Part shown: positions 1-64,000 of the stretch, piece by piece | Position numbering within the stretch: the first letter of the stretch is position 1 | Layout of the letters: each line of letters starts with the position of its first letter | Source: Candidatus Corynebacterium avicola | Lineage (GTDB): Bacteria > Actinomycetota > Actinomycetes > Mycobacteriales > Mycobacteriaceae | Reading direction: 5' to 3' | NCBI GenBank assembly: GCA_019114135.1 | Contig: DXGC01000073.1 | Span: 54,905 to 118,904, forward strand | Length of the DNA: 64,000 nucleotides | Notes under the pieces: generated by a model | Seen by the model: the letters and a program-made list of their open reading frames with translations, nothing else | Databases searched by the model: none | Told to the model about the DNA's origin: nothing | Translations under genes and position numbers: made by a program

Positions 1-2
1 AT

Positions 3-233
3 GACGAGCCAGGGCAGGGGAAGTCTGGCTCCCAGGGGCCGCGCGGCGGCAACTCCGGCCGCGGCGGCGGCAACGGCGGTCGAGGTGGCCGAGGCGGACG
101 CAACGGCAACGGAGGCCGCGGACGCAACGGCGATCGCGGTGGCAACCGCAACGGTGGCGGTGACCGCGACGGCGGGGCCGCACCGTCCGGCTCCATGGCG
201 GACGCTCTCAAGCGAGCCGGGTTTGGACGCTGA
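3..233 (+). CDS. tex: C-terminal fragment of Tex-family RNA-binding transcriptional accessory protein (gene begins upstream of window)
   Basis: Frame 3 reads DEPGQGKSGSQGPRGGNSGRGGG...GSMADALKRAGFGR* (TGA 231-233). The Gly/Arg-rich tail ending SMADALKRAGF and the position before rplS are typical of actinobacterial Tex. Not in the ORF track. Confidence 0.7.
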   Translation, partial: DEPGQGKSGSQGPRGGNSGRGGGNGGRGGRGGRNGNGGRGRNGDRGGNRNGGGDRDGGAAPSGSMADALKRAGFGR

Positions 234-396
234 GGTCGACCGCTGGCATAATGGCCGGGTTGCGGATCTGTCGTTCAGTCATGTCCGCGAATACAGCAAC
301 AATTGAATGGTGTGGGCACGAACGCACGGGACCGTCATTGACGAGGGTGACCGGTGTGGTCCTCTGTCCGATCGAACATGAAGCAAGGAATACACA

Positions 397-738
397 ATGC
401 ACTATCTCGACAAGGTCGATGCCGCACAGCTGCGCGACAACATCCCCGACTTCCGCGCCGGTGACACCGTTGACGTCCACGTCAAGGTCATCGAGGGCAC
501 CAAGAGCCGTATCCAGGTGTTCCGTGGCGTCGTCATCCGTCGTCAGAACTCCGGCATCCGCGAGACCTTCACTGTCCGCAAGATCTCCTTCGGCGTCGGT
601 GTGGAGCGTACCTTCCCGGTGCACTCCCCGAACATCGACCACATCGATGTCCTGACCAAGGGCAAGGTGCGTCGTGCCAAGCTGTACTACCTCCGTGACC
701 TGCGCGGCAAGGCCGCCAAGATCAAGGAGAAGCGCTGA
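397..738 (+). CDS. rplS: 50S ribosomal protein L19
   Basis: [44 protein letters not shown]; AAGGA SD upstream. Confidence 0.99.
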
Positions 739-755
739 AACCAGCGCTCTGAAAC

Positions 756-804
756 GCCCCCTGAGCTGCACAGTCACTGTGCAGATCGGGGGCTTTTCGC
801 TTTT
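756..804 (+). terminator. Intrinsic terminator after rplS
   Basis: GC-rich hairpin (gccccc...ctgcacag/ctgtgcag...gggggc) followed by ttttcgctttt. Confidence 0.7.
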
Positions 805-1020
805 CTCTGGCGCCTGGACCGCAGTAGGCGCGGTGACAGCACTCCGGGCAACCACCAACGATCGAGAATCCGGTGAACCGTCCCGCTCACGGGATTCTCG
901 ATCGTGGGTGGATGTTGGCGGCAGCGTGGGGTAAGGGCCGTCATGCCACCGTCCACAACTGAACCGATTCTCTTTGTGGAAGCCGCCGTTTCGGGTAGAG
1001 CTGCAGGGTAGCTTTACCGC

Positions 1021-2043
1021 ATGACAATCCTTTCGCGGAGGGAATCTCCGCATGCCTGTGCTGGGGCCGGGTCGACACCGAACGGGGTACGGTCCCGGAT
1101 GACGGGGTTCGCCTCCGCAGTGGTTACCGCCCTGGCTGTCGCCGTGACGACGCTGGCGCCGGCGACCATGCCGGCAGCCGCGGCGGACACCCCGGCGTCA
1201 TGCGAGTCCTACAAGAAATCGGCGATGACCTGCAAGGTCTGGTCGGAATCGATGGACCGACACATCCCCGTCGTGGTCAAGCCGGCGAAGACCCCCGGCA
1301 ACGACAAGGTCATCCAGTTCCTCGACGGTATCGACGGTGGGGACGGGTGGAGCTCCCGGGCGATCAACTACGTCGACGGCGACGACGCCACCGTCGTGTT
1401 CCCCGCCGCCGAACCGCGCTCCTTCTTCGTCGACTGGGACGCCCCGGCGCCCGGCGGCAAGGAGATGAAGTACGAGACCTTCATGACCCGCGAGCTGCCA
1501 GCCTACCTGGAGAAGGAGTTCGGCGTCCCGAACGGCGGACGTGAACGCACCGGCATCGTGGGCCTCAGCATGGGCGCCTACTCCGCGATGAACCTGGCGT
1601 CCCGGAACCCGGACATGTACCGCTCAGTCCTCGCGCTCAGCGGTTTCTACAACAACCAGTCGCTTGTCGGTCGTATCTCCATCGACGGCACCGCCATGAC
1701 CCACGGCGACGACAACAACGGCATGCCCTGGCAGAGCGAGACCTCCCGCGCCGCGAACAACCCCTGGGCCAATGTCGACAAGCTGGACATGCCGGTGCAC
1801 ATGGCGGTGTCGACCGGCATCCCCGACCCGTGCACCAATTACCCGCTACGGACGAGCTTCGACGGGGCGTTGATCGAGACCGGCAGTCTCGGCGCGACGA
1901 TCGCCTGGGACCTGTGGACGAAGCTGCACCTCAAGAACAACGTCTACGTCACCTACGTCCCGGTGGGCATCCACGCCTACGACACCTGGGTCAACGCGGC
2001 CTTCCGTGACCAGAAGCTCTACTGGAAATTCAACCGCTTCTGA
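1021..2043 (+). CDS. Secreted antigen-85/mycoloyltransferase-like esterase (alpha/beta hydrolase)
   Basis: Signal peptide (...AAADT), FLDG motif, GLSMG nucleophile, C-terminal GIHAY; start could also be ATG 1099. Confidence 0.75.
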   Translation: MTILSRRESPHACAGAGSTPNGVRSRMTGFASAVVTALAVAVTTLAPATMPAAAADTPASCESYKKSAMTCKVWSESMDRHIPVVVKPAKTPGNDKVIQFLDGIDGGDGWSSRAINYVDGDDATVVFPAAEPRSFFVDWDAPAPGGKEMKYETFMTRELPAYLEKEFGVPNGGRERTGIVGLSMGAYSAMNLASRNPDMYRSVLALSGFYNNQSLVGRISIDGTAMTHGDDNNGMPWQSETSRAANNPWANVDKLDMPVHMAVSTGIPDPCTNYPLRTSFDGALIETGSLGATIAWDLWTKLHLKNNVYVTYVPVGIHAYDTWVNAAFRDQKLYWKFNRF

Positions 2044-2127
2044 TGTGCTGTTGGTTCCCTCACAGGACGCTGAGGGTGCCTGTCGGGGTTCGGGAAGCCC
2101 CTGGCGGTACTGGTAACCTCTGACCAC

Positions 2128-2946
2128 GTGAGTGAACCGAACATCCCCGCCGACGACCGGGCTGACGCCCCCGCGGACCGCCCTCTCACCGAGAAGGAGA
2201 AGGTGGCCGCGCGTCGTGAGGCTGCCGAAAAGAAGCAGGCGGCCCGTCGGACGTACCCGTGGTGGGTCGAGTTCCCGATCATCCTGGTCATCGCGCTGCT
2301 TCTGCTGGCGCTGTTCAACTCCTTCGTGGGGCGGCCCTACCTGATCCCCTCGGAGTCGATGGAGCCCACGCTGCATGGTTGTGAGGACTGCGAGGGCGAC
2401 CGGATCTTCGTCAACAAGTTGTCCTACAGCTTCGGCGGGGAGCCGGAGCCGGGCGACGTGGTGGTGTTCAACGGACCGGAGTCCTGGAACGACCAGTACG
2501 TCTCCCAACGCTCCGACAACGCGGCGCTGCGCGGCCTGCAGACGGGACTGTCCTACATCGGCATCCTCGCTCCGGACGAGAACGCCCTGGTGAAGCGCGT
2601 CATCGCCACCGGCGGGCAGACAGTGCAGTGCCAGGCCGGTGACCCCGGCATCATGGTCGACGGCGAGAAGGTCGATGATTCCTACACGCAGCAGCCGTTG
2701 ACCTACAAGGTCGACCCGATGACCGGGTCGGACGCCTGCCAGGGCTCCTACTTCGGTCCGGTGACCGTCCCGGAGGACCACCTCTGGGTGATGGGCGACA
2801 ACCGCACAAACTCCGGTGACTCCCGGTTCCACCTCGGCGATGAACTCCAGGGCACGGTCCCGGTCGAGAATGTCGTCGGCAAGGTCACCGCGAAGATCTG
2901 GCCGCTGAGCCGGATCGGCGGGGTGGACTCCCCGAACATCCAGTAG
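2128..2946 (+). CDS. lepB: Signal peptidase I
   Basis: IPSESMEPTL (catalytic Ser), LVKRVIA (Lys), MGDNRTNSGDSR. Confidence 0.97.
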   Translation: MSEPNIPADDRADAPADRPLTEKEKVAARREAAEKKQAARRTYPWWVEFPIILVIALLLLALFNSFVGRPYLIPSESMEPTLHGCEDCEGDRIFVNKLSYSFGGEPEPGDVVVFNGPESWNDQYVSQRSDNAALRGLQTGLSYIGILAPDENALVKRVIATGGQTVQCQAGDPGIMVDGEKVDDSYTQQPLTYKVDPMTGSDACQGSYFGPVTVPEDHLWVMGDNRTNSGDSRFHLGDELQGTVPVENVVGKVTAKIWPLSRIGGVDSPNIQ

Positions 2947-2958
2947 CAGGTAGCTTCG

Positions 2959-3678
2959 GTGGCTGGAGAAACTCTGGAAGCACTGGAGACCGTGGGCGCG
3001 CCGGACGATGCGTCCGACAGGCGTCCGGTGCGCACCATGCCGCACGGCCGGACCCTGGAGTGGGCCGTCCACCGCGCCGGCCTCGGGCCCGTCGCCGGGG
3101 TAGACGAGGCAGGACGCGGCGCCTGCTGCGGGCCGGTGACCATCGCCGCCTGCATCCTCCCGCCGGGCCCGCTGCCCGAGCTGGAGGGCCTGACGGACTC
3201 CAAGAAGCTCAGTGCGTCCCGTCGGGACTTCTTCTACGACCGGGTGCTGTCGGTGGCGGTGGACTGGGCCGTGGTGAACGTCCCGGCGTCCTACGTCGAC
3301 CGGTGGGGGATCCAGCACGCGAATCTGGGGGGAATGCGCCGGGCGGTCGCGCGTCTCGACGTGCGTCCCGGCTACGTGCTCACCGACGCGATGAAGGTCG
3401 ACGGGCTGACGAGGCCGCACCTGCCGGTGCTCAAGGGCGACCTGGTCAGCCGGTGTATCTCGGCGGCGAGTGTCCTGGCGAAGGTGACCCGCGACCGCAT
3501 GATGGTGGAGTTGGACGAGCAGTACCCCGGCTACGGCCTGGCCGGGCACAAGGGCTACGGCACCGCGTCTCACATGGAGTCGGTGAGTCTGCAGGGTGGT
3601 ACGCCCGAGCACCGTTACACTTACTCCAACGTGGCCGCCGCTCATGCGCGGTGGTGCGAACAGCAGAAGAAGAAGTGA
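2959..3678 (+). CDS. rnhB: Ribonuclease HII
   Basis: GVDEAGRG, LTDSKKLS, ISAASVLAKVTRDR, HKGYGT. Confidence 0.97.
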   Translation: MAGETLEALETVGAPDDASDRRPVRTMPHGRTLEWAVHRAGLGPVAGVDEAGRGACCGPVTIAACILPPGPLPELEGLTDSKKLSASRRDFFYDRVLSVAVDWAVVNVPASYVDRWGIQHANLGGMRRAVARLDVRPGYVLTDAMKVDGLTRPHLPVLKGDLVSRCISAASVLAKVTRDRMMVELDEQYPGYGLAGHKGYGTASHMESVSLQGGTPEHRYTYSNVAAAHARWCEQQKKK

Positions 3679-3716
3679 CAGTGCCAGAGTCGATGTCGAG
3701 GAGATGACCTGCAACC

Positions 3717-4022
3717 GTGAGCGCGGAGGAGCTTGAGGACTTCGAGGCGAACGTGGAACTTTCCATGTACCGCGAGTACCGGGACGTGGTCAGCCAGTTC
3801 AGCTATGTGGTGGAGACCGAACGACGCTTCTACCTGGCCAATGCCGTGGAGCTGATCCCGAAGAACTCCAATGGCGAGGTCTACTACGAGGTGCGGATGT
3901 CGGATGCGTGGGTGTGGGACATGTACCGTCCCGCCCGGTTCGTCCGCTATGTCCGGGTGATCACCTACAAGGACGTCAACATCGAGGAGCTCGACAAGCC
4001 TGACCTGCGGATTCCGGACTAG
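3717..4022 (+). CDS. DUF2469 family conserved actinobacterial protein
   Basis: MSAEELEDFEANVELSMYREYRDVV...WVWDMYRPARFV; conserved position after rnhB. Confidence 0.92.
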   Translation: MSAEELEDFEANVELSMYREYRDVVSQFSYVVETERRFYLANAVELIPKNSNGEVYYEVRMSDAWVWDMYRPARFVRYVRVITYKDVNIEELDKPDLRIPD

Positions 4023-4121
4023 TTTCCGGTTATCCACACAGGTCGGGTTGTCCACACCGTCCTGGGGGAATGCAGTGCGCGCCGACGCTGTCGGTGATGC
4101 GCTGTGCCAGTGTTCTGGGGT

Positions 4122-4535
4122 ATGGCACAGAACAATGCACAGGGGCGGGGATGCTCCGGCACACGCCGGAATCTGAGGGACGTCGGGGCCCGTGGGGAGG
4201 ACGAGGCCGCGGCCTTCTTCGAGGACCTCGGCTACCGGCTGCTGGCCCGGAACTTCTACACCGCCCGCGGGGAGGTGGACATCGTCCTGCGGGCACCGGA
4301 GGAGGGCCCGGAGGCAGACCCTGAGACCGTGGTCTTCGTCGAGGTCAAGTGGCGCCTCGACGACCGCCACGGCACCGGGGCGGAGGCGGTGACCGTGGCG
4401 AAGCTCAACGCGATGCGATATGCCGCGATGTGGTGGCTGGAGAAGAACCCCGAGCACCGCGCCGAGCATGTCCGCTTCGACGTCCTGGACATCACCTCCG
4501 AGGAGATCACCCACTACGAGGGGGTGGAGTGGTGA
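4122..4535 (+). CDS. yraN: YraN family (UPF0102) nuclease-like protein
   Basis: GARGEDEA, RNFYTARGEVDIV, VFVEVKWR, VRFDV. Confidence 0.9.
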   Translation: MAQNNAQGRGCSGTRRNLRDVGARGEDEAAAFFEDLGYRLLARNFYTARGEVDIVLRAPEEGPEADPETVVFVEVKWRLDDRHGTGAEAVTVAKLNAMRYAAMWWLEKNPEHRAEHVRFDVLDITSEEITHYEGVEW

Positions 4536-6205
4536 CGACCGTGGGGAGGCGGTCACCGGTGCGGGTGGGGCAGGCCACCGGTGTGGCACTGTCCGGGATC
4601 AGCGGGATCCCGGTGCTGGTGGAGTGCGACATCAGCCGGGGGTTGCCGGGGATGAGCATCGTGGGGTTGGGGGACACCGCCGTGGTCCAGGCCCGGGACC
4701 GGGTGCGCTCGGCGATGATCAACAGCGGTCTGGAGTGGCCGAAGTCCCGGGTGGTGATGAGTTTGTCGCCGGCCTCGGTACCGAAGAGCGGCTCGGGCTT
4801 CGACCTGCCGATGGTGCTGGCGATCCTGGTGGCCCAGGGGAGGGTACCGGCCGGCGAGGTGTCGGAGCTGGTGGTCATCGGGGAGCTGGGGCTGGACGGC
4901 ACGGTCCGGCCCGTCGACGGAGTGTTGCCGATGGTGCTGGCCGCACGTGAGCGTGGTTGCCGTCGGGCGGCCGTGCCGGTGGCGATGGTCGCCGAAGCGC
5001 AGCGCGTCGCCGGGGTGGAGGTGGTGGGCCTGGCCCACCTGCGCGAGCTGCTGCCCTGGGTCCGCGAGGGCTGGGTGCCGCAGCAGCTGGGAGAGGACGA
5101 GGCTGAGCAGAAGCCGGGGCAGGTATCGACCCAACTGGCGGCCTTTGGCGGTGCTCCGGACGTCTCAGCGTCCGGCGCTCATCCATCCGTCGGGGACCTC
5201 GCCGACGTGCTGGGGCAGCAGGAGGCCCGTAGGGGGCTGGAGGTCGCCGCCGCTGGTGGACACCACCTGTGGCTCACAGGACCGCCAGGGTCCGGGAAAA
5301 GCATGTTGGCTGAGAGATTGCCAGGCATCATGCCCGCCCTCGACGAGGACGAGCAGTTGGAGACCGCGGCGGTCCATTCCGTCGCCGGGCAGCGTGGACA
5401 CCTGGACGAGGTGTGGCAGGGGCTGCGTCCGTTCGTCGCTCCGCACCACTCGGTCAGTCCCGCGGCCTTGACCGGAGGGGGTTCGGGCAGGGTACGTCCC
5501 GGGGCGGTGAGTCTGGCGCACAACGGGGTGCTGTTCATCGACGAGGCTCCGGAGGTCGCGACGGGCACACTCGAGCTGCTGCGCACCCCGATGGAGACCG
5601 GTCGTATCGAGGTGATGCGCCACCGCGGGACGGTGGTGTTCCCGGCCCGCTTCCAGCTGGTGCTCGCCTCGAACCCGTGCCCGTGTGGGGCGGGGGACGT
5701 GCGTGACTGCCGGTGTCGCGGTGGGGTGCGCGACCGCTACCTGCATCGGCTGTCGGGGCCGTTGCTGGACCGGGTGGACGTGTGCGTCCGGACGACCGGC
5801 AACCAACTTGCCGATCTCGTCGGAACCGGTGGGGGCGGTGGGATCGGGGTCGGCGGTGAGTCCACCGCGACCTTGGCGGAGCGGGTGAGTGCTGCCCGTG
5901 AGCGGGCACGGCACCGCTGGTGCAGAGCGGACGCACTGGCCGACTCGGGGGCGAGGATCGGCGTCAACGCGACGGTTCCTGGCACCGTCCTGCGGCGTGA
6001 CTTTCCCGCGGAGGACGCCGCGATGGCGGTCCTGCAGGAGAAGTTGCGGGCTGGTGCGGTGTCACAGCGGGGCGTGGACAGGACGCTACGGGTGGCGTGG
6101 ACGTTGTCGGACCTGGGCCAGGTGGCCCGGCCCGGGGTGGCGGAGGTGATGGACTCCCTGGAGTTCTTCACCGGGGCCGTGGAGACGGGGAGGGAAGTCT
6201 CATGA
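4532..6205 (+). CDS. comM: YifB/ComM Mg-chelatase-like AAA+ ATPase
   Basis: PKSGSGFDL, Walker A GPPGSGKS, LAHNGVLFIDE, LSGPLLDRVD; GTG start overlaps yraN stop. Confidence 0.93.
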   Translation: MTTVGRRSPVRVGQATGVALSGISGIPVLVECDISRGLPGMSIVGLGDTAVVQARDRVRSAMINSGLEWPKSRVVMSLSPASVPKSGSGFDLPMVLAILVAQGRVPAGEVSELVVIGELGLDGTVRPVDGVLPMVLAARERGCRRAAVPVAMVAEAQRVAGVEVVGLAHLRELLPWVREGWVPQQLGEDEAEQKPGQVSTQLAAFGGAPDVSASGAHPSVGDLADVLGQQEARRGLEVAAAGGHHLWLTGPPGSGKSMLAERLPGIMPALDEDEQLETAAVHSVAGQRGHLDEVWQGLRPFVAPHHSVSPAALTGGGSGRVRPGAVSLAHNGVLFIDEAPEVATGTLELLRTPMETGRIEVMRHRGTVVFPARFQLVLASNPCPCGAGDVRDCRCRGGVRDRYLHRLSGPLLDRVDVCVRTTGNQLADLVGTGGGGGIGVGGESTATLAERVSAARERARHRWCRADALADSGARIGVNATVPGTVLRRDFPAEDAAMAVLQEKLRAGAVSQRGVDRTLRVAWTLSDLGQVARPGVAEVMDSLEFFTGAVETGREVS

Positions 6206-7449
6206 GTGGGGGAGCAAAGGTGGACATGAGTGGCAACAGTGACCGTAACCGGATCAGGGCCTGGATCTACCTGCGCCGGGTGGTCGAGGCGTCCTCGGTG
6301 GGCATCCTGGAATGCCTGTGGCCGGACGGGGACACCTCCGAACCGGCGGACGTGGAGCGGCTGGCCGGAATGATCAACCGCTCTGACCCGGCCCTGCCGC
6401 AGGCGGTGCTGCAGTCGACGACGGGTCGCAGTCAGGTGGACCCGGTCGCAGACGACGACTGGGCCAGACGCCACGGGTGGCGGTTGATCACCCCTGATGA
6501 CGCGGAGTGGCCGCACGGGATCCTGGAGGAGGCCTTCATGACCATCGACGGAGATGTCGCCGTCGACGGGGTGCGGGGCCAGGCCGCACAGCCATTCGCG
6601 CTCTGGGCCAAGGGGGAGGGCAACCTGGACGCCCTGGTGCAACGCAGCGTGGCGATGGTCGGCACCCGGTCGGCGACGTCCTACGGACGCGAGGTCACCC
6701 ACGAGATGGCCGGCGAGCTCGCCACCTCCGGGTTCACCGTGGTCTCCGGTGGTGCGTTGGGGATCGACACCGCCGCCCACCGTGGGACGTTGGATGTCGG
6801 CGGGGCGACGGTGGTGGTGATGGCGAACGGGCCCGGGGTGGTCTACCCGACGGCGAATGCGAAACTCTTCGCCGCCGTGGCGACCTCGGGACTGGTGGTC
6901 TCCGAGTACCCGCCGCTGCAGCGTCCGGCCAGGCACCGGTTCCTGACGCGCAACAGGCTCGTCGCGGCGATGACCCAGGGCACGGTACTGCTGGCCGCTG
7001 GCTACCGCTCCGGGGCGGTGAACACCGCCAACTGGGCCGACCAGATGGTCAAACCGGTGATGGTGCTGCCCGGTCCGGTCACGTTGGCGGAGTACATCGG
7101 CTGCCACAAACGGATCCGTGACGGTGCGGGGATCCTGGTCACCCGGGCCTTGGATGTCCGGGAGGTCATCGAACCGCTGGGCGTGGTCGACACCGACCGT
7201 CAGCTCAGCCTGGACTGTGCGCCCAGCCCGGTGCAGTTGCTCACCCAGCAGCAGCTGAAGGTCTACGACTGCTGTGGCCTGCCCGACGACGGTGCGGGGG
7301 ACCCGCCCGGTGACGGGCAGGGAGCGCCGGAGCGTATCGCCACGGAGACGGCCATGCCTGTCACAGAAGTGGTACGGATCATCGGTGAGCTCGAGCGGGT
7401 CGGCCTCGCCGTCCGGGACGGCGCGCGGTGGGTGAAGGTCCGGACGTGA
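6202..7449 (+). CDS. dprA: DNA-processing protein DprA
   Basis: VAMVGTRSATSYG, VVSGGALGIDTAAH, FLTRNRLVAAM, SGAVNTA. Confidence 0.95.
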   Translation: MSGGAKVDMSGNSDRNRIRAWIYLRRVVEASSVGILECLWPDGDTSEPADVERLAGMINRSDPALPQAVLQSTTGRSQVDPVADDDWARRHGWRLITPDDAEWPHGILEEAFMTIDGDVAVDGVRGQAAQPFALWAKGEGNLDALVQRSVAMVGTRSATSYGREVTHEMAGELATSGFTVVSGGALGIDTAAHRGTLDVGGATVVVMANGPGVVYPTANAKLFAAVATSGLVVSEYPPLQRPARHRFLTRNRLVAAMTQGTVLLAAGYRSGAVNTANWADQMVKPVMVLPGPVTLAEYIGCHKRIRDGAGILVTRALDVREVIEPLGVVDTDRQLSLDCAPSPVQLLTQQQLKVYDCCGLPDDGAGDPPGDGQGAPERIATETAMPVTEVVRIIGELERVGLAVRDGARWVKVRT

Positions 7450-7489
7450 ACGCAGTGAAGTCAGGGGACACGGGACTAGGATCGGGACC

Positions 7490-8473
7490 ATGGAACCTGA
7501 CCCCGCACCGTCCACCGAGGTCGACTCGGCGATCGACGGCTACCTCTCCTACCTGGAGTTGGTGAAGGGCCGCTCGCAGAACACGGTGCGCGCCTACGGC
7601 CGTGACCTGCGCTCGGCGTGCGAGGGCTTGACCTCGGTCAACGAGTTCACCCTGGAGCGTGGACGGGACGTCCTCGACTGGGCGATCGAGGCAGGGGCGT
7701 CCCGGGCCTCGGTCGCCCGGCTGGTGTCGAGCATGCGGGGATTCGGCGGATGGCTCAGCCACACCGGGCAGCTGCCGGTGAACCCGGTCTCCGGCCTGCA
7801 GGCGCCGAAGCCCTCGAAGAACCTGCCGCGGGTACTGCACAGCGAGCAGGCCGAGGCGGTGCTGGAGCTTGCCCGCAGTCGGGCAGCGGACGCGCGTGGG
7901 GAAGGTGCCGAGGCCGACGCAGACCCCGCGACCGAGGCTCTCGCGGTACGGGACTGGGCGATGCTCGAGCTGCTCTACGCCACCGGCATCCGCGTCTCCG
8001 AGCTTTGTGGAGCAGATCTGCAGGACCTGGGGGAGAGGGAGCTCCGGGTGACGGGTAAGGGTGACAAGACCCGGGTCGTCCCCTTCGGCCCCACCGCGCA
8101 GCGTGCCCTGGACGCCTGGATCGATGTCCGGCACCATCTCCGGGCGCCGGCAGGCGCCGGTAAGTCCTCGCCGGGAGAGTCCGGACGCACCGCGCTCTTC
8201 GTGGGACGTCGGGGAGGACGCATCGACCAGCGCCGGGTGCGCGAACTCGTCCACGCCGCCTCCCGGGACGCCGGGGTGCCCGGCATCTCACCGCACGGGC
8301 TACGTCACTCCGCGGCTACGGCGGTCCTGGAGGGCGGGGCGGACCTGCGCGTGGTGCAGGAATTGCTCGGTCACTCCTCGATGCAGACCACGCAGATCTA
8401 CACCCATGTCGGAGCCGACCGGCTCCGGGCGGTCTACAAAATGGCCCACCCCAGGTCCGGTTCTCAGGATTAG
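7490..8473 (+). CDS. xerC: Tyrosine recombinase XerC
   Basis: Catalytic set LYATGIRVSE, GKGDKTR, SPHGLRHS, LLGHSS, TTQIYTHV; conserved dprA-xerC synteny; TAGGAT (7477-82) 7 nt before ATG. Confidence 0.93.
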   Translation: MEPDPAPSTEVDSAIDGYLSYLELVKGRSQNTVRAYGRDLRSACEGLTSVNEFTLERGRDVLDWAIEAGASRASVARLVSSMRGFGGWLSHTGQLPVNPVSGLQAPKPSKNLPRVLHSEQAEAVLELARSRAADARGEGAEADADPATEALAVRDWAMLELLYATGIRVSELCGADLQDLGERELRVTGKGDKTRVVPFGPTAQRALDAWIDVRHHLRAPAGAGKSSPGESGRTALFVGRRGGRIDQRRVRELVHAASRDAGVPGISPHGLRHSAATAVLEGGADLRVVQELLGHSSMQTTQIYTHVGADRLRAVYKMAHPRSGSQD

Positions 8474-8510
8474 ACCTCGCAGGACTGCACGCGGTAGACC
8501 AGGCATATTC

Positions 8511-9086
8511 TCAGTCCCACAGCCGCACCCGCACACTGCCGAGCAGACTCATCGGGTCGATGTAGCCCTCATCCAGCCGCGCACCCCAGGACAGGCCCGG
8601 ATCGCGCCGGGCAGTCTCCGGTAGCGTTGCAGCGTCGGCGAGTCTGCCGATCACCTGGCCGCGGGAGACCGTCTCGCCCTGGGAGACCCCGGACAGGACA
8701 GGCTCATAGGTGGTGACCAGACCGTCCCCGTGGTCGATCGAGACCAGCGGGGTACCGGCCACCACGCCGGCGAAGCGGACGGTCCCGGCGCCACTGGCCC
8801 TGATCATCGCGCCGGGGCGTGCCTCCAGGTCCACACCACGGTGCCCGGGCAACCAGTTCTGCTCCGGGATGTCGGCGGCCTGCAGTACCGCACCGTCGAC
8901 CGGGCGCAGGTGGGTGCGCGACACGTCCGCCTGGGACACAGCCACCGGAACATCGAGGGGAGAGGCTACCGAGAGAGAAGTCGTGGTCGGCTCACCGAAA
9001 CAGAGACAGAGCGTCGCCACCGCGGCCGCCGCGACTACAGCACGTCCTACCTGCAATGTCCGTCCCGCCCGCTTCGCCCGTCCCAT
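8511..9086 (-). CDS. M23 family metallopeptidase
   Basis: GHRGVDL, VSIDHGDGLVTTYEP, YIDPMSLL; N-terminal hydrophobic signal; exact start uncertain. Confidence 0.85.
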   Translation of the reverse strand: MGRAKRAGRTLQVGRAVVAAAAVATLCLCFGEPTTTSLSVASPLDVPVAVSQADVSRTHLRPVDGAVLQAADIPEQNWLPGHRGVDLEARPGAMIRASGAGTVRFAGVVAGTPLVSIDHGDGLVTTYEPVLSGVSQGETVSRGQVIGRLADAATLPETARRDPGLSWGARLDEGYIDPMSLLGSVRVRLWD

Positions 9087-9675
9087 GTGCTCATTCTCGG
9101 GAAGATGGAGGGGGCATCACCAGGGGCTTCGCCATAATGTGGATGACACACCGACAACGCCCGGGAACGGCCGGAAAACCGGCATGGAAGTTGTCCACAC
9201 CCCGGCGTCGCTCCAGTTGTACATCGTCGCTGCACACGGTAGGGTTCGGTACTGCAGTATGTCTGCCCGTCAGGTGCCGACACTCACGTCGGGGTCACCG
9301 TCATCGGAGCCAGTTCTCCGGAGACTTTCCCGGCACACCAATGAAAGCGCAGGTACACGCCTCCTGTGTGGCAGTCGGTGAGAGTATCGACAACACGTGA
9401 CAGGTGGTCAGCACTGACATCGCGTAGGCAAAGCGTGATCCGCACTGTGGCCCGTCCGTCAACGGTCCCCGAGCTCGACGAGAGACACGGGGTTACTGGT
9501 CGGGGACAACCCGAGGATGCCTGCCAGGACGACCGATGAATCGAGAACCTCTCGGCAAGTCGGCCGTAACCAGAACCGTCAACCTGAACTTTTGAAAGCG
9601 AGGAAGGGGAGAGGCGCACCGGATTCTGCAGATCAGAATCGACAAGGTGAATGTCGCGAACTCCCCTGAAACATC

Positions 9676-10521
<846 letters not shown>

Positions 10522-10640
10522 TATCCGGTACTGCCGGGGAGGGCTTTCCCGACCCCACAGGCTGTACTTCCCGGTGCCGGGTCCACCGATCAGGGCCCGG
10601 CACTCACTCACTTCCACAAACTGAAGGAGGATCGCCTCAC

Positions 10641-11459
10641 ATGGCGAACTACACCGCCGCTGACGTCAAGAAGCTGCGCGAGCTCACCGGCTCCGGCATG
10701 CTCGACTGCAAGAAGGCTCTCGAGGAAGCCGAGGGCAACTTCGAGAAGGCCGTCGAGATCCTGCGCATCAAGGGTGCCAAGGACGTGGGCAAGCGCGCCG
10801 AGCGCACCGCTGCCGAGGGCCTGATCGCCGTCTCCGGCAACACCATGGTCGAGATCAACTCCGAGACCGACTTCGTCGCCAAGAACTCCGAGTTCATCGA
10901 GTTCGCCAACCGCGTCGCCGCCGCTGCTGCCGCCGTCAAGGCCAACAGCCAGGAAGAGCTCGCCAACGCCGACCTCGACGGCCAGACCGCCGACGCCGCC
11001 CTGCAGGAGCTCTCCGCCAAGATCGGTGAGAAGCTGCAGCTGCGCCGTGCGATCACCGTCGAGGGCGACAAGGTCGCCGTCTACATGCACCACCGTTCCG
11101 CCGACCTGCCCCCGGCGGTCGGTGTGCTGGTGTCCTACACCGGTGAGGACGAGGCTGCCGCCAAGGCCGCAGCCATGCAGGTCGCCGCTCTGAAGGCCAC
11201 TTACCTCTCCTCCGAGGACGTCCCCGCCGATACCGTCGCCAAGGAGCGCGAGATCACCGAGGCCACCGCCCGCGAGGAGGGCAAGCCGGAGAAGGCCCTG
11301 CCGAACATCATCGAGGGTCGCCTCAAGGGCTTCTACAAGGACGCCTGCCTCCTGGACCAGCCGTCCGTCACCGAGTCCAAGAAGACCGTCAAGCAGGTCA
11401 TGGACGAGGCCGGGGTCTCCCTGACCGGCTTCGCCCGCTTCGAGGTCGGACAGGCCTAA
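10641..11459 (+). CDS. tsf: Elongation factor Ts
   Basis: [31 protein letters not shown]; AAGGAGG SD. Confidence 0.99.
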
Positions 11460-11471
11460 CAGTCCCAGCTG

Positions 11472-11510
11472 ACCCGTCGGCGGCATGCACCTGCATGCCG
11501 ACGGCGGGTT
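11472..11510 (+). terminator. Hairpin terminator after tsf
   Basis: ggcatgca/tgcatgcc core stem with extended cccgtcgg/gacggcggg arms. Confidence 0.55.
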
Positions 11511-11603
11511 CACTGCTGTCTGGCCCGTTCTTCTGGCAGGATGGAACGGGTCAAAGTTCCGCATCCCCCTGCCCTCATATCGATCCCACAAGGAGAAACA
11601 ACG

Positions 11604-12326
11604 GTGACTGCCAGCGAGACGACCGGTTACAAGCGCGTGATGCTGAAGCTGGGTGGTGAGATGTTCGGTGGCGGCAAGGTCGGTATCGACCCCGACGTGG
11701 TGGAGAACGTCGCCCGCCAGATCGCTGAGGTGGCCAGCAAGGGTGCGGAGATCGCCGTGGTGATCGGCGGCGGAAACTTCTTCCGCGGTGCCGAGCTGCA
11801 GCAGCGCGGCCTGGACCGTGCCCGCTCGGACTACATGGGCATGCTCGGCACGGTGATGAACTGCCTGGCTCTGCAGGACTTCCTGGAGAACTACGGAATC
11901 GACACCCGCGTGCAGACCTCCATAAACATGGCGCAGGTCGCCGAGCCGTATCTGCCGCTGCGCGCCGACCGCCACCTGGAGAAGGGCCGTGTGGTCATCT
12001 TCGGAGCCGGAATGGGCATGCCGTACTTCTCCACCGACACCACCGCCGCCCAGCGCGCCCTGGAGATCGGCTGTGAGGTGCTGCTCATGGCTAAGGGTGT
12101 CGACGGCGTCTACAGCGACGACCCGCGCACCAACCCGGACGCCGAGCTCTTCCACAAGATCACCCACCGCGAGGTCATCGAGCGCGGCCTGAAGGTCGCC
12201 GACGCCACCGCCTTCAGCCTCTGCATGGACAACAACATGCCGATGCTGGTCTTCAACCTGCTCACCGACGGCAACATCGCCCGCGCCGTGAACGGCGAGC
12301 AGATCGGGACGCTCGTCGCGTCCTGA
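11604..12326 (+). CDS. pyrH: Uridylate kinase
   Basis: [27 protein letters not shown]; GTG start after AAGGAG SD. Confidence 0.98.
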
Positions 12327-12331
12327 CCGAC

Positions 12332-12420
12332 GCGTCCCACCCACCCGTCCGGCCCCGGCAGGAACCGCCCGCGGTCTCCTGCCGGGCCCCGGTGTGTGCC
12401 GTGGTGGGGAGGTGGGACGC
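12332..12420. repeat. Nested inverted-repeat element between pyrH and frr
   Basis: gcgtcccacc (12332-41) pairs with ggtgggacgc (12411-20); inner cccggcagga (12354-63) pairs with tcctgccggg (12377-86). Confidence 0.65.
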
Positions 12421-12559
12421 CCCGGCTGGTAGATTTGTCTACGGACACAGACATGCCGGGTGGCTGCATCACGTCGCTGCCCCGTGTCTGCGACGAAAGC
12501 TCGACAACACCGTCCGCGGCGAACCACGCCGACGGACCACACCAAAGGACTGCGCTGAG

Positions 12560-13117
12560 ATGATTGACGACACCCTGCTCGAGGCCGAGGAGTACATGAC
12601 CCGGTCCGTGGACCACGTCCGTGAGGACCTGACCACCATCCGTACCGGCCGTGCCAACCCGGCGATGTTCAACGGCGTCTTCGGCGAGTACTACGGGGTG
12701 CGCACTCCCATCACCCAGATGGCCACCATCAGCGTGCCGGAGCCGCGCATGCTGATCATCAAACCCTACGAGATGTCGGTGATGAACGAGATCGAGAATG
12801 CGATCCGTAACTCCGACCTCGGTGTCAACCCGACCAACGACGGCCAGGTGCTGCGAGTCACCGTTCCGCAGCTCACCGAGGAACGTCGTAAGGAGCTCGT
12901 CAAGGTCGCCAAGTCCAAGGGGGAGGACGCCAAGATCGCGATCCGCAACATCCGCCGTAAGGGCATGGACGCCCTGTCGAAGATCCAGAAGGACGGCGAC
13001 GCCGGCGAGGACGAGGTCAAGGCCGCCGAGAAGGAGCTGGAGAAGACCACCGCGGAGTACACCGGCCAGGTCGATGCCGTCGTCGACGCCAAGGAAAAGG
13101 AACTGATGGAGGTCTAG
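12560..13117 (+). CDS. frr: Ribosome recycling factor
   Basis: [37 protein letters not shown]. Confidence 0.98.
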
Positions 13118-13166
13118 TGGACCTCCATCGACGGACCCTCGACGCGACAGCAGAAGAACAGGCGAC

Positions 13167-14081
13167 GTGAACGCAGCGAAGAACTCGAGTGACCAGGGTG
13201 AGCATCACGGAGAACACCTCCGGCTCCCGCAGCCCAAGAACTCCGCGGGACGCAACCTCCCCGTCGCCATCGCCTCCGGCGTCGGCCTCGGTGCGCTCGT
13301 CATCGTCGCGCTGATCATCCCCTACGCCTGGTACGTCGTCATCGCCGTGGCGATGGGGCTGGCAACCTACGAGGTCTGGCAGCGGCTCAACGAACACGGC
13401 TACGAGCTGAACCTCCCGGTCCTGGTCGTCGCCGGACAGGCGATCATCTGGGCCGGCTGGCCCTTCGGCTCGGTGGGTATCCTTTCCGCGTTCGCCCTGG
13501 CCGCCGTGGTGACCGTGGTCGTCCGCCTGTTCCACAACGGACGCGAGAAGCCCCCGGAGAACTGGCTGCGGGACTCCGGCATCTCCCTGTTCGTCCTGAC
13601 CTGGATCCCGCTGTGCGGTGCCTTCGGCGCCAAGCTGTCGGAGATGACCTACGAAGGTGTCAACGGCTGGGCCTTCATCGTCACCTTCATGCTGTGCGTG
13701 GTGGCCTCGGACGTCGGCGGATTCGCCGCGGGTGTCTTCTTCGGCAGCCACCCGATGGTCCCGGCGATCAGCCCGAAGAAATCCTGGGAGGGGTTCATCG
13801 GCTCGGTGACTGCCGCGGCGATCGTCGGCGTGCTCTGCGTGCTCTTCCTGCTCAAGCTGACCGACCCGGTGCACTATCTCCTGGGCGTCGGCCTGGGTAT
13901 CGGTCTCGCCCTGGCGGCGACGCTGGGTGACCTGGTCGAGTCGCAGTTCAAGCGCGACCTCGGCATCAAGGACATGTCCCAGATGATCCCGGCCCACGGT
14001 GGCCTGATGGACCGACTGGACGGCATGTTGCCCGCGGCGATGCTCACCTGGATCGTGCTCACCGCCCTCGGCGCGTCCTGA
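13167..14081 (+). CDS. cdsA: Phosphatidate cytidylyltransferase
   Basis: ISPKKSWEG, GDLVESQFKRDLGIKD, HGGLMDRLD; multiple TM helices. Confidence 0.97.
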   Translation: MNAAKNSSDQGEHHGEHLRLPQPKNSAGRNLPVAIASGVGLGALVIVALIIPYAWYVVIAVAMGLATYEVWQRLNEHGYELNLPVLVVAGQAIIWAGWPFGSVGILSAFALAAVVTVVVRLFHNGREKPPENWLRDSGISLFVLTWIPLCGAFGAKLSEMTYEGVNGWAFIVTFMLCVVASDVGGFAAGVFFGSHPMVPAISPKKSWEGFIGSVTAAAIVGVLCVLFLLKLTDPVHYLLGVGLGIGLALAATLGDLVESQFKRDLGIKDMSQMIPAHGGLMDRLDGMLPAAMLTWIVLTALGAS

Positions 14082-14126
14082 CCAGAGCGTCCTGAGCAGG
14101 ACGCTCCGGCCGTCCTGTACTGAAGA

Positions 14127-14166
14127 ACCCCGGCCCCTGCGGTGAATTCACCGCAGGGGCCGGGGT
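14127..14166. terminator. Perfect 40-bp palindrome; bidirectional terminator between convergent cdsA and LapA gene
   Basis: accccggcccctgcggtgaa / ttcaccgcaggggccggggt, flanked by aaga and cttt. Confidence 0.8.
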
Positions 14167-14192
14167 CTTTGCTGTGCTCGCTGTGCCTGCCG

Positions 14193-14759
14193 CTATTTCT
14201 TCGGGTGGTTGATCTGGCGGCGCAGCTGGATGATGCGCAGGCCACCGACGCAGGCCATCAGCAGCGCTCCGCCGATCGCGGCGATGAGCATGCCGACACC
14301 GATGGGGAAGTTCCACTCCCAGATGAACAGCTGGAGTTTCACGGAGTCCAGGTTCTGCAGGATGAACACCAGCAGCAGGGTCAGCACGACGGCGCCGACG
14401 ATCAGCGCGACCCAGGTGGTGCCAGCCAGCGAGCTGGCGACCGAGGGGTTCTCGGAGCTGGACGCGCTGCTCTTCCTGTCAGCCTTCTTGTCCTTCTTGT
14501 CGGACTTCTTGTCCTTCTTCTCGTCCTCGGACGGTGCCGGGGCGGCCGGGGTCTCCTGGACCTCGAGCGCCGACTGCGACTCCAGCGTGGGATCGAACTC
14601 GGCGGAGCCAGCGGGCGCGGTGCCCGTGGCGTCCGCAGCGGCGTCACCGGCGTCCTCCGGCGTGGTGACCGGCGGGAACTGCGAGGTCTCGACTGCGGGA
14701 TCGTCGATGGCCTTCCGGGCGTCGTCGGGTCCGGTGTTCTCCTGTGGGTGTCTCGTCAT
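14193..14759 (-). CDS. LapA/DUF1049-like small membrane protein with acidic disordered N-terminus
   Basis: TWVALIVGAVVLTLLLVFILQN, two TM helices; TAGACT -10 at 14767-72, 7 nt before ATG. Confidence 0.8.
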   Translation of the reverse strand: MTRHPQENTGPDDARKAIDDPAVETSQFPPVTTPEDAGDAAADATGTAPAGSAEFDPTLESQSALEVQETPAAPAPSEDEKKDKKSDKKDKKADRKSSASSSENPSVASSLAGTTWVALIVGAVVLTLLLVFILQNLDSVKLQLFIWEWNFPIGVGMLIAAIGGALLMACVGGLRIIQLRRQINHPKK

Positions 14760-14854
14760 GGTGACGAGTCTAGGCGTAACTGGTGCCTCATGGGGTACAT
14801 GACCTGCGTCACGATGTGCTACCAGCCGATCCGACGTGCAATAATGACCGTCTT

Positions 14855-15976
14855 ATGACTAGTACGCCTCAGCCGGTCCAACTGCAGTTCAAGGCCCCCA
14901 CCCGGGGCATGCCGCCGACCCACCTGGCCGACCTCACCGATGAGGCGGTCACCGACGCCGTCAAGGAGGCCGGGCTCCCCGGTTTCCGGGCCAAGCAGAT
15001 CAACAACCAGTACTACGGTCGCCTCGAGGGCGACCCGCTGGCGATGACCGATCTGCCGGAGTCGCTGCGTCCCACCATCAAGGACGCCCTGTTCCCCACG
15101 CTGATGGAACCGGTGCGCCACATCTCCTGCGACGAGGGCCAGACCCGCAAGACCCTCTGGAAGCTGCACGACGCCACCATGCTGGAGTCGGTGCTGATGC
15201 GTTACCCCGACCGGGCGACGCTGTGCATCTCCTCCCAGGCCGGCTGCGGTATGGCCTGCCCGTTCTGCGCCACCGGCCAGGGCGGACTGGACCGCAACCT
15301 GTCCACCGGCGAGATCGTCGAGCAGGTCCGCGCCGCGGCGAAGGCCATGCGTGACGGCGATGTCGAGGGCGGCGAGGGCCGTCTCTCCAACATCGTCTTC
15401 ATGGGCATGGGCGAGCCGCTGGCCAACTACAAGCGCGTCGTGTCCGCCATCAAGCGGATCACCTCCCCGGCACCGGAGGGCTTCGGCATCTCCGCCCGCA
15501 ACATCACCGTCTCGACCGTGGGCCTGGCCCCGGCGATCCGCCGGCTCGCCGACGAGGGCATGCACATGCGCCTCGCCGTCAGCCTGCATTGCCCGGACGA
15601 TGAGCTGCGCGACACCCTGGTCCCGGTGAACAACCGTTGGTCGGTCGACGAGGTGCTCGAGGCCGCCCGCTACTACGCCGACGCTTCCGGACGCCGCGTC
15701 TCCATCGAGTACGCGCTGATCCGCGACATCAACGACCACCCGTGGCGCGCTGACCTGCTCGGCAAGAAGCTCCGCGGCGCGCTGGGCAACCAGGTGCACG
15801 TCAACCTCATCCCGCTGAACCCGACGCCGGGCTCGAAGTGGGACGCCTCGCCGCAGCCGGTGCAGGACGAGTTCGTCCGCCGCGTCATCGCCCAGGGTGT
15901 GGCCTGCACCGTGCGTGACACCCGCGGCCAGGAGATCGCCGCGGCCTGCGGTCAGCTCGCCGCCGAGGAGAAGTAG
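14855..15976 (+). CDS. rlmN: 23S rRNA/tRNA m2A methyltransferase RlmN (radical SAM)
   Basis: [36 protein letters not shown]. Confidence 0.97.
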
Positions 15977-16061
15977 GACGCACCGTCCGGCCGACGGTCG
16001 GGCTGCCCGGCCGTGCGCGTCACTCCCCGTAGAGGAGGGCGTCACTTTTAGCCCCTCGCGT

Positions 16062-16272
16062 GATTTCCGCATAGTGAGACCTGCAGGTCACGGGCTTGTG
16101 TCACGTCAGCGGGCGTCGATGGAGGTGCTAATTCCGACATGGGGTAGTCGGGCCGTGCGGGGGTGTCACGCCGACCATGTATCGATCACACCTCCATCGA
16201 TTTCCACATACTGAGACCTGCAGGTCAGGAGGTTGCAGCGCTCCGACGAAAATCGAAGAAGGTGTGATCGAT
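16062..16272. repeat. Two 29-bp direct repeats with palindromic core, second copy enclosed by 13-bp inverted repeats
   Basis: gatttccgcatagtgagacctgcaggtca (16062-90) vs gatttccacatactgagacctgcaggtca (16199-227), 27/29 identical; atcgatcacacct (16181-93) / aggtgtgatcgat (16260-72). Confidence 0.8.
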
Positions 16273-16286
16273 CGCCCGGGAGATCT

Positions 16287-16326
16287 GACAGGGCGGGACA
16301 GGGCGGGACAAGGTGGGACAGGGCGG
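16287..16326. repeat. 10-bp tandem repeat x4
   Basis: gacagggcgg gacagggcgg gacaaggtgg gacagggcgg. Confidence 0.85.
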
Positions 16327-16361
16327 GGGAAGGGGAGCAGAACGCTTCGACGCGCACAAGA

Positions 16362-16401
16362 AGACGGCCCCGCCTCCCATGATCGGGAGGCGGGGCCGTC
16401 T
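16362..16401 (-). terminator. 17-bp stem terminator downstream of DUF2631 gene
   Basis: agacggccccgcctccc / gggaggcggggccgtct with 6-nt loop. Confidence 0.75.
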
Positions 16402-16447
16402 ACCTCGAGACTGTCCGTGCGACCGGCGCGCGGTAGGTCCTGCCTGA

Positions 16448-16912
16448 CTAGTGCGCCAGGCCGTGCTTCGGGGTGGCGATCTCCTTCGGACCGTCGACGC
16501 CCTCGCCCGGCAGGTTCCAGGCGCGCAGGTCCTCGGTGGTCAGGTCGGCGTAGACGCCGGTGAGGTTGTTCTGGTCGTCGACCCAGTTCGGCTCCTGGTG
16601 ACCCAGCGGCTTGTTGTGCGCGGTCACGGTCTTGCGCGGCTCCGGCAGGACGCGGCCCGGGCGGGAGATGCGGGCGTAGAAGAAGGTGCCGATCAGGGTC
16701 AGCGCACCGAGGACACCCAGCCAGATGTCCTCGACCTTGCCGTGGTGGTTACCGAAGAACATGCCGAAGAGGAACAGGCCGCCGATCACACCGGCGATGA
16801 TGGTGGCCCTCCGCGGGAACTGGTGCCAGCCCCATGCGGCGGACGGCTCGTCCTCGGTGGAGACGCCGTTGTGAACTTCCACCGTCGTACCGTGGTTTCC
16901 GTGTCCGGACAC
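16448..16912 (-). CDS. DUF2631 family membrane protein
   Basis: EDEPSAAWGWH, GNHHGKVEDIWL motifs; GTG start after GGAGG SD. Confidence 0.85.
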   Translation of the reverse strand: MSGHGNHGTTVEVHNGVSTEDEPSAAWGWHQFPRRATIIAGVIGGLFLFGMFFGNHHGKVEDIWLGVLGALTLIGTFFYARISRPGRVLPEPRKTVTAHNKPLGHQEPNWVDDQNNLTGVYADLTTEDLRAWNLPGEGVDGPKEIATPKHGLAH

Positions 16913-17091
16913 TTCGTGATCCTCCTGCTCTCGGTCGGCAGTGGTCATCTGCCGGTTGCTGACGTCTATTCTTGCATATCCTCCCGCGTGGGTGAACTCC
17001 GGCACACGGTCCGGTTCCCCCGGATGTGCACTTCCTGCGCACAGGAAGGCCTACGCAGGCATCCAGAGAGATCCGGACCGGGTGTGGAACA

Positions 17092-18276
17092 ATGGGACGG
17101 GTGAAGAAACGCGTAGTAGTTCTCGGGAGCACGGGGTCCATCGGGGCCCAGGCCCTCGAGATCATCGAGGACAATCCGGACCTGTTCGAGCTGGTCGGGG
17201 TCTCGGCCCACGGGTCGAAGCCGGAGGCGCTGGTCGAGCAGATCCGACGTTTCGGCCTGTCCGGCGGCCAGGTCGCCGTCGCCAGCCCGCGTACCGCTGA
17301 CCTCGTCGACGCCGAGGTGGACGGCCACGTCATCCGTGGCACCGACTCGGCCCGGTACCTGGTGGAGCAGTCGGAACTGGGGGAGGACGACGTCGTCCTC
17401 AATGCGTTGGTGGGCTCCCTCGGGTTGGACGCCACGTTGGCCACCCTCGAGGGGCCGGCCAAGTTGGCGCTGGCGAACAAGGAGTCCCTGGTCGCCGGCG
17501 GGCAGTTGGTGCTCGACACCGCCGATGACGGCCAGCTGCTGCCGGTGGACTCGGAGCATTCCGCGGTGGCGCAGTGCCTGCGCTCCGGCGAGCACGACGA
17601 GGTCGCCGAGCTGGTGCTCACCGCGTCCGGCGGACCCTTCATCGGCTACTCCCGTGAGGAGCTTCAGGACGTCACCCCGCTGCAGGCGGCGAACCACCCG
17701 ACGTGGTCGATGGGGCAGATCAACACCCTGAATGCCTCGACGATGGTGAACAAGGGGCTTGAGGTGATCGAGGCGGGGTTGCTGTTCGACGTCCCGGCCG
17801 ACAAGATCACCGTGACCGTGCACCCGCAGAAGGTCGTGCACTCGATGGTCACCTTCACAGACGGAACGACGATCGCCCAGGCCGCGCCCCGCTCGATGAA
17901 GCTGCCGATCAGCCATGCCCTCGGCTGGCCGCGGCGCGTCGCAGGTGTTCAGCAGCCCCTGGACTTCCGCGAGGCACAGTCCTGGGCCTTCGAGCCCCTG
18001 GACGAGTCGGTCTTCTCCGCGGTGCGTCTGGCTCGCGAGGCCGTCACCGCCGGTGGCTGCATGCCCGCGGTCTACAACGCCGCGAACGAGGAGGCCGCCG
18101 TGGAGTTCCTCACCGGCACGCTGAGCTTCCCCCACATCGTCGACACCATCGACGCTGTACTGCAGGACTGTGCCGAGTTCACCTCGGCACCGCAGTCGAT
18201 CGAGGACGTCCTGACCGCCGAACGTGCGGCCCGGTCGGCAGCGCATGAGAGGATGTCCGGGTGGATTTCTGGCTAG
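17092..18276 (+). CDS. dxr: 1-deoxy-D-xylulose 5-phosphate reductoisomerase
   Basis: [42 protein letters not shown]. Confidence 0.96.
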
Positions 18277-19496
18277 GTGTTCTTCTCTTCGCCCTCGGCA
18301 TCGGCGTGACCATCGCCCTGCACGAGGCAGGTCACATGATGGCGGCGCGTGTCTGCGGCATGCGGGTGCGCCGCTACTTCATCGGATTCGGCCCCACGGT
18401 GTGGTCCACCACCCGTGGCCACACCGAGTACGGGCTCAAGGCCGTCCCACTGGGCGGCTTCTGCGACATCGCGGGCATGACGCTCAACGACCCGTGGACG
18501 GAGGAGGAAGAGCCGTACCTGATGATCGACCGCCCGGCGTGGCAGCGGTTGTTCGTCATGTTCGCAGGCATCATCGTCAACATCACCCTCGGCGTGCTGA
18601 TCATCTTCGGCACGGCAGTCACCTTCGGGCTGCCGTCGACGCAGGCACCCGAGGGAGCCGTTGCTGCTGATCTGGTGTGTTCGCCCGCGACGCAGCAGGA
18701 CGCTGAAGCGGTCACGGAGGACGATCCGCAGTGCACCGGTGACGGTGCAGCAGCAGCGTCCGGCGTACAGGTCGGAGACCTTTTTGTCGAGGTCGACGGA
18801 ACGAAGATCAACGATCCGTCAGTTCTCCCGGAAGTGATCCAGGATGTAGGCGCCGAGGCAGACGATGCCGAGTTGGGTGAACACGTCACCGTTCCCGCGG
18901 TGGTTCAACGCGATGGCACCGACGTCCCGATCGACCTGCAGGTCGAGATTGTCGAGAGGGAAGGGCAGAACGCCGGGGCCATCGGTGTGAGCGTGGAGAG
19001 CCCGCCCACCGAGATCGTGGACTACAACCCGATCACCGCGATCGGCGGTACCGCGGACTTCACCTGGTACATCGGCAAGGAGACGGTCAACGCCCTGCTG
19101 GACCTGCCGGAGCGCTACTGGCCGGTGGTGCAGTCCATCTTCGGTGGTGAACGCCAACCGGACAGCCCGGTGAGTGTCGTCGGTGCGTCCCACGCCGGTG
19201 GCCAGTTGGTGGAGCAGGACCAGTGGATGAGCTTCCTGCTGCTGCTGGCGAACCTGAACTTCTTCCTGGCGGTGTTCAACATGGTGCCGCTGCCGCCGCT
19301 GGACGGTGGCCACGCCATCGTCGTTGTGTGGGAGAAGATCCGCGACTGGATCCGCCGCAAGCGTGGTCTGGAGCCCGGTGGTCCGGTGGACTACGTCAAG
19401 CTGATGCCGCTGACCTACGTGGCGACCGCGGTGCTGCTGGTCTTCGGTCTCACGGTGATCGTCGCCGACGTGGTGAATCCGCTGAGACTGTTCTGA
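18261..19496 (+). CDS. rip1: M50 family intramembrane zinc metalloprotease (Rip1/RseP) with PDZ-like insert
   Basis: HEAGH (HExxH), [13 protein letters not shown] (NxxPxxxLDG); overlaps dxr end. Confidence 0.93.
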
Positions 19497-19561
19497 CCCG
19501 GGAGGTCGCCGACGCCGTGTCCCTACCTGGTCACTGACCTTTTCGCTGCTACCGTCGGCCC

Positions 19562-21409
19562 ATGGCCCAGAAAACGCCGCTGCGTACCATTCTCGCCACT
19601 GTCGTGAGCTTCGCGACGGTGCTTGCGGTGGCGTGCACGCCGCGTCCGGACACCCCCGACGACATCGTCGGTGATTTCCTGTCCGCACTGGGTGAGGGCA
19701 ACCTCGAGAGCGCGGCGTCCTACACCGACGACGCCGGCACGGCGCAGAGTGCGCTCCAGGAGTCCTGGGACGGCCTGCAGGCCGAGGGGGTCGACGCCGA
19801 GGTCACCGACGTGCGTACCGAGGACAACGTCGCCACCGCCGATTACGACATGACCTGGACGCTGCCCAATGACCGGGAGATGAGCTACGCCTCGAGCCTG
19901 ACCGCCACGAAGACCGGAGGGGAGTGGACGGTGCGGTGGCGTCCGGCCGTCCTGCACCCCGACCTGGGCAGCGACCAGCACCTGGAGCTGCGGCGGATCG
20001 AGGCGCAGATCGCCGACGTCGTCGGCTCCGACGGGGCGGTGCTCGCCACCCCGGGCACCACCTGGCGACTTCTGCTGGACACCGAGGCAGCCCGTGACGA
20101 CGGTGGGGTGCAGGGCACCATGGGACGCATTGCCCGGATCCTCGAGTCCGCCCACGCCGACGAGGACGCGATGCCGACCATCGACGCGAACGAGAAGGCG
20201 TCCGAGGCGAAGGACGTCGAGGGCGACTACTCGGTCACCATGATCCCGGGGAACCTCGGCGACCGGGTGAAGGACCAGCTGGAGGAGATCGAGGGCGTGC
20301 GGCTCAACGAGGAGCCCACGTTGGTGCGTCCTGACCCCGGCTTCGCACCCGACATCATGTCGCGCGTGACTCAGCTGGTCGAACCGGAGTTGGAGGGCAA
20401 GGCCGGCTGGGAGGTGTCCGCGGTGGACCCGAACGGCGGGGTGGTCTCCACCCTGGAGCGCACCGAGGCGGACCCGGCGGCGTCGGTGAACATCAGTCTG
20501 TCGCGTCGGGTCCAGGAGGCAGCGCAGAAGGCGGTGGACACGCGGAGTGAAGACGAGGCGATGATGGTGGTCATGCGTCCCTCCACGGGGGAGATCCTGG
20601 GTGTGGCGCAGACCCCGGAGGCGGACAAGCAGGGCGATGTGGCCCTGTCCGGCCAGTACCCGCCGGGCTCGACCTTCAAGGTGATCACCGCCGCCGCGGG
20701 AATCGAGAACGAGGACCTCAACGCCGACACGACCGTGTCCTGCCCCTCGACGCAGGACATCGGCGGACGTGTGGTCACCAACTACGACTCCTTCTCACTG
20801 GGCGACACCTCCATGCGCAACGCCTTCGCCCAGTCCTGCAACACCACCTTCGCCCGGATCTCCACCGACCTGGAGCCGGGGCGGCTGAAGGACGAGGCCG
20901 AGCAGTTCGGCCTGGGCCGCGACTACGACATCCCGGGCCTGACCACCATCACCGGTGAGGTGCCGGAGGGCGAGGTCATGCTGGACCGCACCGAGGCCGG
21001 TTACGGTCAGGGCTTCGACCTGGCCAGCCCCTTCGGCATGGCCCTGGTCGCCTCGTCCGTCGCCAACGGGCGCACCCCGGTGCCCTCGCTGATCGACACC
21101 GACGACGTCCACACCATGGACTCCGACGGCAAGAAGGCCGAGCAGGGCGAGGAACTGGATCCCCAGATGCTGGGCAACCTGCGCGACATGATGCGCTCGG
21201 TGGTCACCGACGGTTCCGGCTCCGGGATCGCCGGACGCGGCGAGGTCTACGGCAAGACCGGTGAGGCCGAGATCAACGACGGCTCGCACTCCTGGTTCAT
21301 GGGCTACCGGGACGATCTGGCGTTCGCGACGATGATCGTGCGCGGCGGCGGATCCGAGCATGCCGTTTCGGTGACGGACCGGTTCTTCGCCAACATCGAC
21401 GAAGAGTAG
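19562..21409 (+). CDS. Class B penicillin-binding protein (lipoprotein, MecA-N-like domain + transpeptidase)
   Basis: Lipobox LAVAC; PGSTFK (SxxK), QSCN (SxN), GKTG. Confidence 0.92.
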
Positions 21410-21420
21410 GCTGGGACGCC

Positions 21421-22305
21421 ATGAGCAGAGCATTGTTGACCCCCGGAAAGCCGACCCCCGTCCGCAAGGTCCCGTCGCAGATCGAGCGTCCGGAGTACGC
21501 GTGGAAGGACTCCGTCCAGGAGAACGTCGGTGAGCCGTGGGTGCAGACCCCGGAGGTCGTCGAGGCGATGCGTGAGTCCTCGTCCATCGCCGCCGGTGCG
21601 CTGTCGGCAGCCGGTGCCGCGGTCGCCCCCGGTGTGACCACCGATGAGCTTGACCGGATCGCGCATGAGTACATGTGCGACCACGGTGCCTACCCGTCCT
21701 GCTTGGGATACCGGGGCTTCCCGAAGGCGGCGTGCATCAGCCTCAACGAGATCGTGTGTCACGGCATCCCGGACACCACGGTGGTGCAGGACGGCGACAT
21801 CGTGAACATCGACGTCACGGCCTACAAGAACGGTGTGCACGGCGACACCAACGCCACCTGGCTGGCAGGCGACGTCGCCGAGGAGCACAAGCTGCTGGTG
21901 GAGCGCACTTACGCGGCAATGTGGCGCGGCATCAAGGCCGTGAAGCCGGGCCGCGAGATCAACGTGATCGGTCGCGTCATCGAGAGCTACGCCAAGCGCT
22001 TCGGCTACACCGTGGTGCGGGACTTCACCGGCCACGGCGTGGGCCCGACCTTCCACAACGGGCTGATTATCGTCCACCACGACGAGCCGTCCTACAACAC
22101 CGTCTTCGAGCCGGGAATGACCCTGACCATCGAGCCGATGCTGAACCTGGGGGCGCTGGACTACGAGATCTGGGACGACGACTGGACCGTGCAGAACAAG
22201 GACGGCAAGTGGTCCGCACAGTTCGAGCACACCATGGTCGTCACCGAGGACGGTGTCGATGTGCTGACCCTGCGCGAGGACGAGGTCGACCAGACGAAGA
22301 AGTAG
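21421..22305 (+). CDS. map: Methionine aminopeptidase
   Basis: [40 protein letters not shown]. Confidence 0.97.
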
Positions 22306-22383
22306 GGGAAGCAGGGGCCGTTGCCGCGCGGGGGTGGGCGGTTTCGGAGATGTCAGCTGCCGGGCTTCGGTAGTGTTTTGGGC

Positions 22384-22962
22384 ATGAATGCATCGCGCTC
22401 CCAGTCCAGTGACGGTCCGACAACCCGTGTTCTCCGCCCCGGGCAGAAGCGCCCCGGCATTCGCGAGCTGGGGGTGCTGAACAATCTGATCGTCAAGGTG
22501 GGGGCGAGGGTGCAGGGGACGCACACCCTTGGTGTCTTCGCCACGATCGGGCGGGCGAAGCGCCTGTTCAAGGCGTGGCTGGTTTACTCGGCGACGATGA
22601 TGCCTTTCGGCTACCTGTCCCGACAGGAGACCGAGATGGTGATCCTGCGGGTGGCCTTCCGCAAGGAGTCGGCGTACGAGGAGGCGCACCACCGGGCGAT
22701 CGGCGCCTCGGAGGGACTGAACGCCGAGCAGATCGACGCCATGTTCACCGAGGACCACGGTCAGTTGGGACGCCGCGGGGTGATGCTGGACGTCGCCGAC
22801 CAGATCGTGGCCACCGGCGCGGTGGACGACGAGACTTGGGCGAAACTCGCGGGACTGCTGTCCGACAAGGAGTGCGTGGCCCTGGTGATGCTGGTGACCA
22901 ACTACTCCGGACTGGCGACCGCACTTTCGGTGCTGGGGACGCCGGTCGACAAGAAGAAGTAG
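22384..22962 (+). CDS. Carboxymuconolactone decarboxylase/AhpD-like family protein
   Basis: ETEMVILRVA...YEEAHH, VDDETWAKL pattern; TAGTGT -10 at 22371-76. Confidence 0.75.
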   Translation: MNASRSQSSDGPTTRVLRPGQKRPGIRELGVLNNLIVKVGARVQGTHTLGVFATIGRAKRLFKAWLVYSATMMPFGYLSRQETEMVILRVAFRKESAYEEAHHRAIGASEGLNAEQIDAMFTEDHGQLGRRGVMLDVADQIVATGAVDDETWAKLAGLLSDKECVALVMLVTNYSGLATALSVLGTPVDKKK

Positions 22963-22992
22963 TCGGTCCGGATCGGGTAGTTGATCAGACGA

Positions 22993-24270
22993 CTAGTTGA
23001 TGTCGGCCCAGACCAGACGGTGGTCGCTGGAGGTCTCCGGGTCCATCAGGTCGTGGTGGGTTTCGCCCTCGGACGGCCAGAAGACACCGCTGTCTGTCGT
23101 GTTCAAGCCGTCCGACGGCAGGACGTAGTCGGCACGCAGGTTGCCGGGTTCCGGGTCGGAGAAGTCGGCGGTGTCCTGCTCCGGTGGGTTCTTGTGGGTG
23201 TCGTTGCCCTCGTCGGACGCCGCCTCTTCGCCACCCTTGGAGGTCGGCTGCGGGTCGGTGACCCGTGGCTGGTCGAGAAGCTGGGTGATGCCGGGGAAGC
23301 CGTCGCCGCCGTCCTGCGGGTCGGAGTTCTGGTCGCCGAGGACGATGAACTCGGCGTCCTCCTCGAGACCACCGCGACGACCCTGGTCGTCGGTGATCCA
23401 GTCTGCGTCCTGACCGCCGGCGATGTAGTCGGCGGTGAGGCGGATCTCGTCGGAGTTGCGGCGACCGTTGCGCTTCTCGTCTCCGTCGAAGCCGGGCGGG
23501 GTGGGGTGGGAGACGAGCAGGTGGATGCGCTCACCGTCCACGTCGACCGGCAGGTCCCAGTGCGACTTGCTGGAGAGCCTGACCTTGTCGGCGTTGTCGG
23601 CGTAGAAGTCGGTGGGCATGAGGTTTTCAGGCATGTCCGACCACAGAAGGTTCTGGAAGGTGCGGACGTCTGCGGTGGCCAGCGGGTGCTTCGAGTACAC
23701 GGCCATGCCGTACTGGCCGGGAAACTCACCGAAGCCCCAGGCGTCGTTGGCTTCACCGGTCTCGCCGTTGTTGTCGAGGTCGAGTCCGGAGTCGACTCCG
23801 GTGTTCACCGGGGCGGAGAAGGCGTAGGGGTAGTCGACGGGGTCGAGGCCGTCGCCCTGGGACTTTTCGAGGTAGTTTTCGCGGAACAGGTCGAGCGACT
23901 TGCCTTCTTCGTCGTAGTCGAACTCGTTGACCAGGAGGACGTCGGGGTCGTTCTCCTGGATGATGGTGGCGATGGCCTGGGCCTGCTCGTTGTCCGGGGT
24001 GGCGAGGTCCTCGGCCAGTTGGCCTTCCTCGTCGCGGTTGAGGCTGGCGTTGTAGGTGGCCACACGCAGGGAATCGTCGGATCCGGGAGGGGTGACGCTG
24101 GAGAGGGCGCTTCCGCTGGCGGAGTCGCGTGCTTCGGAACTGCTCGAGGGTAGCTGCTCGGTCGACGCAGGGTCTGCGGGGCTGGCGGCAGCGACGGAAA
24201 ACGTGGTCGCAGCCACGGTAGTGAAGGCCGCCAGTGCGGTGAGGGGGAGGGTACGGGAGGAGGGATTCAT
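22993..24270 (-). CDS. Secreted endonuclease/exonuclease/phosphatase (EEP) family protein
   Basis: Signal peptide; RVATYNASL, VLLVNEFDY, LGDQNSDP, LRADYVLP, SSDHRLVW. Confidence 0.88.
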   Translation of the reverse strand: MNPSSRTLPLTALAAFTTVAATTFSVAAASPADPASTEQLPSSSSEARDSASGSALSSVTPPGSDDSLRVATYNASLNRDEEGQLAEDLATPDNEQAQAIATIIQENDPDVLLVNEFDYDEEGKSLDLFRENYLEKSQGDGLDPVDYPYAFSAPVNTGVDSGLDLDNNGETGEANDAWGFGEFPGQYGMAVYSKHPLATADVRTFQNLLWSDMPENLMPTDFYADNADKVRLSSKSHWDLPVDVDGERIHLLVSHPTPPGFDGDEKRNGRRNSDEIRLTADYIAGGQDADWITDDQGRRGGLEEDAEFIVLGDQNSDPQDGGDGFPGITQLLDQPRVTDPQPTSKGGEEAASDEGNDTHKNPPEQDTADFSDPEPGNLRADYVLPSDGLNTTDSGVFWPSEGETHHDLMDPETSSDHRLVWADIN

Positions 24271-24478
24271 GAGGGATGAGACTAGACATGGGGCATGAAC
24301 CGTAGGTGAACCCTGGGTGAGATCGGGGCTCTTTAAGGCAAGAAGGGAGCGTTCTCGAAAAGTCGTGGACAGGGGAGTGAACCTGGGTTACTATTTTGGA
24401 ACCTGAACCATCTGGGGTGAGGGTGGGGGTCGTGGGGACGCGGTCTCGAGTTCGGGACAAGGTTGCCAGTGTGGTGAC

Positions 24479-25306
24479 GTGGAAATGCTGCCCCGTGGGT
24501 GGGGCGGCGATCGAAGGGTGGGGCCTGTGGGGCAATCAAGAGACGAAGTGTCGAAACATGCTGATGATGGCTCGCTGCAACTGCTGATGGCGCCAGCTGT
24601 GTTGGTGGCAGTCGTGCTGGTGATGATGCTCACGGCGTGCGCCGGAGCGAGCGGGGAGGAGGAACGTGCCGCGGACACTGAGAATGTCTCGGCAGCTTCT
24701 GCTGACGATGAAGACGGTAGAGGACAGATCCTTCCGCCGGAGGTGACCGAAGACGGGCGGATGCTGCAGCCAGAGGGGCACGAGGGGATCTGGTTCGAGA
24801 CGGCTCCCAGTGATCCGCTGGGAAAGCTTGTATATGAGTCACAGCGGTTCGTGGGGGACCCGGTAGAGCTTGATCCCATCGGAGAACGGGCATTATTACC
24901 ACAATGGGAGGGGATGCCCGATCTGTGTACTGGGCAGGTCCCTGACCGACTGGAGGAGCTGGGAGTTTATCAATCGGCTCCAGCGGAGCCCGGCCTGGGA
25001 ATCGTTGCTTGCGGTGGAACAGGGACAGTGATCTCACATAGGGGGAACATGCAAACTCCTATTGAGTGGGGGGCGATTGAGGATCTTTCCGCATACGAAG
25101 TCTATGAAGAATCGGAAACGGATGATACTGAAGATTTTGTGAACGGAGAGATGCGCGTCTTGGGTTGCACATCATTTCTTTCGGTCTCAGAGGAAAGATT
25201 CTATATTTATGCTTCTACTGGAGAAGAAGGTCCCGAACATGGTTGCCGAAACGCGAGTTTTCTTCTTCGAGCTGTGATTAACGTGATTGGAGATAGTCTT
25301 GATTAA
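24479..25306 (+). CDS. Putative lipoprotein, DUF3558-like (four spaced Cys)
   Basis: Lipobox MLTAC; PDLC...VAC...LGC...HGC spacing; low GC; true start may be ATG 24587. Confidence 0.55.
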   Translation: MEMLPRGWGGDRRVGPVGQSRDEVSKHADDGSLQLLMAPAVLVAVVLVMMLTACAGASGEEERAADTENVSAASADDEDGRGQILPPEVTEDGRMLQPEGHEGIWFETAPSDPLGKLVYESQRFVGDPVELDPIGERALLPQWEGMPDLCTGQVPDRLEELGVYQSAPAEPGLGIVACGGTGTVISHRGNMQTPIEWGAIEDLSAYEVYEESETDDTEDFVNGEMRVLGCTSFLSVSEERFYIYASTGEEGPEHGCRNASFLLRAVINVIGDSLD

Positions 25307-26996
25307 GTTTGATGTTCCACAGCTGCGGGATGTTAGTTCCCACCTGGATTCTGTGATTTCGGACTTTAGTGTCGATTATCGTATGAGTGCGCAGGCGCTG
25401 AGTTTTACGACTTCGCCAGCATTGGGCCAGGTGGCCGCTCAATACACTTCGTATCTCTCAGGGCATCCGGGTTCATTGGCAGTGGCTTCAGAAGCTGCGG
25501 TTGAGAACGTTAGGTGGGTGTCGAAACATCTGTCGGAACTGATATCCGTTCTAGAGAACCAGGAGAAGTTTGCAGTGGATTCGTTCACTGGCCAGATTTC
25601 GAAGGTTGGCAAGCCGGACTCCATCATGGTGTGGAGGCTGCCTAGTAGGACTGAGGTTCCGGTCCTGGATCTCGCTTATGTTCCACCCATAGCCGCCGTC
25701 GAGGCCACGACAACGGTATCAGCGCTCAAGAACATGTTTGTCGGGGATGACAGTGGCATCATTGCAGCCGCACAATCTTGGTCCGCTGCGTCTACACGCA
25801 TGCAGCATGCGTCAGACACCCTTCAGCGCGCGGCTTCGATCTTGTCGGCCACGACAGAGGGGACTTCATTCGAGTATGCCGCACAGACGGTCCTTGAAGT
25901 GGCAACGCAGTGCGCGACTGTCTCTGTCAACGCCCAAGCGATGTCATTGTCTATGAATGAGTTGCCACTGATCAGAACAGCTTCGCTTGCCCATTTGCAG
26001 ACGATGGAGATGGAGATGGCTGCTGCCATGGCTGCCGGAGCGGCAACTGGCGGAACTGGCATCGCAGCGGCCGCTGCTCAGTCACAGGCTCGAGTTGCGG
26101 CGTTCGTTTCCACCTTCCTCCAGCCAGCGCTCGACACCGCCCGACCGCTGGTGACTAACCTTGCCGTGCCCGTTGTGGGACACTCTGGCGGCGGCACGGG
26201 CGTCGCCGGTGCGGCGAGCACCACGCCGATGGGGGAGGCGATTACCCAGGTTGCCGGCGGGGTGACCTCTCCGGGGTCCGGTGCAACAACTGTTCAAGCA
26301 GTCACTCAGGCAACATCTCCCGCCGGTGGCGCGACTCCGGCTGGCCCGAGCACTCCTGCTGCCGCCGCGCCGACACCCGGACACATGCCACCTTCAGGCG
26401 GAGCACCGACTGCTGGAGCCGCACCCGCAGGTGTCGGCAGAACGGCCTCTCCAGGTGTCGTAAGTCTTGCCGGAGGGGTTGGAACCGCGCCTGCGGCCGG
26501 GGTCGCTGCACGCGGTGACGCCACCCGCGGCGCGGTGAATACCCCGCGAGGAGGCGCGACGGTACCGCGCGGAGGTGCGACTGCACCACGAGGAAACATG
26601 ACCGCCCCGCGTGGCGGCATGGGCACTCCACTGGGGACCGGTCCGGGAGCGGGAACACCGGGTCGCGTCGTCCAGCCGCTGTTGCCGAAGTCCTTCCCGA
26701 TCGCGGGTGCTCCGAACACGCCAGGTTCTCCAGGAGCCGCAGGAAAGGCGGGCGGCCCTGTGTCTGGGCCTGGAAACCAGGGCGCACGTGGCACGACCGC
26801 GATGGGTCCGATGATGGGAGGCGCTGGGCGCGGTGCCGGAGCAGGTGCCGGGTCCCACGCCAGCGCACACAAAACCGGCAAACTCAGCTCCGTCCTCGTC
26901 ACCAGGTCGGGGACCGGGTTCACCGGCGTGCGGGACTACTTCACCCGACAGTTCCTGGGTAAGAAGCCTCGTACGGTGAAGAAGACGATCCGCTGA
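25299..26996 (+). CDS. PE/PPE(WXG100)-like helical N-terminal protein with Gly/Ala/Pro/Thr-rich C-terminus
   Basis: TTG start after GGAG (ORF open from 25287); helical N-terminal ~250 aa incl. GDDSGIIAAAQSWSAASTRM; tail with MGPMMGGAG and basic end. Confidence 0.6.
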   Translation: MIKFDVPQLRDVSSHLDSVISDFSVDYRMSAQALSFTTSPALGQVAAQYTSYLSGHPGSLAVASEAAVENVRWVSKHLSELISVLENQEKFAVDSFTGQISKVGKPDSIMVWRLPSRTEVPVLDLAYVPPIAAVEATTTVSALKNMFVGDDSGIIAAAQSWSAASTRMQHASDTLQRAASILSATTEGTSFEYAAQTVLEVATQCATVSVNAQAMSLSMNELPLIRTASLAHLQTMEMEMAAAMAAGAATGGTGIAAAAAQSQARVAAFVSTFLQPALDTARPLVTNLAVPVVGHSGGGTGVAGAASTTPMGEAITQVAGGVTSPGSGATTVQAVTQATSPAGGATPAGPSTPAAAAPTPGHMPPSGGAPTAGAAPAGVGRTASPGVVSLAGGVGTAPAAGVAARGDATRGAVNTPRGGATVPRGGATAPRGNMTAPRGGMGTPLGTGPGAGTPGRVVQPLLPKSFPIAGAPNTPGSPGAAGKAGGPVSGPGNQGARGTTAMGPMMGGAGRGAGAGAGSHASAHKTGKLSSVLVTRSGTGFTGVRDYFTRQFLGKKPRTVKKTIR

Positions 26997-27005
26997 CCAG
27001 GGAGA

Positions 27006-28499
27006 TCAGCGTCCCAGGAGCGCATCCAGGGTCGCCACAGAGCCATGACTGTGCAGGCTCTCCAGGGTCGAAGTGTATTCCGCAGTGAACTCCTCGGAGT
27101 CCACCAGGTCACCGAAGACCTCCCGGTCCCGCAGAAACGCCAGGATGTCCTCCCGGTTGTGGGAGGCCGTCTCGGTCAGGCGGTCAGCCATCCGGTCGAC
27201 AACCTTGATCGGGGCACCGTCCTCGTCGACAGCCTCGGCGTACCGCGCCCAGGAGGCGACGATGGCCGCCGACAGGCGGACGGAGCGTCCTGCCTCGAGG
27301 TTCTCCCGGACCACCGGCAGAAGCCACTTGGGGATGCGGTCGGAACTCTCCGCGCACAGACGCGCAACCGTGTCCTTGACCGCAGTGTTGCCGAAGCGGG
27401 CGATCAGGGTGTGGCGATAGTCGTCGAGGTCCACTCCCGGAAGGGGCCGCAGCGTGGGAGTGGCTTCCTTCTCCATGTAGGCAAGGAGGAACTCAGCGAA
27501 ACGGGGATCGGCCATCACGTCATGGACCATGCGATGTCCGGCCAGGTAGCCGAAGTAGCACAGCCCCTGGTGGGAGGCGTTGAGCAGACGCAGTTTCATC
27601 AGCTCATAGGGGACGACGTCCTCCACGACCTCGACGCCTACCTCCTCGTAAGCAGGGCGTCCGGCAGTGAACCTGTCCTCGAGCACCCACTGGGTGAAGT
27701 CCTCGGAGACCACCGGCCAGGCGTCCGTGTAACCGCGGGCGGCGACTTCGTCCCGGTCCCCGTCGGTCGTCTCCGGGGTGATCCGGTCGACCATGGAGTT
27801 GGGGAAGGCGACGTTCTCCCGGACCCACGAGCCCAAGGCAACGTCGACGGAATCAGCGAAGGCCAGGAAGGTGCGCTCGGCGACCTCGCCATTGCCCTGG
27901 ATGTTGTCGCAGCTCATCACGGTGAACGGCGCGACACCGGCATCCCGTCGGGCGGCGAGTGCAGCGGTGACCAGACCGAAGAAGGTGCGCAGGTCACTGG
28001 TGCGTCCGGCGGCGAGCTCCTCACGGTCATGGGCGATGTTGGCGTTGTCGTGGACGAACTCACCGGTGACGTGGTCGATGTTGTAGCCACCCTCGGTGAC
28101 GGTCAGGCTGACGATCCGGATCGAGGGGTCCGCGAGCAGTTCGACCGTGCCCGCCGGGTCGTCTGGCGCGAAGCGGTAGTCGATGATGCTCCCGATGACG
28201 CGGGCGTCCTCCGTGCCGTCGGGCGCCTTGGTGGTCAGGGTGTAGAGGTGGTCCTGGCCGGCGAGCGCATCACGCATACGGACATCGGACGGCATCACGC
28301 CGAGGCCGATGATGCCCCAGTCCAGGGCTTTGCCCTCGTTCATCAGGCGGTCCAGGTACATCGCCTGGTGGGCGCGGTGGAAACCGCCGACGCCGATGTG
28401 GACGATGCCGGGGGTGACCGCAGAGCGGTCGTAGGACGGCACGGCGGTGCCGGTGGTCTCTGCGATGGTCGGGAGGGATGCAGTGTTGAGTGTGGTCAC
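27006..28499 (-). CDS. mtlD: Mannitol/D-arabitol dehydrogenase family protein
   Basis: HIGVGGFHRAHQA, SLTVTEGGY, MSCDN, NSMVDRITP, MKLRLLNASH. Confidence 0.93.
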   Translation of the reverse strand: MTTLNTASLPTIAETTGTAVPSYDRSAVTPGIVHIGVGGFHRAHQAMYLDRLMNEGKALDWGIIGLGVMPSDVRMRDALAGQDHLYTLTTKAPDGTEDARVIGSIIDYRFAPDDPAGTVELLADPSIRIVSLTVTEGGYNIDHVTGEFVHDNANIAHDREELAAGRTSDLRTFFGLVTAALAARRDAGVAPFTVMSCDNIQGNGEVAERTFLAFADSVDVALGSWVRENVAFPNSMVDRITPETTDGDRDEVAARGYTDAWPVVSEDFTQWVLEDRFTAGRPAYEEVGVEVVEDVVPYELMKLRLLNASHQGLCYFGYLAGHRMVHDVMADPRFAEFLLAYMEKEATPTLRPLPGVDLDDYRHTLIARFGNTAVKDTVARLCAESSDRIPKWLLPVVRENLEAGRSVRLSAAIVASWARYAEAVDEDGAPIKVVDRMADRLTETASHNREDILAFLRDREVFGDLVDSEEFTAEYTSTLESLHSHGSVATLDALLGR

Positions 28500-28534
28500 G
28501 GGACGTCTCCTTAAGTTTGTTCAGATCAGGTGGT

Positions 28535-29890
28535 TCAGATCTCGTTGGCGGCCTTGATGGCCTCGCGCTCCTCGACGGGGAGTTCCTCGATGTTCTCGGG
28601 GACGCCGTCATGTCCGGGCTGGTTGCCGCGGAGCTGGTGGGACAGGTAGGCGGCGAACAGGTAGAGCCCGACCATGATCAGGGTCAGTCCGGTCGCACCG
28701 ACCAGTGGCAGAAAGACCGCGACCAGCAGGGGGCCGACCGCGACGGCGGCGCCGACACCCAGGTTATAGGTCGACATCGCGGCACCCGGGTGCTCGGGGT
28801 CGAGGGCCACGGCGATGGCGGACAGCGGGACGTAGCCTGCCAAGGAGACACCGAACAGGGCACCGAAGAAGAGGGTGACACCGTAGACGAAGTTATCCGG
28901 CAGTCCGAGGGCCTGGCCGATGAGCGGGGTGAAGTAGACCAGCGACAGGGTGACGGCACAGGCGATCGCACCTGCCCAGAACATCGTCCTCGCCCATCCG
29001 AGACGGTCGCCGATGCGTCCGTAGAGGGGGTTGAACGGCAGGTTGACCGCGTAGATGACGGTGGTGAGGATGAGGAACCAGCCGAGTTGCCAGCCCAGCT
29101 CGTCCGTGAAGTACGCCGGGAAGTACACGGCCATGGCGTAGGTGGGGACGGAGTTGATGGTGCGGATGTAGGTGACGTGGCGGGCGCGGCGGTCCTTCAG
29201 CAGGAGCTTGAAGCCGCGGGACAGGGTGGCGGTGACTTCCTCCGGGTTGTCGACCAGGGGCTTGCGTCCGACCTGCTCACGGATGCCGACGAAAGCGATG
29301 GTCGCACCGATGATGACCAGCGACAGGGAGACCCACAGCGTCTGGTAGAAGTCGAAGTTCAGCCAGGACAGAGAGATGGTCGCCGTCAGCGCGCCGAGGG
29401 TGGGCAGGCCGGCGGAGAAGCCGACGTAGAACCAGCCGACTCCGGTGGCCCTGTCCTCGGCGGGGGCGACCGCGGTGATCCACACGAGGAAGCCGTAGGC
29501 GAAGAGGGGATAACCGAAACCGCGTAGGCCGTAGGTGATGAAGATCAGCCAGGGGTTCGAGGTGGTGAGGGCGAGCGTGAGGAAGGCGAGTTCCAGGACG
29601 ACCCAGACAACGGCGCCCAGGAACATCACCTTGCGTGGTCCCCACAGGTCGGAGAGGGCGGCGGCGAAGAAGGCGGCGATGGCCACCGCGATGCCGTAGA
29701 CGGTGACCAGGGTGCCGACCCTGGAGGTGGAGAAACCGTGTTCATCGCGGAGGAAAGGCTCCAGGATGTTGGTTTCCACACCGTCACCGATCATGAAGAT
29801 GGTGAGTCCGATGAAGCCCCAGATGAGGGCCCGCGGGATGCCGAGACGGTCGATGAGGTCTTTTGGCTGGTTGTCCCGTGTCTTTTCCAT
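28535..29890 (-). CDS. rbtT: MFS polyol transporter (RbtT/DalT family)
   Basis: IFMIGDGVE, YGLRGFGYPLFAYGFLVW; 12-TM pattern; next to mtlD/xylB. Confidence 0.85.
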   Translation of the reverse strand: MEKTRDNQPKDLIDRLGIPRALIWGFIGLTIFMIGDGVETNILEPFLRDEHGFSTSRVGTLVTVYGIAVAIAAFFAAALSDLWGPRKVMFLGAVVWVVLELAFLTLALTTSNPWLIFITYGLRGFGYPLFAYGFLVWITAVAPAEDRATGVGWFYVGFSAGLPTLGALTATISLSWLNFDFYQTLWVSLSLVIIGATIAFVGIREQVGRKPLVDNPEEVTATLSRGFKLLLKDRRARHVTYIRTINSVPTYAMAVYFPAYFTDELGWQLGWFLILTTVIYAVNLPFNPLYGRIGDRLGWARTMFWAGAIACAVTLSLVYFTPLIGQALGLPDNFVYGVTLFFGALFGVSLAGYVPLSAIAVALDPEHPGAAMSTYNLGVGAAVAVGPLLVAVFLPLVGATGLTLIMVGLYLFAAYLSHQLRGNQPGHDGVPENIEELPVEEREAIKAANEI

Positions 29891-30052
29891 AGTGTTCTCC
29901 TGGCGGTGAGGGGAGCCGTGGGATCCACATCACACTTTTTGTGATGCAATGTGGTCAACGTACCTCTTTGGTGTTAGAAAGTCACGGAAAATCTCACAAT
30001 GATGGTGAAAGGACCGTTCTCTACACATGTTTTCCGTGGTAACGTGTCGTTC

Positions 30053-30949
30053 ATGTCACACACCGCACCATCGGACGGTCCCGACAAGTACCCGGAGAAG
30101 TACTCGGACAAATACCCGGAGAAGCGCCCGGAGAAGAGGCGCGAGCAGATCGTCGCCTACGTCACCCGCCACGGCAGCGCCCGGGTGGAGGAGCTCGCCC
30201 AGCACTTCGACGTCAGCCAGATGACGGTGCACCGCGACCTCGACTCCCTGGCCTCGGACAACCTGCTGGAACGCTTCCGTGGTGGAGCACGGTCGGTCTC
30301 GCCGTCGATGAGTGAGCTCGGCGTCGGCCAGCGCCGTCAGTTGCACCGCTCGACGAAGGCGCAGTTGTGTGCGGCCGCCGCCGGACTGATCGAGGACGGT
30401 CAGGTCGTCGCCGTGGACGACTCGACCACCCTCGAGCAGCTCGTCCCGCTGCTGCCGGACGTCCGCCCCGCGGCGTTGATCACCCACTCGCTGGCGGCGA
30501 TGAGCAACCATCGCCAACGCACCGGTGCCGGGGACATCCGGCTGATCGGTTGCGGCGGGCAGTATGTCGCGGAGACCGACTCCTTCCTTGGCGCGACGAC
30601 AGCCGGGCAGCTGCGGAGGTTGTCGGCGGACATCACCTTCGTGTCCACCACCTCGCTGCGGGCCACACCCACCGGGACCGCCCTGTTCCACCCGGACACC
30701 GAGGCGGCGGAGACCAAGCGCGCACTGTTGGACATCGCCCCGGTCAAGGTCCTGGTCGTGGACTCCACGAAGTTCGGGGCCCCGGGCCTGTTCAAGGTCG
30801 CCGATCTGCACGATTTCACGCATATTGTGGTGGACAATGACCTCACTGCCGATCAACGGGCCACGCTGGCGTCCTCCGGTGCGCACGTCCACATGCTGGG
30901 GGAGAATTCCGGAGAATCCGACCACCGCTCGGTGAAAGGAGCGTCCTAG
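30053..30949 (+). CDS. DeoR/GlpR family regulator (AtlR-like)
   Basis: HTH VEELAQHFDVSQMTVHRDL, DDSTT, LVVDSTKFG. Confidence 0.9.
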   Translation: MSHTAPSDGPDKYPEKYSDKYPEKRPEKRREQIVAYVTRHGSARVEELAQHFDVSQMTVHRDLDSLASDNLLERFRGGARSVSPSMSELGVGQRRQLHRSTKAQLCAAAAGLIEDGQVVAVDDSTTLEQLVPLLPDVRPAALITHSLAAMSNHRQRTGAGDIRLIGCGGQYVAETDSFLGATTAGQLRRLSADITFVSTTSLRATPTGTALFHPDTEAAETKRALLDIAPVKVLVVDSTKFGAPGLFKVADLHDFTHIVVDNDLTADQRATLASSGAHVHMLGENSGESDHRSVKGAS

Positions 30950-32386
30950 ATGACGGCGAACAAGCGCACACGGGTGCTGGGGATCGACAGCTCCACCCAG
31001 TCCTGCAAGGCTCTGCTGGTGGACGCGGAGACCGGCGAGATCCTCGATGAGGGGAGGGCCACCCACCCCGAGGGCACCGAGGTGGACCCGCGGGCCTGGG
31101 TCGAGGCACTGAACACCGCCACCGAGGGGCTCCTCGAGCACGCCGATGCCGTGGCCGTGGCCGGCCAGCAGCACGGCATGGTCGCCCTCGACAGTCAGGA
31201 CGAGGTCGTTCGGGACGCTCTGCTCTGGAACGACACCCGCTCGGCTCGCGCCGCCGAACGGCTGATCGCCGAGATGGGTGGCCCGCGGGAGTGCGTGGAG
31301 CAGACCGGTAGCCGGTACGTCGCCTCGATCACCGCGACGAAGCTGCGCTGGATGCACGACCACGAGCCCGAGAACGCCGAGCGGACCGCCAGCGTCCTGC
31401 TGCCGCACGACTACCTCAACTGGTACCTCTCCGGAGGAAAGGTGAAGGCCACCGATCACGGTGAGGCCTCCGGCACCGGGTACTACAGCACCCGGGAGCG
31501 ACGCTGGTTGCCGGAGCTGGCCGAGCGCGCCCTGGGGCATGAAGTCGAGTTGCCGCACCTCGCCGCGCCGAACGAGGTCATCGGCACAGTTGCGTCCTCG
31601 GTGAATGCCGGTGCGGCGGAGCGCGGGACCCTCATCGCCCCAGGCACCGGCGACAACCAGGGTGCCGCCCTGGGGCTGGGCCTGACGCCGGGGGATGTGT
31701 GCGTCTCCATCGGGACGTCCGGGGTGGCCTCGTCCGTTGTGCCGAACAGCGTGCACGACTCCGCCGGCATGGTCACCGGTTTCGCGGACGCCTCGGGCGC
31801 CTATCTGCCACTGGTCGCCACGCTGAATGCGGCGCGGGTGCTGGACCTGGGACGCCGCCTGCTGGGCGTGGACTGGGAGGAGTTCGACCGCCTGGCCCTG
31901 GCCGCGGAGCCCGGTGCGTCCGGTCTGGTGCTGCAGCCCTACCTGGATGGGGAGCGCACGCCGAACCGTCCGGACGCCAGCGGCATCCTGCAGGGCCTGA
32001 CCACCGCCACCAGCCGGGAGGACCTGGCCCGCGCGACGGTGGAGGGGCTGCTGTGCTCCATGGAGGACGCGGTGGAGGCCCTGGTCGGCGCCACCGGAGT
32101 CGCCGCCACCCGCGTGCTGCTCATCGGCGGTGGTGCGCGCTCGGCTGCCGTTCGGGCGATCGCACCGTCGATCTTCGGCGTGGAGATCCTGGTGCCGGAG
32201 CCCGCAGAGTACGTCGCGCTTGGCGCGGCGCGGCAGGCGGCGTGGGCCCTGTCCGGGGCGGACAAGCCGCCGGAGTGGACGGTGGCCGGGACGTCGCCGG
32301 CCTCGGCGCCGTACAACGGTCGGACGGTGCGCTCCTACGCCCACCTGCGCACCGCGACCAAGGACTGGAACTGGGGCCTGGAGTAG
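30950..32386 (+). CDS. xylB: Xylulokinase (FGGY family)
   Basis: LGIDSSTQSCK, AGQQHGMV, LWNDTRS, GTGDN, YLDGERTP. Confidence 0.93.
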   Translation: MTANKRTRVLGIDSSTQSCKALLVDAETGEILDEGRATHPEGTEVDPRAWVEALNTATEGLLEHADAVAVAGQQHGMVALDSQDEVVRDALLWNDTRSARAAERLIAEMGGPRECVEQTGSRYVASITATKLRWMHDHEPENAERTASVLLPHDYLNWYLSGGKVKATDHGEASGTGYYSTRERRWLPELAERALGHEVELPHLAAPNEVIGTVASSVNAGAAERGTLIAPGTGDNQGAALGLGLTPGDVCVSIGTSGVASSVVPNSVHDSAGMVTGFADASGAYLPLVATLNAARVLDLGRRLLGVDWEEFDRLALAAEPGASGLVLQPYLDGERTPNRPDASGILQGLTTATSREDLARATVEGLLCSMEDAVEALVGATGVAATRVLLIGGGARSAAVRAIAPSIFGVEILVPEPAEYVALGAARQAAWALSGADKPPEWTVAGTSPASAPYNGRTVRSYAHLRTATKDWNWGLE

Positions 32387-32395
32387 GCAGGCTGA

Positions 32396-33394
32396 CTACT
32401 CGTCGTCTGCGGACTCGTTGTCGGAGGCGATCTCCAGCTGGTCGGAGACCTGATCCAGCAGCCAGGCGTTGGACAGCGAGGAGGGGATGTTCAGCGCGGC
32501 CATGACAGCCTTGTTGTCCTCGACCACGGCACCGGACTCAACCTGCGGCAGGTTCGAGTACCCCGGGATCGCGCGGATCTGGTCCATGCCCTCTGTGGCG
32601 TAGATGCCCATGAAGTCGGCGGCCAGCTCGGAGACGTTCTCGTAGGAGACCATCGCGCGGCCGCTCTCGACCTTCACTGAACCATCGGTGTAGGCCTCCG
32701 GCACAGTCATGCCCAGGCGGGAGTAGAAGTCGTTGGCGATGTTGTCGGGGTCCGCGATGACACCGAACTGACCCTCGCGGTCCTGCACGGTCAGGGCGGT
32801 CTTGCCCTCCAGCCCCGGGAACTCCTCACGGGCGTCGGCGAAGGCCTGCTCATCCTCGTCGATGACTTCCTGCGCCTTGTCCTCCAGGCCGTAGATCTGG
32901 CCCAGGGCCTCAAGCTGTGGAACCCAGTTGGCGCTCTGGTCGATGCCCGGCAGCACGGAGGTGACATCCTTCAGGGAGTCATAGTCCTCTTCCTGGATGC
33001 GGTAGAGGTCACCGACGATCAGGTCGGGGTCCTCGGCGGCGATCTCCTCGAGAGGGAGGCTCTGCTCGGGACGGGGAATACGCTTGACGTCCTCGAGCTG
33101 GTCGTTCTTCCATTCGGCGTCTGCGTCATCGGGGGTCTCGACGATGGCGTCCGGGGTGATGCCCAGGGCCAGCAGGTTGTCCGCGGCGGTACCGATGGCG
33201 ACGACCTTCTCCGGGTTCGTCGGGTAGGTGTCCTCACCGTAGACGTGCTCGATGGTGACCTCCGATGCCTCGGCGCCGCTGCCGGCGTCGGAGGAGGAGT
33301 TCGAGCTGTCCGAGTCATCGGAGGAGCAACCGGTGAGAATCAGGCTGCCGACAACGAGGGTGGCGGCGAGGGCGGAGCGAGAGGGGAGCTTCAC
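32396..33394 (-). CDS. Iron-siderophore ABC substrate-binding lipoprotein
   Basis: GTG start, lipobox LTGC, IEHVYG...PEKVVAIG, EEIAAEDPDLI, LPQVESG. Confidence 0.85.
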   Translation of the reverse strand: MKLPSRSALAATLVVGSLILTGCSSDDSDSSNSSSDAGSGAEASEVTIEHVYGEDTYPTNPEKVVAIGTAADNLLALGITPDAIVETPDDADAEWKNDQLEDVKRIPRPEQSLPLEEIAAEDPDLIVGDLYRIQEEDYDSLKDVTSVLPGIDQSANWVPQLEALGQIYGLEDKAQEVIDEDEQAFADAREEFPGLEGKTALTVQDREGQFGVIADPDNIANDFYSRLGMTVPEAYTDGSVKVESGRAMVSYENVSELAADFMGIYATEGMDQIRAIPGYSNLPQVESGAVVEDNKAVMAALNIPSSLSNAWLLDQVSDQLEIASDNESADDE

Positions 33395-33453
33395 GAGAAG
33401 ACGGTCCTTTTCGGCGTTGTGAGGTTGGCGAGAATAGTGAGGTGAAGTTGACA

Positions 33454-33472
33454 TCTGGTGAGCCTTGACTGA
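33454..33472. promoter_or_regulatory. Possible weak DtxR/IdeR box upstream of the iron SBP gene
   Basis: tctggtgagccttgactga matches 13/19 positions of TWAGGTWAGSCTWACCTWA; degenerate. Confidence 0.25.
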
Positions 33473-33586
33473 GCTGCAAATGTCCTGACCGTAGTAGAAC
33501 CTACTATCGCGGCGACAACCTTGACAAGGGCTGAACGGAAGCTGGTGTTCCTCTGTCGGCAGCGCTCGAGGTGAGCTGTGTGAACC

Positions 33587-34504
33587 CTAGAGGCGGTGGC
33601 GTCCCCGCGGGTTGTGTGACGTCGACGAGGCGGTCGAGCGACGGGGCGCTGACGTGCTCGAAGTCGTCGGACGGGACGATGTTGCGGGGGTGGTGGAGGC
33701 CGCCGAGATGCGGTGCATAGCGGCGGGGTAATCCCCGAAGGACGACCGGGCTGGGGTAGCGGGGGTAGTGGACGGGAGTGCCTCATTACGGGGTGCGGTC
33801 GGGGCCACCGGCGGCGCGGCTGAGATTTTCTTCCACCGGGAGACGGTGTCGCGCAGCTCGCTGTAGGCGTAGTCCTCGGTGGCGCGCTTCAGGCCGACGT
33901 GGATGTCGCCGAGGCAGCGGCGCCGCTGTTCGTCCGACAACGTGTTGATCCACGGGAACACCTCGACAGCGGCATCGCTGAAGACCGCGTGCTTCTCCTT
34001 GGCCGCAGTCAACCACAGCGTGCATTCCAGGCCGGACGGGCCGACCGAGGGGTAGGTCGGTGTCGGACGCGCCGACGCCGCGGTGCCCGGCCGTGCTGAC
34101 GCCGCGGGCGTCGTCGTTTGTGCGGCCGGTGCGGACGGCGTCGGGGCGGCGGCCCGTGTAGTCGGCGCTGGGCGGTCCGCTACCTGTGAAGCCGACTCCG
34201 TCGGCGCTACCTGCGAGGCCGACGCCGACGCCCCAGACTTCAACGACGGCGCAGCCGTCTTCGCCGGGGTCACCGTCGGGGAGATCGTCAGGGTCACCGT
34301 CACGGTGTCATGGTTGACCGCCGGCTGGTAGATGTCCAGCAGGGTCCGGACACGGGTGGCGGCGTCGTCCAACGTCGTCACCGTCAGTTGACGGCCGTTG
34401 TCGAGAGTCAGCTCCCACCCGATCGACGTTTTCTTGGCGTCGACGTTGACGCTGTAAGCGACCGGGTCAGTCACTGTTCCCCCGAAGCGTGACTGTGTGG
34501 TCAC
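33587..34504 (-). CDS. Hypothetical protein: HicB-like N-terminal domain + Ala/Pro/Thr linker + FPW helical antitoxin-like domain
   Basis: GTG 34504 preceded by AGGAGG; AYSVNVDAKKTSIGWEL...TLDDAATRVR; EVFPWINTLSDEQRRRCL...SRWK. Confidence 0.55.
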   Translation of the reverse strand: MTTQSRFGGTVTDPVAYSVNVDAKKTSIGWELTLDNGRQLTVTTLDDAATRVRTLLDIYQPAVNHDTVTVTLTISPTVTPAKTAAPSLKSGASASASQVAPTESASQVADRPAPTTRAAAPTPSAPAAQTTTPAASARPGTAASARPTPTYPSVGPSGLECTLWLTAAKEKHAVFSDAAVEVFPWINTLSDEQRRRCLGDIHVGLKRATEDYAYSELRDTVSRWKKISAAPPVAPTAPRNEALPSTTPATPARSSFGDYPAAMHRISAASTTPATSSRPTTSSTSAPRRSTASSTSHNPRGRHRL

Positions 34505-34684
34505 CCAGCCACCTCCTGTGTAGTTGAAGATATATCTATCGCTTGTGAGGGTACTCCCGTTACCGCCCGTATACTTGGTATTCGCGTTAGATTTACCCCC
34601 GATATCGCCTTTCGGACGCCCCTCAACGGGGGCATCCGTGGGAAATACCCACGTTAGTCGGGGCCACCGGTACGCTGACTGCCC

Positions 34685-35632
34685 ATGCGAGTCATGTTGA
34701 TCACCAACCCCTTCGCCACCTCCACCACGCAGGAGGGGCGCGACGCCCTCGCCCGCGCACTGGCCGAGCGCCACGACGTCGACCTCCAGCCGACCACCCA
34801 CCGTGGTCACGCCGGGGAGCTGGGCGTGCAGGCCGCCGCCGAAGGCTTCGATGCCGTCGTCGTCCACGGTGGCGACGGCTCGGTCAACGAACTGGTCAAC
34901 GGAATGCTCGGGGAGCCCGAGCGGCAGGACGGGAAGGAGCGTCCTGCCGCTGCCGATCTACCTGCCATCGGCGTCGTCCCCGGCGGCAATGCCAATGTCT
35001 TCGCCCGGGCCCTGGGCGTGAACCGCAAGTCGGACGCCGCGGTCGACCAGCTTCTCGACGGCCTGGCCGCCGGACGCCGCCGCACCATCAGCCTGGGCCA
35101 CACCCTGAACCGCTGGTTCCTGTTCAATGCCGGCATGGGTATGGACGCCATCGTCGTGCGCAAGATCGACGAGTCCCGCCACAACGGCAAGCCGGTGACG
35201 AACCTCCGTTACGTCTCGGCAGCCGTGTCGTCCTTCCTCAGCAAACAGGACCCGACACCGAACTTCCGGGTCGAGGTGCCCACCGGAGAGGCTGTTTCCG
35301 ATGCGCGCTTCGCCTTCGTCAGTAACACCGGGCCGTGGACCTACCTCGGGGCGCGGGCGATTTCCACGAACCCGGGCACCACCTTCGACAGTGGCCTGGG
35401 CCTGTTCGCCTCCACCTCCGTGTCCGCGCTGCCGAACCTGGGCCTGGGCGCCCAGCTGATCGCCGGATCGTCCAACCCGAAGGCCTCGCACCTCTACCGC
35501 GACGACGACGTCGAGTGGATCCGCTTCACCGCCGACGTCCCGGCGGACGTCCAGATGGACGGGGAGTACCTGGGCACCTACGATTCACTCGAGTTCGCCT
35601 GCGTGCAGAACGTCATCGACGTGGTGGTGTAG
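34685..35632 (+). CDS. Diacylglycerol kinase family lipid kinase
   Basis: ITNPFA, HGGDGSVNELVNG, PGGNANVFARALG, GMGMDA, QMDGEY. Confidence 0.92.
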   Translation: MRVMLITNPFATSTTQEGRDALARALAERHDVDLQPTTHRGHAGELGVQAAAEGFDAVVVHGGDGSVNELVNGMLGEPERQDGKERPAAADLPAIGVVPGGNANVFARALGVNRKSDAAVDQLLDGLAAGRRRTISLGHTLNRWFLFNAGMGMDAIVVRKIDESRHNGKPVTNLRYVSAAVSSFLSKQDPTPNFRVEVPTGEAVSDARFAFVSNTGPWTYLGARAISTNPGTTFDSGLGLFASTSVSALPNLGLGAQLIAGSSNPKASHLYRDDDVEWIRFTADVPADVQMDGEYLGTYDSLEFACVQNVIDVVV

Positions 35633-35651
35633 GCAGCGGAGCTACGCGGGG

Positions 35652-37154
35652 TCACCAGACCCCGACGAGCCACATCCAGGCACCACCGACGAACATCCAG
35701 ATCAGCAGGGACGCAACACCGGCGACCAGTCCGACACCCCACCACTGGGCGGCGGAGTTGTACTTGGTGCCGAACAGGGTCGGGGAGGCGCCGCCGGAGT
35801 AGTGCGTGAGCGACTGGAAGATGTTCGAGCAGTAGCCCAGAATCAGGGCGGCGAGCAGGGGAGGGGCGCCCAAGGCGAGAGCCGCGCCCAGGAAGGCGAT
35901 GTACATCGCCGAGATGTGGGCGGTCGCCGAGGCGAAGAAGTAGTGGGCGAAGAAGTAGATGACGACCAGCAGGATCAGCGCCGGCATCCACCCCATCGAG
36001 CCCAGGGAGCCGGCGATCACGTCGGAGATCCAGTCGATAAAGCCGTACTCGGACAGTGCGGTGGCCATCATGTAGAGCACCGCGAACCAGGTCATCGTGT
36101 CCCAGGCGGACTTCTCCCGGATGATGTCCTCCCAGGTCAGGACGTGGAAGAGCATGAGGATGATGACGCCGACGAAGGCGGTGGTCGTCGCTGAGATGCC
36201 GAGGACCAGGTCACCGACGGTCCAGAGCAGCAGCAGGACGACGAACGTGGCAGCCAGGACCTTCTCGCCGTAGGTCATCGGGCCGAGCTCGTCGAGTTCG
36301 TCGCGGGCCATCTGCTGGACCTTCGGGGTCTTCTTCAGCTCTGGCGGGTAGATCGTGTAGATCAGGGCAGGGACGACGACAAGGGCGACCAGCCCGGGCA
36401 CGATCGCGCCCAGGGCCCAGGTGGCCCAGGAGATCTCGACACCCTGTTGGGACGCCAGGGAGGCGATCAGCGGGTTCCCTGCCATCGCAGTGAGGAACAT
36501 CGCGCAGGTGATGGAGTTGGAGTTCGATGCGACCAGTGCCAGGAAGGAGCCTGCGCGTCTGGCGGTGGGGCCGGGTTCGGAGTCGTAGGTGTGGGCGACC
36601 GAGGTCATGATCGGAGCCATGATGCCGCCGCCGCGTGCAGTGGCGGAGGGGATCGCCGGGGACATCACCAGGTCAGCGAGACTGAGACCGTAGCCGACAC
36701 CGAGCATGCGTCCGCCGACCTTTGACACGAAGTACAGTGCGATCCGGCGTCCGAACCCGGTCTTGATGAATCCGCGGGACAGCAGGAAGGCCATGACGAT
36801 GAGCCAGATCGTCGCGTTGCTGAACCCCATCAGCGCATAGGGTGCCTCGGGGTCGGTGTCGCTGGGGGACAGCGGCACCAGGTTGAGGAGCACCGCCGCG
36901 ACCATGCCGATGATGGTCACCGCGCCCATCGGCATCGGGGCCATGATGATGCAGACGATGGTGGCGACGAAGAGCCCGAAGATGCGCCAGGCCTGGTCGG
37001 TCAGGGCCTCGGGGTGCGGGACGAACCAGAAGAAGACGGTGATGGCGATCGCCACCCCGAATCCGGTGAGGATGCTGCGCCAGTGGGAGGTCGCTGGCGG
37101 GTCGACCCGTTGCTTCTCCTGAGCCGGTGCGGCGGTGTGCGACGTGGTGGACAT
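35652..37154 (-). CDS. DASS family anion permease (CitT/DiT-like)
   Basis: AIPSATARGGGI, FLTAMAGNPL, THYSGG; AAGGAG SD. Confidence 0.92.
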   Translation of the reverse strand: MSTTSHTAAPAQEKQRVDPPATSHWRSILTGFGVAIAITVFFWFVPHPEALTDQAWRIFGLFVATIVCIIMAPMPMGAVTIIGMVAAVLLNLVPLSPSDTDPEAPYALMGFSNATIWLIVMAFLLSRGFIKTGFGRRIALYFVSKVGGRMLGVGYGLSLADLVMSPAIPSATARGGGIMAPIMTSVAHTYDSEPGPTARRAGSFLALVASNSNSITCAMFLTAMAGNPLIASLASQQGVEISWATWALGAIVPGLVALVVVPALIYTIYPPELKKTPKVQQMARDELDELGPMTYGEKVLAATFVVLLLLWTVGDLVLGISATTTAFVGVIILMLFHVLTWEDIIREKSAWDTMTWFAVLYMMATALSEYGFIDWISDVIAGSLGSMGWMPALILLVVIYFFAHYFFASATAHISAMYIAFLGAALALGAPPLLAALILGYCSNIFQSLTHYSGGASPTLFGTKYNSAAQWWGVGLVAGVASLLIWMFVGGAWMWLVGVW

Positions 37155-37272
37155 CTGGCTGCTCCTTGTCACTGGACGGTCTCTTGCGGTGACCAGTCCT
37201 TATACAGTCCATGCTAGAACCGCGTTCGCAGCATGAACATGTTTGTGATCATTCACACGTGTGCTGTGTGTC

Positions 37273-38250
37273 CTACTCCGACGGGGCGCCTGCCTCCGGT
37301 TCGTCGAGCCCGGCGAAGAACTCCCAGATTGCGCCCGGCCCGTCGTAGCGGGCGCCGTTGTTGTTGTGCCAGCGTCCGGTGGCGGTGGGGAAGGAGTGCC
37401 CGGACTTGTCCACGGTGATCAGTCGCACCGGGGCAGCACCGTGATCGCTCGCAGACCAGTCGGTGATCTCCGCGTCGCCGTCGCGGACCGGCGCCGTCGG
37501 GTAGGACGCTCCGTTGCGTCCGGCGAACCAACGGGCACTGTCCACCGCCGAGCGGACGTTGCCGCGGGAGACCGCCTCAGACCCTTGCCCGAGGACGACC
37601 TCGCCACCGCCGAGCGGGTTGATGGAGTCTTCGCGGCCCTCGATGAAGATCGCCGGGACCGGTTCGTCCGAGTCCTCGCAGGTGATGTTGTCGTCCACCG
37701 GCACATTCGCGTTCACCACCGCCACGCCGGAAATGAGGTCCGGCGCCTCGAAGGCCAGACGCTGGACCATGTGACCGCCGCTGGAGAATCCGACAGCGAA
37801 GGTCCGCGAGGTGTCGACCACGTCCGGACCGAGGTCGTCACCGATCGCGTCGACGGCCTTGCGCATGAAACCGACGTCGTCGAGGTCCTTCTCCTTGGCC
37901 GGCCACATCCCCTCCGCGCGGCATTCATTCCAGTTGTCCTCGTACCCGTTGACGTAGGCGATCACGAAGCCTTCATTGTCGGCGAGTTCCTCAAGATCTG
38001 GGCCGATGCCCTCGCGCATGTCGGCGGCAGAGCTGCCGGAACCGTGTACGGCCAGCATCACCGGCATCGGTTCTGCCGGAGGATCATCGGGGACGTAGAG
38101 GTCCCAGGTGCGGGTCAGCCCGTCGACGGTGACGGAGTGTGAGGAGAGCGACTGGTGTTCCCGCTCGTTGGTCAAGGTGCAGGACGCCACGATCAACCCG
38201 GCCACCAGCACAGTGGCGGCGACCAGGAGTCGGGACGTGGGCTGTTTCAT
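37273..38250 (-). CDS. PHB-depolymerase-family (LpqC/LpqP-like) esterase lipoprotein, copy 1
   Basis: Lipobox VASC; VHGSG, WN, GFSSGG, GREDS, GHSFP. Confidence 0.85.
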   Translation of the reverse strand: MKQPTSRLLVAATVLVAGLIVASCTLTNEREHQSLSSHSVTVDGLTRTWDLYVPDDPPAEPMPVMLAVHGSGSSAADMREGIGPDLEELADNEGFVIAYVNGYEDNWNECRAEGMWPAKEKDLDDVGFMRKAVDAIGDDLGPDVVDTSRTFAVGFSSGGHMVQRLAFEAPDLISGVAVVNANVPVDDNITCEDSDEPVPAIFIEGREDSINPLGGGEVVLGQGSEAVSRGNVRSAVDSARWFAGRNGASYPTAPVRDGDAEITDWSASDHGAAPVRLITVDKSGHSFPTATGRWHNNNGARYDGPGAIWEFFAGLDEPEAGAPSE

Positions 38251-38339
38251 GTACTCCAGTGTGCACCTGTCGCCCGGCAGTGGGGGAATACGTATGGTCG
38301 GAGTTGTTGATCAGTCTTCCCACGCCGTTTGGAGTACCT

Positions 38340-39050
38340 GTGATCGTCGAGAACATCTCCGCCCCCGTGACCCTGGTCCTGCACCACCCGCACTTCTTCT
38401 CTGCCGAGTACTGGAAAGGCTGGTCGGAGCTGACCGGGTGCGACATCATCGCCTTCGATGCGCCGTTCCACGGGGAGAACCGGGTTGACCAGAGCTACCA
38501 GGATTTCGCCGCGGACACAGTGGCGCAGGCCAGGGATCTGGTGGACACCCCGCTCGTCGTCGCCGGGGTCTCACAGGGCGGGGTGATCGCCCAGGAGTCC
38601 TCCGGGCAGCCGGGAGTGGTGGGTGTTGTCGGCATCAGCACCACCCGACGCGCCGCCGACGATGAGGAGCGGGCGATGATGAACGGAACCATCGACATCT
38701 GGGGAACCGACGGCGGTCCACAGCCCGTCGCGGAGAACATCGCGGCCGACTCGGCGAACAGTGAGCAGCCAGCCTACGACGAGACCGTGGCTGCGGTGCT
38801 GGCTATGACGGGGGAGCAGGTCTCGCACACTATCCCGCTGCTTGAGGATCGTCGGGGCGGGATCGAGTTGTCGACCCCGTACCTGTTCATCCACGGGACC
38901 GCCGACCAGACCTACGCTTTCGAAGACATGACGGAGGACATCCCGGCGGAACATCTCGTAGCCGTCGAGAACGGCAGCCACTCCATGACCAGAAACAGCT
39001 CCGAGGTTGTGGCTAAGGCACTACGGGAGTTCGCGCTGTCGCTGGTGTAG
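38340..39050 (+). CDS. Alpha/beta hydrolase
   Basis: GVSQGG, HGTADQ, GSHS; GTG start after GGAG. Confidence 0.8.
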   Translation: MIVENISAPVTLVLHHPHFFSAEYWKGWSELTGCDIIAFDAPFHGENRVDQSYQDFAADTVAQARDLVDTPLVVAGVSQGGVIAQESSGQPGVVGVVGISTTRRAADDEERAMMNGTIDIWGTDGGPQPVAENIAADSANSEQPAYDETVAAVLAMTGEQVSHTIPLLEDRRGGIELSTPYLFIHGTADQTYAFEDMTEDIPAEHLVAVENGSHSMTRNSSEVVAKALREFALSLV

Positions 39051-39066
39051 ACCCGATAGTCGGGGA

Positions 39067-40086
39067 TCACAACCCGGAGAAGAATTCCCACACCGCTCCA
39101 GGCCCGTCGTAGCGGGCACCGTTGTCATTGCCCCAGCGTCCGGTGGAGGTGGGGAAGGAATGCCCGCTGTGGTCAACGGCGATGAGCCGGACGGGATGCT
39201 CGCCGGGCCAGTCGGTGATCTCGGCGTCGCCGTCGCGGGTGGGGGATTCGGGATCTCCGGCGCCGTTGCGGTCGGCGAACCATTGGGCGCTGTCGACTGC
39301 GGAGCGCACGTCGCCGCGGGACTCGGCGAAGATTCCTTCGCCCACGATGACCTCGCCGCCCTCATAGGGGTTCCAGGGGTCCTCGCGTCCCTGCATAAAC
39401 AGCGCGGGTACGGGTTCACCGCTGTCGTCGCAGGACATGTTGTTGTCGGTGGCGACGTTGGCGTTGACCGAGGCGATGCCGGAGACCAGATTGGGAGCCT
39501 CGTAGGCCAGGCGTTGGGCCATGTGTCCGCCGCTGGAGAACCCGAGACCGAAAACCGTGGAGGTGTCGACGGTGTCGTCGCCGAGGTCGTCACCGAGACG
39601 GTCGACTATCCCACGGAGGAAACCGACGTCGTCGACTTTCTCTTCCTTGGCTGGCCAGTCGCCGGCTACGCGGCATTCGTTCCAGTTGTTCGCGTAGCCG
39701 TCGGCGTAGACGATGACGAAGCCGTGCTCGTCGGCCAAACGCTCGAGGTCGATGCCGATGCCGCTACGAATCCCGTCACCGGTGTCTCCCGTGCCGTGGA
39801 CGACCAGGACGATCGGCATGGGACGTGGGTCGGGCTGGTCGTGCAGCGGGGTGTAGGTGGTCCAGGTGCGGTCGCGGTCGTCGACGGTGATGACGTGGCG
39901 GGTGACGTTTCCTGGGGCTGCGGTGTCGTTGACGGCCATGGAGGATCCTGTGGTGTCGGTCTGTTTGCCGGTATCGTTCTTGCTGCTTCCGCCCTCACTC
40001 GTACAGGAGGCGACGAGTATCGCCAGCGCACCCGTGGCCAGAGCGGTGGCGGCTCTGGTCATGTGGGCGCGCGGGCGGTGAGGCAT
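39067..40086 (-). CDS. PHB-depolymerase-family esterase lipoprotein, copy 2
   Basis: Lipobox VASC; VHGTG, NNWNEC, GFSSGG, GREDP, GHSFP; paralog of 37273-38250. Confidence 0.85.
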   Translation of the reverse strand: MPHRPRAHMTRAATALATGALAILVASCTSEGGSSKNDTGKQTDTTGSSMAVNDTAAPGNVTRHVITVDDRDRTWTTYTPLHDQPDPRPMPIVLVVHGTGDTGDGIRSGIGIDLERLADEHGFVIVYADGYANNWNECRVAGDWPAKEEKVDDVGFLRGIVDRLGDDLGDDTVDTSTVFGLGFSSGGHMAQRLAYEAPNLVSGIASVNANVATDNNMSCDDSGEPVPALFMQGREDPWNPYEGGEVIVGEGIFAESRGDVRSAVDSAQWFADRNGAGDPESPTRDGDAEITDWPGEHPVRLIAVDHSGHSFPTSTGRWGNDNGARYDGPGAVWEFFSGL

Positions 40087-40128
40087 GAATGCCAGTGTGC
40101 CGGAAGCGGGGCAGGAGAGAGGCGCAGT

Positions 40129-41025
40129 CTACTCCCAGTCGATGTTTGCCTCGAAGACTTCCTCGATTGCCGCACAGTACCCAGGGTCGTCAATGTAGCC
40201 CTGTTGGCAACCGTCTCGTCCCTGGATCTCTCCGGACGACGGATTGCGGTTGCCCTCTGCATCGTGGCCGTAGCCGCAGATTGCTGCCGGGCATGTTCCC
40301 CCGTCAGCCATGGCGACGCCGTCGTGCGCTGGCTGGTTGGACTCGCAGTAGCTTGGGTCCGGGACGTAGTGGTCGGTCTGCGGACAGACGTAGTCCAGCC
40401 CCTCGGTGGCTTCGTCGAAGCACTCCTGGGAGAACGCGGTTGTGCCGTCCGACCACAGTGCAGGTCCCGGAGTTCCGAATAGGCACTCGACGACCGTGGG
40501 AGCCGATGCCTCGTCAACACTGGGCGTGTAGTCAGGCTCCTGCCCGCCAGTGTGTGCCACGCCGCCGAGCTCCTCGGCAAGCTGCGGTGCCAGCGCCAAC
40601 GACGCGTCCTTGCCTTCGTCCGAGTTCAGGCTTACTGCCGTGGTGTCGAAAGTGACGGAAACCCCTCCGAGGTCGTCACTGGCCGACTGCCAATCATCAA
40701 GCGCCTCGGTGGTTGCGAAGACGTTGATGCCTGCGCTGTACCCCACGATCTCAAGGTCGTAGATCTCTTCTGCCCCGGATACTCCGGGATCGGTCTTCGA
40801 GGGTTCGGTGTACTCGGCTTCCAGAGTGTCGAGTGCATCGAGCACGGTCGTCACTTGTTCAGGAAGTGCCTCGACTTGTGTGGTCGTCGGGGGAGTGGAG
40901 TCAGTGGAGGACGGCGAAGCATCCGAGCTGTCCTCAGTGCCACAGGCTGCGAGCACAAGAACGAAAGCTGCCCCGAGGGCGGCAAGGCTTCGTCGGTGTT
41001 GGCTGCGGAGGGAAGTTGGGGTCAT
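40129..41025 (-). CDS. Hypothetical lipoprotein with Cys-rich C-terminal modules
   Basis: Lipobox LAAC; ECLFGTPGPALWSDG; CPAAICGYGHD...NPSSGEIQ...GCQQGYI. Confidence 0.75.
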   Translation of the reverse strand: MTPTSLRSQHRRSLAALGAAFVLVLAACGTEDSSDASPSSTDSTPPTTTQVEALPEQVTTVLDALDTLEAEYTEPSKTDPGVSGAEEIYDLEIVGYSAGINVFATTEALDDWQSASDDLGGVSVTFDTTAVSLNSDEGKDASLALAPQLAEELGGVAHTGGQEPDYTPSVDEASAPTVVECLFGTPGPALWSDGTTAFSQECFDEATEGLDYVCPQTDHYVPDPSYCESNQPAHDGVAMADGGTCPAAICGYGHDAEGNRNPSSGEIQGRDGCQQGYIDDPGYCAAIEEVFEANIDWE

Positions 41026-41131
41026 GGTCAGTCTTTCTTCTTGGTGGAAAACTAATCATGCACCATGACCGGACGCGGTTACCCCCAAGCGTTCGACTGC
41101 AGTTGTGCTGCGCGTTTGCCGAATCCGTGAT

Positions 41132-42094
41132 CTACACGGTGTCGACTATGAGTTGGTGGAGTTCGTGGATCGTCGGCGATTGCGCCCCGGCACGGGACAC
41201 CGCGACGGATGCGCTGGCCAGTGCGGTCTCCAATGCGCTGATCACCTGGTGCTCCGGGAGCTCGTCGGACGTCTTGTCGTCGAGGAGGAGCTCACCGAGC
41301 CCTCCCTGCGACAGCGCGAAGATCAGTCCGGACATGAAGACGTCGCCAGCACCGATGGTGTCTACGAGTTCCACCGGACGCGCCGGCAGATGATGGGTGC
41401 GCCCGTCCGCGATGGCGATGCACCCATGCTCCCCGGTGGTCAGGACGGTGAAGCGGGGATCGGAGTCCGCGATGCGTTGCAGGACCTCGGCAGGGGAGAG
41501 TCGTCGACTTCGCGTGATCCACGCCACATCCTCGTCGCTGAGCTTGACCACGTGGCAGGAGGTGGCCAGTTCGTAGACGGGGCCGCGCACGGAGGACGGC
41601 TCGCCCATGATGTCGGCGCGGATGATCGGATCGTGGGTGCGCAGGTCGCTGGGGCCGGCGCTGCTCATAGTCGCGCCCACCGCTGCTCCGCCCGGTTCAA
41701 GGACCGCTCCGATGGGGCCGGTGTGCACGATCGCGGCGCCACTGATGCCGGGCACCTTGATCTCCCAGTTTAGGTCGAAGGTGTAGGACGCCACACCCTG
41801 GGGTTCCAGGGGCACTGTGGCGGTGGAGGTGCGTCTCTTGTCGGCGAAACCCTGGGGAAGGTTGACGTTCGCCTTCTCCAGGTGCTGCTGGATCAATTTG
41901 CCGTACTCATCGGTACCCACACGAGACTGGAGTGTGGCGTGGAACCCGAGTCGTTACAGCCCGACTGAGACATTCAGGGGCGTTCCTCCGACCGGGGCTG
42001 CGTTTTCGCCATCGTTGGACGGGTCGTTCGCGATGACATCGACCAAGGCTTTGCCGAGGACTGCCACATGTGAAGAATTGTCGGCACTAACCAT
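41132..42094 (-). pseudogene. PfkB family carbohydrate kinase with premature in-frame stop
   Basis: From ATG 42094: VAVLGKALVD...VGGTPLNVSVGL*RLG (TAA at 41956-54), same frame continues to VDTIGAGDVF PfkB signature. Confidence 0.85.
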
Positions 42095-42288
42095 GGTGTC
42101 AGTGTACATGTGATTCAAATCACAGATTACGCTGCGCGCGGTGCTGGCACCGCGCTGAGTGTCGCTCAGTCTAGCGGGGGCGAAGGGTTAGTTGTTGCAT
42201 CAGGTGATGTAGTGGGGGAGGCAGGGGCGCAACGGTAGGTTGCTACGGGGGTGTGGTGCATAGCGAGGATCTAGAGTGCACCAAAATC

Positions 42289-42297
42289 TGATATCAT
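42289..42297 (+). promoter_or_regulatory. Extended -10 promoter (TGnTATCAT) for a probably leaderless TA operon
   Basis: tga-tatcat, with TATCAT at 42292-97 followed 7 nt later by ATG 42305. Confidence 0.6.
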
Positions 42298-42304
42298 GTG
42301 GTGC

Positions 42305-42634
42305 ATGAGTAAGTTGCTGTCGTCCCGTACCAGTCTGACCCTGACAGAGGAACTCCGTACCCGCATCGCGGAACTCCCGGAGGACTTCGTGCCGTCCACC
42401 AGCAGTGCGTCCGAGGTGCTTCGCCAGCTCATTGAACGCGGAGTTGTGGCTGCGGAGGAGCAAGCCGCCGAACGTGCGTATGCGGATATGGCGGCGGTAG
42501 AGAGCGTGTACCGAGAGGTACATCGTCAGCGTCGGACAGAACGCGCAACTGCTCGGGAGCGTGCACTTCACGCGGAGGAAGTCAGCGGCTCTGCGCAGGC
42601 CGCCCCATATGATGCTCCGGCTGGTGGACAGTGA
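42305..42634 (+). CDS. Putative antitoxin (ribbon-helix-helix-like N-terminus)
   Basis: RTSLTLTEELRTRI (strand-helix) and SASEVLRQLIERG; 4-bp GTGA overlap with the toxin gene. Confidence 0.65.
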   Translation: MSKLLSSRTSLTLTEELRTRIAELPEDFVPSTSSASEVLRQLIERGVVAAEEQAAERAYADMAAVESVYREVHRQRRTERATARERALHAEEVSGSAQAAPYDAPAGGQ

Positions 42635-43011
42635 GCGTTCCCTTACGGGGTGAAGTCCTTGAGGTCGATCTGGGGATAGTGGAACCAGACGGGACACCAC
42701 TTCCTCCGAAGCCATGGCTCATTGTCTCGCCGAACCCGCGCAACCGGGGACTGGGGACCTTCCTCGCGGTGCGTATCACCACGACCGGCAAACACGCGGA
42801 ACTACCCACCGTGGTCGCTCTGCCGGACGGTGAGGTGGTCCACGGATGGGTGCGCTGTGACAGCCTCGAGACCATTTACCCAGAGGATCTCACCGGGAGG
42901 CGTTGGGGAGCCCTGTCCCGGGAGGCGATGCGGGACGTCGGAGCGGGGCTGGCTGCGGCCCTCGGGCTTGATGAGAACACCTTAACGTGGAGTGTAGGAC
43001 GGAGCGAGTAA
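42631..43011 (+). CDS. mazF: PemK/MazF family endoribonuclease toxin
   Basis: RGEVLEVDL, KPWLIVS, RITTT, VRCDSLETI, ALSREAMRDVGAGLAAALGL. Confidence 0.85.
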   Translation: MSVPLRGEVLEVDLGIVEPDGTPLPPKPWLIVSPNPRNRGLGTFLAVRITTTGKHAELPTVVALPDGEVVHGWVRCDSLETIYPEDLTGRRWGALSREAMRDVGAGLAAALGLDENTLTWSVGRSE

Positions 43012-43024
43012 CTACGGTGTCAAC

Positions 43025-45157
43025 CTAGTCGTTCATGTGGAGGTAGTCGTTACGGAGTTCATTCAGCGTGTGTCCGGTTTCGGCGACAGACCACCATGCC
43101 CAGCCTGGCTCTGAGCTGGTTCCTGTAACTGCCCGCGCAGCTGGAGACGGATACGCGTATTCAGTGCCGTTGAAGGCGATTTTTCCTTCACCGGTGACCT
43201 TCGCGGTAACGCCTCTCCAACGGCTGGACTGTGAGGTTGGCCGGAGCCGGGTGCCTTCCGGGAGAATCTCGTTAGTAACCAGGTCGGCGATAGTGACAAC
43301 GGCGCGCCGGCGAGCCTCTGTGTCCGAAGTTCTGGTCTCGATGTCTCGGTTAGCCACTGTGAATCCTGCCGGCACCGGCCAGATGTCCAGAATCTCACCG
43401 ATGAGTTCCTCGGTGCGCTGTTCGATTGCAGTCTCGTCCCAGTCGCCGTCAGCCAGGTTCACTGCATCTCGGGTGAGCATTACGTCATCGTACTGACGGA
43501 AAAACTCGCGTTTGGTACTCCAGGCCCCGTTGTTGACCTTACTGTTCAGCTTCTGGGTGACGAGCGTGAGATTGCCGAGCTGGTGAAGGATGGAGTCTCG
43601 GTCCGCCTGCTGGTCTTCGGTGAGGTCGGCCATCCAGTTTTTCCGCCACTTCTGCGGCATGATGTGCTCCACAGTGCCTTTGCCACGAGAGATGGGGCCC
43701 ATCGCGAGCTGTCGGCCATCGGGATAGCCGCGTCGGTTGTCCTCGAGAGCCTCGAGGACCATACGGAGGCGTGCCCGGACGTATTTGTTGAAGGCCCTGG
43801 TGCCAGTGAGTTCGCTACGGATGTCGGCGTCACTGGGCCAGTAACCCACTTTGGTCGTGTTTGAGGTGAGGTACTCGGCGAGGGCATCTGGCAGTGAGGT
43901 GTTCGGCTGGTCCTCGAGGAAACGGATGACATCAAGGACAAACCGGTTGTTGCCGGCAGAGGTGGCTTTCACCAGCATGCGACGGACGAGCCATGTTTCG
44001 AGAAGCGCCAGAACCTTTTCTCGGTCAGCACGGGGGACGTCGGCCTGCTCGGGTTCGTTGAGCCAGATGATCAACGGCCTCGCGACCTCGGAATCTAGCA
44101 GGCGGATCCGGTAACTGAACAGTTCCTCCCGGTTCAACGGTCCATTGGGGCGGGCGGCTCCCCGGATGATCTCCTGGTAACGGTCCGCTGCGACCCTGAT
44201 CTGGGGCAGGAGATCAGCGATGTCCTTGTCGATGGTCGTGACGTAGTACTTGAACTGGCGGAACACTTCCCGGATCGGGAATTCTTCAAGGGTCCTGGTG
44301 GTGAGCCACTGCCACAGAAATAGTGAGGACCGAGGGTTCTTCAAGCGACCGGAGGTGACTTCCTCCTCCCACCACTCGGCCTCGAACTGGGACCAGTATT
44401 TCCGGTATGACTCCTCGGCGGCCGCCGGATTGGTGTTCAGGTTCTGGAAGACGAAGTTCTTGATGAGGTCGGCCGCAGATAGCGGAGTACCCCGGGCATT
44501 GAGCGTCTCGAAGATCGCCTGGGCATCCTCATCGGCATTGAGCCGGATAGTGGCGATTTCCAGTCGGTCCTGAACGGCGGCGACCAGCACCCGTCCGCGA
44601 GCGAATGCTTGTTCCTCGTCCTCACCGAGCCAGGCGTCAATGGCGTTGGCGAAGTAGCTGTGCCCCTGCTCCAGTCGAGAAGTGGCGCCTTGATCGTTTG
44701 AGTCCCTGTTGCCGTTCATCGCAGCGATGAATCCAGCTCGGTCCCGGTTTGTTGGCCAGAGCTTGAACTTGTCTTCGTCGGTTTGACGGTAGTCCTCGGA
44801 GTTCTCGATCAGCGACTTGATCTGTCCAGCGAGTTTGTCCCACCCACGTCTCGTCAGGCGATTATGGAGCGCGCTCAACAGGAGCTGGAGCGTCGTCAAA
44901 CGTTGTTGTCCGTCGATGACGTTCCAGGTCTGGATACTGCCCAGCGGAGTTGGGACGAGTTGGATGACAATGGCGCCGAGGAAGTGAGTCGCTGCCTGAT
45001 TATGGTGATCGATGACATCGATGAGACGGGTGATGTCTTCCCATAATGGAGCCCACTGCTTCTCCTCTGACCAGACGTAGGGGCGCTGGAATAGAGGCAC
45101 GACGAGGCGTGTCGTTGCATGGAAGATAGCTTTGGGGCTGTGGACGTCAGTATCCAT
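43025..45157 (-). CDS. gmrSD: GmrSD-type (DUF262 + DUF1524/HNH) modification-dependent nuclease with C-terminal RAMA-like domain
   Basis: PLFQRPYVW, IDGQQRLTTL, IFETLNARG; VEHIMPQ...LGNLTLV...LNS; tail AKVTGEGKIAFNGTEYAYPSPAARAVTG...GWAWW. Confidence 0.88.
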   Translation of the reverse strand: MDTDVHSPKAIFHATTRLVVPLFQRPYVWSEEKQWAPLWEDITRLIDVIDHHNQAATHFLGAIVIQLVPTPLGSIQTWNVIDGQQRLTTLQLLLSALHNRLTRRGWDKLAGQIKSLIENSEDYRQTDEDKFKLWPTNRDRAGFIAAMNGNRDSNDQGATSRLEQGHSYFANAIDAWLGEDEEQAFARGRVLVAAVQDRLEIATIRLNADEDAQAIFETLNARGTPLSAADLIKNFVFQNLNTNPAAAEESYRKYWSQFEAEWWEEEVTSGRLKNPRSSLFLWQWLTTRTLEEFPIREVFRQFKYYVTTIDKDIADLLPQIRVAADRYQEIIRGAARPNGPLNREELFSYRIRLLDSEVARPLIIWLNEPEQADVPRADREKVLALLETWLVRRMLVKATSAGNNRFVLDVIRFLEDQPNTSLPDALAEYLTSNTTKVGYWPSDADIRSELTGTRAFNKYVRARLRMVLEALEDNRRGYPDGRQLAMGPISRGKGTVEHIMPQKWRKNWMADLTEDQQADRDSILHQLGNLTLVTQKLNSKVNNGAWSTKREFFRQYDDVMLTRDAVNLADGDWDETAIEQRTEELIGEILDIWPVPAGFTVANRDIETRTSDTEARRRAVVTIADLVTNEILPEGTRLRPTSQSSRWRGVTAKVTGEGKIAFNGTEYAYPSPAARAVTGTSSEPGWAWWSVAETGHTLNELRNDYLHMND

Positions 45158-45172
45158 GGGGTTTGTCTCCAG

Positions 45173-46191
45173 TTACGAGGCGGATGTCGGTGTTTCTGTG
45201 AGTCCGGCAATGATCTGTTGGGTTTCAACGGCCATGGTCGTGACGCGGCCGATGAGGTTGATGAGGTAGCGGGAATTATCCTGCTCGGCACGCCAGTCGA
45301 TGGGGTCGTTGGTGATGTCGGACGACTTGTCCGTCTTTAGCTGCCACCGGTCGATGATCCATCCCAGCGCGGACCGGGAACCGAGCAAGTACTCCACGGC
45401 CTCCTCCGGGATGCCGGAGATCGTGACCTTTGGGTTGTAGATGATGATGGTGGTGTAGTCGGTGAATGCCTTCGTATTCTTCCACTTCATCTTTGTGATC
45501 TGCCAGGTCTTCGGGTCATTGGGATTGGCTGTTTTCTTCACATCGATGGTCAGCGGGTAAGGCTCGGCAGTCTCGAAGTTGATGTGGAGGTCCATCAGTT
45601 CCTTGCCGGCGGTGGCGAGCGCATCGAAGCGGTCTCGATGTCCACGGCTTCCTCCTGGTGAGGGCGCAGCGTATGAGGCTTCTTCGGGGCGAGATCGACC
45701 TGCAGGGTGTTCTTCGGCCAGGCAATGTCCCAACTGACCGGGGAATCCTCCAGGTCCTTCATGCTGATGCGCGTGACCGGGATCTGCTGGCCTTCCAATG
45801 CCGCTTCGGCGTTTTTCCTCCACTTGTCGGCGGTGGAGATGATTACGCGACGGGTGAACGGAGCTTTGCCGAACTCGGTGAAAGATGAGTCGATGTCGGA
45901 CTTCGCCAGGTGGTGCTCTGGGTCGTAGAACTTGCACTGGATCGCGGCGAACTCGTCCGGCGTGCCGAACTCGGGCCCCGTCTCCGCGACATGTGCGACG
46001 ATGTCGATGCCGTTGTCACCGTGGTTGTGGCGTCCAGGCCAGTCCGGCCACCGCCACACCTGGTCGTACTGTTCGTTGAGTGTGGGGTCCAGCTCGAACC
46101 ATCGGACCATGAGTTGTTCAAACTGGGTTCCTTGCTCCGAAGTGGAACTGGAGTCACGGAATGAGTTGATCACGTCATGCACGGAGGCCAT
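45173..46191 (-). pseudogene. Type ISP restriction-modification gene remnant (N-terminal nuclease joined out of frame to C-terminal domain)
   Basis: 5' part GIDI...AIQCKFY...LRPHQEEA; different frame then FDALATAGKELMDLHINFE...IIYN...YLLGSRSALGWIIDR...NDP; helicase and MTase absent. Confidence 0.85.
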
Positions 46192-46304
46192 GATGAAGAA
46201 GTTTACTTTGCATATGCTCAGTTTTGCGGTAGGTGGAGGTGGTTAGGGGGTAGTGGGGAGGTGAAGGCCCAAGTTGGCTGATCCTCACGCTAGAGTTATT
46301 CACC

Positions 46305-49300
46305 GTGACTAATAAGAATCAGGCACTGTCCTTTGCCATTGTCGACATCGAAACCACTGGCTTCTCCAATCGTGACCGGATTATTGAGGTAGCAGTGGTT
46401 CACGCTGACGCTGACGGCACGGTCACTGGCACCTGGAGCACCCTGGTCAACCCGGATCGCGACATACCGAACAGCAACGTCCATGCCATCTGCGCCTCAG
46501 ATGTTGTCGGTGCACCTTACTTCGCTGAGATTGCTGGCGAACTGGCAGCACAGCTAGAAGGACGGGTATTCGTGGCGCACAACGTGCCCTTCGACGCGCG
46601 TCTACTTACCGCTGAATTCGACAGGCTCGGGCTGGCGGGTACTCCGTTTGCTGGTGCCAGTTTGTGCACCCTCACCTTGACAGGTCGCCTGCTCCCAGCG
46701 TCCGGTCGGGGGCTTTCTGCCGCGTTGTCTGCGGCAGGAATCGTCAACACCCACGCCCATGCTGCACTGGGAGATGCCGAAGCTACAACCGAACTCCTAC
46801 GCCATTATCTGCTGCGGGCGCCGGAGGCCGTTGCTGACCTGCTTGCCGGGGTGCATCTGGTGCCGGCGTTCAGCGGGGACTTGGCGGAACTGGTCCCGCA
46901 GGCCGGGGGTACTCCTGTCGCCCTACACAATCGGACTGCGACGGCCAGAGCTCAAGATGGTCAATGGCTCGGTCAGCTCGCCACCGGAGTGCCGGTATTG
47001 GGGCAGCCACATGTGGATGCCTATCTCGATCTGCTGGCGACTGCAATGCTCGATCGTGAACTATCCGTTCACGAGGTCGGCGAGCTCACAGATTGCGCAG
47101 TCACACTCGGTATCGGACAGGAAGAGGCGATCGATCTCCATACCGAATTCGTCCGCCAGCTTGCTGTCTTGGCCTGGGCGGATGGAGTTGTCACTGAGGA
47201 AGAAGGCGAGGAACTGCATTCCGTGGCCCGCGCTCTCGGAGTCGAAGCTCATACTGTCGACGGTTTGATCAGTGCCCAGGTAGCTGACGGTACAGTCGGA
47301 TCAAGCACGGCAGGAGGTTCCTCGCTTCGTCTTTCGCCAGGGGATCGCGTCACCTTCACCGGAGCAACTGAAGTTCCGCGAACTGCGTGGGAAGCGCGAG
47401 CGTCTGAGGCCGGCCTCGACGTAGGGGGAGTGACGAAGAAGTCCGTTCTTCTCATTGCAGCTGACCCCGACTCCCTCAGTTCCAAGGCGAAGAAGGCACG
47501 AAAACTAGGGGTGCCAGTGGTCTCGGAATCTGGATTCGCGCGTCTGCTCGGAGAGCTGGAGAACTCCGGCAGTGGGGTCGTAGACCCAAGGATGATCGTC
47601 GCTGCCTCGCACCCGGTAGCCGAGAAGCCAGAGACTGAGGGCGGTCTCGAGGACTCGATGCAGTTCGACGGAAGTAGTTTCTACGAGGATGAGGGTGAAG
47701 TGTCTACACCGGTGGTTGAACTCGGGGATGACGGGATCGGCCTCGATGCAGGCACTATGGGAAGTGCATTCGACACCGCTGCAGGTATTCTCGGATTCAT
47801 TGCCCGCACCCACGGCGGCTTGCGTAAAGCGGTGGAACACCGTGGAATCTCGGCAGTCGACGGTGAATTGCCTCCTTACGTTGAAGCGTTGCTCTCCCAA
47901 GCTGGCGAAGAGTCCGGGAGCTTTCGGATGGCACTGTCACAGAGAAGGGGGACCATCACCGAGGTTCTGTCGAGTTTCTGGGACTCCTGTGATGAGCGCG
48001 AACAACGAATCCTGCGTGATCGGATCATCGCCCAGTCTCCTGCAACTCTTGACGAGATCGGGCAGGCCTTCGGGGTGACCAGGGAGCGGGTCCGCCAACT
48101 CCAGAAGAAACTGATCGCACGACTGCAGCCCGTAATCTCCAGTGGCCCTGTCGCCGATTTTTCAGCAGGTGTCCGAGCGCACGCATACCCAGTGGGAACC
48201 CTGGAACAGGTGACTTCAATTTTCCCGGAACTGGCTACAACTCTTTCCGGTTGGGAAGCACCTCTTTGGCAGATTCTCGATGCATTTGATGATGACTTCC
48301 GGATCGATGACGGCTGGGTTTGTTTCCCCGACTTGCCGACGGCGGCGCAGCGCACAGGCAACCTCCTGGCAGCATTGGTCAACGATGAAGGTGTCGCGGA
48401 ACTGGCGCGCGTTCTCGAGAAGTCGAGCCTCGAGGATCCGACATTGCTATCGCAGTGGCTTACAACCTGTGGTTATCTCGTGTCCGGCGACCACGTACTT
48501 ACCCGGGTCGGGTCCATTCCCGCCCGGGCGGCCTCACTTTTGTCAATTGCTGGCCGACCTATGTCCGTCCCGGAGATGTACGCCAGTATCGGTACCTCCG
48601 CCTCCGAGCGGTCTTTCCGCAACGGGCTATACTGCAGCGATGAACTCACGCGCGTGAGCGTCGACCGGTGGGCTCTGGAGCGATGGGGGATGGCTGAGTA
48701 CACGGGAATCGCCGATCTTATCGGCCAGCGCGTAGATGCTGCCACCGCGGATGGTGCAGAGGGTCTCCAGCTATCTGAACTAGTCACCGAACTCTCCGGA
48801 GTGTTCGGTGTCGCTGAAAACTCTGTCGCTGCCTATGCTGCGACTGGCGACTTCACATCAACGGGTGGCGTCGTCCGGCGCCGTTCCGAGCCAAAGGTCA
48901 ACAACGCCACTCCAGAAGAATCCAACGGCGTGTACATGCATGATGGTCGCTGGTGCATCCTGGCGACTGTGACGAAGGATCATCTTCGAGGTTCAGGTAC
49001 GTATGTCCCAAATGGGATGACAGCGATGCTCGGAATGCAATGGAATGAACCGCGGCTTTTGCCAAGCGAACATGGTGAACAGCGAATCATCTGGGGAAAC
49101 ATGGGCACCAGTTCGGTCGGCTCGATCCGTCGATTCCTCATTCCCCTGCAAGTTGTGGAAGGCGACCGTATCTGGATCGACCTGCATGACGGTGAATGGT
49201 TCTCCGTGACCACCGCGCCGACGTCCCGAGCTGAAGAACTGGACGGGATGGCTTGGCTCGCTGATCACGTCGGTGCTGTACCCGGCAAGGATGACGAGGA

Positions 49301-49427
49301 ATCATACCGCGTCGTTGCCGAGGCCCTCGGCCTCGCGCCGAATGCACCGCGCCGTAAGGTGCTCGCCCGGTTCCGCCACCGCCCCGATTCCGAGGCTGTG
49401 GAGCATCTCGAACGAATCTGGATGTAG
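46305..49427 (+). CDS. Multidomain protein: DEDDh 3'-5' exonuclease + TerB-like + BRCT + sigma70 region-4 HTH + winged-HTH-like region
   Basis: VDIETTG/HNVPFD/HAALGDA; LAWADGVVTEEE; VTFTG...VTKKSVLLIAAD...KAKKARKLGVPVVSE; TLDEIGQAFGVTRERVRQL; LLSIAGRPMSVPEM; TAGAGT -10 at 46291-96. Confidence 0.8.
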   Translation: MTNKNQALSFAIVDIETTGFSNRDRIIEVAVVHADADGTVTGTWSTLVNPDRDIPNSNVHAICASDVVGAPYFAEIAGELAAQLEGRVFVAHNVPFDARLLTAEFDRLGLAGTPFAGASLCTLTLTGRLLPASGRGLSAALSAAGIVNTHAHAALGDAEATTELLRHYLLRAPEAVADLLAGVHLVPAFSGDLAELVPQAGGTPVALHNRTATARAQDGQWLGQLATGVPVLGQPHVDAYLDLLATAMLDRELSVHEVGELTDCAVTLGIGQEEAIDLHTEFVRQLAVLAWADGVVTEEEGEELHSVARALGVEAHTVDGLISAQVADGTVGSSTAGGSSLRLSPGDRVTFTGATEVPRTAWEARASEAGLDVGGVTKKSVLLIAADPDSLSSKAKKARKLGVPVVSESGFARLLGELENSGSGVVDPRMIVAASHPVAEKPETEGGLEDSMQFDGSSFYEDEGEVSTPVVELGDDGIGLDAGTMGSAFDTAAGILGFIARTHGGLRKAVEHRGISAVDGELPPYVEALLSQAGEESGSFRMALSQRRGTITEVLSSFWDSCDEREQRILRDRIIAQSPATLDEIGQAFGVTRERVRQLQKKLIARLQPVISSGPVADFSAGVRAHAYPVGTLEQVTSIFPELATTLSGWEAPLWQILDAFDDDFRIDDGWVCFPDLPTAAQRTGNLLAALVNDEGVAELARVLEKSSLEDPTLLSQWLTTCGYLVSGDHVLTRVGSIPARAASLLSIAGRPMSVPEMYASIGTSASERSFRNGLYCSDELTRVSVDRWALERWGMAEYTGIADLIGQRVDAATADGAEGLQLSELVTELSGVFGVAENSVAAYAATGDFTSTGGVVRRRSEPKVNNATPEESNGVYMHDGRWCILATVTKDHLRGSGTYVPNGMTAMLGMQWNEPRLLPSEHGEQRIIWGNMGTSSVGSIRRFLIPLQVVEGDRIWIDLHDGEWFSVTTAPTSRAEELDGMAWLADHVGAVPGKDDEESYRVVAEALGLAPNAPRRKVLARFRHRPDSEAVEHLERIWM

Positions 49428-49453
49428 CGGGGGAGAAGTGCTGACCGATACGC

Positions 49454-50806
49454 TCAGCCGAGCGATGGCAGGCCATCCTTGTAGATGAGACCGTGAACTC
49501 CAGTCGTAATATCCACTACCTGGGAAAGCGCGAAGTCGGAGGCCGCCGAGAGGTAGGCGTACGCAACATGGCGTTCGATCCCCAAGTCGGTTTCCAGGAA
49601 GTCGAGGGCATTTACCACAGCGCGGCGCATGGCGATGTTCAGATCTCGACCTTCACCATCCACTTTGCCGTCTGGATCCGAGAGACCAATAGGAATCCAT
49701 GCGTCCTCGGTCTCCCCGAACGGGTAGTTGAACGCCACCGACGGGGTAGATGCATCGCCCTTCTTGCACACAGTCAGTCGGAATGTGGTTCGTAGAGACC
49801 CTTCCATGGCTGTCAGTGCTACTTCGCCGTCCCCCATCCCGTGGTGGGGGTCACCGGTGTAGAACAAGGCGCCTTCGGCGATCACCGGGAGATAAAAAGC
49901 TGAGCCTTCGCCGAGATGGCGAATGTCGATGTTTCCGCCGCCGAGCGTCGGAGGAATTGAGTTTCGACTGTCTGCCGTCAGGTCGTCCCCACTGGTGTTG
50001 GCAACGCCCATCATGCCCATGAAGGGACGTAGCGGGAACGTCAAATCCAACGAGCCCGACGACATGACTCCCTTGCCGTCTTCTGCACGAGTGAAAACGG
50101 AGACGTTGTCGTCAGTATCAATCGGAGGCATGACCTCTGAAAGCGACATTCCTTCGGGTGCACTCGCGTCAGGAAGCTTCCTTAGCGCACCCTTGCCGTG
50201 TCGACTCGACACCACACCGTAGGGGACACGTAAGGTAGTTTCGAGAGTCTCGATCTTCAGCACGTCACCGGGCTCAGCACCTTCTACAAAGATCGGGCCT
50301 GTAACGACGTGGGGACCGTCCTTGTCGAAGTCTCGAGAAGTTCTGTCGTACTCGGCCGCAATTTCTCTCACATCATCCAATACCTCGGACTTGGCAACGC
50401 CATGCTCTCCGAACCAGGCTTCAGGGTCTCGTCCCTGGTCCTCCATGATTCCCTCATGACTGACGGTGTCGACGGTGACTGTCTCGCCTGATTTCATCCT
50501 CAGAACCGGGGCACTGTCGGTCGAGGGCAGGTAGCCCCACAAGACCTTGTCTGGTTCAGAAGCCAGGTAGTGGTCTCCGGGGATGGCTCCGTTGTGGGGC
50601 TGGAGTATCCCGCCGGGCGAAGGAGTCGTAGACGAAGCTGCTGCAGCCCTGGCCCCTGTGTCGGTGTGACTACATCCAGCTACGGCGGTTCCAGCTCCCG
50701 CTGCGCTTAGAGCGGTGGCGATCTGGAGGAATCGCCGGCGTCCGAAATTGCTGGTCAGGAGGTTTGCTGTCTCGGAGGTTGTTGGCACTCTTCTACTGGT
50801 CGGCAT
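49454..50806 (-). CDS. Acetamidase/formamidase family protein with Tat lipoprotein signal
   Basis: FGRRRFL, lipobox VAGC; HVVTGPIFVEGAEPGD, GGNID, GDPHHGMGDGEV. Confidence 0.88.
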   Translation of the reverse strand: MPTSRRVPTTSETANLLTSNFGRRRFLQIATALSAAGAGTAVAGCSHTDTGARAAAASSTTPSPGGILQPHNGAIPGDHYLASEPDKVLWGYLPSTDSAPVLRMKSGETVTVDTVSHEGIMEDQGRDPEAWFGEHGVAKSEVLDDVREIAAEYDRTSRDFDKDGPHVVTGPIFVEGAEPGDVLKIETLETTLRVPYGVVSSRHGKGALRKLPDASAPEGMSLSEVMPPIDTDDNVSVFTRAEDGKGVMSSGSLDLTFPLRPFMGMMGVANTSGDDLTADSRNSIPPTLGGGNIDIRHLGEGSAFYLPVIAEGALFYTGDPHHGMGDGEVALTAMEGSLRTTFRLTVCKKGDASTPSVAFNYPFGETEDAWIPIGLSDPDGKVDGEGRDLNIAMRRAVVNALDFLETDLGIERHVAYAYLSAASDFALSQVVDITTGVHGLIYKDGLPSLG

Positions 50807-50841
50807 GATCCCGGACTGTAGTTATCGGGCATTGCTGTGCC

Positions 50842-50857
50842 GTTTCTCTCGCGTAAC
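50842..50857 (-). promoter_or_regulatory. GlnR-box-like site (GTTAC-n6-GAAAC) upstream of the amidase gene
   Basis: Minus strand GTTACgcgagaGAAAC just upstream of TACAGT (-10, 50815-20) and ATG 50806. Confidence 0.4.
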
Positions 50858-50994
50858 AGGAAACGTTCTGCGAAAGCCGAGCAAGTAGAGCACAAATCGT
50901 CCTAACCAATGCGAGCAATTCCTGCGTTACGCCAGTCGTCGCCGATCGCATAGGGCTGTCTAAATTGTGTTCTCGAACTCGCAGTGAACGGGTG

Positions 50995-52434
50995 CTAGTT
51001 TCCGCAGGTCGACGCAGCGTCCACCCCGTTGAAGCGGTCACCGATCCAGTCGAAGACCTCCGTCGCGTGGTTGATCTGTGGCACGGCATGTCCCAGACCA
51101 GTTCCCGTCAGTACCGCAGGTGTGTCGTCGGTGAGGAACTTCACCGTCGTCCCGGAAGCGCAGTAGTCCTCGGCGAGCTGCTTGGTCTGGCCGTAGGGGA
51201 TCGTGTCGTCGTTGACCGCGCCCAGGATGAACATGGGAACGTCCACCGGCCGATCACCGAGCCGGTAGTCCGGTCCCAACAGAATCCGGCGCAGATCGTC
51301 GTCGTCCTGGATGATCTCTCCGAAGGAACGCCCGTCGGCGGTCAGTCGGCGTGAATCAAACATGAACGACCCCACAGGATCCGTCACGTCGAAGTCGCTG
51401 AGGTCTGGGGCATCGTCGTCCATGGTGAAGGTGCACTCCGCGGCGGTCTCGTAGAGGAACGCCTTGCCCTCGTCGTTGAAGTACTTGTCGGCAAGCGGGG
51501 TGAGTTCCGGATTGCGCGCAAGCGCACCGTTGAGGGCGAACCCGAGGACGTTACCGCCCATCGAGCCGTCCACGGTGTCGGTGACGTCCTCCAGGTTCGC
51601 CGGAGGAGCCCCGGCGAACACGCCCTTCAAGTTCAGCTCGGGGGCGTAGGAAGACGCCAACTCAGCGGCACCCGCGACGGCCCCACCTCCCTGCGAGTAG
51701 CCGAAGAAGGCGACGGGGGAGTCAGCAGGAGCGTCGGCGAAGGCGAGGCCGGCGCGGGCGGCGTCCAGTACCGCGTGCCCCTCCTCGGTGTGGTTGACGT
51801 AGGTGTGCTGGCCCGGGGTGCCGAGGCCGATGTAGTCGGTGACGACCACCCGGTAACCCGCTGCTGAGGCCATCGCGTAGAACGGGTACTCGTAGTTGAG
51901 GTTGACGTTGTCGGAGGCATTGTCGGCGCTGAACAGCAGATGTCCTGAACGCGACGGGGCGCAGTCGTCGCCGGCGCCGCGGGTTCCGGGCCCGAAGACG
52001 ATGGTGGGCGTCGGTCCTTCGCCTGACCAGGGGCGGGCAGGTTCCATAACGAAGCCGCTGGTCGCGATTGGCGAGCCATCCTGGGCAGTGGACGTGTAGA
52101 GGATCTTGTCGGCACGGGCTGGGGCGTCCTCCCGGTCGAACCCCGCGAGCAGGTGCGGGGCGAACTGGTCGCGGATCAGGCTGCCTGGGGTGGAGGGGAT
52201 GGATGTCGGGGGAGTGTAGAAGGGGTCGGACGCCGGGTCCGCGATCGTCGGGTCTGCTTCAGCCAGACTCGGCGGGACGCCGGGAGCGGTGGCCGAAGAC
52301 GCGGAAATGGTGCCCGGACCGTCTGGGGAGGTGACGATGCCGGCCGCTGCGGTGGCCGCAGTGGCTCCAGCGATGAGGGAAATCGAGGCGAGTACGGAGA
52401 GTCCGGAAGCTGATATCCGGTGAGGAAACGTCAT
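50995..52434 (-). CDS. Secretory lipase (LIP family)
   Basis: Signal peptide; VVVTDYIGLG, GYSQGG, AVNDDTIPY, GLGHA. Confidence 0.88.
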   Translation of the reverse strand: MTFPHRISASGLSVLASISLIAGATAATAAAGIVTSPDGPGTISASSATAPGVPPSLAEADPTIADPASDPFYTPPTSIPSTPGSLIRDQFAPHLLAGFDREDAPARADKILYTSTAQDGSPIATSGFVMEPARPWSGEGPTPTIVFGPGTRGAGDDCAPSRSGHLLFSADNASDNVNLNYEYPFYAMASAAGYRVVVTDYIGLGTPGQHTYVNHTEEGHAVLDAARAGLAFADAPADSPVAFFGYSQGGGAVAGAAELASSYAPELNLKGVFAGAPPANLEDVTDTVDGSMGGNVLGFALNGALARNPELTPLADKYFNDEGKAFLYETAAECTFTMDDDAPDLSDFDVTDPVGSFMFDSRRLTADGRSFGEIIQDDDDLRRILLGPDYRLGDRPVDVPMFILGAVNDDTIPYGQTKQLAEDYCASGTTVKFLTDDTPAVLTGTGLGHAVPQINHATEVFDWIGDRFNGVDAASTCGN

Positions 52435-52642
52435 GACTAAATGGTAAAGGAAACAAAGTACTGTCTGCGGCGTGCGTCCGGGAGCAAAGCCGTCGGTAGT
52501 TCCGCCGGCTGGATGCCGACGACCTTGAGGCCGGGGGTGACGACATCCACCTGCCGATGGCGTCCTGATGCCTGGGTGGGTATAGGATCATCTGGACTCA
52601 TGTGAGTTCCCAATCCAAACCACGTCACTCGTAAAGGACACC

Positions 52643-52849
52643 ATGGAAATCATCGGCTCCATCATTGACCCCATTGCCGGCTTCGTGCAGGGCGGCTGGC
52701 GCGCCTTCCTCGACCTCATCGAGGACACCCCGGTCCGCGAGTTCTTCGGCCAGATCGGACGCTTCGTCGACGACATCGAGGGCTCGATCGGCATCAACCC
52801 CGATGACGAGGTTTCCGACTCCGTCCAGGGCAGCCTCGGTTCCAGCTAG
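52643..52849 (+). CDS. Small acidic amphipathic protein ending GSLGSS; PorH/ProtX-like candidate
   Basis: AAAGGA SD, strongly GC3-biased codons, downstream hairpin 52862-52893, no signal peptide. Confidence 0.6.
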   Translation: MEIIGSIIDPIAGFVQGGWRAFLDLIEDTPVREFFGQIGRFVDDIEGSIGINPDDEVSDSVQGSLGSS

Positions 52850-52962
52850 AAGTGTCTTCGCTTCCTCAGGCACGAATCCTCGTGCTTGGGGAATTGGTGC
52901 CGTTCAGACGACGACGAACTAGCGTTCCTCGCCTGTCGGTACCGGGGGCGGGGCACCAGCAG

Positions 52963-53880
52963 TCATTCCTGGGGTGCTGCAAGCCCGGTGACTCCTTCGG
53001 CCACGGAGCGGAGCCGACGAACTAATACCTTTTCACCCGGGTGCTCGGGCTGTCCTTTCCGTCGACTCAGGAAGATCGTTCGGTCCGGAGAGTTCGGAAC
53101 TGGGATGATTGCGACACCTGGCCGCAGGGGCATGGTTGACAAGGTCGGAGCGAATGCAACACCCACCCCCGCGGCGACCATGCTCTGAGCCTCTGCCCAG
53201 TCGTTCGCGGAGTAGGCGATCTGCGGAGAGAATCCGTACTCGCGCCCCGCCCAGTCCAGGACGGCCCCGATCTGATGGTCGTTGGATCTGGTAACCCATG
53301 TCGTCTGATCCTTCATGAGTTCCGACCAGAACACGTTGCTATCGGAAGACGGGACGAGGAGAACAGTTGGGTCGCGAAGTACCGGAACATAGTCGAACCC
53401 CTCGTCTCGCTGTGTGTTCCACGGGTAACTCCAGGTGAACGCAACGTCGACTTCGCGCTGTCGAAGCATTCGGCGCAACGGGACTAGGCGGGCGCTCCGC
53501 AACTGGAGCCGTACGCCAGTCTCCTCGGGGGAACTTAGCAGTGCGGGGCCTATTGATGTCGCCAGCGTTGGAAATACTCCACAGACCAGGGTTCCCAAAG
53601 AACCTTGCTTCAGTTGGTCGATACGACGACTGAAGGCGGTGAGACTGTCAAAGACCTCATCCGCGTGATTCTGGGCGATCAATCCTGCCTCGGTCGGGGT
53701 TATGCCGCGAGAGTGACGCTCGAAGAGTGCAATACCCAGAGATTTTTCCAGCGTGTTCATGTGCTGGGAGACGGCAGACACAGTGATCCCCTCCTTCTCT
53801 GCAGCTTTGGAAAAGGAGCCGGTTGTGATGACGGACCTTAGCAGTAGAAGGCGTTGGGCTGCGGTGTTGTCCATCTGCAC
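52963..53880 (-). CDS. LysR family transcriptional regulator
   Basis: GSFSKAAEKEGITVSAVSQHMNTLE, LFERHSRGITPTEAG; divergent from the 53993 operon. Confidence 0.92.
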   Translation of the reverse strand: MQMDNTAAQRLLLLRSVITTGSFSKAAEKEGITVSAVSQHMNTLEKSLGIALFERHSRGITPTEAGLIAQNHADEVFDSLTAFSRRIDQLKQGSLGTLVCGVFPTLATSIGPALLSSPEETGVRLQLRSARLVPLRRMLRQREVDVAFTWSYPWNTQRDEGFDYVPVLRDPTVLLVPSSDSNVFWSELMKDQTTWVTRSNDHQIGAVLDWAGREYGFSPQIAYSANDWAEAQSMVAAGVGVAFAPTLSTMPLRPGVAIIPVPNSPDRTIFLSRRKGQPEHPGEKVLVRRLRSVAEGVTGLAAPQE

Positions 53881-53992
53881 AGATTACAGCATTACTTAAA
53901 GCCCCGTCATTGGATTCGCTGTTCACTTAAGTGACGCTGGTCACTAAGGTCCTTTCGTATCGCGGACAATACGCGTACGAGAGGAATCCAGA

Positions 53993-55453
53993 ATGTCAAT
54001 GACCACTGTCGACCAATCGACTCTGGCGGCGAACAAGAAGAACCGACATCGCAAGAACATCTACATAGTTCTCGGGCCGGTGGCCGCCGTCATCGTCTAT
54101 CTTCTCCTTGGCACCTCAAGCCTGAGCCACGAAGGAAAATCAGTAGCTGCAATTGCGACATTGATGGGCGTCTGGTGGGTGTCAGAGGCACTTCCGCTTG
54201 GAGTGGCCTCCCTGGTGCCGATTATCGGGTTCCCACTGCTTGGGGCGTTGCCGGAGAGCGATGCATCCATGGCGTACGCGAACCCGTCGGTGTTCCTGTT
54301 CCTGGGAGGTTTCCTGCTGGCGCTGGGCGTGCAGACCAGTGGGTTGGACGAGCGAATCGCAATTACAACGATCTCGCTCATCGGTAGTTCACCTGCGCGG
54401 GTTGTCGCTGGATTCATGTTGGCCTCAGGTTTCGTCTCGATGTTTGTGTCCAATGGGGCGACGACCATGATGATGCTGCCTATCGCTCTGGCGGTCATCA
54501 GCCTTGTTCGAGAACAACTTCACAAAGACGGTCCGAAGTTCGCCGTCGGCCTCTTGATCGGTGTCGCTTACGCTGCGACCATCGGAGGCCTGGCCAGTCT
54601 TGTCGGTGCGCCAGTCAATCTCATCGCGGCCAACTACATCCAGGACAACACGGGAATCTCCGTGACATTCCTTGACTGGCTCAAGTTCGGTCTTCCTTTC
54701 GCAGTCGTCCTCATGATTGTTGCCTGGTGGCTCATCACTCAGGTCCTGTGGAAGGTTCGGTTCCAGGACCAGGAGGCGGTGAATCGACTCCTGCAGGAGC
54801 ACCGTCAGAAGTTGGGGCCATTACGTCAGGAGGAAAAGTGGTGCATGGTCGCTTTCGCTATCGCCAGCCTGGGGTGGATCGTACTGCCGCTGGTCTGGGA
54901 GGATGCCCCGTTGAGCGATTCGACAGTTGCTGTGATCGTGGGAGTGTCGATGTTCATCATGCCGGCTTCCGACGGCACCCGCCTTCTGAACTGGCAGAAG
55001 ACCCGTGACTTGCCGTGGGACGTCCTCCTGCTTTTCGGTGCAGGATTCAGTCTCTCGGCCGCAGTCTCTGGAACTGACCTCAATGACTGGATTGGGAACG
55101 CTTTCAGCGGCCTCGGCGGGCTGCCCATGCTGCTCATTCTGGCGATTATTGTCATCGCGCTGACCTTTCTCACGGAGTTCACCAGCTCAACCGCAGTGGC
55201 AGCAACGTTCATCCCGATCATCGGGAGTATCGCCACCGGGCTCGGTTTCGAAATCGCGCCACTTGTGGTGGCGGCCGGATACGCGTGTCTCCTTGCGTTT
55301 GCCCTGCCTGTGGGGACCCCACCGAATGCCGTGATCTTCGCAAGCGGCGAGGTCAAGGTCAAGGACCTCATGAAATCTGGTCTGCCAATGAATCTGGTCG
55401 GCATCGCCGTTCTCATGATCCTGTCCGTCACTCTGATTCCAATGGTGATGTAA
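53993..55453 (+). CDS. DASS/SLC13 sodium:dicarboxylate-type symporter
   Basis: WWVSEALP, SMFVSNGAT, LPWDVLLLFGAG, TEFTSSTA, LPVGTPPNA. Confidence 0.92.
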   Translation: MSMTTVDQSTLAANKKNRHRKNIYIVLGPVAAVIVYLLLGTSSLSHEGKSVAAIATLMGVWWVSEALPLGVASLVPIIGFPLLGALPESDASMAYANPSVFLFLGGFLLALGVQTSGLDERIAITTISLIGSSPARVVAGFMLASGFVSMFVSNGATTMMMLPIALAVISLVREQLHKDGPKFAVGLLIGVAYAATIGGLASLVGAPVNLIAANYIQDNTGISVTFLDWLKFGLPFAVVLMIVAWWLITQVLWKVRFQDQEAVNRLLQEHRQKLGPLRQEEKWCMVAFAIASLGWIVLPLVWEDAPLSDSTVAVIVGVSMFIMPASDGTRLLNWQKTRDLPWDVLLLFGAGFSLSAAVSGTDLNDWIGNAFSGLGGLPMLLILAIIVIALTFLTEFTSSTAVAATFIPIIGSIATGLGFEIAPLVVAAGYACLLAFALPVGTPPNAVIFASGEVKVKDLMKSGLPMNLVGIAVLMILSVTLIPMVM

Positions 55454-55455
55454 CT

Positions 55456-56358
55456 ATGTCTCATCCGCTTCCAACTGACCATGCCCGTGACCTTGTCGCC
55501 GGAGCCATCGATCTCCATGTTCACGCAGGACCCGACATCGTCCCCCGCCGATGCACTGCCCAGGAGATCATTCGATGTTTTACCGAGCAGGGACTCGCGG
55601 GGTTTGTGGACAAGAACCACTTTTCTCCGACCACGCTGAAGAACGTGGAGACCAGAGACGGTGGTGCTCAGCACATCAGTTCAGTCGTCCTCAACAACTT
55701 TGTCGGAGGTCTGAATCCCCTCGCGGTTGATATTGCGGCCAGAGCCGGAGCTGGCGTCGTTTGGCTTCCCACCGTCGATGTCGAGATGACTCCGGGCACT
55801 GTCCCAAAGCCGCTCAGCGGATCACCTTCCTCCTGGAGCGCGGTGCGCGACGAAATTATGGAGCGTGGTCTCAACCGGCATGTGGATCCGATCCTCGATG
55901 GTGGCGCACCTTCCCGCGAACTGTTGGCTGTCCTCGAGGTCGTCCGCGACTACGGCCTCACGGTGGCTACCGGCCACCTGCGTTTTCCTGAAACACTCGC
56001 CGCTGTTCGTGCGGCGAAGAAACTGGGAATCGACAACATCATCGTCACTCACCCGGAGTTTCCCTCCCAGCACTTCTCTGACGACCAGAAGCTTGTCCTG
56101 GTGGAGTCCGGCGGAACCCTGGAGTATTGCTACACCACCGCGGCAAGCGGCAAAACCTCCTGGAAACAGTGGTTACACGGTATCGCCACAGTCTCCCCGG
56201 AGCACGTTGTGATCAGCAGCGACGCCGGGCAGCCTGCGAACCCACCAGTCGAGGATTGCATCGCTCTGGCGGCGGACCGGTTGCTGCAGGAAGGGTTCGC
56301 CGACTCTGACATCCGCACAATGACTGTGACGGCGTCTCGCCGACTCATCAATACTTAG
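55456..56358 (+). CDS. Amidohydrolase-fold metalloprotein (DUF6282-like)
   Basis: AIDLHVHAGPD, TGHL, THPEF, SSDAGQ metal-ligand pattern. Confidence 0.75.
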   Translation: MSHPLPTDHARDLVAGAIDLHVHAGPDIVPRRCTAQEIIRCFTEQGLAGFVDKNHFSPTTLKNVETRDGGAQHISSVVLNNFVGGLNPLAVDIAARAGAGVVWLPTVDVEMTPGTVPKPLSGSPSSWSAVRDEIMERGLNRHVDPILDGGAPSRELLAVLEVVRDYGLTVATGHLRFPETLAAVRAAKKLGIDNIIVTHPEFPSQHFSDDQKLVLVESGGTLEYCYTTAASGKTSWKQWLHGIATVSPEHVVISSDAGQPANPPVEDCIALAADRLLQEGFADSDIRTMTVTASRRLINT

Positions 56359-56393
56359 TAAATTCACCCCAATTGAGAATCTGGAGAAAAAAA

Positions 56394-57485
56394 ATGGACA
56401 AACTGAACTTCGCTGTGCTCGAGGGAGACGGTATCGGCCCGGAGGTGACCGATGCGACCCGAAAGGTCCTCGAGGCAGTTCTCGTGGAACTGGGCGTTCC
56501 TTACACGATTGACAGCACCCTGATCGGCTTTCCGGCTCTTGAGAAGCAGGGGACCACATTCCCACCCGAGGCGCTCGACTTGGCGAGCGGTGGGGACGGG
56601 ATCATTCTGGGGCCGGTCTCACACCTGGACTACCCCCCGGTCGCAGAGGGCGGTGTCAACCCCTCGGGCGCACTGCGCCGCAACCTCGACTTGTTTGCGA
56701 ATGTGCGCCCGGCCAAGACCTTTGATGGCGTCCGATACCTGTCGCAAGGGCCGTTCGACCTGGTGATCGTCAGGGAGAATACCGAAGGATTTTACGCGGA
56801 CCGCACGATGTACCAGGGTACTGGCGAAGTTATGCCCACCCGGGACCTGGCAATGGCATTCCGCAAAGTGACGAGAGAGGGGTCGCTGCGTATTGCCCGG
56901 AATGCCTTTGAACTGGCCCGGCAACGGCGAAGTCATGTCACGGCCGTCCACAAGTTCAACGTTCTGCGTACCAGTGACGGACTCTTCCTTGAGTGTGTTC
57001 GTCAGGTGCGGGAGGAGTTCCCAGATGTGGAGTACCGCGAGGAACTCGTCGACGCAATGGCAGCGCTTCTGATTCGCGACGCGTCTCAGTTCGATGTGGT
57101 GGTGACCACCAACATGTTCGGAGACATCCTTTCTGACGAAGCGACGGAACTATCGGGCAGTATCGGACTTGCTGCGTCCCTGAATTCGGGGAAGGACCAC
57201 GCAATGGCCCAGGCCCAGCACGGTTCCGCTCCAAGTCTGGCCGGATTGGACAAGGCGAATCCGTCCTCATTGATTGGCTCGGTGGCGATGCTTTGTGAAT
57301 GGTTGGGTATTCGGAAGAACCTCCCAGAGCTTCATGCGGCCTCAGACTCAATTCATCACGCAATTGCGGAGGCTGTCGCGGACCCTGCCACCCGTACTGG
57401 TGATCTCGGCGGACCGCTCGGAACACAGGCCTTCACTGATGTCGTCACCGAGAAGGCTCTCGCTTTCCTTCGCTCTTCTAAATGA
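56394..57485 (+). CDS. Isocitrate/isopropylmalate (beta-decarboxylating) dehydrogenase family protein
   Basis: GDGIGPEV, LFANVRP, VRENTEG, NMFGDILSD, HGSAP. Confidence 0.92.
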   Translation: MDKLNFAVLEGDGIGPEVTDATRKVLEAVLVELGVPYTIDSTLIGFPALEKQGTTFPPEALDLASGGDGIILGPVSHLDYPPVAEGGVNPSGALRRNLDLFANVRPAKTFDGVRYLSQGPFDLVIVRENTEGFYADRTMYQGTGEVMPTRDLAMAFRKVTREGSLRIARNAFELARQRRSHVTAVHKFNVLRTSDGLFLECVRQVREEFPDVEYREELVDAMAALLIRDASQFDVVVTTNMFGDILSDEATELSGSIGLAASLNSGKDHAMAQAQHGSAPSLAGLDKANPSSLIGSVAMLCEWLGIRKNLPELHAASDSIHHAIAEAVADPATRTGDLGGPLGTQAFTDVVTEKALAFLRSSK

Positions 57486-57790
57486 ACGATGATGCTCGCC
57501 CGATGACTTGGACGGTACCGTTGCTGGACTGTCGCCTGGGTCAGGTAGAACCCTCGATCTGAGCCGTTGACCTGCACGCCCCCGGCAGACTTGTCGACCG
57601 GAGGGCAAACCGAGGGGGATGAAGCCCACACGTTGGTGAGCGACACGATCTTCTTCTGTTAGTACATGGACGATCTGCCTGTGGCCATCCCTGTTGTGCA
57701 ACGTCGATTCGACGGAACCTGCTGTGACTAGCGACTACCATGTTAAGTCTTTGGACGCTGATATTCGGACATCACCGTATTCTCAGGGAC

Positions 57791-58323
57791 ATGGCTCCCA
57801 CAGACTCTGACACCGCATTGATTTCTGCCATCCGATCCGGTGGGCAGAGCGGTGCGGATCGTGGGGCTCTCGACGCCGCGAGTGCCCACGGGGTGGCCAT
57901 CGTGGGCTTGTGTCCGGGCGGGGGTGGGCAGAGGATGTCCCGGAGCCGCCGTGAGTCCTGACCGACTATCCAGAGTTGGTGGAGACACCCTCGGCGGATC
58001 CTGCGCAGCGGACCGAGTGGAATGTGCGCGACAGCGACGTCACCTTGGACATTGCTCTACCTTCGGCCGACGGAGTCGCCGTTTCACCGGGGACAGCACT
58101 CACACTGGCGCTCGCCGAAAAGTACTCGAAGCCATCCATGGTCATTCGTGATGGCGGCCCGGACGAAAGCGCAAAAGTCCTCACCTGGTTGGAAGATCAG
58201 GGGAGAGAGATGACCGTGAACGGCGCCGGCCCTTGGGAGAGCGAGAGTCACGGAGTCTACCGACTGGCCTTCCACGTCATTTTTGGAACTCCTCTCAACA
58301 CACCTGTCCGAAACGTGGGATGA
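57791..58323 (+). pseudogene. Disrupted 'MoCo-carrier'/circularly permuted YpsA SLOG-family gene
   Basis: SGGQSGADRGALDAA...GLCP, frameshift in G-run 57920-24, TGA 57952-54, then YPELVETPS...QRTEWNVRDSD...GTALT...NGAGP. Confidence 0.75.
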
Positions 58324-58373
58324 ATCGTCGTGATTCCACGCGGAATTACAGCGATCCGTCCCACGTCTCGGCC
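58306..58373. repeat. REP-like palindromic element, copy 1 (degenerate)
   Basis: gtccgaaacgtgggatgaatcgtcgtgattcc-acgc-ggaattacagcgatccgtcccacgtctcggcc. Confidence 0.85.
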
Positions 58374-58392
58374 TCAGGCAGTGGCATAGGTC

Positions 58393-59319
58393 TCAGGGCT
58401 GCCCACCGTGTCCGACATCGGCACGGACGAAGCGGACCGTCGCCTCGGCGTTCGCGGTGCGCTTCTCCTCGTCGAAGTCCGGGGCACAGGACAGGAAGAG
58501 GTCCTTGCCGTCCGGCCCGCCGAGAAGGCAGGCGAACACCGGTGCGCCGGGGTCGAGACTCTCGAGGATCTCGCCACCCTCCGCCACATGCAGGACCGGA
58601 CCACCGCCGGCGTCGGCGACCCAGAGGTTGCCGTCGGCGTCCAACCCGCAGCCGTCAGGCTTCACGACGCCGTTGGTCATGACGTCCTCGAGGACGAGCG
58701 ACTCCGGGAACTCGCCGAAGCTCGCCCAGTCACGACGGGGCCCGAGCGAGCCATCCTCTTTGATGTCGAAGGCGCTGACGCGGCCGGAGAAGGTCTCGTT
58801 GACGAGCAGAGTCTTCTTGTCCGGGGTGATCACGCTGCCGTTGGGGAAGTACAGGCCCTCGGCGACGACCCGGGAGGAACCGTCCGGTTCGACGAGGATC
58901 AGGCCGGTCGGCACGACAACGTCGTCGCCGAAGAGGTCGAAGCCGAAGTTGCCGACGTAGGCGCGTCCCTTGTCGTCCACCACCATATCGTTGAGATGGC
59001 CGGCGGCCAGGTCGCTGAGGTCGGCATGCTCGACGACCGTGCCATCGTCCTCACGGCGCAGGATCCGCTGGTCCTTCATCGAGACGACCAGCAGGCGTCC
59101 GTCGGGCAGCCATCCCAGACCCGAGGGCTGCTCCGGGACCTCCAGTTCGGTTCGGAAATCGGAGCCGTCCTCGGCCATGGAGTGCACGGTGTGGCTGTAG
59201 AAGTCGACGAAGTACCACCGGTCGTCGTGCCAACGCGGGCACTCGGTGAAGTGGCGGTCGGTGAGGACGGTGCGGACCTTGCGTGCTACGTGACCCGTGG
59301 GCGGTGTGGTTTCACTCAT
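58393..59319 (-). CDS. SMP-30/gluconolactonase family protein
   Basis: FTECPRWHD, PSGLGW, HLNDMVVD, FPNG, PDGCGLDADGNLWVA. Confidence 0.92.
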   Translation of the reverse strand: MSETTPPTGHVARKVRTVLTDRHFTECPRWHDDRWYFVDFYSHTVHSMAEDGSDFRTELEVPEQPSGLGWLPDGRLLVVSMKDQRILRREDDGTVVEHADLSDLAAGHLNDMVVDDKGRAYVGNFGFDLFGDDVVVPTGLILVEPDGSSRVVAEGLYFPNGSVITPDKKTLLVNETFSGRVSAFDIKEDGSLGPRRDWASFGEFPESLVLEDVMTNGVVKPDGCGLDADGNLWVADAGGGPVLHVAEGGEILESLDPGAPVFACLLGGPDGKDLFLSCAPDFDEEKRTANAEATVRFVRADVGHGGQP

Positions 59320-59437
59320 GAAACCGAGGCTAGCAGCCAGTGGCCGCTGTCACTCCGTGTCCGACCCGGAGATTAGGATGACCTACGGCCGCAAGGCACA
59401 TCAGAACTGTCCGCCACCAACTGTCCCAGGGAGCCGT

Positions 59438-60805
59438 GTGAGTATCCACGTTGTCACCATCGCCGTCCTGGTACTGATCTTCCTCATCGGTACTCTCCGC
59501 AACATCAACCTCGGCATCCTCGGCCTCGTCGGCGGCTTCCTCGTCGCCCTCGGCGTACCAGAGTTCACCGCCGAGGCAGAGGACACCAGCGACGTCTTCT
59601 CTGAAGCCTTCGCCGGATTCCCCGTCGACCTCATGATCGCCCTGATGGGCCTGACCTATCTCTTCGGCTTCGCCCAGCAGAACGGCACCATCGACATCAT
59701 CCTGCGCTGGGCCATGCGCGCGGTCCGCGGCAGTAGGGCAGTGATGCCCTGGATCTTCTTCGCTCTCACCGGGTTCTTCATGTCTATCGGCGCGATCTTC
59801 GCCATCGGCGTGATCTCCCCGCTGGCCATCCCCTTCGCCCGCCGCTACCGCATCAACCAGCTTATGATGGGCATGATGGTCGTCCACGGCGGCATGGCCG
59901 GACTGCTCAGCCCGCTGAGCGTCTACGGCATCTACGTCAACGACTTCCTGCGCAGTCACGACCTCGGCAACCACACCTGGACGCTCTTCGCCATGGCGCT
60001 GGTGTTCAACGTCGTCATGGGTGTCGTAGTCTACGTCTTCCTCGGCGGACGCGACCTCTTCGGCGCCAAGGCGCGTGCCGACGAGGAACTGCTCCGGCAG
60101 GACGCTGCGGCGCGCGACGCCGCAGAGTCGGACGGCGGTGCGTCCGGGGCGTCCGGTAGCTCAACTGCCACCTCTGCCGTGACCGCGATGGCGGGCACCG
60201 CGAACCCGTCGACGGTGACCTGGTACCAGTGGGCCACGATCGTCGGCCTGGCCGTCCTGGTCATCGCCGCCGGCATCTTCGGCCTGGACATCGGCGTGGT
60301 GTCCCTGGCCATCGGTGCAGTCCTCGCGATCCTCAAGCCCGAGGAGTCGAAGAAGGCGCTGGCCAACGTCTCCTGGTCGACCATCGTGCTGGTCGGCGGC
60401 ATGGTCACCTACATCGAGGTGCTGCAGGCGGCGGGCACGGTCGACGTGATCACCGACAGTGTCGCCACCCTCGGCGTCCCGCTGATCGGACTGCTCCTGC
60501 TCTGCTACATGTCCGGAATCGTCTCGGCGCTGGCGTCCTCGATCGCCACCATCGGTATCGCTGTCACCATGGTGGCGCCGTTCATCACCAGCGGCGACCT
60601 GCCGGTCACCGGAGCCGTCGCCGCGATCGCCATCGCGGCCACCGTGGTGGACGTGTCCCCGTTCTCCACCAACGGCGCGATGGTGCTGGCCAATGTCGAC
60701 GCCGAACACCGCGAGCGGTTCTACAAGCAGATGCTTATCTACTCCGGTGTGGTCGTCGCCGTCGGTCCGCTGCTTGCCTGGCTGCTGGTCTTCCTGCCGT
60801 TCTAG
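59438..60805 (+). CDS. MatC-like dicarboxylate carrier (IT/SLC13 superfamily)
   Basis: RNINLGILG, QQNGTID, VDVSPFSTNGA motifs; many TM helices; GTG start. Confidence 0.85.
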   Translation: MSIHVVTIAVLVLIFLIGTLRNINLGILGLVGGFLVALGVPEFTAEAEDTSDVFSEAFAGFPVDLMIALMGLTYLFGFAQQNGTIDIILRWAMRAVRGSRAVMPWIFFALTGFFMSIGAIFAIGVISPLAIPFARRYRINQLMMGMMVVHGGMAGLLSPLSVYGIYVNDFLRSHDLGNHTWTLFAMALVFNVVMGVVVYVFLGGRDLFGAKARADEELLRQDAAARDAAESDGGASGASGSSTATSAVTAMAGTANPSTVTWYQWATIVGLAVLVIAAGIFGLDIGVVSLAIGAVLAILKPEESKKALANVSWSTIVLVGGMVTYIEVLQAAGTVDVITDSVATLGVPLIGLLLLCYMSGIVSALASSIATIGIAVTMVAPFITSGDLPVTGAVAAIAIAATVVDVSPFSTNGAMVLANVDAEHRERFYKQMLIYSGVVVAVGPLLAWLLVFLPF

Positions 60806-60823
60806 GGGGCGCCCATCGTCGAG

Positions 60824-60891
60824 GTCCGAAACGTGGGACGGATCGCTGTGATTCCACGCGGAATCACAGCGATCCGTCCCACCCTTTCGGC
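60824..60891. repeat. REP-like palindromic element, copy 2 (perfect 23-bp stem)
   Basis: gtgggacggatcgctgtgattcc (60833-55) acgc ggaatcacagcgatccgtcccac (60860-82). Confidence 0.9.
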
Positions 60892-60912
60892 ACCAAGGGA
60901 GAGGGGCAGCGG

Positions 60913-61794
60913 CTACTTGGCCTTCACCGCGTCCGCGGCAGCCCAACGCAGGCCGCGGTTCAGCAGCCGCATCACCCCGCGGTAGGCCCACGGCATGTTC
61001 ACCTGCGCCCAGCGTCCCAACCGGATGTCGAAGCTGGTGAAGATCAGGTAGCGGCCCTTGCGCACACCCGAGACGATGCTGTGCGCCGCCTCCGCGGGGC
61101 TGTCGGCATGCCCCTGGAAGAGCTTCTTCACCTTCGCCACCCGTTCATTCGTCTGGTCCACTTTGTCGATGTCGATCGTGCCGACCAGGGGAGTGTCCAC
61201 CGCACCCGGCGCGGCGACGTGCACGCTCACCCCGTGCGGGGCCAGGTCGAAGCGCAGCACCTCGCACATGCCCATCACCCCGCCCTTCGACGCGGAGTAC
61301 GCCGCATGCCACGGCAGACCGATGATGCCCGCCGCCGAGGACACCATGCACAGCCGGCGCTTCTTCGGCTTGCGTCCGAACAAGCCCTCGCCCCGCTCGG
61401 CGATCGGCCCCGCGGCAGTCAGTGCCGGGGTGAAGGCCTCGACGATGTGCACCGAGCCCATCAGGTTCACCTCGATGACCTTGACCCATTTGTCGTGCGG
61501 CATCGTCCGCGGATCGCCCCAGATGGCGATGCCGGCGACGTGGTACACCTCGTCCGGTGTGCCATGCTCCACGATCAGCCGGTCGGCCCAGGACTTCACC
61601 TGTTCGACCTCGGTGACGTCCAGCGCCTGGGCGTCCAGCAGGGACCCCGGACGCATCGCCTCGACATCTTGGCCGGTCTGCGTCAGTCCCGTCTCGTCGC
61701 GGTCGGTGATCATCACCTCGTGGCCCTCGTGGGCCAACAGCAGTGCGACCTCCCGTCCGATCCCCGAGGCCGCCCCCGTCACCACACACCGCAT
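60913..61794 (-). CDS. Short-chain dehydrogenase/reductase
   Basis: TGAASGIG, VNLMG, SSAAG, YSASK. Confidence 0.93.
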   Translation of the reverse strand: MRCVVTGAASGIGREVALLLAHEGHEVMITDRDETGLTQTGQDVEAMRPGSLLDAQALDVTEVEQVKSWADRLIVEHGTPDEVYHVAGIAIWGDPRTMPHDKWVKVIEVNLMGSVHIVEAFTPALTAAGPIAERGEGLFGRKPKKRRLCMVSSAAGIIGLPWHAAYSASKGGVMGMCEVLRFDLAPHGVSVHVAAPGAVDTPLVGTIDIDKVDQTNERVAKVKKLFQGHADSPAEAAHSIVSGVRKGRYLIFTSFDIRLGRWAQVNMPWAYRGVMRLLNRGLRWAAADAVKAK

Positions 61795-61839
61795 TGCATC
61801 CAGCTCCTTTTGCCTTGGAAACCCTGTCCGGGTCCCAAC

Positions 61840-63309
61840 CTATCGGAATTCCAGCCCCAGCACCGCGTTCTCGACAAGCTCGGACAGCGACGGATGCGGC
61901 CAGTACTGCTTGGTGGCGAACTCCACCAGGTCCAGGTCGAACTCCATGGCGGTGACCAGCAGCTGGATCAGGGTGGCGGCCTGCGGGCCCATGATGTGCG
62001 CGCCCAGCAGACGGTGGGAGTCTGCGTCGGCGATGAGCTTGCAGAAGCCGGTGGTGTCCTCCATCGCCCAGCCGTAGGCGACGTCCGAGTACTCCTGGAC
62101 CTTCACAGTGACCGTCCGGCCGTTGGCCTCGGCCCACTCGTGCGCCTGCTCCTCGGTCATGCCGACGTAGCCGATCTGCGGGTGGGTGAAAATACCGCCG
62201 GGCACGTTGTCGTGCTTGAACTGCTGCAGGTTCGCGTCGCCCGCGGTCTCCTCGGCGGCGACGTTGTGGAAGACCGCGCGAGCCTCCTGGTTGGCCACGT
62301 GCTTCAGCTGGAAGGTGTTGGACGCATCGCCCAGCGCCCACACGCCCGGTGCGGTGGTGCGTCCGAACTCGTCGGTGATGATGCGGCCGTCCTCGGCGAG
62401 TTCCACACCGCCGGCCTCGGCGTTGAGCAGGTCGCCGTTCGGGACGCGGCCCTGGGCCAGCAGCAGCTCGTCGCAGTCGATCTCTCGGCCGTCGTCGAGG
62501 GTGATCGTGGTCAGCCCGCCCTCGGCGCGAGCAGCGGTGACCGTGTGGCCCAGCAGGTTCGTCCACTGGTTGTTGGAGAGCTCGGTGAAGCGTTCGGACA
62601 CCGTCTGGTCGTGGCGGCGCAGCAGCTGCTCGGAGCGGTTCACCACGTAGACCTCGACCCCCAGGGAGGAGAAGATGTGCGCGAACTCGGTGGCGATGAT
62701 CCCGCCGCCCATGATGACCAGGGTGCGGGGCAGCTCCGGCATCCGCATGATGTCGATGTTCGTGCGGTAGGGGACGCCGGACTCCTCGATCACCGGCGGC
62801 ACCCAGGTGCGCGAGCCGGTCGCCAGGACGATCTGGTCGCCGGTGATGGTGGTGGCGACGCCGGACTTGCCGTCGCCGATCTGCAGGGTGCGCTCGCCGG
62901 TGAAGCGGGCGATGTCGCTGTAGAGGGTGATGTTCGGGGTCTCGTCGCCCCGGCGGTACTCCTCGCCACCCTGGGAGATCGGGTCGATGCGCCGACCGAA
63001 GACGCGCTCCTGCAGGCCCTCCCAGTTCACCTTCCAGTCGGCGACGGTGATCTCTTCCGCGGCGGCCCCGCCGATGGGATAGATGCCGTAGGTGTCGAGG
63101 TTCTGGAGCTCGCGGACGATGTCGGCGGTGTAGACGTACATCTTCGTCGGGATGCAGCCGACGTTGATGCAGGTTCCGCCGAAGATGCCCTTCTCGACGA
63201 TGGCGATCTTGCGGTCGTTGAGTTCCTCGGGGATGGAGTTGCCGGAGCCCGTGCCGATGATGATGAGGTCGTAGTGCTCGCTGCTGGACTGGGGTGTATC
63301 GCTGCTCAT
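61840..63309 (-). CDS. mtr: Mycothione reductase
   Basis: IIGTGSGN, GGTCINVGCIPTK, GGGIIATEF, QLKHVAN, YWPHPSLSE; TACCAT -10 7 nt before ATG. Confidence 0.95.
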   Translation of the reverse strand: MSSDTPQSSSEHYDLIIIGTGSGNSIPEELNDRKIAIVEKGIFGGTCINVGCIPTKMYVYTADIVRELQNLDTYGIYPIGGAAAEEITVADWKVNWEGLQERVFGRRIDPISQGGEEYRRGDETPNITLYSDIARFTGERTLQIGDGKSGVATTITGDQIVLATGSRTWVPPVIEESGVPYRTNIDIMRMPELPRTLVIMGGGIIATEFAHIFSSLGVEVYVVNRSEQLLRRHDQTVSERFTELSNNQWTNLLGHTVTAARAEGGLTTITLDDGREIDCDELLLAQGRVPNGDLLNAEAGGVELAEDGRIITDEFGRTTAPGVWALGDASNTFQLKHVANQEARAVFHNVAAEETAGDANLQQFKHDNVPGGIFTHPQIGYVGMTEEQAHEWAEANGRTVTVKVQEYSDVAYGWAMEDTTGFCKLIADADSHRLLGAHIMGPQAATLIQLLVTAMEFDLDLVEFATKQYWPHPSLSELVENAVLGLEFR

Positions 63310-63589
63310 GAAACCGATGGTACGTAGGACAGTCCCGGCGATGTTGGCTACGCCTGACCGGTTGCCCCTCACTCCGGATTCCTGCTGCTGACAAGCTGCC
63401 TTCCTGCTGACGCTGTTCCGCTCCCGGCGCCGGAAAGGTGGTATGAATCGCTGGTCTTTCGGGCGATTTCCCAGCGATTCGTCCCACGGATTCGACAACT
63501 TTCCCGAAATGAATCACCAAGGCGGGTTCGGTGTGGTGTGATGACTCCAGCGCTTCGAGGGGGTCGGGGCGCAGGGGAGGGACCTAGCT

Positions 63590-64000
63590 TTGGGAACACA
63601 GGGGACACCGGCGAATCCTGCGTGGAAGCTACCACCGGACATCGCTCGTGCGCTGAGCGAAGGTCGGTACACGCCGGGCAGGGGACCGTGGTACAGCTCG
63701 CGGATCCTGCCGGCGCAGGTTCCGGAACGGCGGGACTGGCTCGAGTCCTCCGGAGTGAGTCGGTGGGTCATAGACCGTGGATACGACACGGTCACCAGGG
63801 GAGTGGTGCTCAAGCGTGACGGTGACGATGGAGACCGGGAAGCCACGCGACCGGGGATCGACACCGGGGCTTACCGGCACTGCATCATCACCCGCGCCCG
63901 GGCCCAGCTGATCAAGCACCATGAGACCTGTGTCCTCGGTGGATGGGGAGCCGCCGCATTCCACGGACTGAAGTACTGGGCGGATTCCGCACCGGTGCTA
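63590..64000 (+). CDS. Hypothetical protein, 3'-truncated by the window edge (resembles actinobacterial AbiEi-like/DUF559-associated proteins)
   Basis: TTG 63590 after GGGGAGG; open to window end; VLGGWGAAAFHGLKYWAD. Not in the ORF track. Confidence 0.5.
   Translation, partial: MGTQGTPANPAWKLPPDIARALSEGRYTPGRGPWYSSRILPAQVPERRDWLESSGVSRWVIDRGYDTVTRGVVLKRDGDDGDREATRPGIDTGAYRHCIITRARAQLIKHHETCVLGGWGAAAFHGLKYWADSAPVL

Follow-up and report, generated by a model that had tools for sequence, protein, structure and literature searches.

A corynebacterial fusion of a PDC-S48-type exonuclease with a large DNA-binding array, a possible defence-island nuclease

Background

Why should an exonuclease share one polypeptide chain with a sigma-like DNA-binding array in a restriction island of Candidatus Corynebacterium avicola? 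The gene that raises this question lies in a stretch of 64,000 nucleotides from contig DXGC01000073.1 (the window), and the initial annotation, made from the sequence alone, had suggested that its product may be an uncharacterised anti-phage protein. Defence-associated context and a match to the PADLOC candidate family PDC-S48 speak for the anti-phage part of that suggestion; the word "uncharacterised" does not wholly stand, because the N-terminal half is already catalogued as PDC-S48. We give about even chances to the reading developed here, in which two units, each mobile on its own, make up a single-chain defence protein of the nuclease type, encoded in a defence island and carrying a DNA-targeted 3'-5' exonuclease; its anti-phage role and mechanism are what we infer. 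The fusion is plausible as a variant of bacterial immunity.

Gene structure

The whole gene occupies 46305..49427 of the forward strand, stop codon included, and encodes 1040 aa in a single open frame from a GTG start, exactly as first proposed. The GTG at 46305 is backed by homologs, of which there are 163 in all (the full-length ones confined to Corynebacterium), while the database gene call P0001 begins at an internal Met and so misses motif I of the exonuclease. Every domain originally named is present in this frame (the TerB-like and BRCT regions on scores below the Pfam thresholds), with its motifs where they had been placed: the DEDDh set VDIETTG (aa 13-19), HNVPFD (aa 92-97), and HAALGD (aa 152-157), the TerB-like AWADGVVTEEE (aa 290-300), the sigma region 4 helix-turn-helix (HTH) sequence TLDEIGQAFGVTRERVRQL (aa 581-599), and a further HTH-like segment, LLSIAGRPMSVPEM (aa ~745-758), which is the third of four tandem winged helices. 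Two more winged helices (four in total), a B3-like beta-barrel, and a C-terminal helical tail go beyond that first description.

The N-terminal unit

Unit 1 (aa 1-421) consists of an epsilon-like DEDDh 3'-5' exonuclease, taken here as active, then the TerB-like bundle, and last the BRCT domain. The exonuclease domain (aa 9-178; 46329..46838, forward strand) is matched by Pfam RNase_T over aa 12-165 (E 3e-18) and by Pol III epsilon in a Foldseek comparison (TM 0.84). Its Exo I, II, and III motifs supply the D, E, D, H, and D residues that characterize the DEDDh superfamily. All 51 homologs keep D14, E16, D/E97, H152, and D157; position 97 is either D or E, and D in the fusion protein.

The helical bundle that follows (aa 218-330; 46956..47294, forward strand) matches Pfam TerB (PF05099) weakly (E 0.043, 14.6 bits against a gathering threshold of 24.4), and a family profile of the same residues finds PDB 2ou3, "tellurite resistance protein COG3793" (E 5e-4); on these sequence comparisons the label "TerB-like" is reasonable rather than proven. 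The family profile of the region also reaches Tic110 (E 2.8e-4), one homolog matches DUF533 (E 0.009), and AF2 predicts helices over aa 220-325. The BRCT domain (aa 345-421; 47337..47567, forward strand) scores just under the Pfam BRCT (PF00533) cut-off over aa 350-413 (E 4e-4, 20.9 bits against 21.3), a threshold that the homologs P0003 and L026 pass. The segment matches the LigA BRCT of PDB 9vse (E 1.2e-4), and the beta-alpha pattern that AF2 predicts for it fits a BRCT fold. It is the best-conserved segment across homologs, and its pocket residues, T352-G353 and K394, are invariant among 51 of them.

By profile match, aa 1-421 is PDC-S48, a predicted and unvalidated "phage defence candidate" of PADLOC: the HMM PDLC05027 aligns to aa 9-418 with an E of 2.7e-131, covering HMM positions 5-408 of 411. 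The single ~410-aa gene architecture of PDC-S48 is not what the window holds, since the protein runs to 1040 aa and the HMM spans only its first 40%. There is no endonuclease domain in the fusion protein, so the exonuclease needs ends produced by another factor.

An exonuclease followed by a BRCT domain is also the layout of mycobacterial DnaQ (Rv3711c / Ms6275 type; NF004719, PRK06063), a resemblance to actinobacterial DnaQ-like proteins noted at the outset. The gene might accordingly be taken for a housekeeping one, its product a DnaQ paralogue of the exonuclease+BRCT type known from actinobacteria, serving replication or repair at the fork via the sliding clamp. NF004719 ("DEDDh family exonuclease") is in fact the best NCBIfam match (E 4.9e-51), and ~290-aa versions without the TerB insert are found in Pseudonocardiales; the score, however, is 173.6 bits, far under the cut-off of 389. 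Mycobacterial DnaQ, of ~330 aa, binds the beta-clamp and carries a C-terminal clamp-binding motif, Q[Y/L]ALF (10.1101/2023.10.24.563508), whereas a regular-expression search of the fusion protein found no Q[YL]ALF. The fusion protein has instead a TerB-like insert of ~170 aa, a 620-aa extension, and a variable genomic location, with synteny not conserved and a distribution within Corynebacterium that appears patchy (~17 species loci in a genome scan). Housekeeping DnaQ was rejected as an assignment on the score, the missing motif, and the varying flanking genes, and we consider such a role very unlikely.

The C-terminal unit

An acidic, disordered linker (aa 422-480; 47568..47744, forward strand), with 14 D/E against 2 K/R over aa 422-476 and AF2 pLDDT below 50 over aa 422-475, leads to unit 2 (aa ~480-1040), a predicted DNA-binding array of sigma region 4 HTH, four winged helices, B3-like barrel, and helical tail. 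In distant Corynebacterium homologs the position of the linker is occupied by an alpha-CTD-like HhH segment. The sigma-70 region 4-like HTH (aa 551-612; 47955..48140, forward strand) matches Pfam Sigma70_r4 on aa 563-607 (E 2e-9) and SigA region 4 in the PDB (E 5e-9); among 51 homologs R595, R597, and Q598 never vary, and T592, R593, and E594 hardly do. Identity as a sigma factor was considered and rejected, as Sigma70_r4 alone is found, with no region 2 (PF04542) and no region 3.

For the C-terminal half the AF2 model has a pLDDT of 92.4, and Foldseek relates its HTH to SigA region 4 and its four tandem winged helices (aa 614-860; 48144..48884, forward strand; pLDDT 92) to the tandem arrays of UFL1/DDRGK1 and SelB. 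The winged-helix array is the most divergent ordered segment of the protein, at ~29% identity across homologs. The barrel (aa 862-975; 48888..49229, forward strand) resembles the plant B3 domains VAL1, VRN1, TEM1, FUS3, and ARF (Foldseek probability 0.96-1.0, target TM ~0.5, E 0.02-0.07), and the model suggests that it may be a DNA-binding pseudobarrel of the B3 / EcoRII-N kind; a sequence-level PDB match for it was sought and none was found. Its DHLRGSG motif (aa 892-898) is near-invariant, with R-G-S-G invariant throughout the family. The helical tail (aa 980-1040; 49242..49424, forward strand; AF2 helices) is kept in free-standing relatives, R1026 (R527 of the fragment) included.

Such an array could belong to a regulator or sensor linked to RNA polymerase, whose sigma region 4 (with the alpha-CTD-like module of its relatives) would bind promoters to control island genes, or would mimic promoter-recognition surfaces to detect hijacking phage proteins. 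The region 4 is clear and retains the residues with which sigma-70 contacts the -35 element, relatives carry RNA_pol_A_CTD, the gene is divergent from those for the type ISP enzyme and GmrSD (below), and PglW contains the same alpha-CTD plus winged-HTH section, read as a sensory hub (PMC12839542). But the alpha-CTD segment has been lost in the window's protein, the exonuclease catalytic residues are invariant and would not be needed by a pure regulator, and pairing with type ISP genes holds for unit 1 alone, without the HTH. The fusion protein also has a Gln in place of the SigA histidine contacted by actinobacterial WhiB proteins. On balance, a purely regulatory or sensory role looks quite unlikely. 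It is a long shot, too, that sigma region 4 (again with the alpha-CTD-like module of relatives) serves as a built-in decoy of the two promoter-recognition surfaces of RNA polymerase. Phage proteins that take over host transcription through sigma region 4 or alpha-CTD would then be caught by it, setting free an attached or neighbouring nuclease; in the window's protein this would be the DEDDh exonuclease, and in other settings MzaBCDE, PbeA, HNH, or helicase-REase.

Genomic neighbourhood and distribution

The restriction neighbours reported for the gene are all in place. A type ISP restriction-modification gene remnant (45173..46191, reverse strand; Pfam Mrr_cat_2 and Type_ISP_C, PADLOC REase_MTase_IIG) is divergent from it across an intergenic region of 113 bp (46192..46304), in which a scan found no sigma-70 consensus promoter. 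A GmrSD-family type IV restriction enzyme with a C-terminal RAMA domain (43025..45157, reverse strand; Pfam and PADLOC matches) and a toxin-antitoxin pair (42296..43011, forward strand) lie nearby, the latter consisting of a MazF/PemK toxin (42631-43011; Pfam PemK_toxin, E 4.9e-13) and an overlapping upstream 112-aa ORF without a Pfam match, presumed to be the antitoxin. In the ISP remnant ~1,325 codons are gone: the Mrr-like nuclease N-terminus (residues 1-184) runs directly, but in another reading frame, into residues 1511-1656 from the C-terminal end of the specificity domain; the two parts fall on positions 2-179 and 1486-1637 of the 1646 in the REase_MTase_IIG HMM, and match the intact ISP of L008 by tblastn at 87.5% and 71% identity, respectively. 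Of the type ISP chain (Mrr nuclease, helicase-like ATPase, coupler, methyltransferase, specificity domain) there remain only the N-terminus of the nuclease and the final ~146 residues. An internal deletion has destroyed the ISP gene, and the exonuclease gene is intact. The closest relative, L098 (86% identity), has an intact GmrSD-ISP-exonuclease-DUF6308 cassette, and its GmrSD allele at the equivalent position is only 56% identical.

A type ISP gene is immediately upstream in seven distinct loci spanning three genera and two orientations. Five Corynebacterium loci (the window, L006, L008, L022, and L098) have the divergent layout, and in Gulosibacter and Microbacterium a co-directional ISP gene precedes a free-standing unit 1 by a gap of 89-130 bp. 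The pairing is therefore recurrent, not incidental, and the protein could be an obligate accessory of type ISP enzymes, processing nicks or degrading products, which would leave a functionless orphan in the window after the ISP deletion. The intact ISP of the closest relative fits that proposal as well. It fits less easily that ISP is absent from most fusion loci (e.g. those of C. amycolatum, C. jeikeium, C. hansenii, and C. pacaense) and from 50 of the 52 free-standing unit 1 loci, being a neighbour in the other two, or that the window's gene is intact with every motif present. Compared with the homolog of 86% identity, the whole gene has a dN/dS of 0.107 and its single domains 0.05-0.18, and all domains are under purifying selection; the overall value of 0.11 spans both lineages since their split, and would be compatible with a recent relaxation of selection. 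We judge an obligate ISP accessory unlikely.

The fusion of unit 1 to unit 2 is seen only in Corynebacterium. A conserved housekeeping context had been named at the start as evidence that would count against defence; the flanking genes in fact differ in nearly every species examined, and type ISP, GmrSD, type I RM, CRISPR-Cas I-E, or Wadjet genes lie within ~4 kb in ten of 18 distinct Corynebacterium fusion loci, annotation locus by locus having covered these ten. Finding the two halves as separate genes in relatives had been listed on the same side, and this is literally the case, for both are widespread separately and C. marambiense has a split version of the gene. The separate existence of the halves, however, supports a modular fusion of two defence-associated units and does not run counter to the defence idea.

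Free-standing unit 1 is a ~410-aa gene in many phyla, a length of 390-480 aa being the norm outside Corynebacterium, and the module occurs in defence-rich neighbourhoods. In Blastococcus and in an Acidimicrobiia MAG it is fused to a DEAD helicase and adjoins SngB. One free-standing copy is on a conjugative Arthrobacter plasmid, amid small hypothetical genes. The family of unit 2 numbers 1,562 clusters (50% identity) at E<=1e-30, and in other Actinobacteria it is a separate protein of ~700 aa. In three loci (L015, L096, and L097) free-standing unit 2 is directly beside MzaB-E; in two the neighbours are bona fide MzaB, MzaC, MzaD, and MzaE, and in the third they have MzaB-, MzaC-, and MzaD-type Pfam domains. 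Unit 2 adjoins PbeA in a Dnd locus, and is also fused to HNH or to AAA_11/12+MTES_1575 (helicase-REase). One Corynebacterium unit 2 locus, L011, has no defence neighbour. Copies of unit 2 are found on small Microbacterium plasmids.

Carriage of both units on plasmids of Arthrobacter and Microbacterium would suit a function in mobile-element establishment or anti-defence, such as an exonuclease that a plasmid carries to protect or process DNA on entry. Plasmid carriage is also common for defence genes, however; the Corynebacterium fusions are chromosomal, with no adjoining integrase, tRNA, or plasmid genes, and no relatives were found in phage records or viral contigs. A mobile-element function is most improbable.

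Proposed mechanism and significance

Read as a defence-island nuclease, the corynebacterial fusion belongs to a cassette of GmrSD, type ISP, and exonuclease (sometimes with DUF6308). Unit 2 would bind the target DNA, and the BRCT domain may engage a DNA end, a nick, or a partner protein. The exonuclease would then resect from nicks or 3' ends, among them those left by GmrSD or by the translocating type ISP nuclease encoded next to it, and repairable damage in invading DNA could thereby become irreversible degradation. The sequences themselves show the domains, the conservation of the catalytic residues, the family relations, the gene contexts, and the purifying selection; cooperation with ISP, DNA rather than RNA as the substrate of the exonuclease, and an anti-phage function are steps that we infer.

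If the protein does act in defence, it offers a first lead on how the catalogued PDC-S48 family works. The analysis also exposes a very large unannotated DNA-binding family, combining alpha-CTD, sigma region 4, four winged helices, and a B3-like barrel, that is a recurrent partner of MZA, Pbe, HNH, and helicase-nuclease effectors, and so provides a handle on the role of their "sigma-like" component. Should the decoy idea prove true, actinobacterial immunity would have in these ~1,560 clusters a common "transcription-takeover sensor". The repeated pairing suggests that type ISP enzymes, supposedly self-contained, may be assisted in Actinobacteria by an exonuclease dedicated to them. In practical terms, the protein is a candidate barrier to phage work and to genetic manipulation in Corynebacterium.

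Comparison with known systems

PDC-S48 (PDLC05027) shares the exonuclease, TerB-like bundle, and BRCT domain with the fusion protein, but is a single-gene predicted candidate of ~410 aa, while the fusion protein has an additional DNA-binding half of 620 aa. The literature reports no anti-phage activity for either. Type ISP enzymes (LlaGI/LlaBIII type), the recurrent immediate neighbours of the exonuclease gene, are regarded as self-contained single polypeptides; literature searches aimed at related questions brought up no exonuclease partner of theirs. Shango (SngABC) includes a TerB-domain component, and fusions of unit 1 to a DEAD helicase adjoin SngB elsewhere, but neither SngB nor SngC is present in the window.

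With MzaA of the mzaABCDE (MZA) system the common element is the sigma-70 region 4 HTH. The MzaA model NF041931 scores 34.7 bits against a cut-off of 800, on region 4 only, and the PADLOC model PDLC02203 (E 7.9e-5) is confined to aa 551-608. Canonical MzaA carries region 4 at its C-terminus, whereas in the module of the fusion protein it stands near the N-terminus, followed by winged helices and the B3-like barrel; MzaB-E are absent from the window. For PglW of type 2 BREX, the free-standing relative P0133 matches HMM positions 803-976 (E 1.4e-8), although the PglW model does not reach the window's protein. That part of PglW is an alpha-CTD-like domain followed by winged-HTH modules, a nucleic-acid-binding and sensing unit joined to effector domains (PMC12839542). 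PglW combines it with a NERD nuclease, a kinase, and iSTAND, and has neither the exonuclease nor the B3-like barrel.

The DEDDh fold itself is common to Cas2-DnaQ fusions, exonuclease-DinG proteins, and the ISG20-like TONDO exonucleases. The PADLOC "DEDDh" CRISPR-associated model matches the fusion protein (E 6e-29), and Foldseek relates its exonuclease to the S. thermophilus DnaQ domain and to S. aureus DinG, but the auxiliary domains of Cas2-DnaQ and exonuclease-DinG are unlike those found here. TONDOs, compared by description only, are under 500 aa, act on RNA phages, and have different auxiliary domains, yet they likewise pair an exonuclease with auxiliary domains that vary.

Gene start and domain architecture

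The fusion gene is an open frame of 1040 aa at 46305..49427, exactly as the initial annotation had read it; it lies on the plus strand and starts with GTG. The public gene call P0001 (1010 aa) begins at an internal Met (46395 rather than 46305), and loses exonuclease motif I (D14/E16). Sequence comparison supports 46305 as the gene start, since homologs begin upstream of the first exonuclease motif; automated annotation from 46395 would make the gene appear catalytically incomplete, because it omits D14/E16.

Pfam models find RNase_T (aa 12-165, E 3e-18), Sigma70_r4 (aa 563-607, E 2e-9), BRCT (aa 350-413, E 4e-4, 0.4 bit below cut-off) and, weakly, TerB (aa 278-317, E 0.043). The TerB-like region of the initial annotation, weak in that direct Pfam match, gains from a profile of aa 218-330 built on 16 homologs, which matches 2ou3, a "tellurite resistance protein of COG3793" (E 5e-4), in an alignment spanning a repeated ADG-x-x-x-x-E motif. 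Calling aa 218-330 TerB-like is defensible but not proven.

AlphaFold2, run with family alignments, models aa 500-1040 with confidence (pLDDT 92.4) and the full-length protein well enough for use (pLDDT 84). From the N-terminus, the layout comprises the exonuclease (aa 9-178), the helical TerB-like bundle (aa ~218-330), BRCT (aa 345-421), a disordered acidic linker (aa 422-475, 14 D/E vs 2 K/R), a short helical segment, sigma region 4 (aa 551-612), four tandem winged helices (aa 614-860), a beta-rich barrel (aa 862-975) and a helical tail. In Foldseek searches the exonuclease resembles Pol III epsilon (TM 0.84), and also a Cas-associated DnaQ domain and exonuclease-DinG. The C-terminal half matches SigA region 4 (up to 46% identity) and the tandem winged-helix arrays of UFL1/DDRGK1 and SelB, while the barrel matches plant B3 DNA-binding domains (probability 0.96-1.0, TM about 0.5), a structural assignment for which a sequence-profile search of the PDB returned no match.

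The exonuclease is intact and under selection. Across 51 homologs the catalytic residues D14, E16, D/E97, H152 and D157 are invariant or nearly so, as are BRCT T352, G353 and K394, the region 4 recognition-helix pattern T-R-E-R-x-R-Q, and the barrel motif DHLRGSG, whose R-G-S-G is kept without exception, even in free-standing relatives. Against the closest homolog (86% identity, dS 0.73), dN/dS is 0.107 overall and 0.05-0.18 per domain; purifying selection has acted along the entire chain. Among the ordered segments the winged-helix array diverges most, with distant fusions about 29% identical there, which fits a specificity-determining role.

The exonuclease-TerB-BRCT unit

The N-terminal unit (aa 1-421) is already catalogued as a candidate: the PADLOC single-gene model PDC-S48 matches aa 9-418 end to end (E 2.7e-131). 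PADLOC PDC entries are predictions rather than validated systems, and PDC-S48 goes unmentioned in the literature searched. A scan of one genome per species finds the unit as a free-standing gene of 390-480 aa in many Actinomycetota, and also in Planctomycetota, Acidobacteriota, Longimicrobiales, Caldilineaceae and gammaproteobacterial MAGs; Pseudonocardiales have exonuclease+BRCT versions of about 290 aa without the TerB insert. In Blastococcus and an Acidimicrobiia MAG (L053, 7487-11239; L054, 7487-11248) the unit is the C-terminal part of a DEAD-box helicase of 1250 aa, whose gene adjoins that of a SngB (Shango) ATPase. A conjugative Arthrobacter plasmid carries the unit among small hypothetical genes. 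Phage records matched only the bare exonuclease domain, and viral contigs scanned with the whole protein yielded no relative.

Distribution and neighbors of the fusion

The fusion is lineage-specific. Both the homolog search and the one-genome-per-species scan find full-length fusions (900-1270 aa) only in Corynebacterium, including C. variabile, glyciniphilum, jeikeium, amycolatum, auriscanis, hansenii, pacaense, dentalis, falsenii, antarcticum and others. Variants of 590-650 aa end in an HhH-like stub without the C-terminal module. One Corynebacterium MAG (L037, 8813-14672) has two tandem paralogs of the fusion, of 857 and 1067 aa, and in C. marambiense (L050, 9986-13332) two ORFs take the place of the single gene, one N-terminal (628 aa) and one C-terminal (466 aa).

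Conserved housekeeping surroundings, which would have told against the defense role proposed in the initial annotation, were looked for and are absent, since the housekeeping flanks (SelO; rpsT/lepA; dnaG; polA/rpsA) vary in nearly every species examined. That the protein is a housekeeping DnaQ paralog is very improbable: its score falls short of the NCBIfam cut-off, the clamp motif is missing, and there is no synteny.

Locus-by-locus annotation, which covered fusion loci other than the eight designated L017-L021, L025, L037 and L050, instead finds defense genes nearby: a divergent GmrSD_N gene in C. hansenii, type I and MmeI-like restriction genes in C. amycolatum, CRISPR-Cas I-E at 3.7 kb in C. 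jeikeium, GmrSD and DUF6308 in C. pacaense, and a divergent, intact type ISP gene in C. auriscanis, C. dentalis and Corynebacterium sp. AOP40, the last with Wadjet, HipA and HigB as well. By PADLOC, counting matches per family rather than per gene and with no random-gene background, type ISP, type I restriction, MADS, HEC-05, NsnA and JetD models score among the 65 nearest neighbors of 17 fusion loci, and MADS, type ISP, SngB, AriA, Hhe, PD-T4-4 and several PDC families among the 97 immediate neighbors of 52 free-standing N-terminal units. Four PbeA matches among the Corynebacterium neighbors were first read as GmrSD_N-type genes; PbeA is of the PLD-helicase type, and these matches, which probably arise from helicase domains, are not counted.

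In the window, the 16 kb at 42-58 kb have a G+C of about 0.59, down from about 0.66. Defense genes in this interval (42000-58000) are the MazF pair, GmrSD, a type ISP remnant and the exonuclease, interspersed with metabolic genes (formamidase, lipase, LysR, symporter, DUF6282, isopropylmalate-type dehydrogenase). At 24001-26000 G+C dips a second time and more sharply (0.571), and GC skew there is strongly positive (0.21). No tRNA, sought as a mobile-element boundary, occurs in the window, and no integrase was found among the ORFs scanned at 40-57.5 kb; that the protein, some of whose relatives are plasmid-borne, serves the establishment of a mobile element is the least probable reading, and hardly to be expected. 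A promoter scan gave nothing above shuffled background. Sequencing runs carrying the gene are metagenomes only (dust, fermentation).

Type ISP and GmrSD genes in a recurrent cassette

The restriction context described by the initial annotation holds up on inspection: on the minus strand lie a GmrSD+RAMA gene (43025-45157) and a type ISP remnant (45173-46191), and a MazF-type toxin gene occupies 42631-43011 with an overlapping upstream ORF. Of the gene, the remnant keeps 184 codons at the start and ~146 at the end: residues 1-184 (87.5% identity with an intact relative) are joined to residues 1511-1656 with a 2-nt offset, and about 1,325 codons are missing, comprising the ATPase, coupler, methyltransferase and most of the specificity domain. 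The exonuclease gene adjoining it is intact.

The pairing is recurrent. Type ISP is the most specific regularity among the neighbors, being the immediate upstream gene in seven distinct loci: the window (as the remnant), L098 (the locus of the closest relative), C. auriscanis, Corynebacterium sp. AOP40, C. dentalis, Gulosibacter and Microbacterium. In the last two it is co-directional and precedes a free-standing N-terminal unit by 89-130 bp; the pairing is therefore a property of the exonuclease unit, and it persists when the orientation changes. That the protein is an obligate accessory of the ISP enzyme, orphaned here by the deletion, is unlikely.

The L098 cassette consists of GmrSD+RAMA, an intact 1669-aa ISP gene, the exonuclease fusion and, 7 bp downstream, a DUF6308 gene. 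DUF6308 recurs beside homologs in C. pacaense and Phycicoccus, and it adjoins the exonuclease gene in three unrelated loci (L098, 11997-12893; L010, 9051-9737; L024, ~11294-11854). The window lacks it, and it has no PADLOC match; the gene may be one more part of the cassette. The exonuclease genes of the window and L098 are 86% identical but their GmrSD+RAMA genes (43025-45157 vs 1579-3750) only 56%, which, across otherwise matching cassettes, suggests allele replacement within the cassette. Shuffling of this kind is to be expected of defense islands.

Type ISP enzymes and GmrSD produce 3' ends or nicks. The fusion protein would act as a DNA-targeted 3'-5' exonuclease on invading DNA and, because it has no endonuclease domain, would need such ends or nicks. 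Resection could turn the nicks or breaks made by ISP or GmrSD into irreparable damage, and the pairing would be explained by their lesions supplying ends for resection. The BRCT pocket could bind a phosphorylated DNA end or a partner protein. We give this reading as a whole an even chance. That the protein is a defense-island fusion of PDC-S48 with a DNA-binding module resembling those of MzaA and PglW is, as a narrower statement, quite probable.

The literature searched holds no description of the fusion or of the architecture of its C-terminal module, and the cassette that it forms with type ISP is likewise undescribed there, in searches aimed at questions other than that pairing. The fusion should interest defense-system specialists and is directly testable; its function we infer.

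The C-terminal module and its relation to MZA and PglW

The two units are each independently tied to nuclease-based defense loci. Used alone, the C-terminal half (aa ~480-1040) retrieves proteins of ~640-740 aa that NCBI names "sigma factor-like helix-turn-helix DNA-binding protein", most with an extra RNA polymerase alpha-CTD-like domain preceding region 4. This HhH segment is retained in fusions of the C. amycolatum type; the acidic linker stands in its place in the window's lineage. A profile search of 1.84 billion representatives recovers 1,562 clusters at E<=1e-30. Some members carry N-terminal HNH/His-Me nuclease domains, and one type is a 2134-aa protein with an AAA_11/AAA_12 helicase and an MTES_1575 restriction-endonuclease domain. 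A metagenome scan with the C-terminal profile (pattern GVTRER[VIA]RQ) brought back ordinary sigma factors and nothing else. A regulator or RNA-polymerase-mimicking sensor, as region 4 might suggest, is somewhat less likely even than the ISP-accessory reading.

Free-standing copies of the module sit in recognizable defense loci. In Actinoplanes one directly follows MzaB, MzaC, MzaD and MzaE (PADLOC E 1e-110, 5e-179, 3e-19 and 9e-89, respectively); in Rathayibacter one adjoins MzaB-E, Dcm, Vsr and a GmrSD_C gene; in Kribbella one follows genes with MzaB-, MzaD- and MzaC-type domains, on Pfam evidence; and in Nakamurella one overlaps the start of PbeA within a Dnd locus. Small Microbacterium plasmids (14-17.5 kb in M. 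chocolatum) carry it among UvrD-type, DUF4011 and DEAD helicase genes. The "3'-5' exonuclease" gene directly upstream of it on one M. chocolatum plasmid, considered as a possible "Rosetta stone", is unrelated to the N-terminal unit (BLASTP E 1.8); it is one more nuclease/helicase neighbor. Two plasmid loci, L180 (NZ_CP015812.1) and L182 (CP017423.1), carry one half each.

The family of the module is large and barely annotated, and its link to MZA, Pbe and PglW is readable from public data. The mzaABCDE system is validated, and MzaA has been described as a sigma factor. Canonical MzaA models cover only region 4 of the window's protein, scoring 34.7 bits where the cut-off is 800. Two actinobacterial MZA loci with Dcm and MzaB-E (L096, 356-12208; L015, 9133-20851) have no canonical MzaA, and an alpha-CTD/sigma-r4/winged-helix/B3-like protein stands at the operon end or beside it. 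Because the PADLOC MzaA model recognizes only region 4 of this protein, such loci may be scored as incomplete MZA systems. One free-standing relative of the module matches a portion of the PglW model, an alpha-CTD-like domain followed by wHTH modules, which a 2026 analysis reads as a nucleic-acid-binding and sensing unit joined to effectors (PMC12839542).
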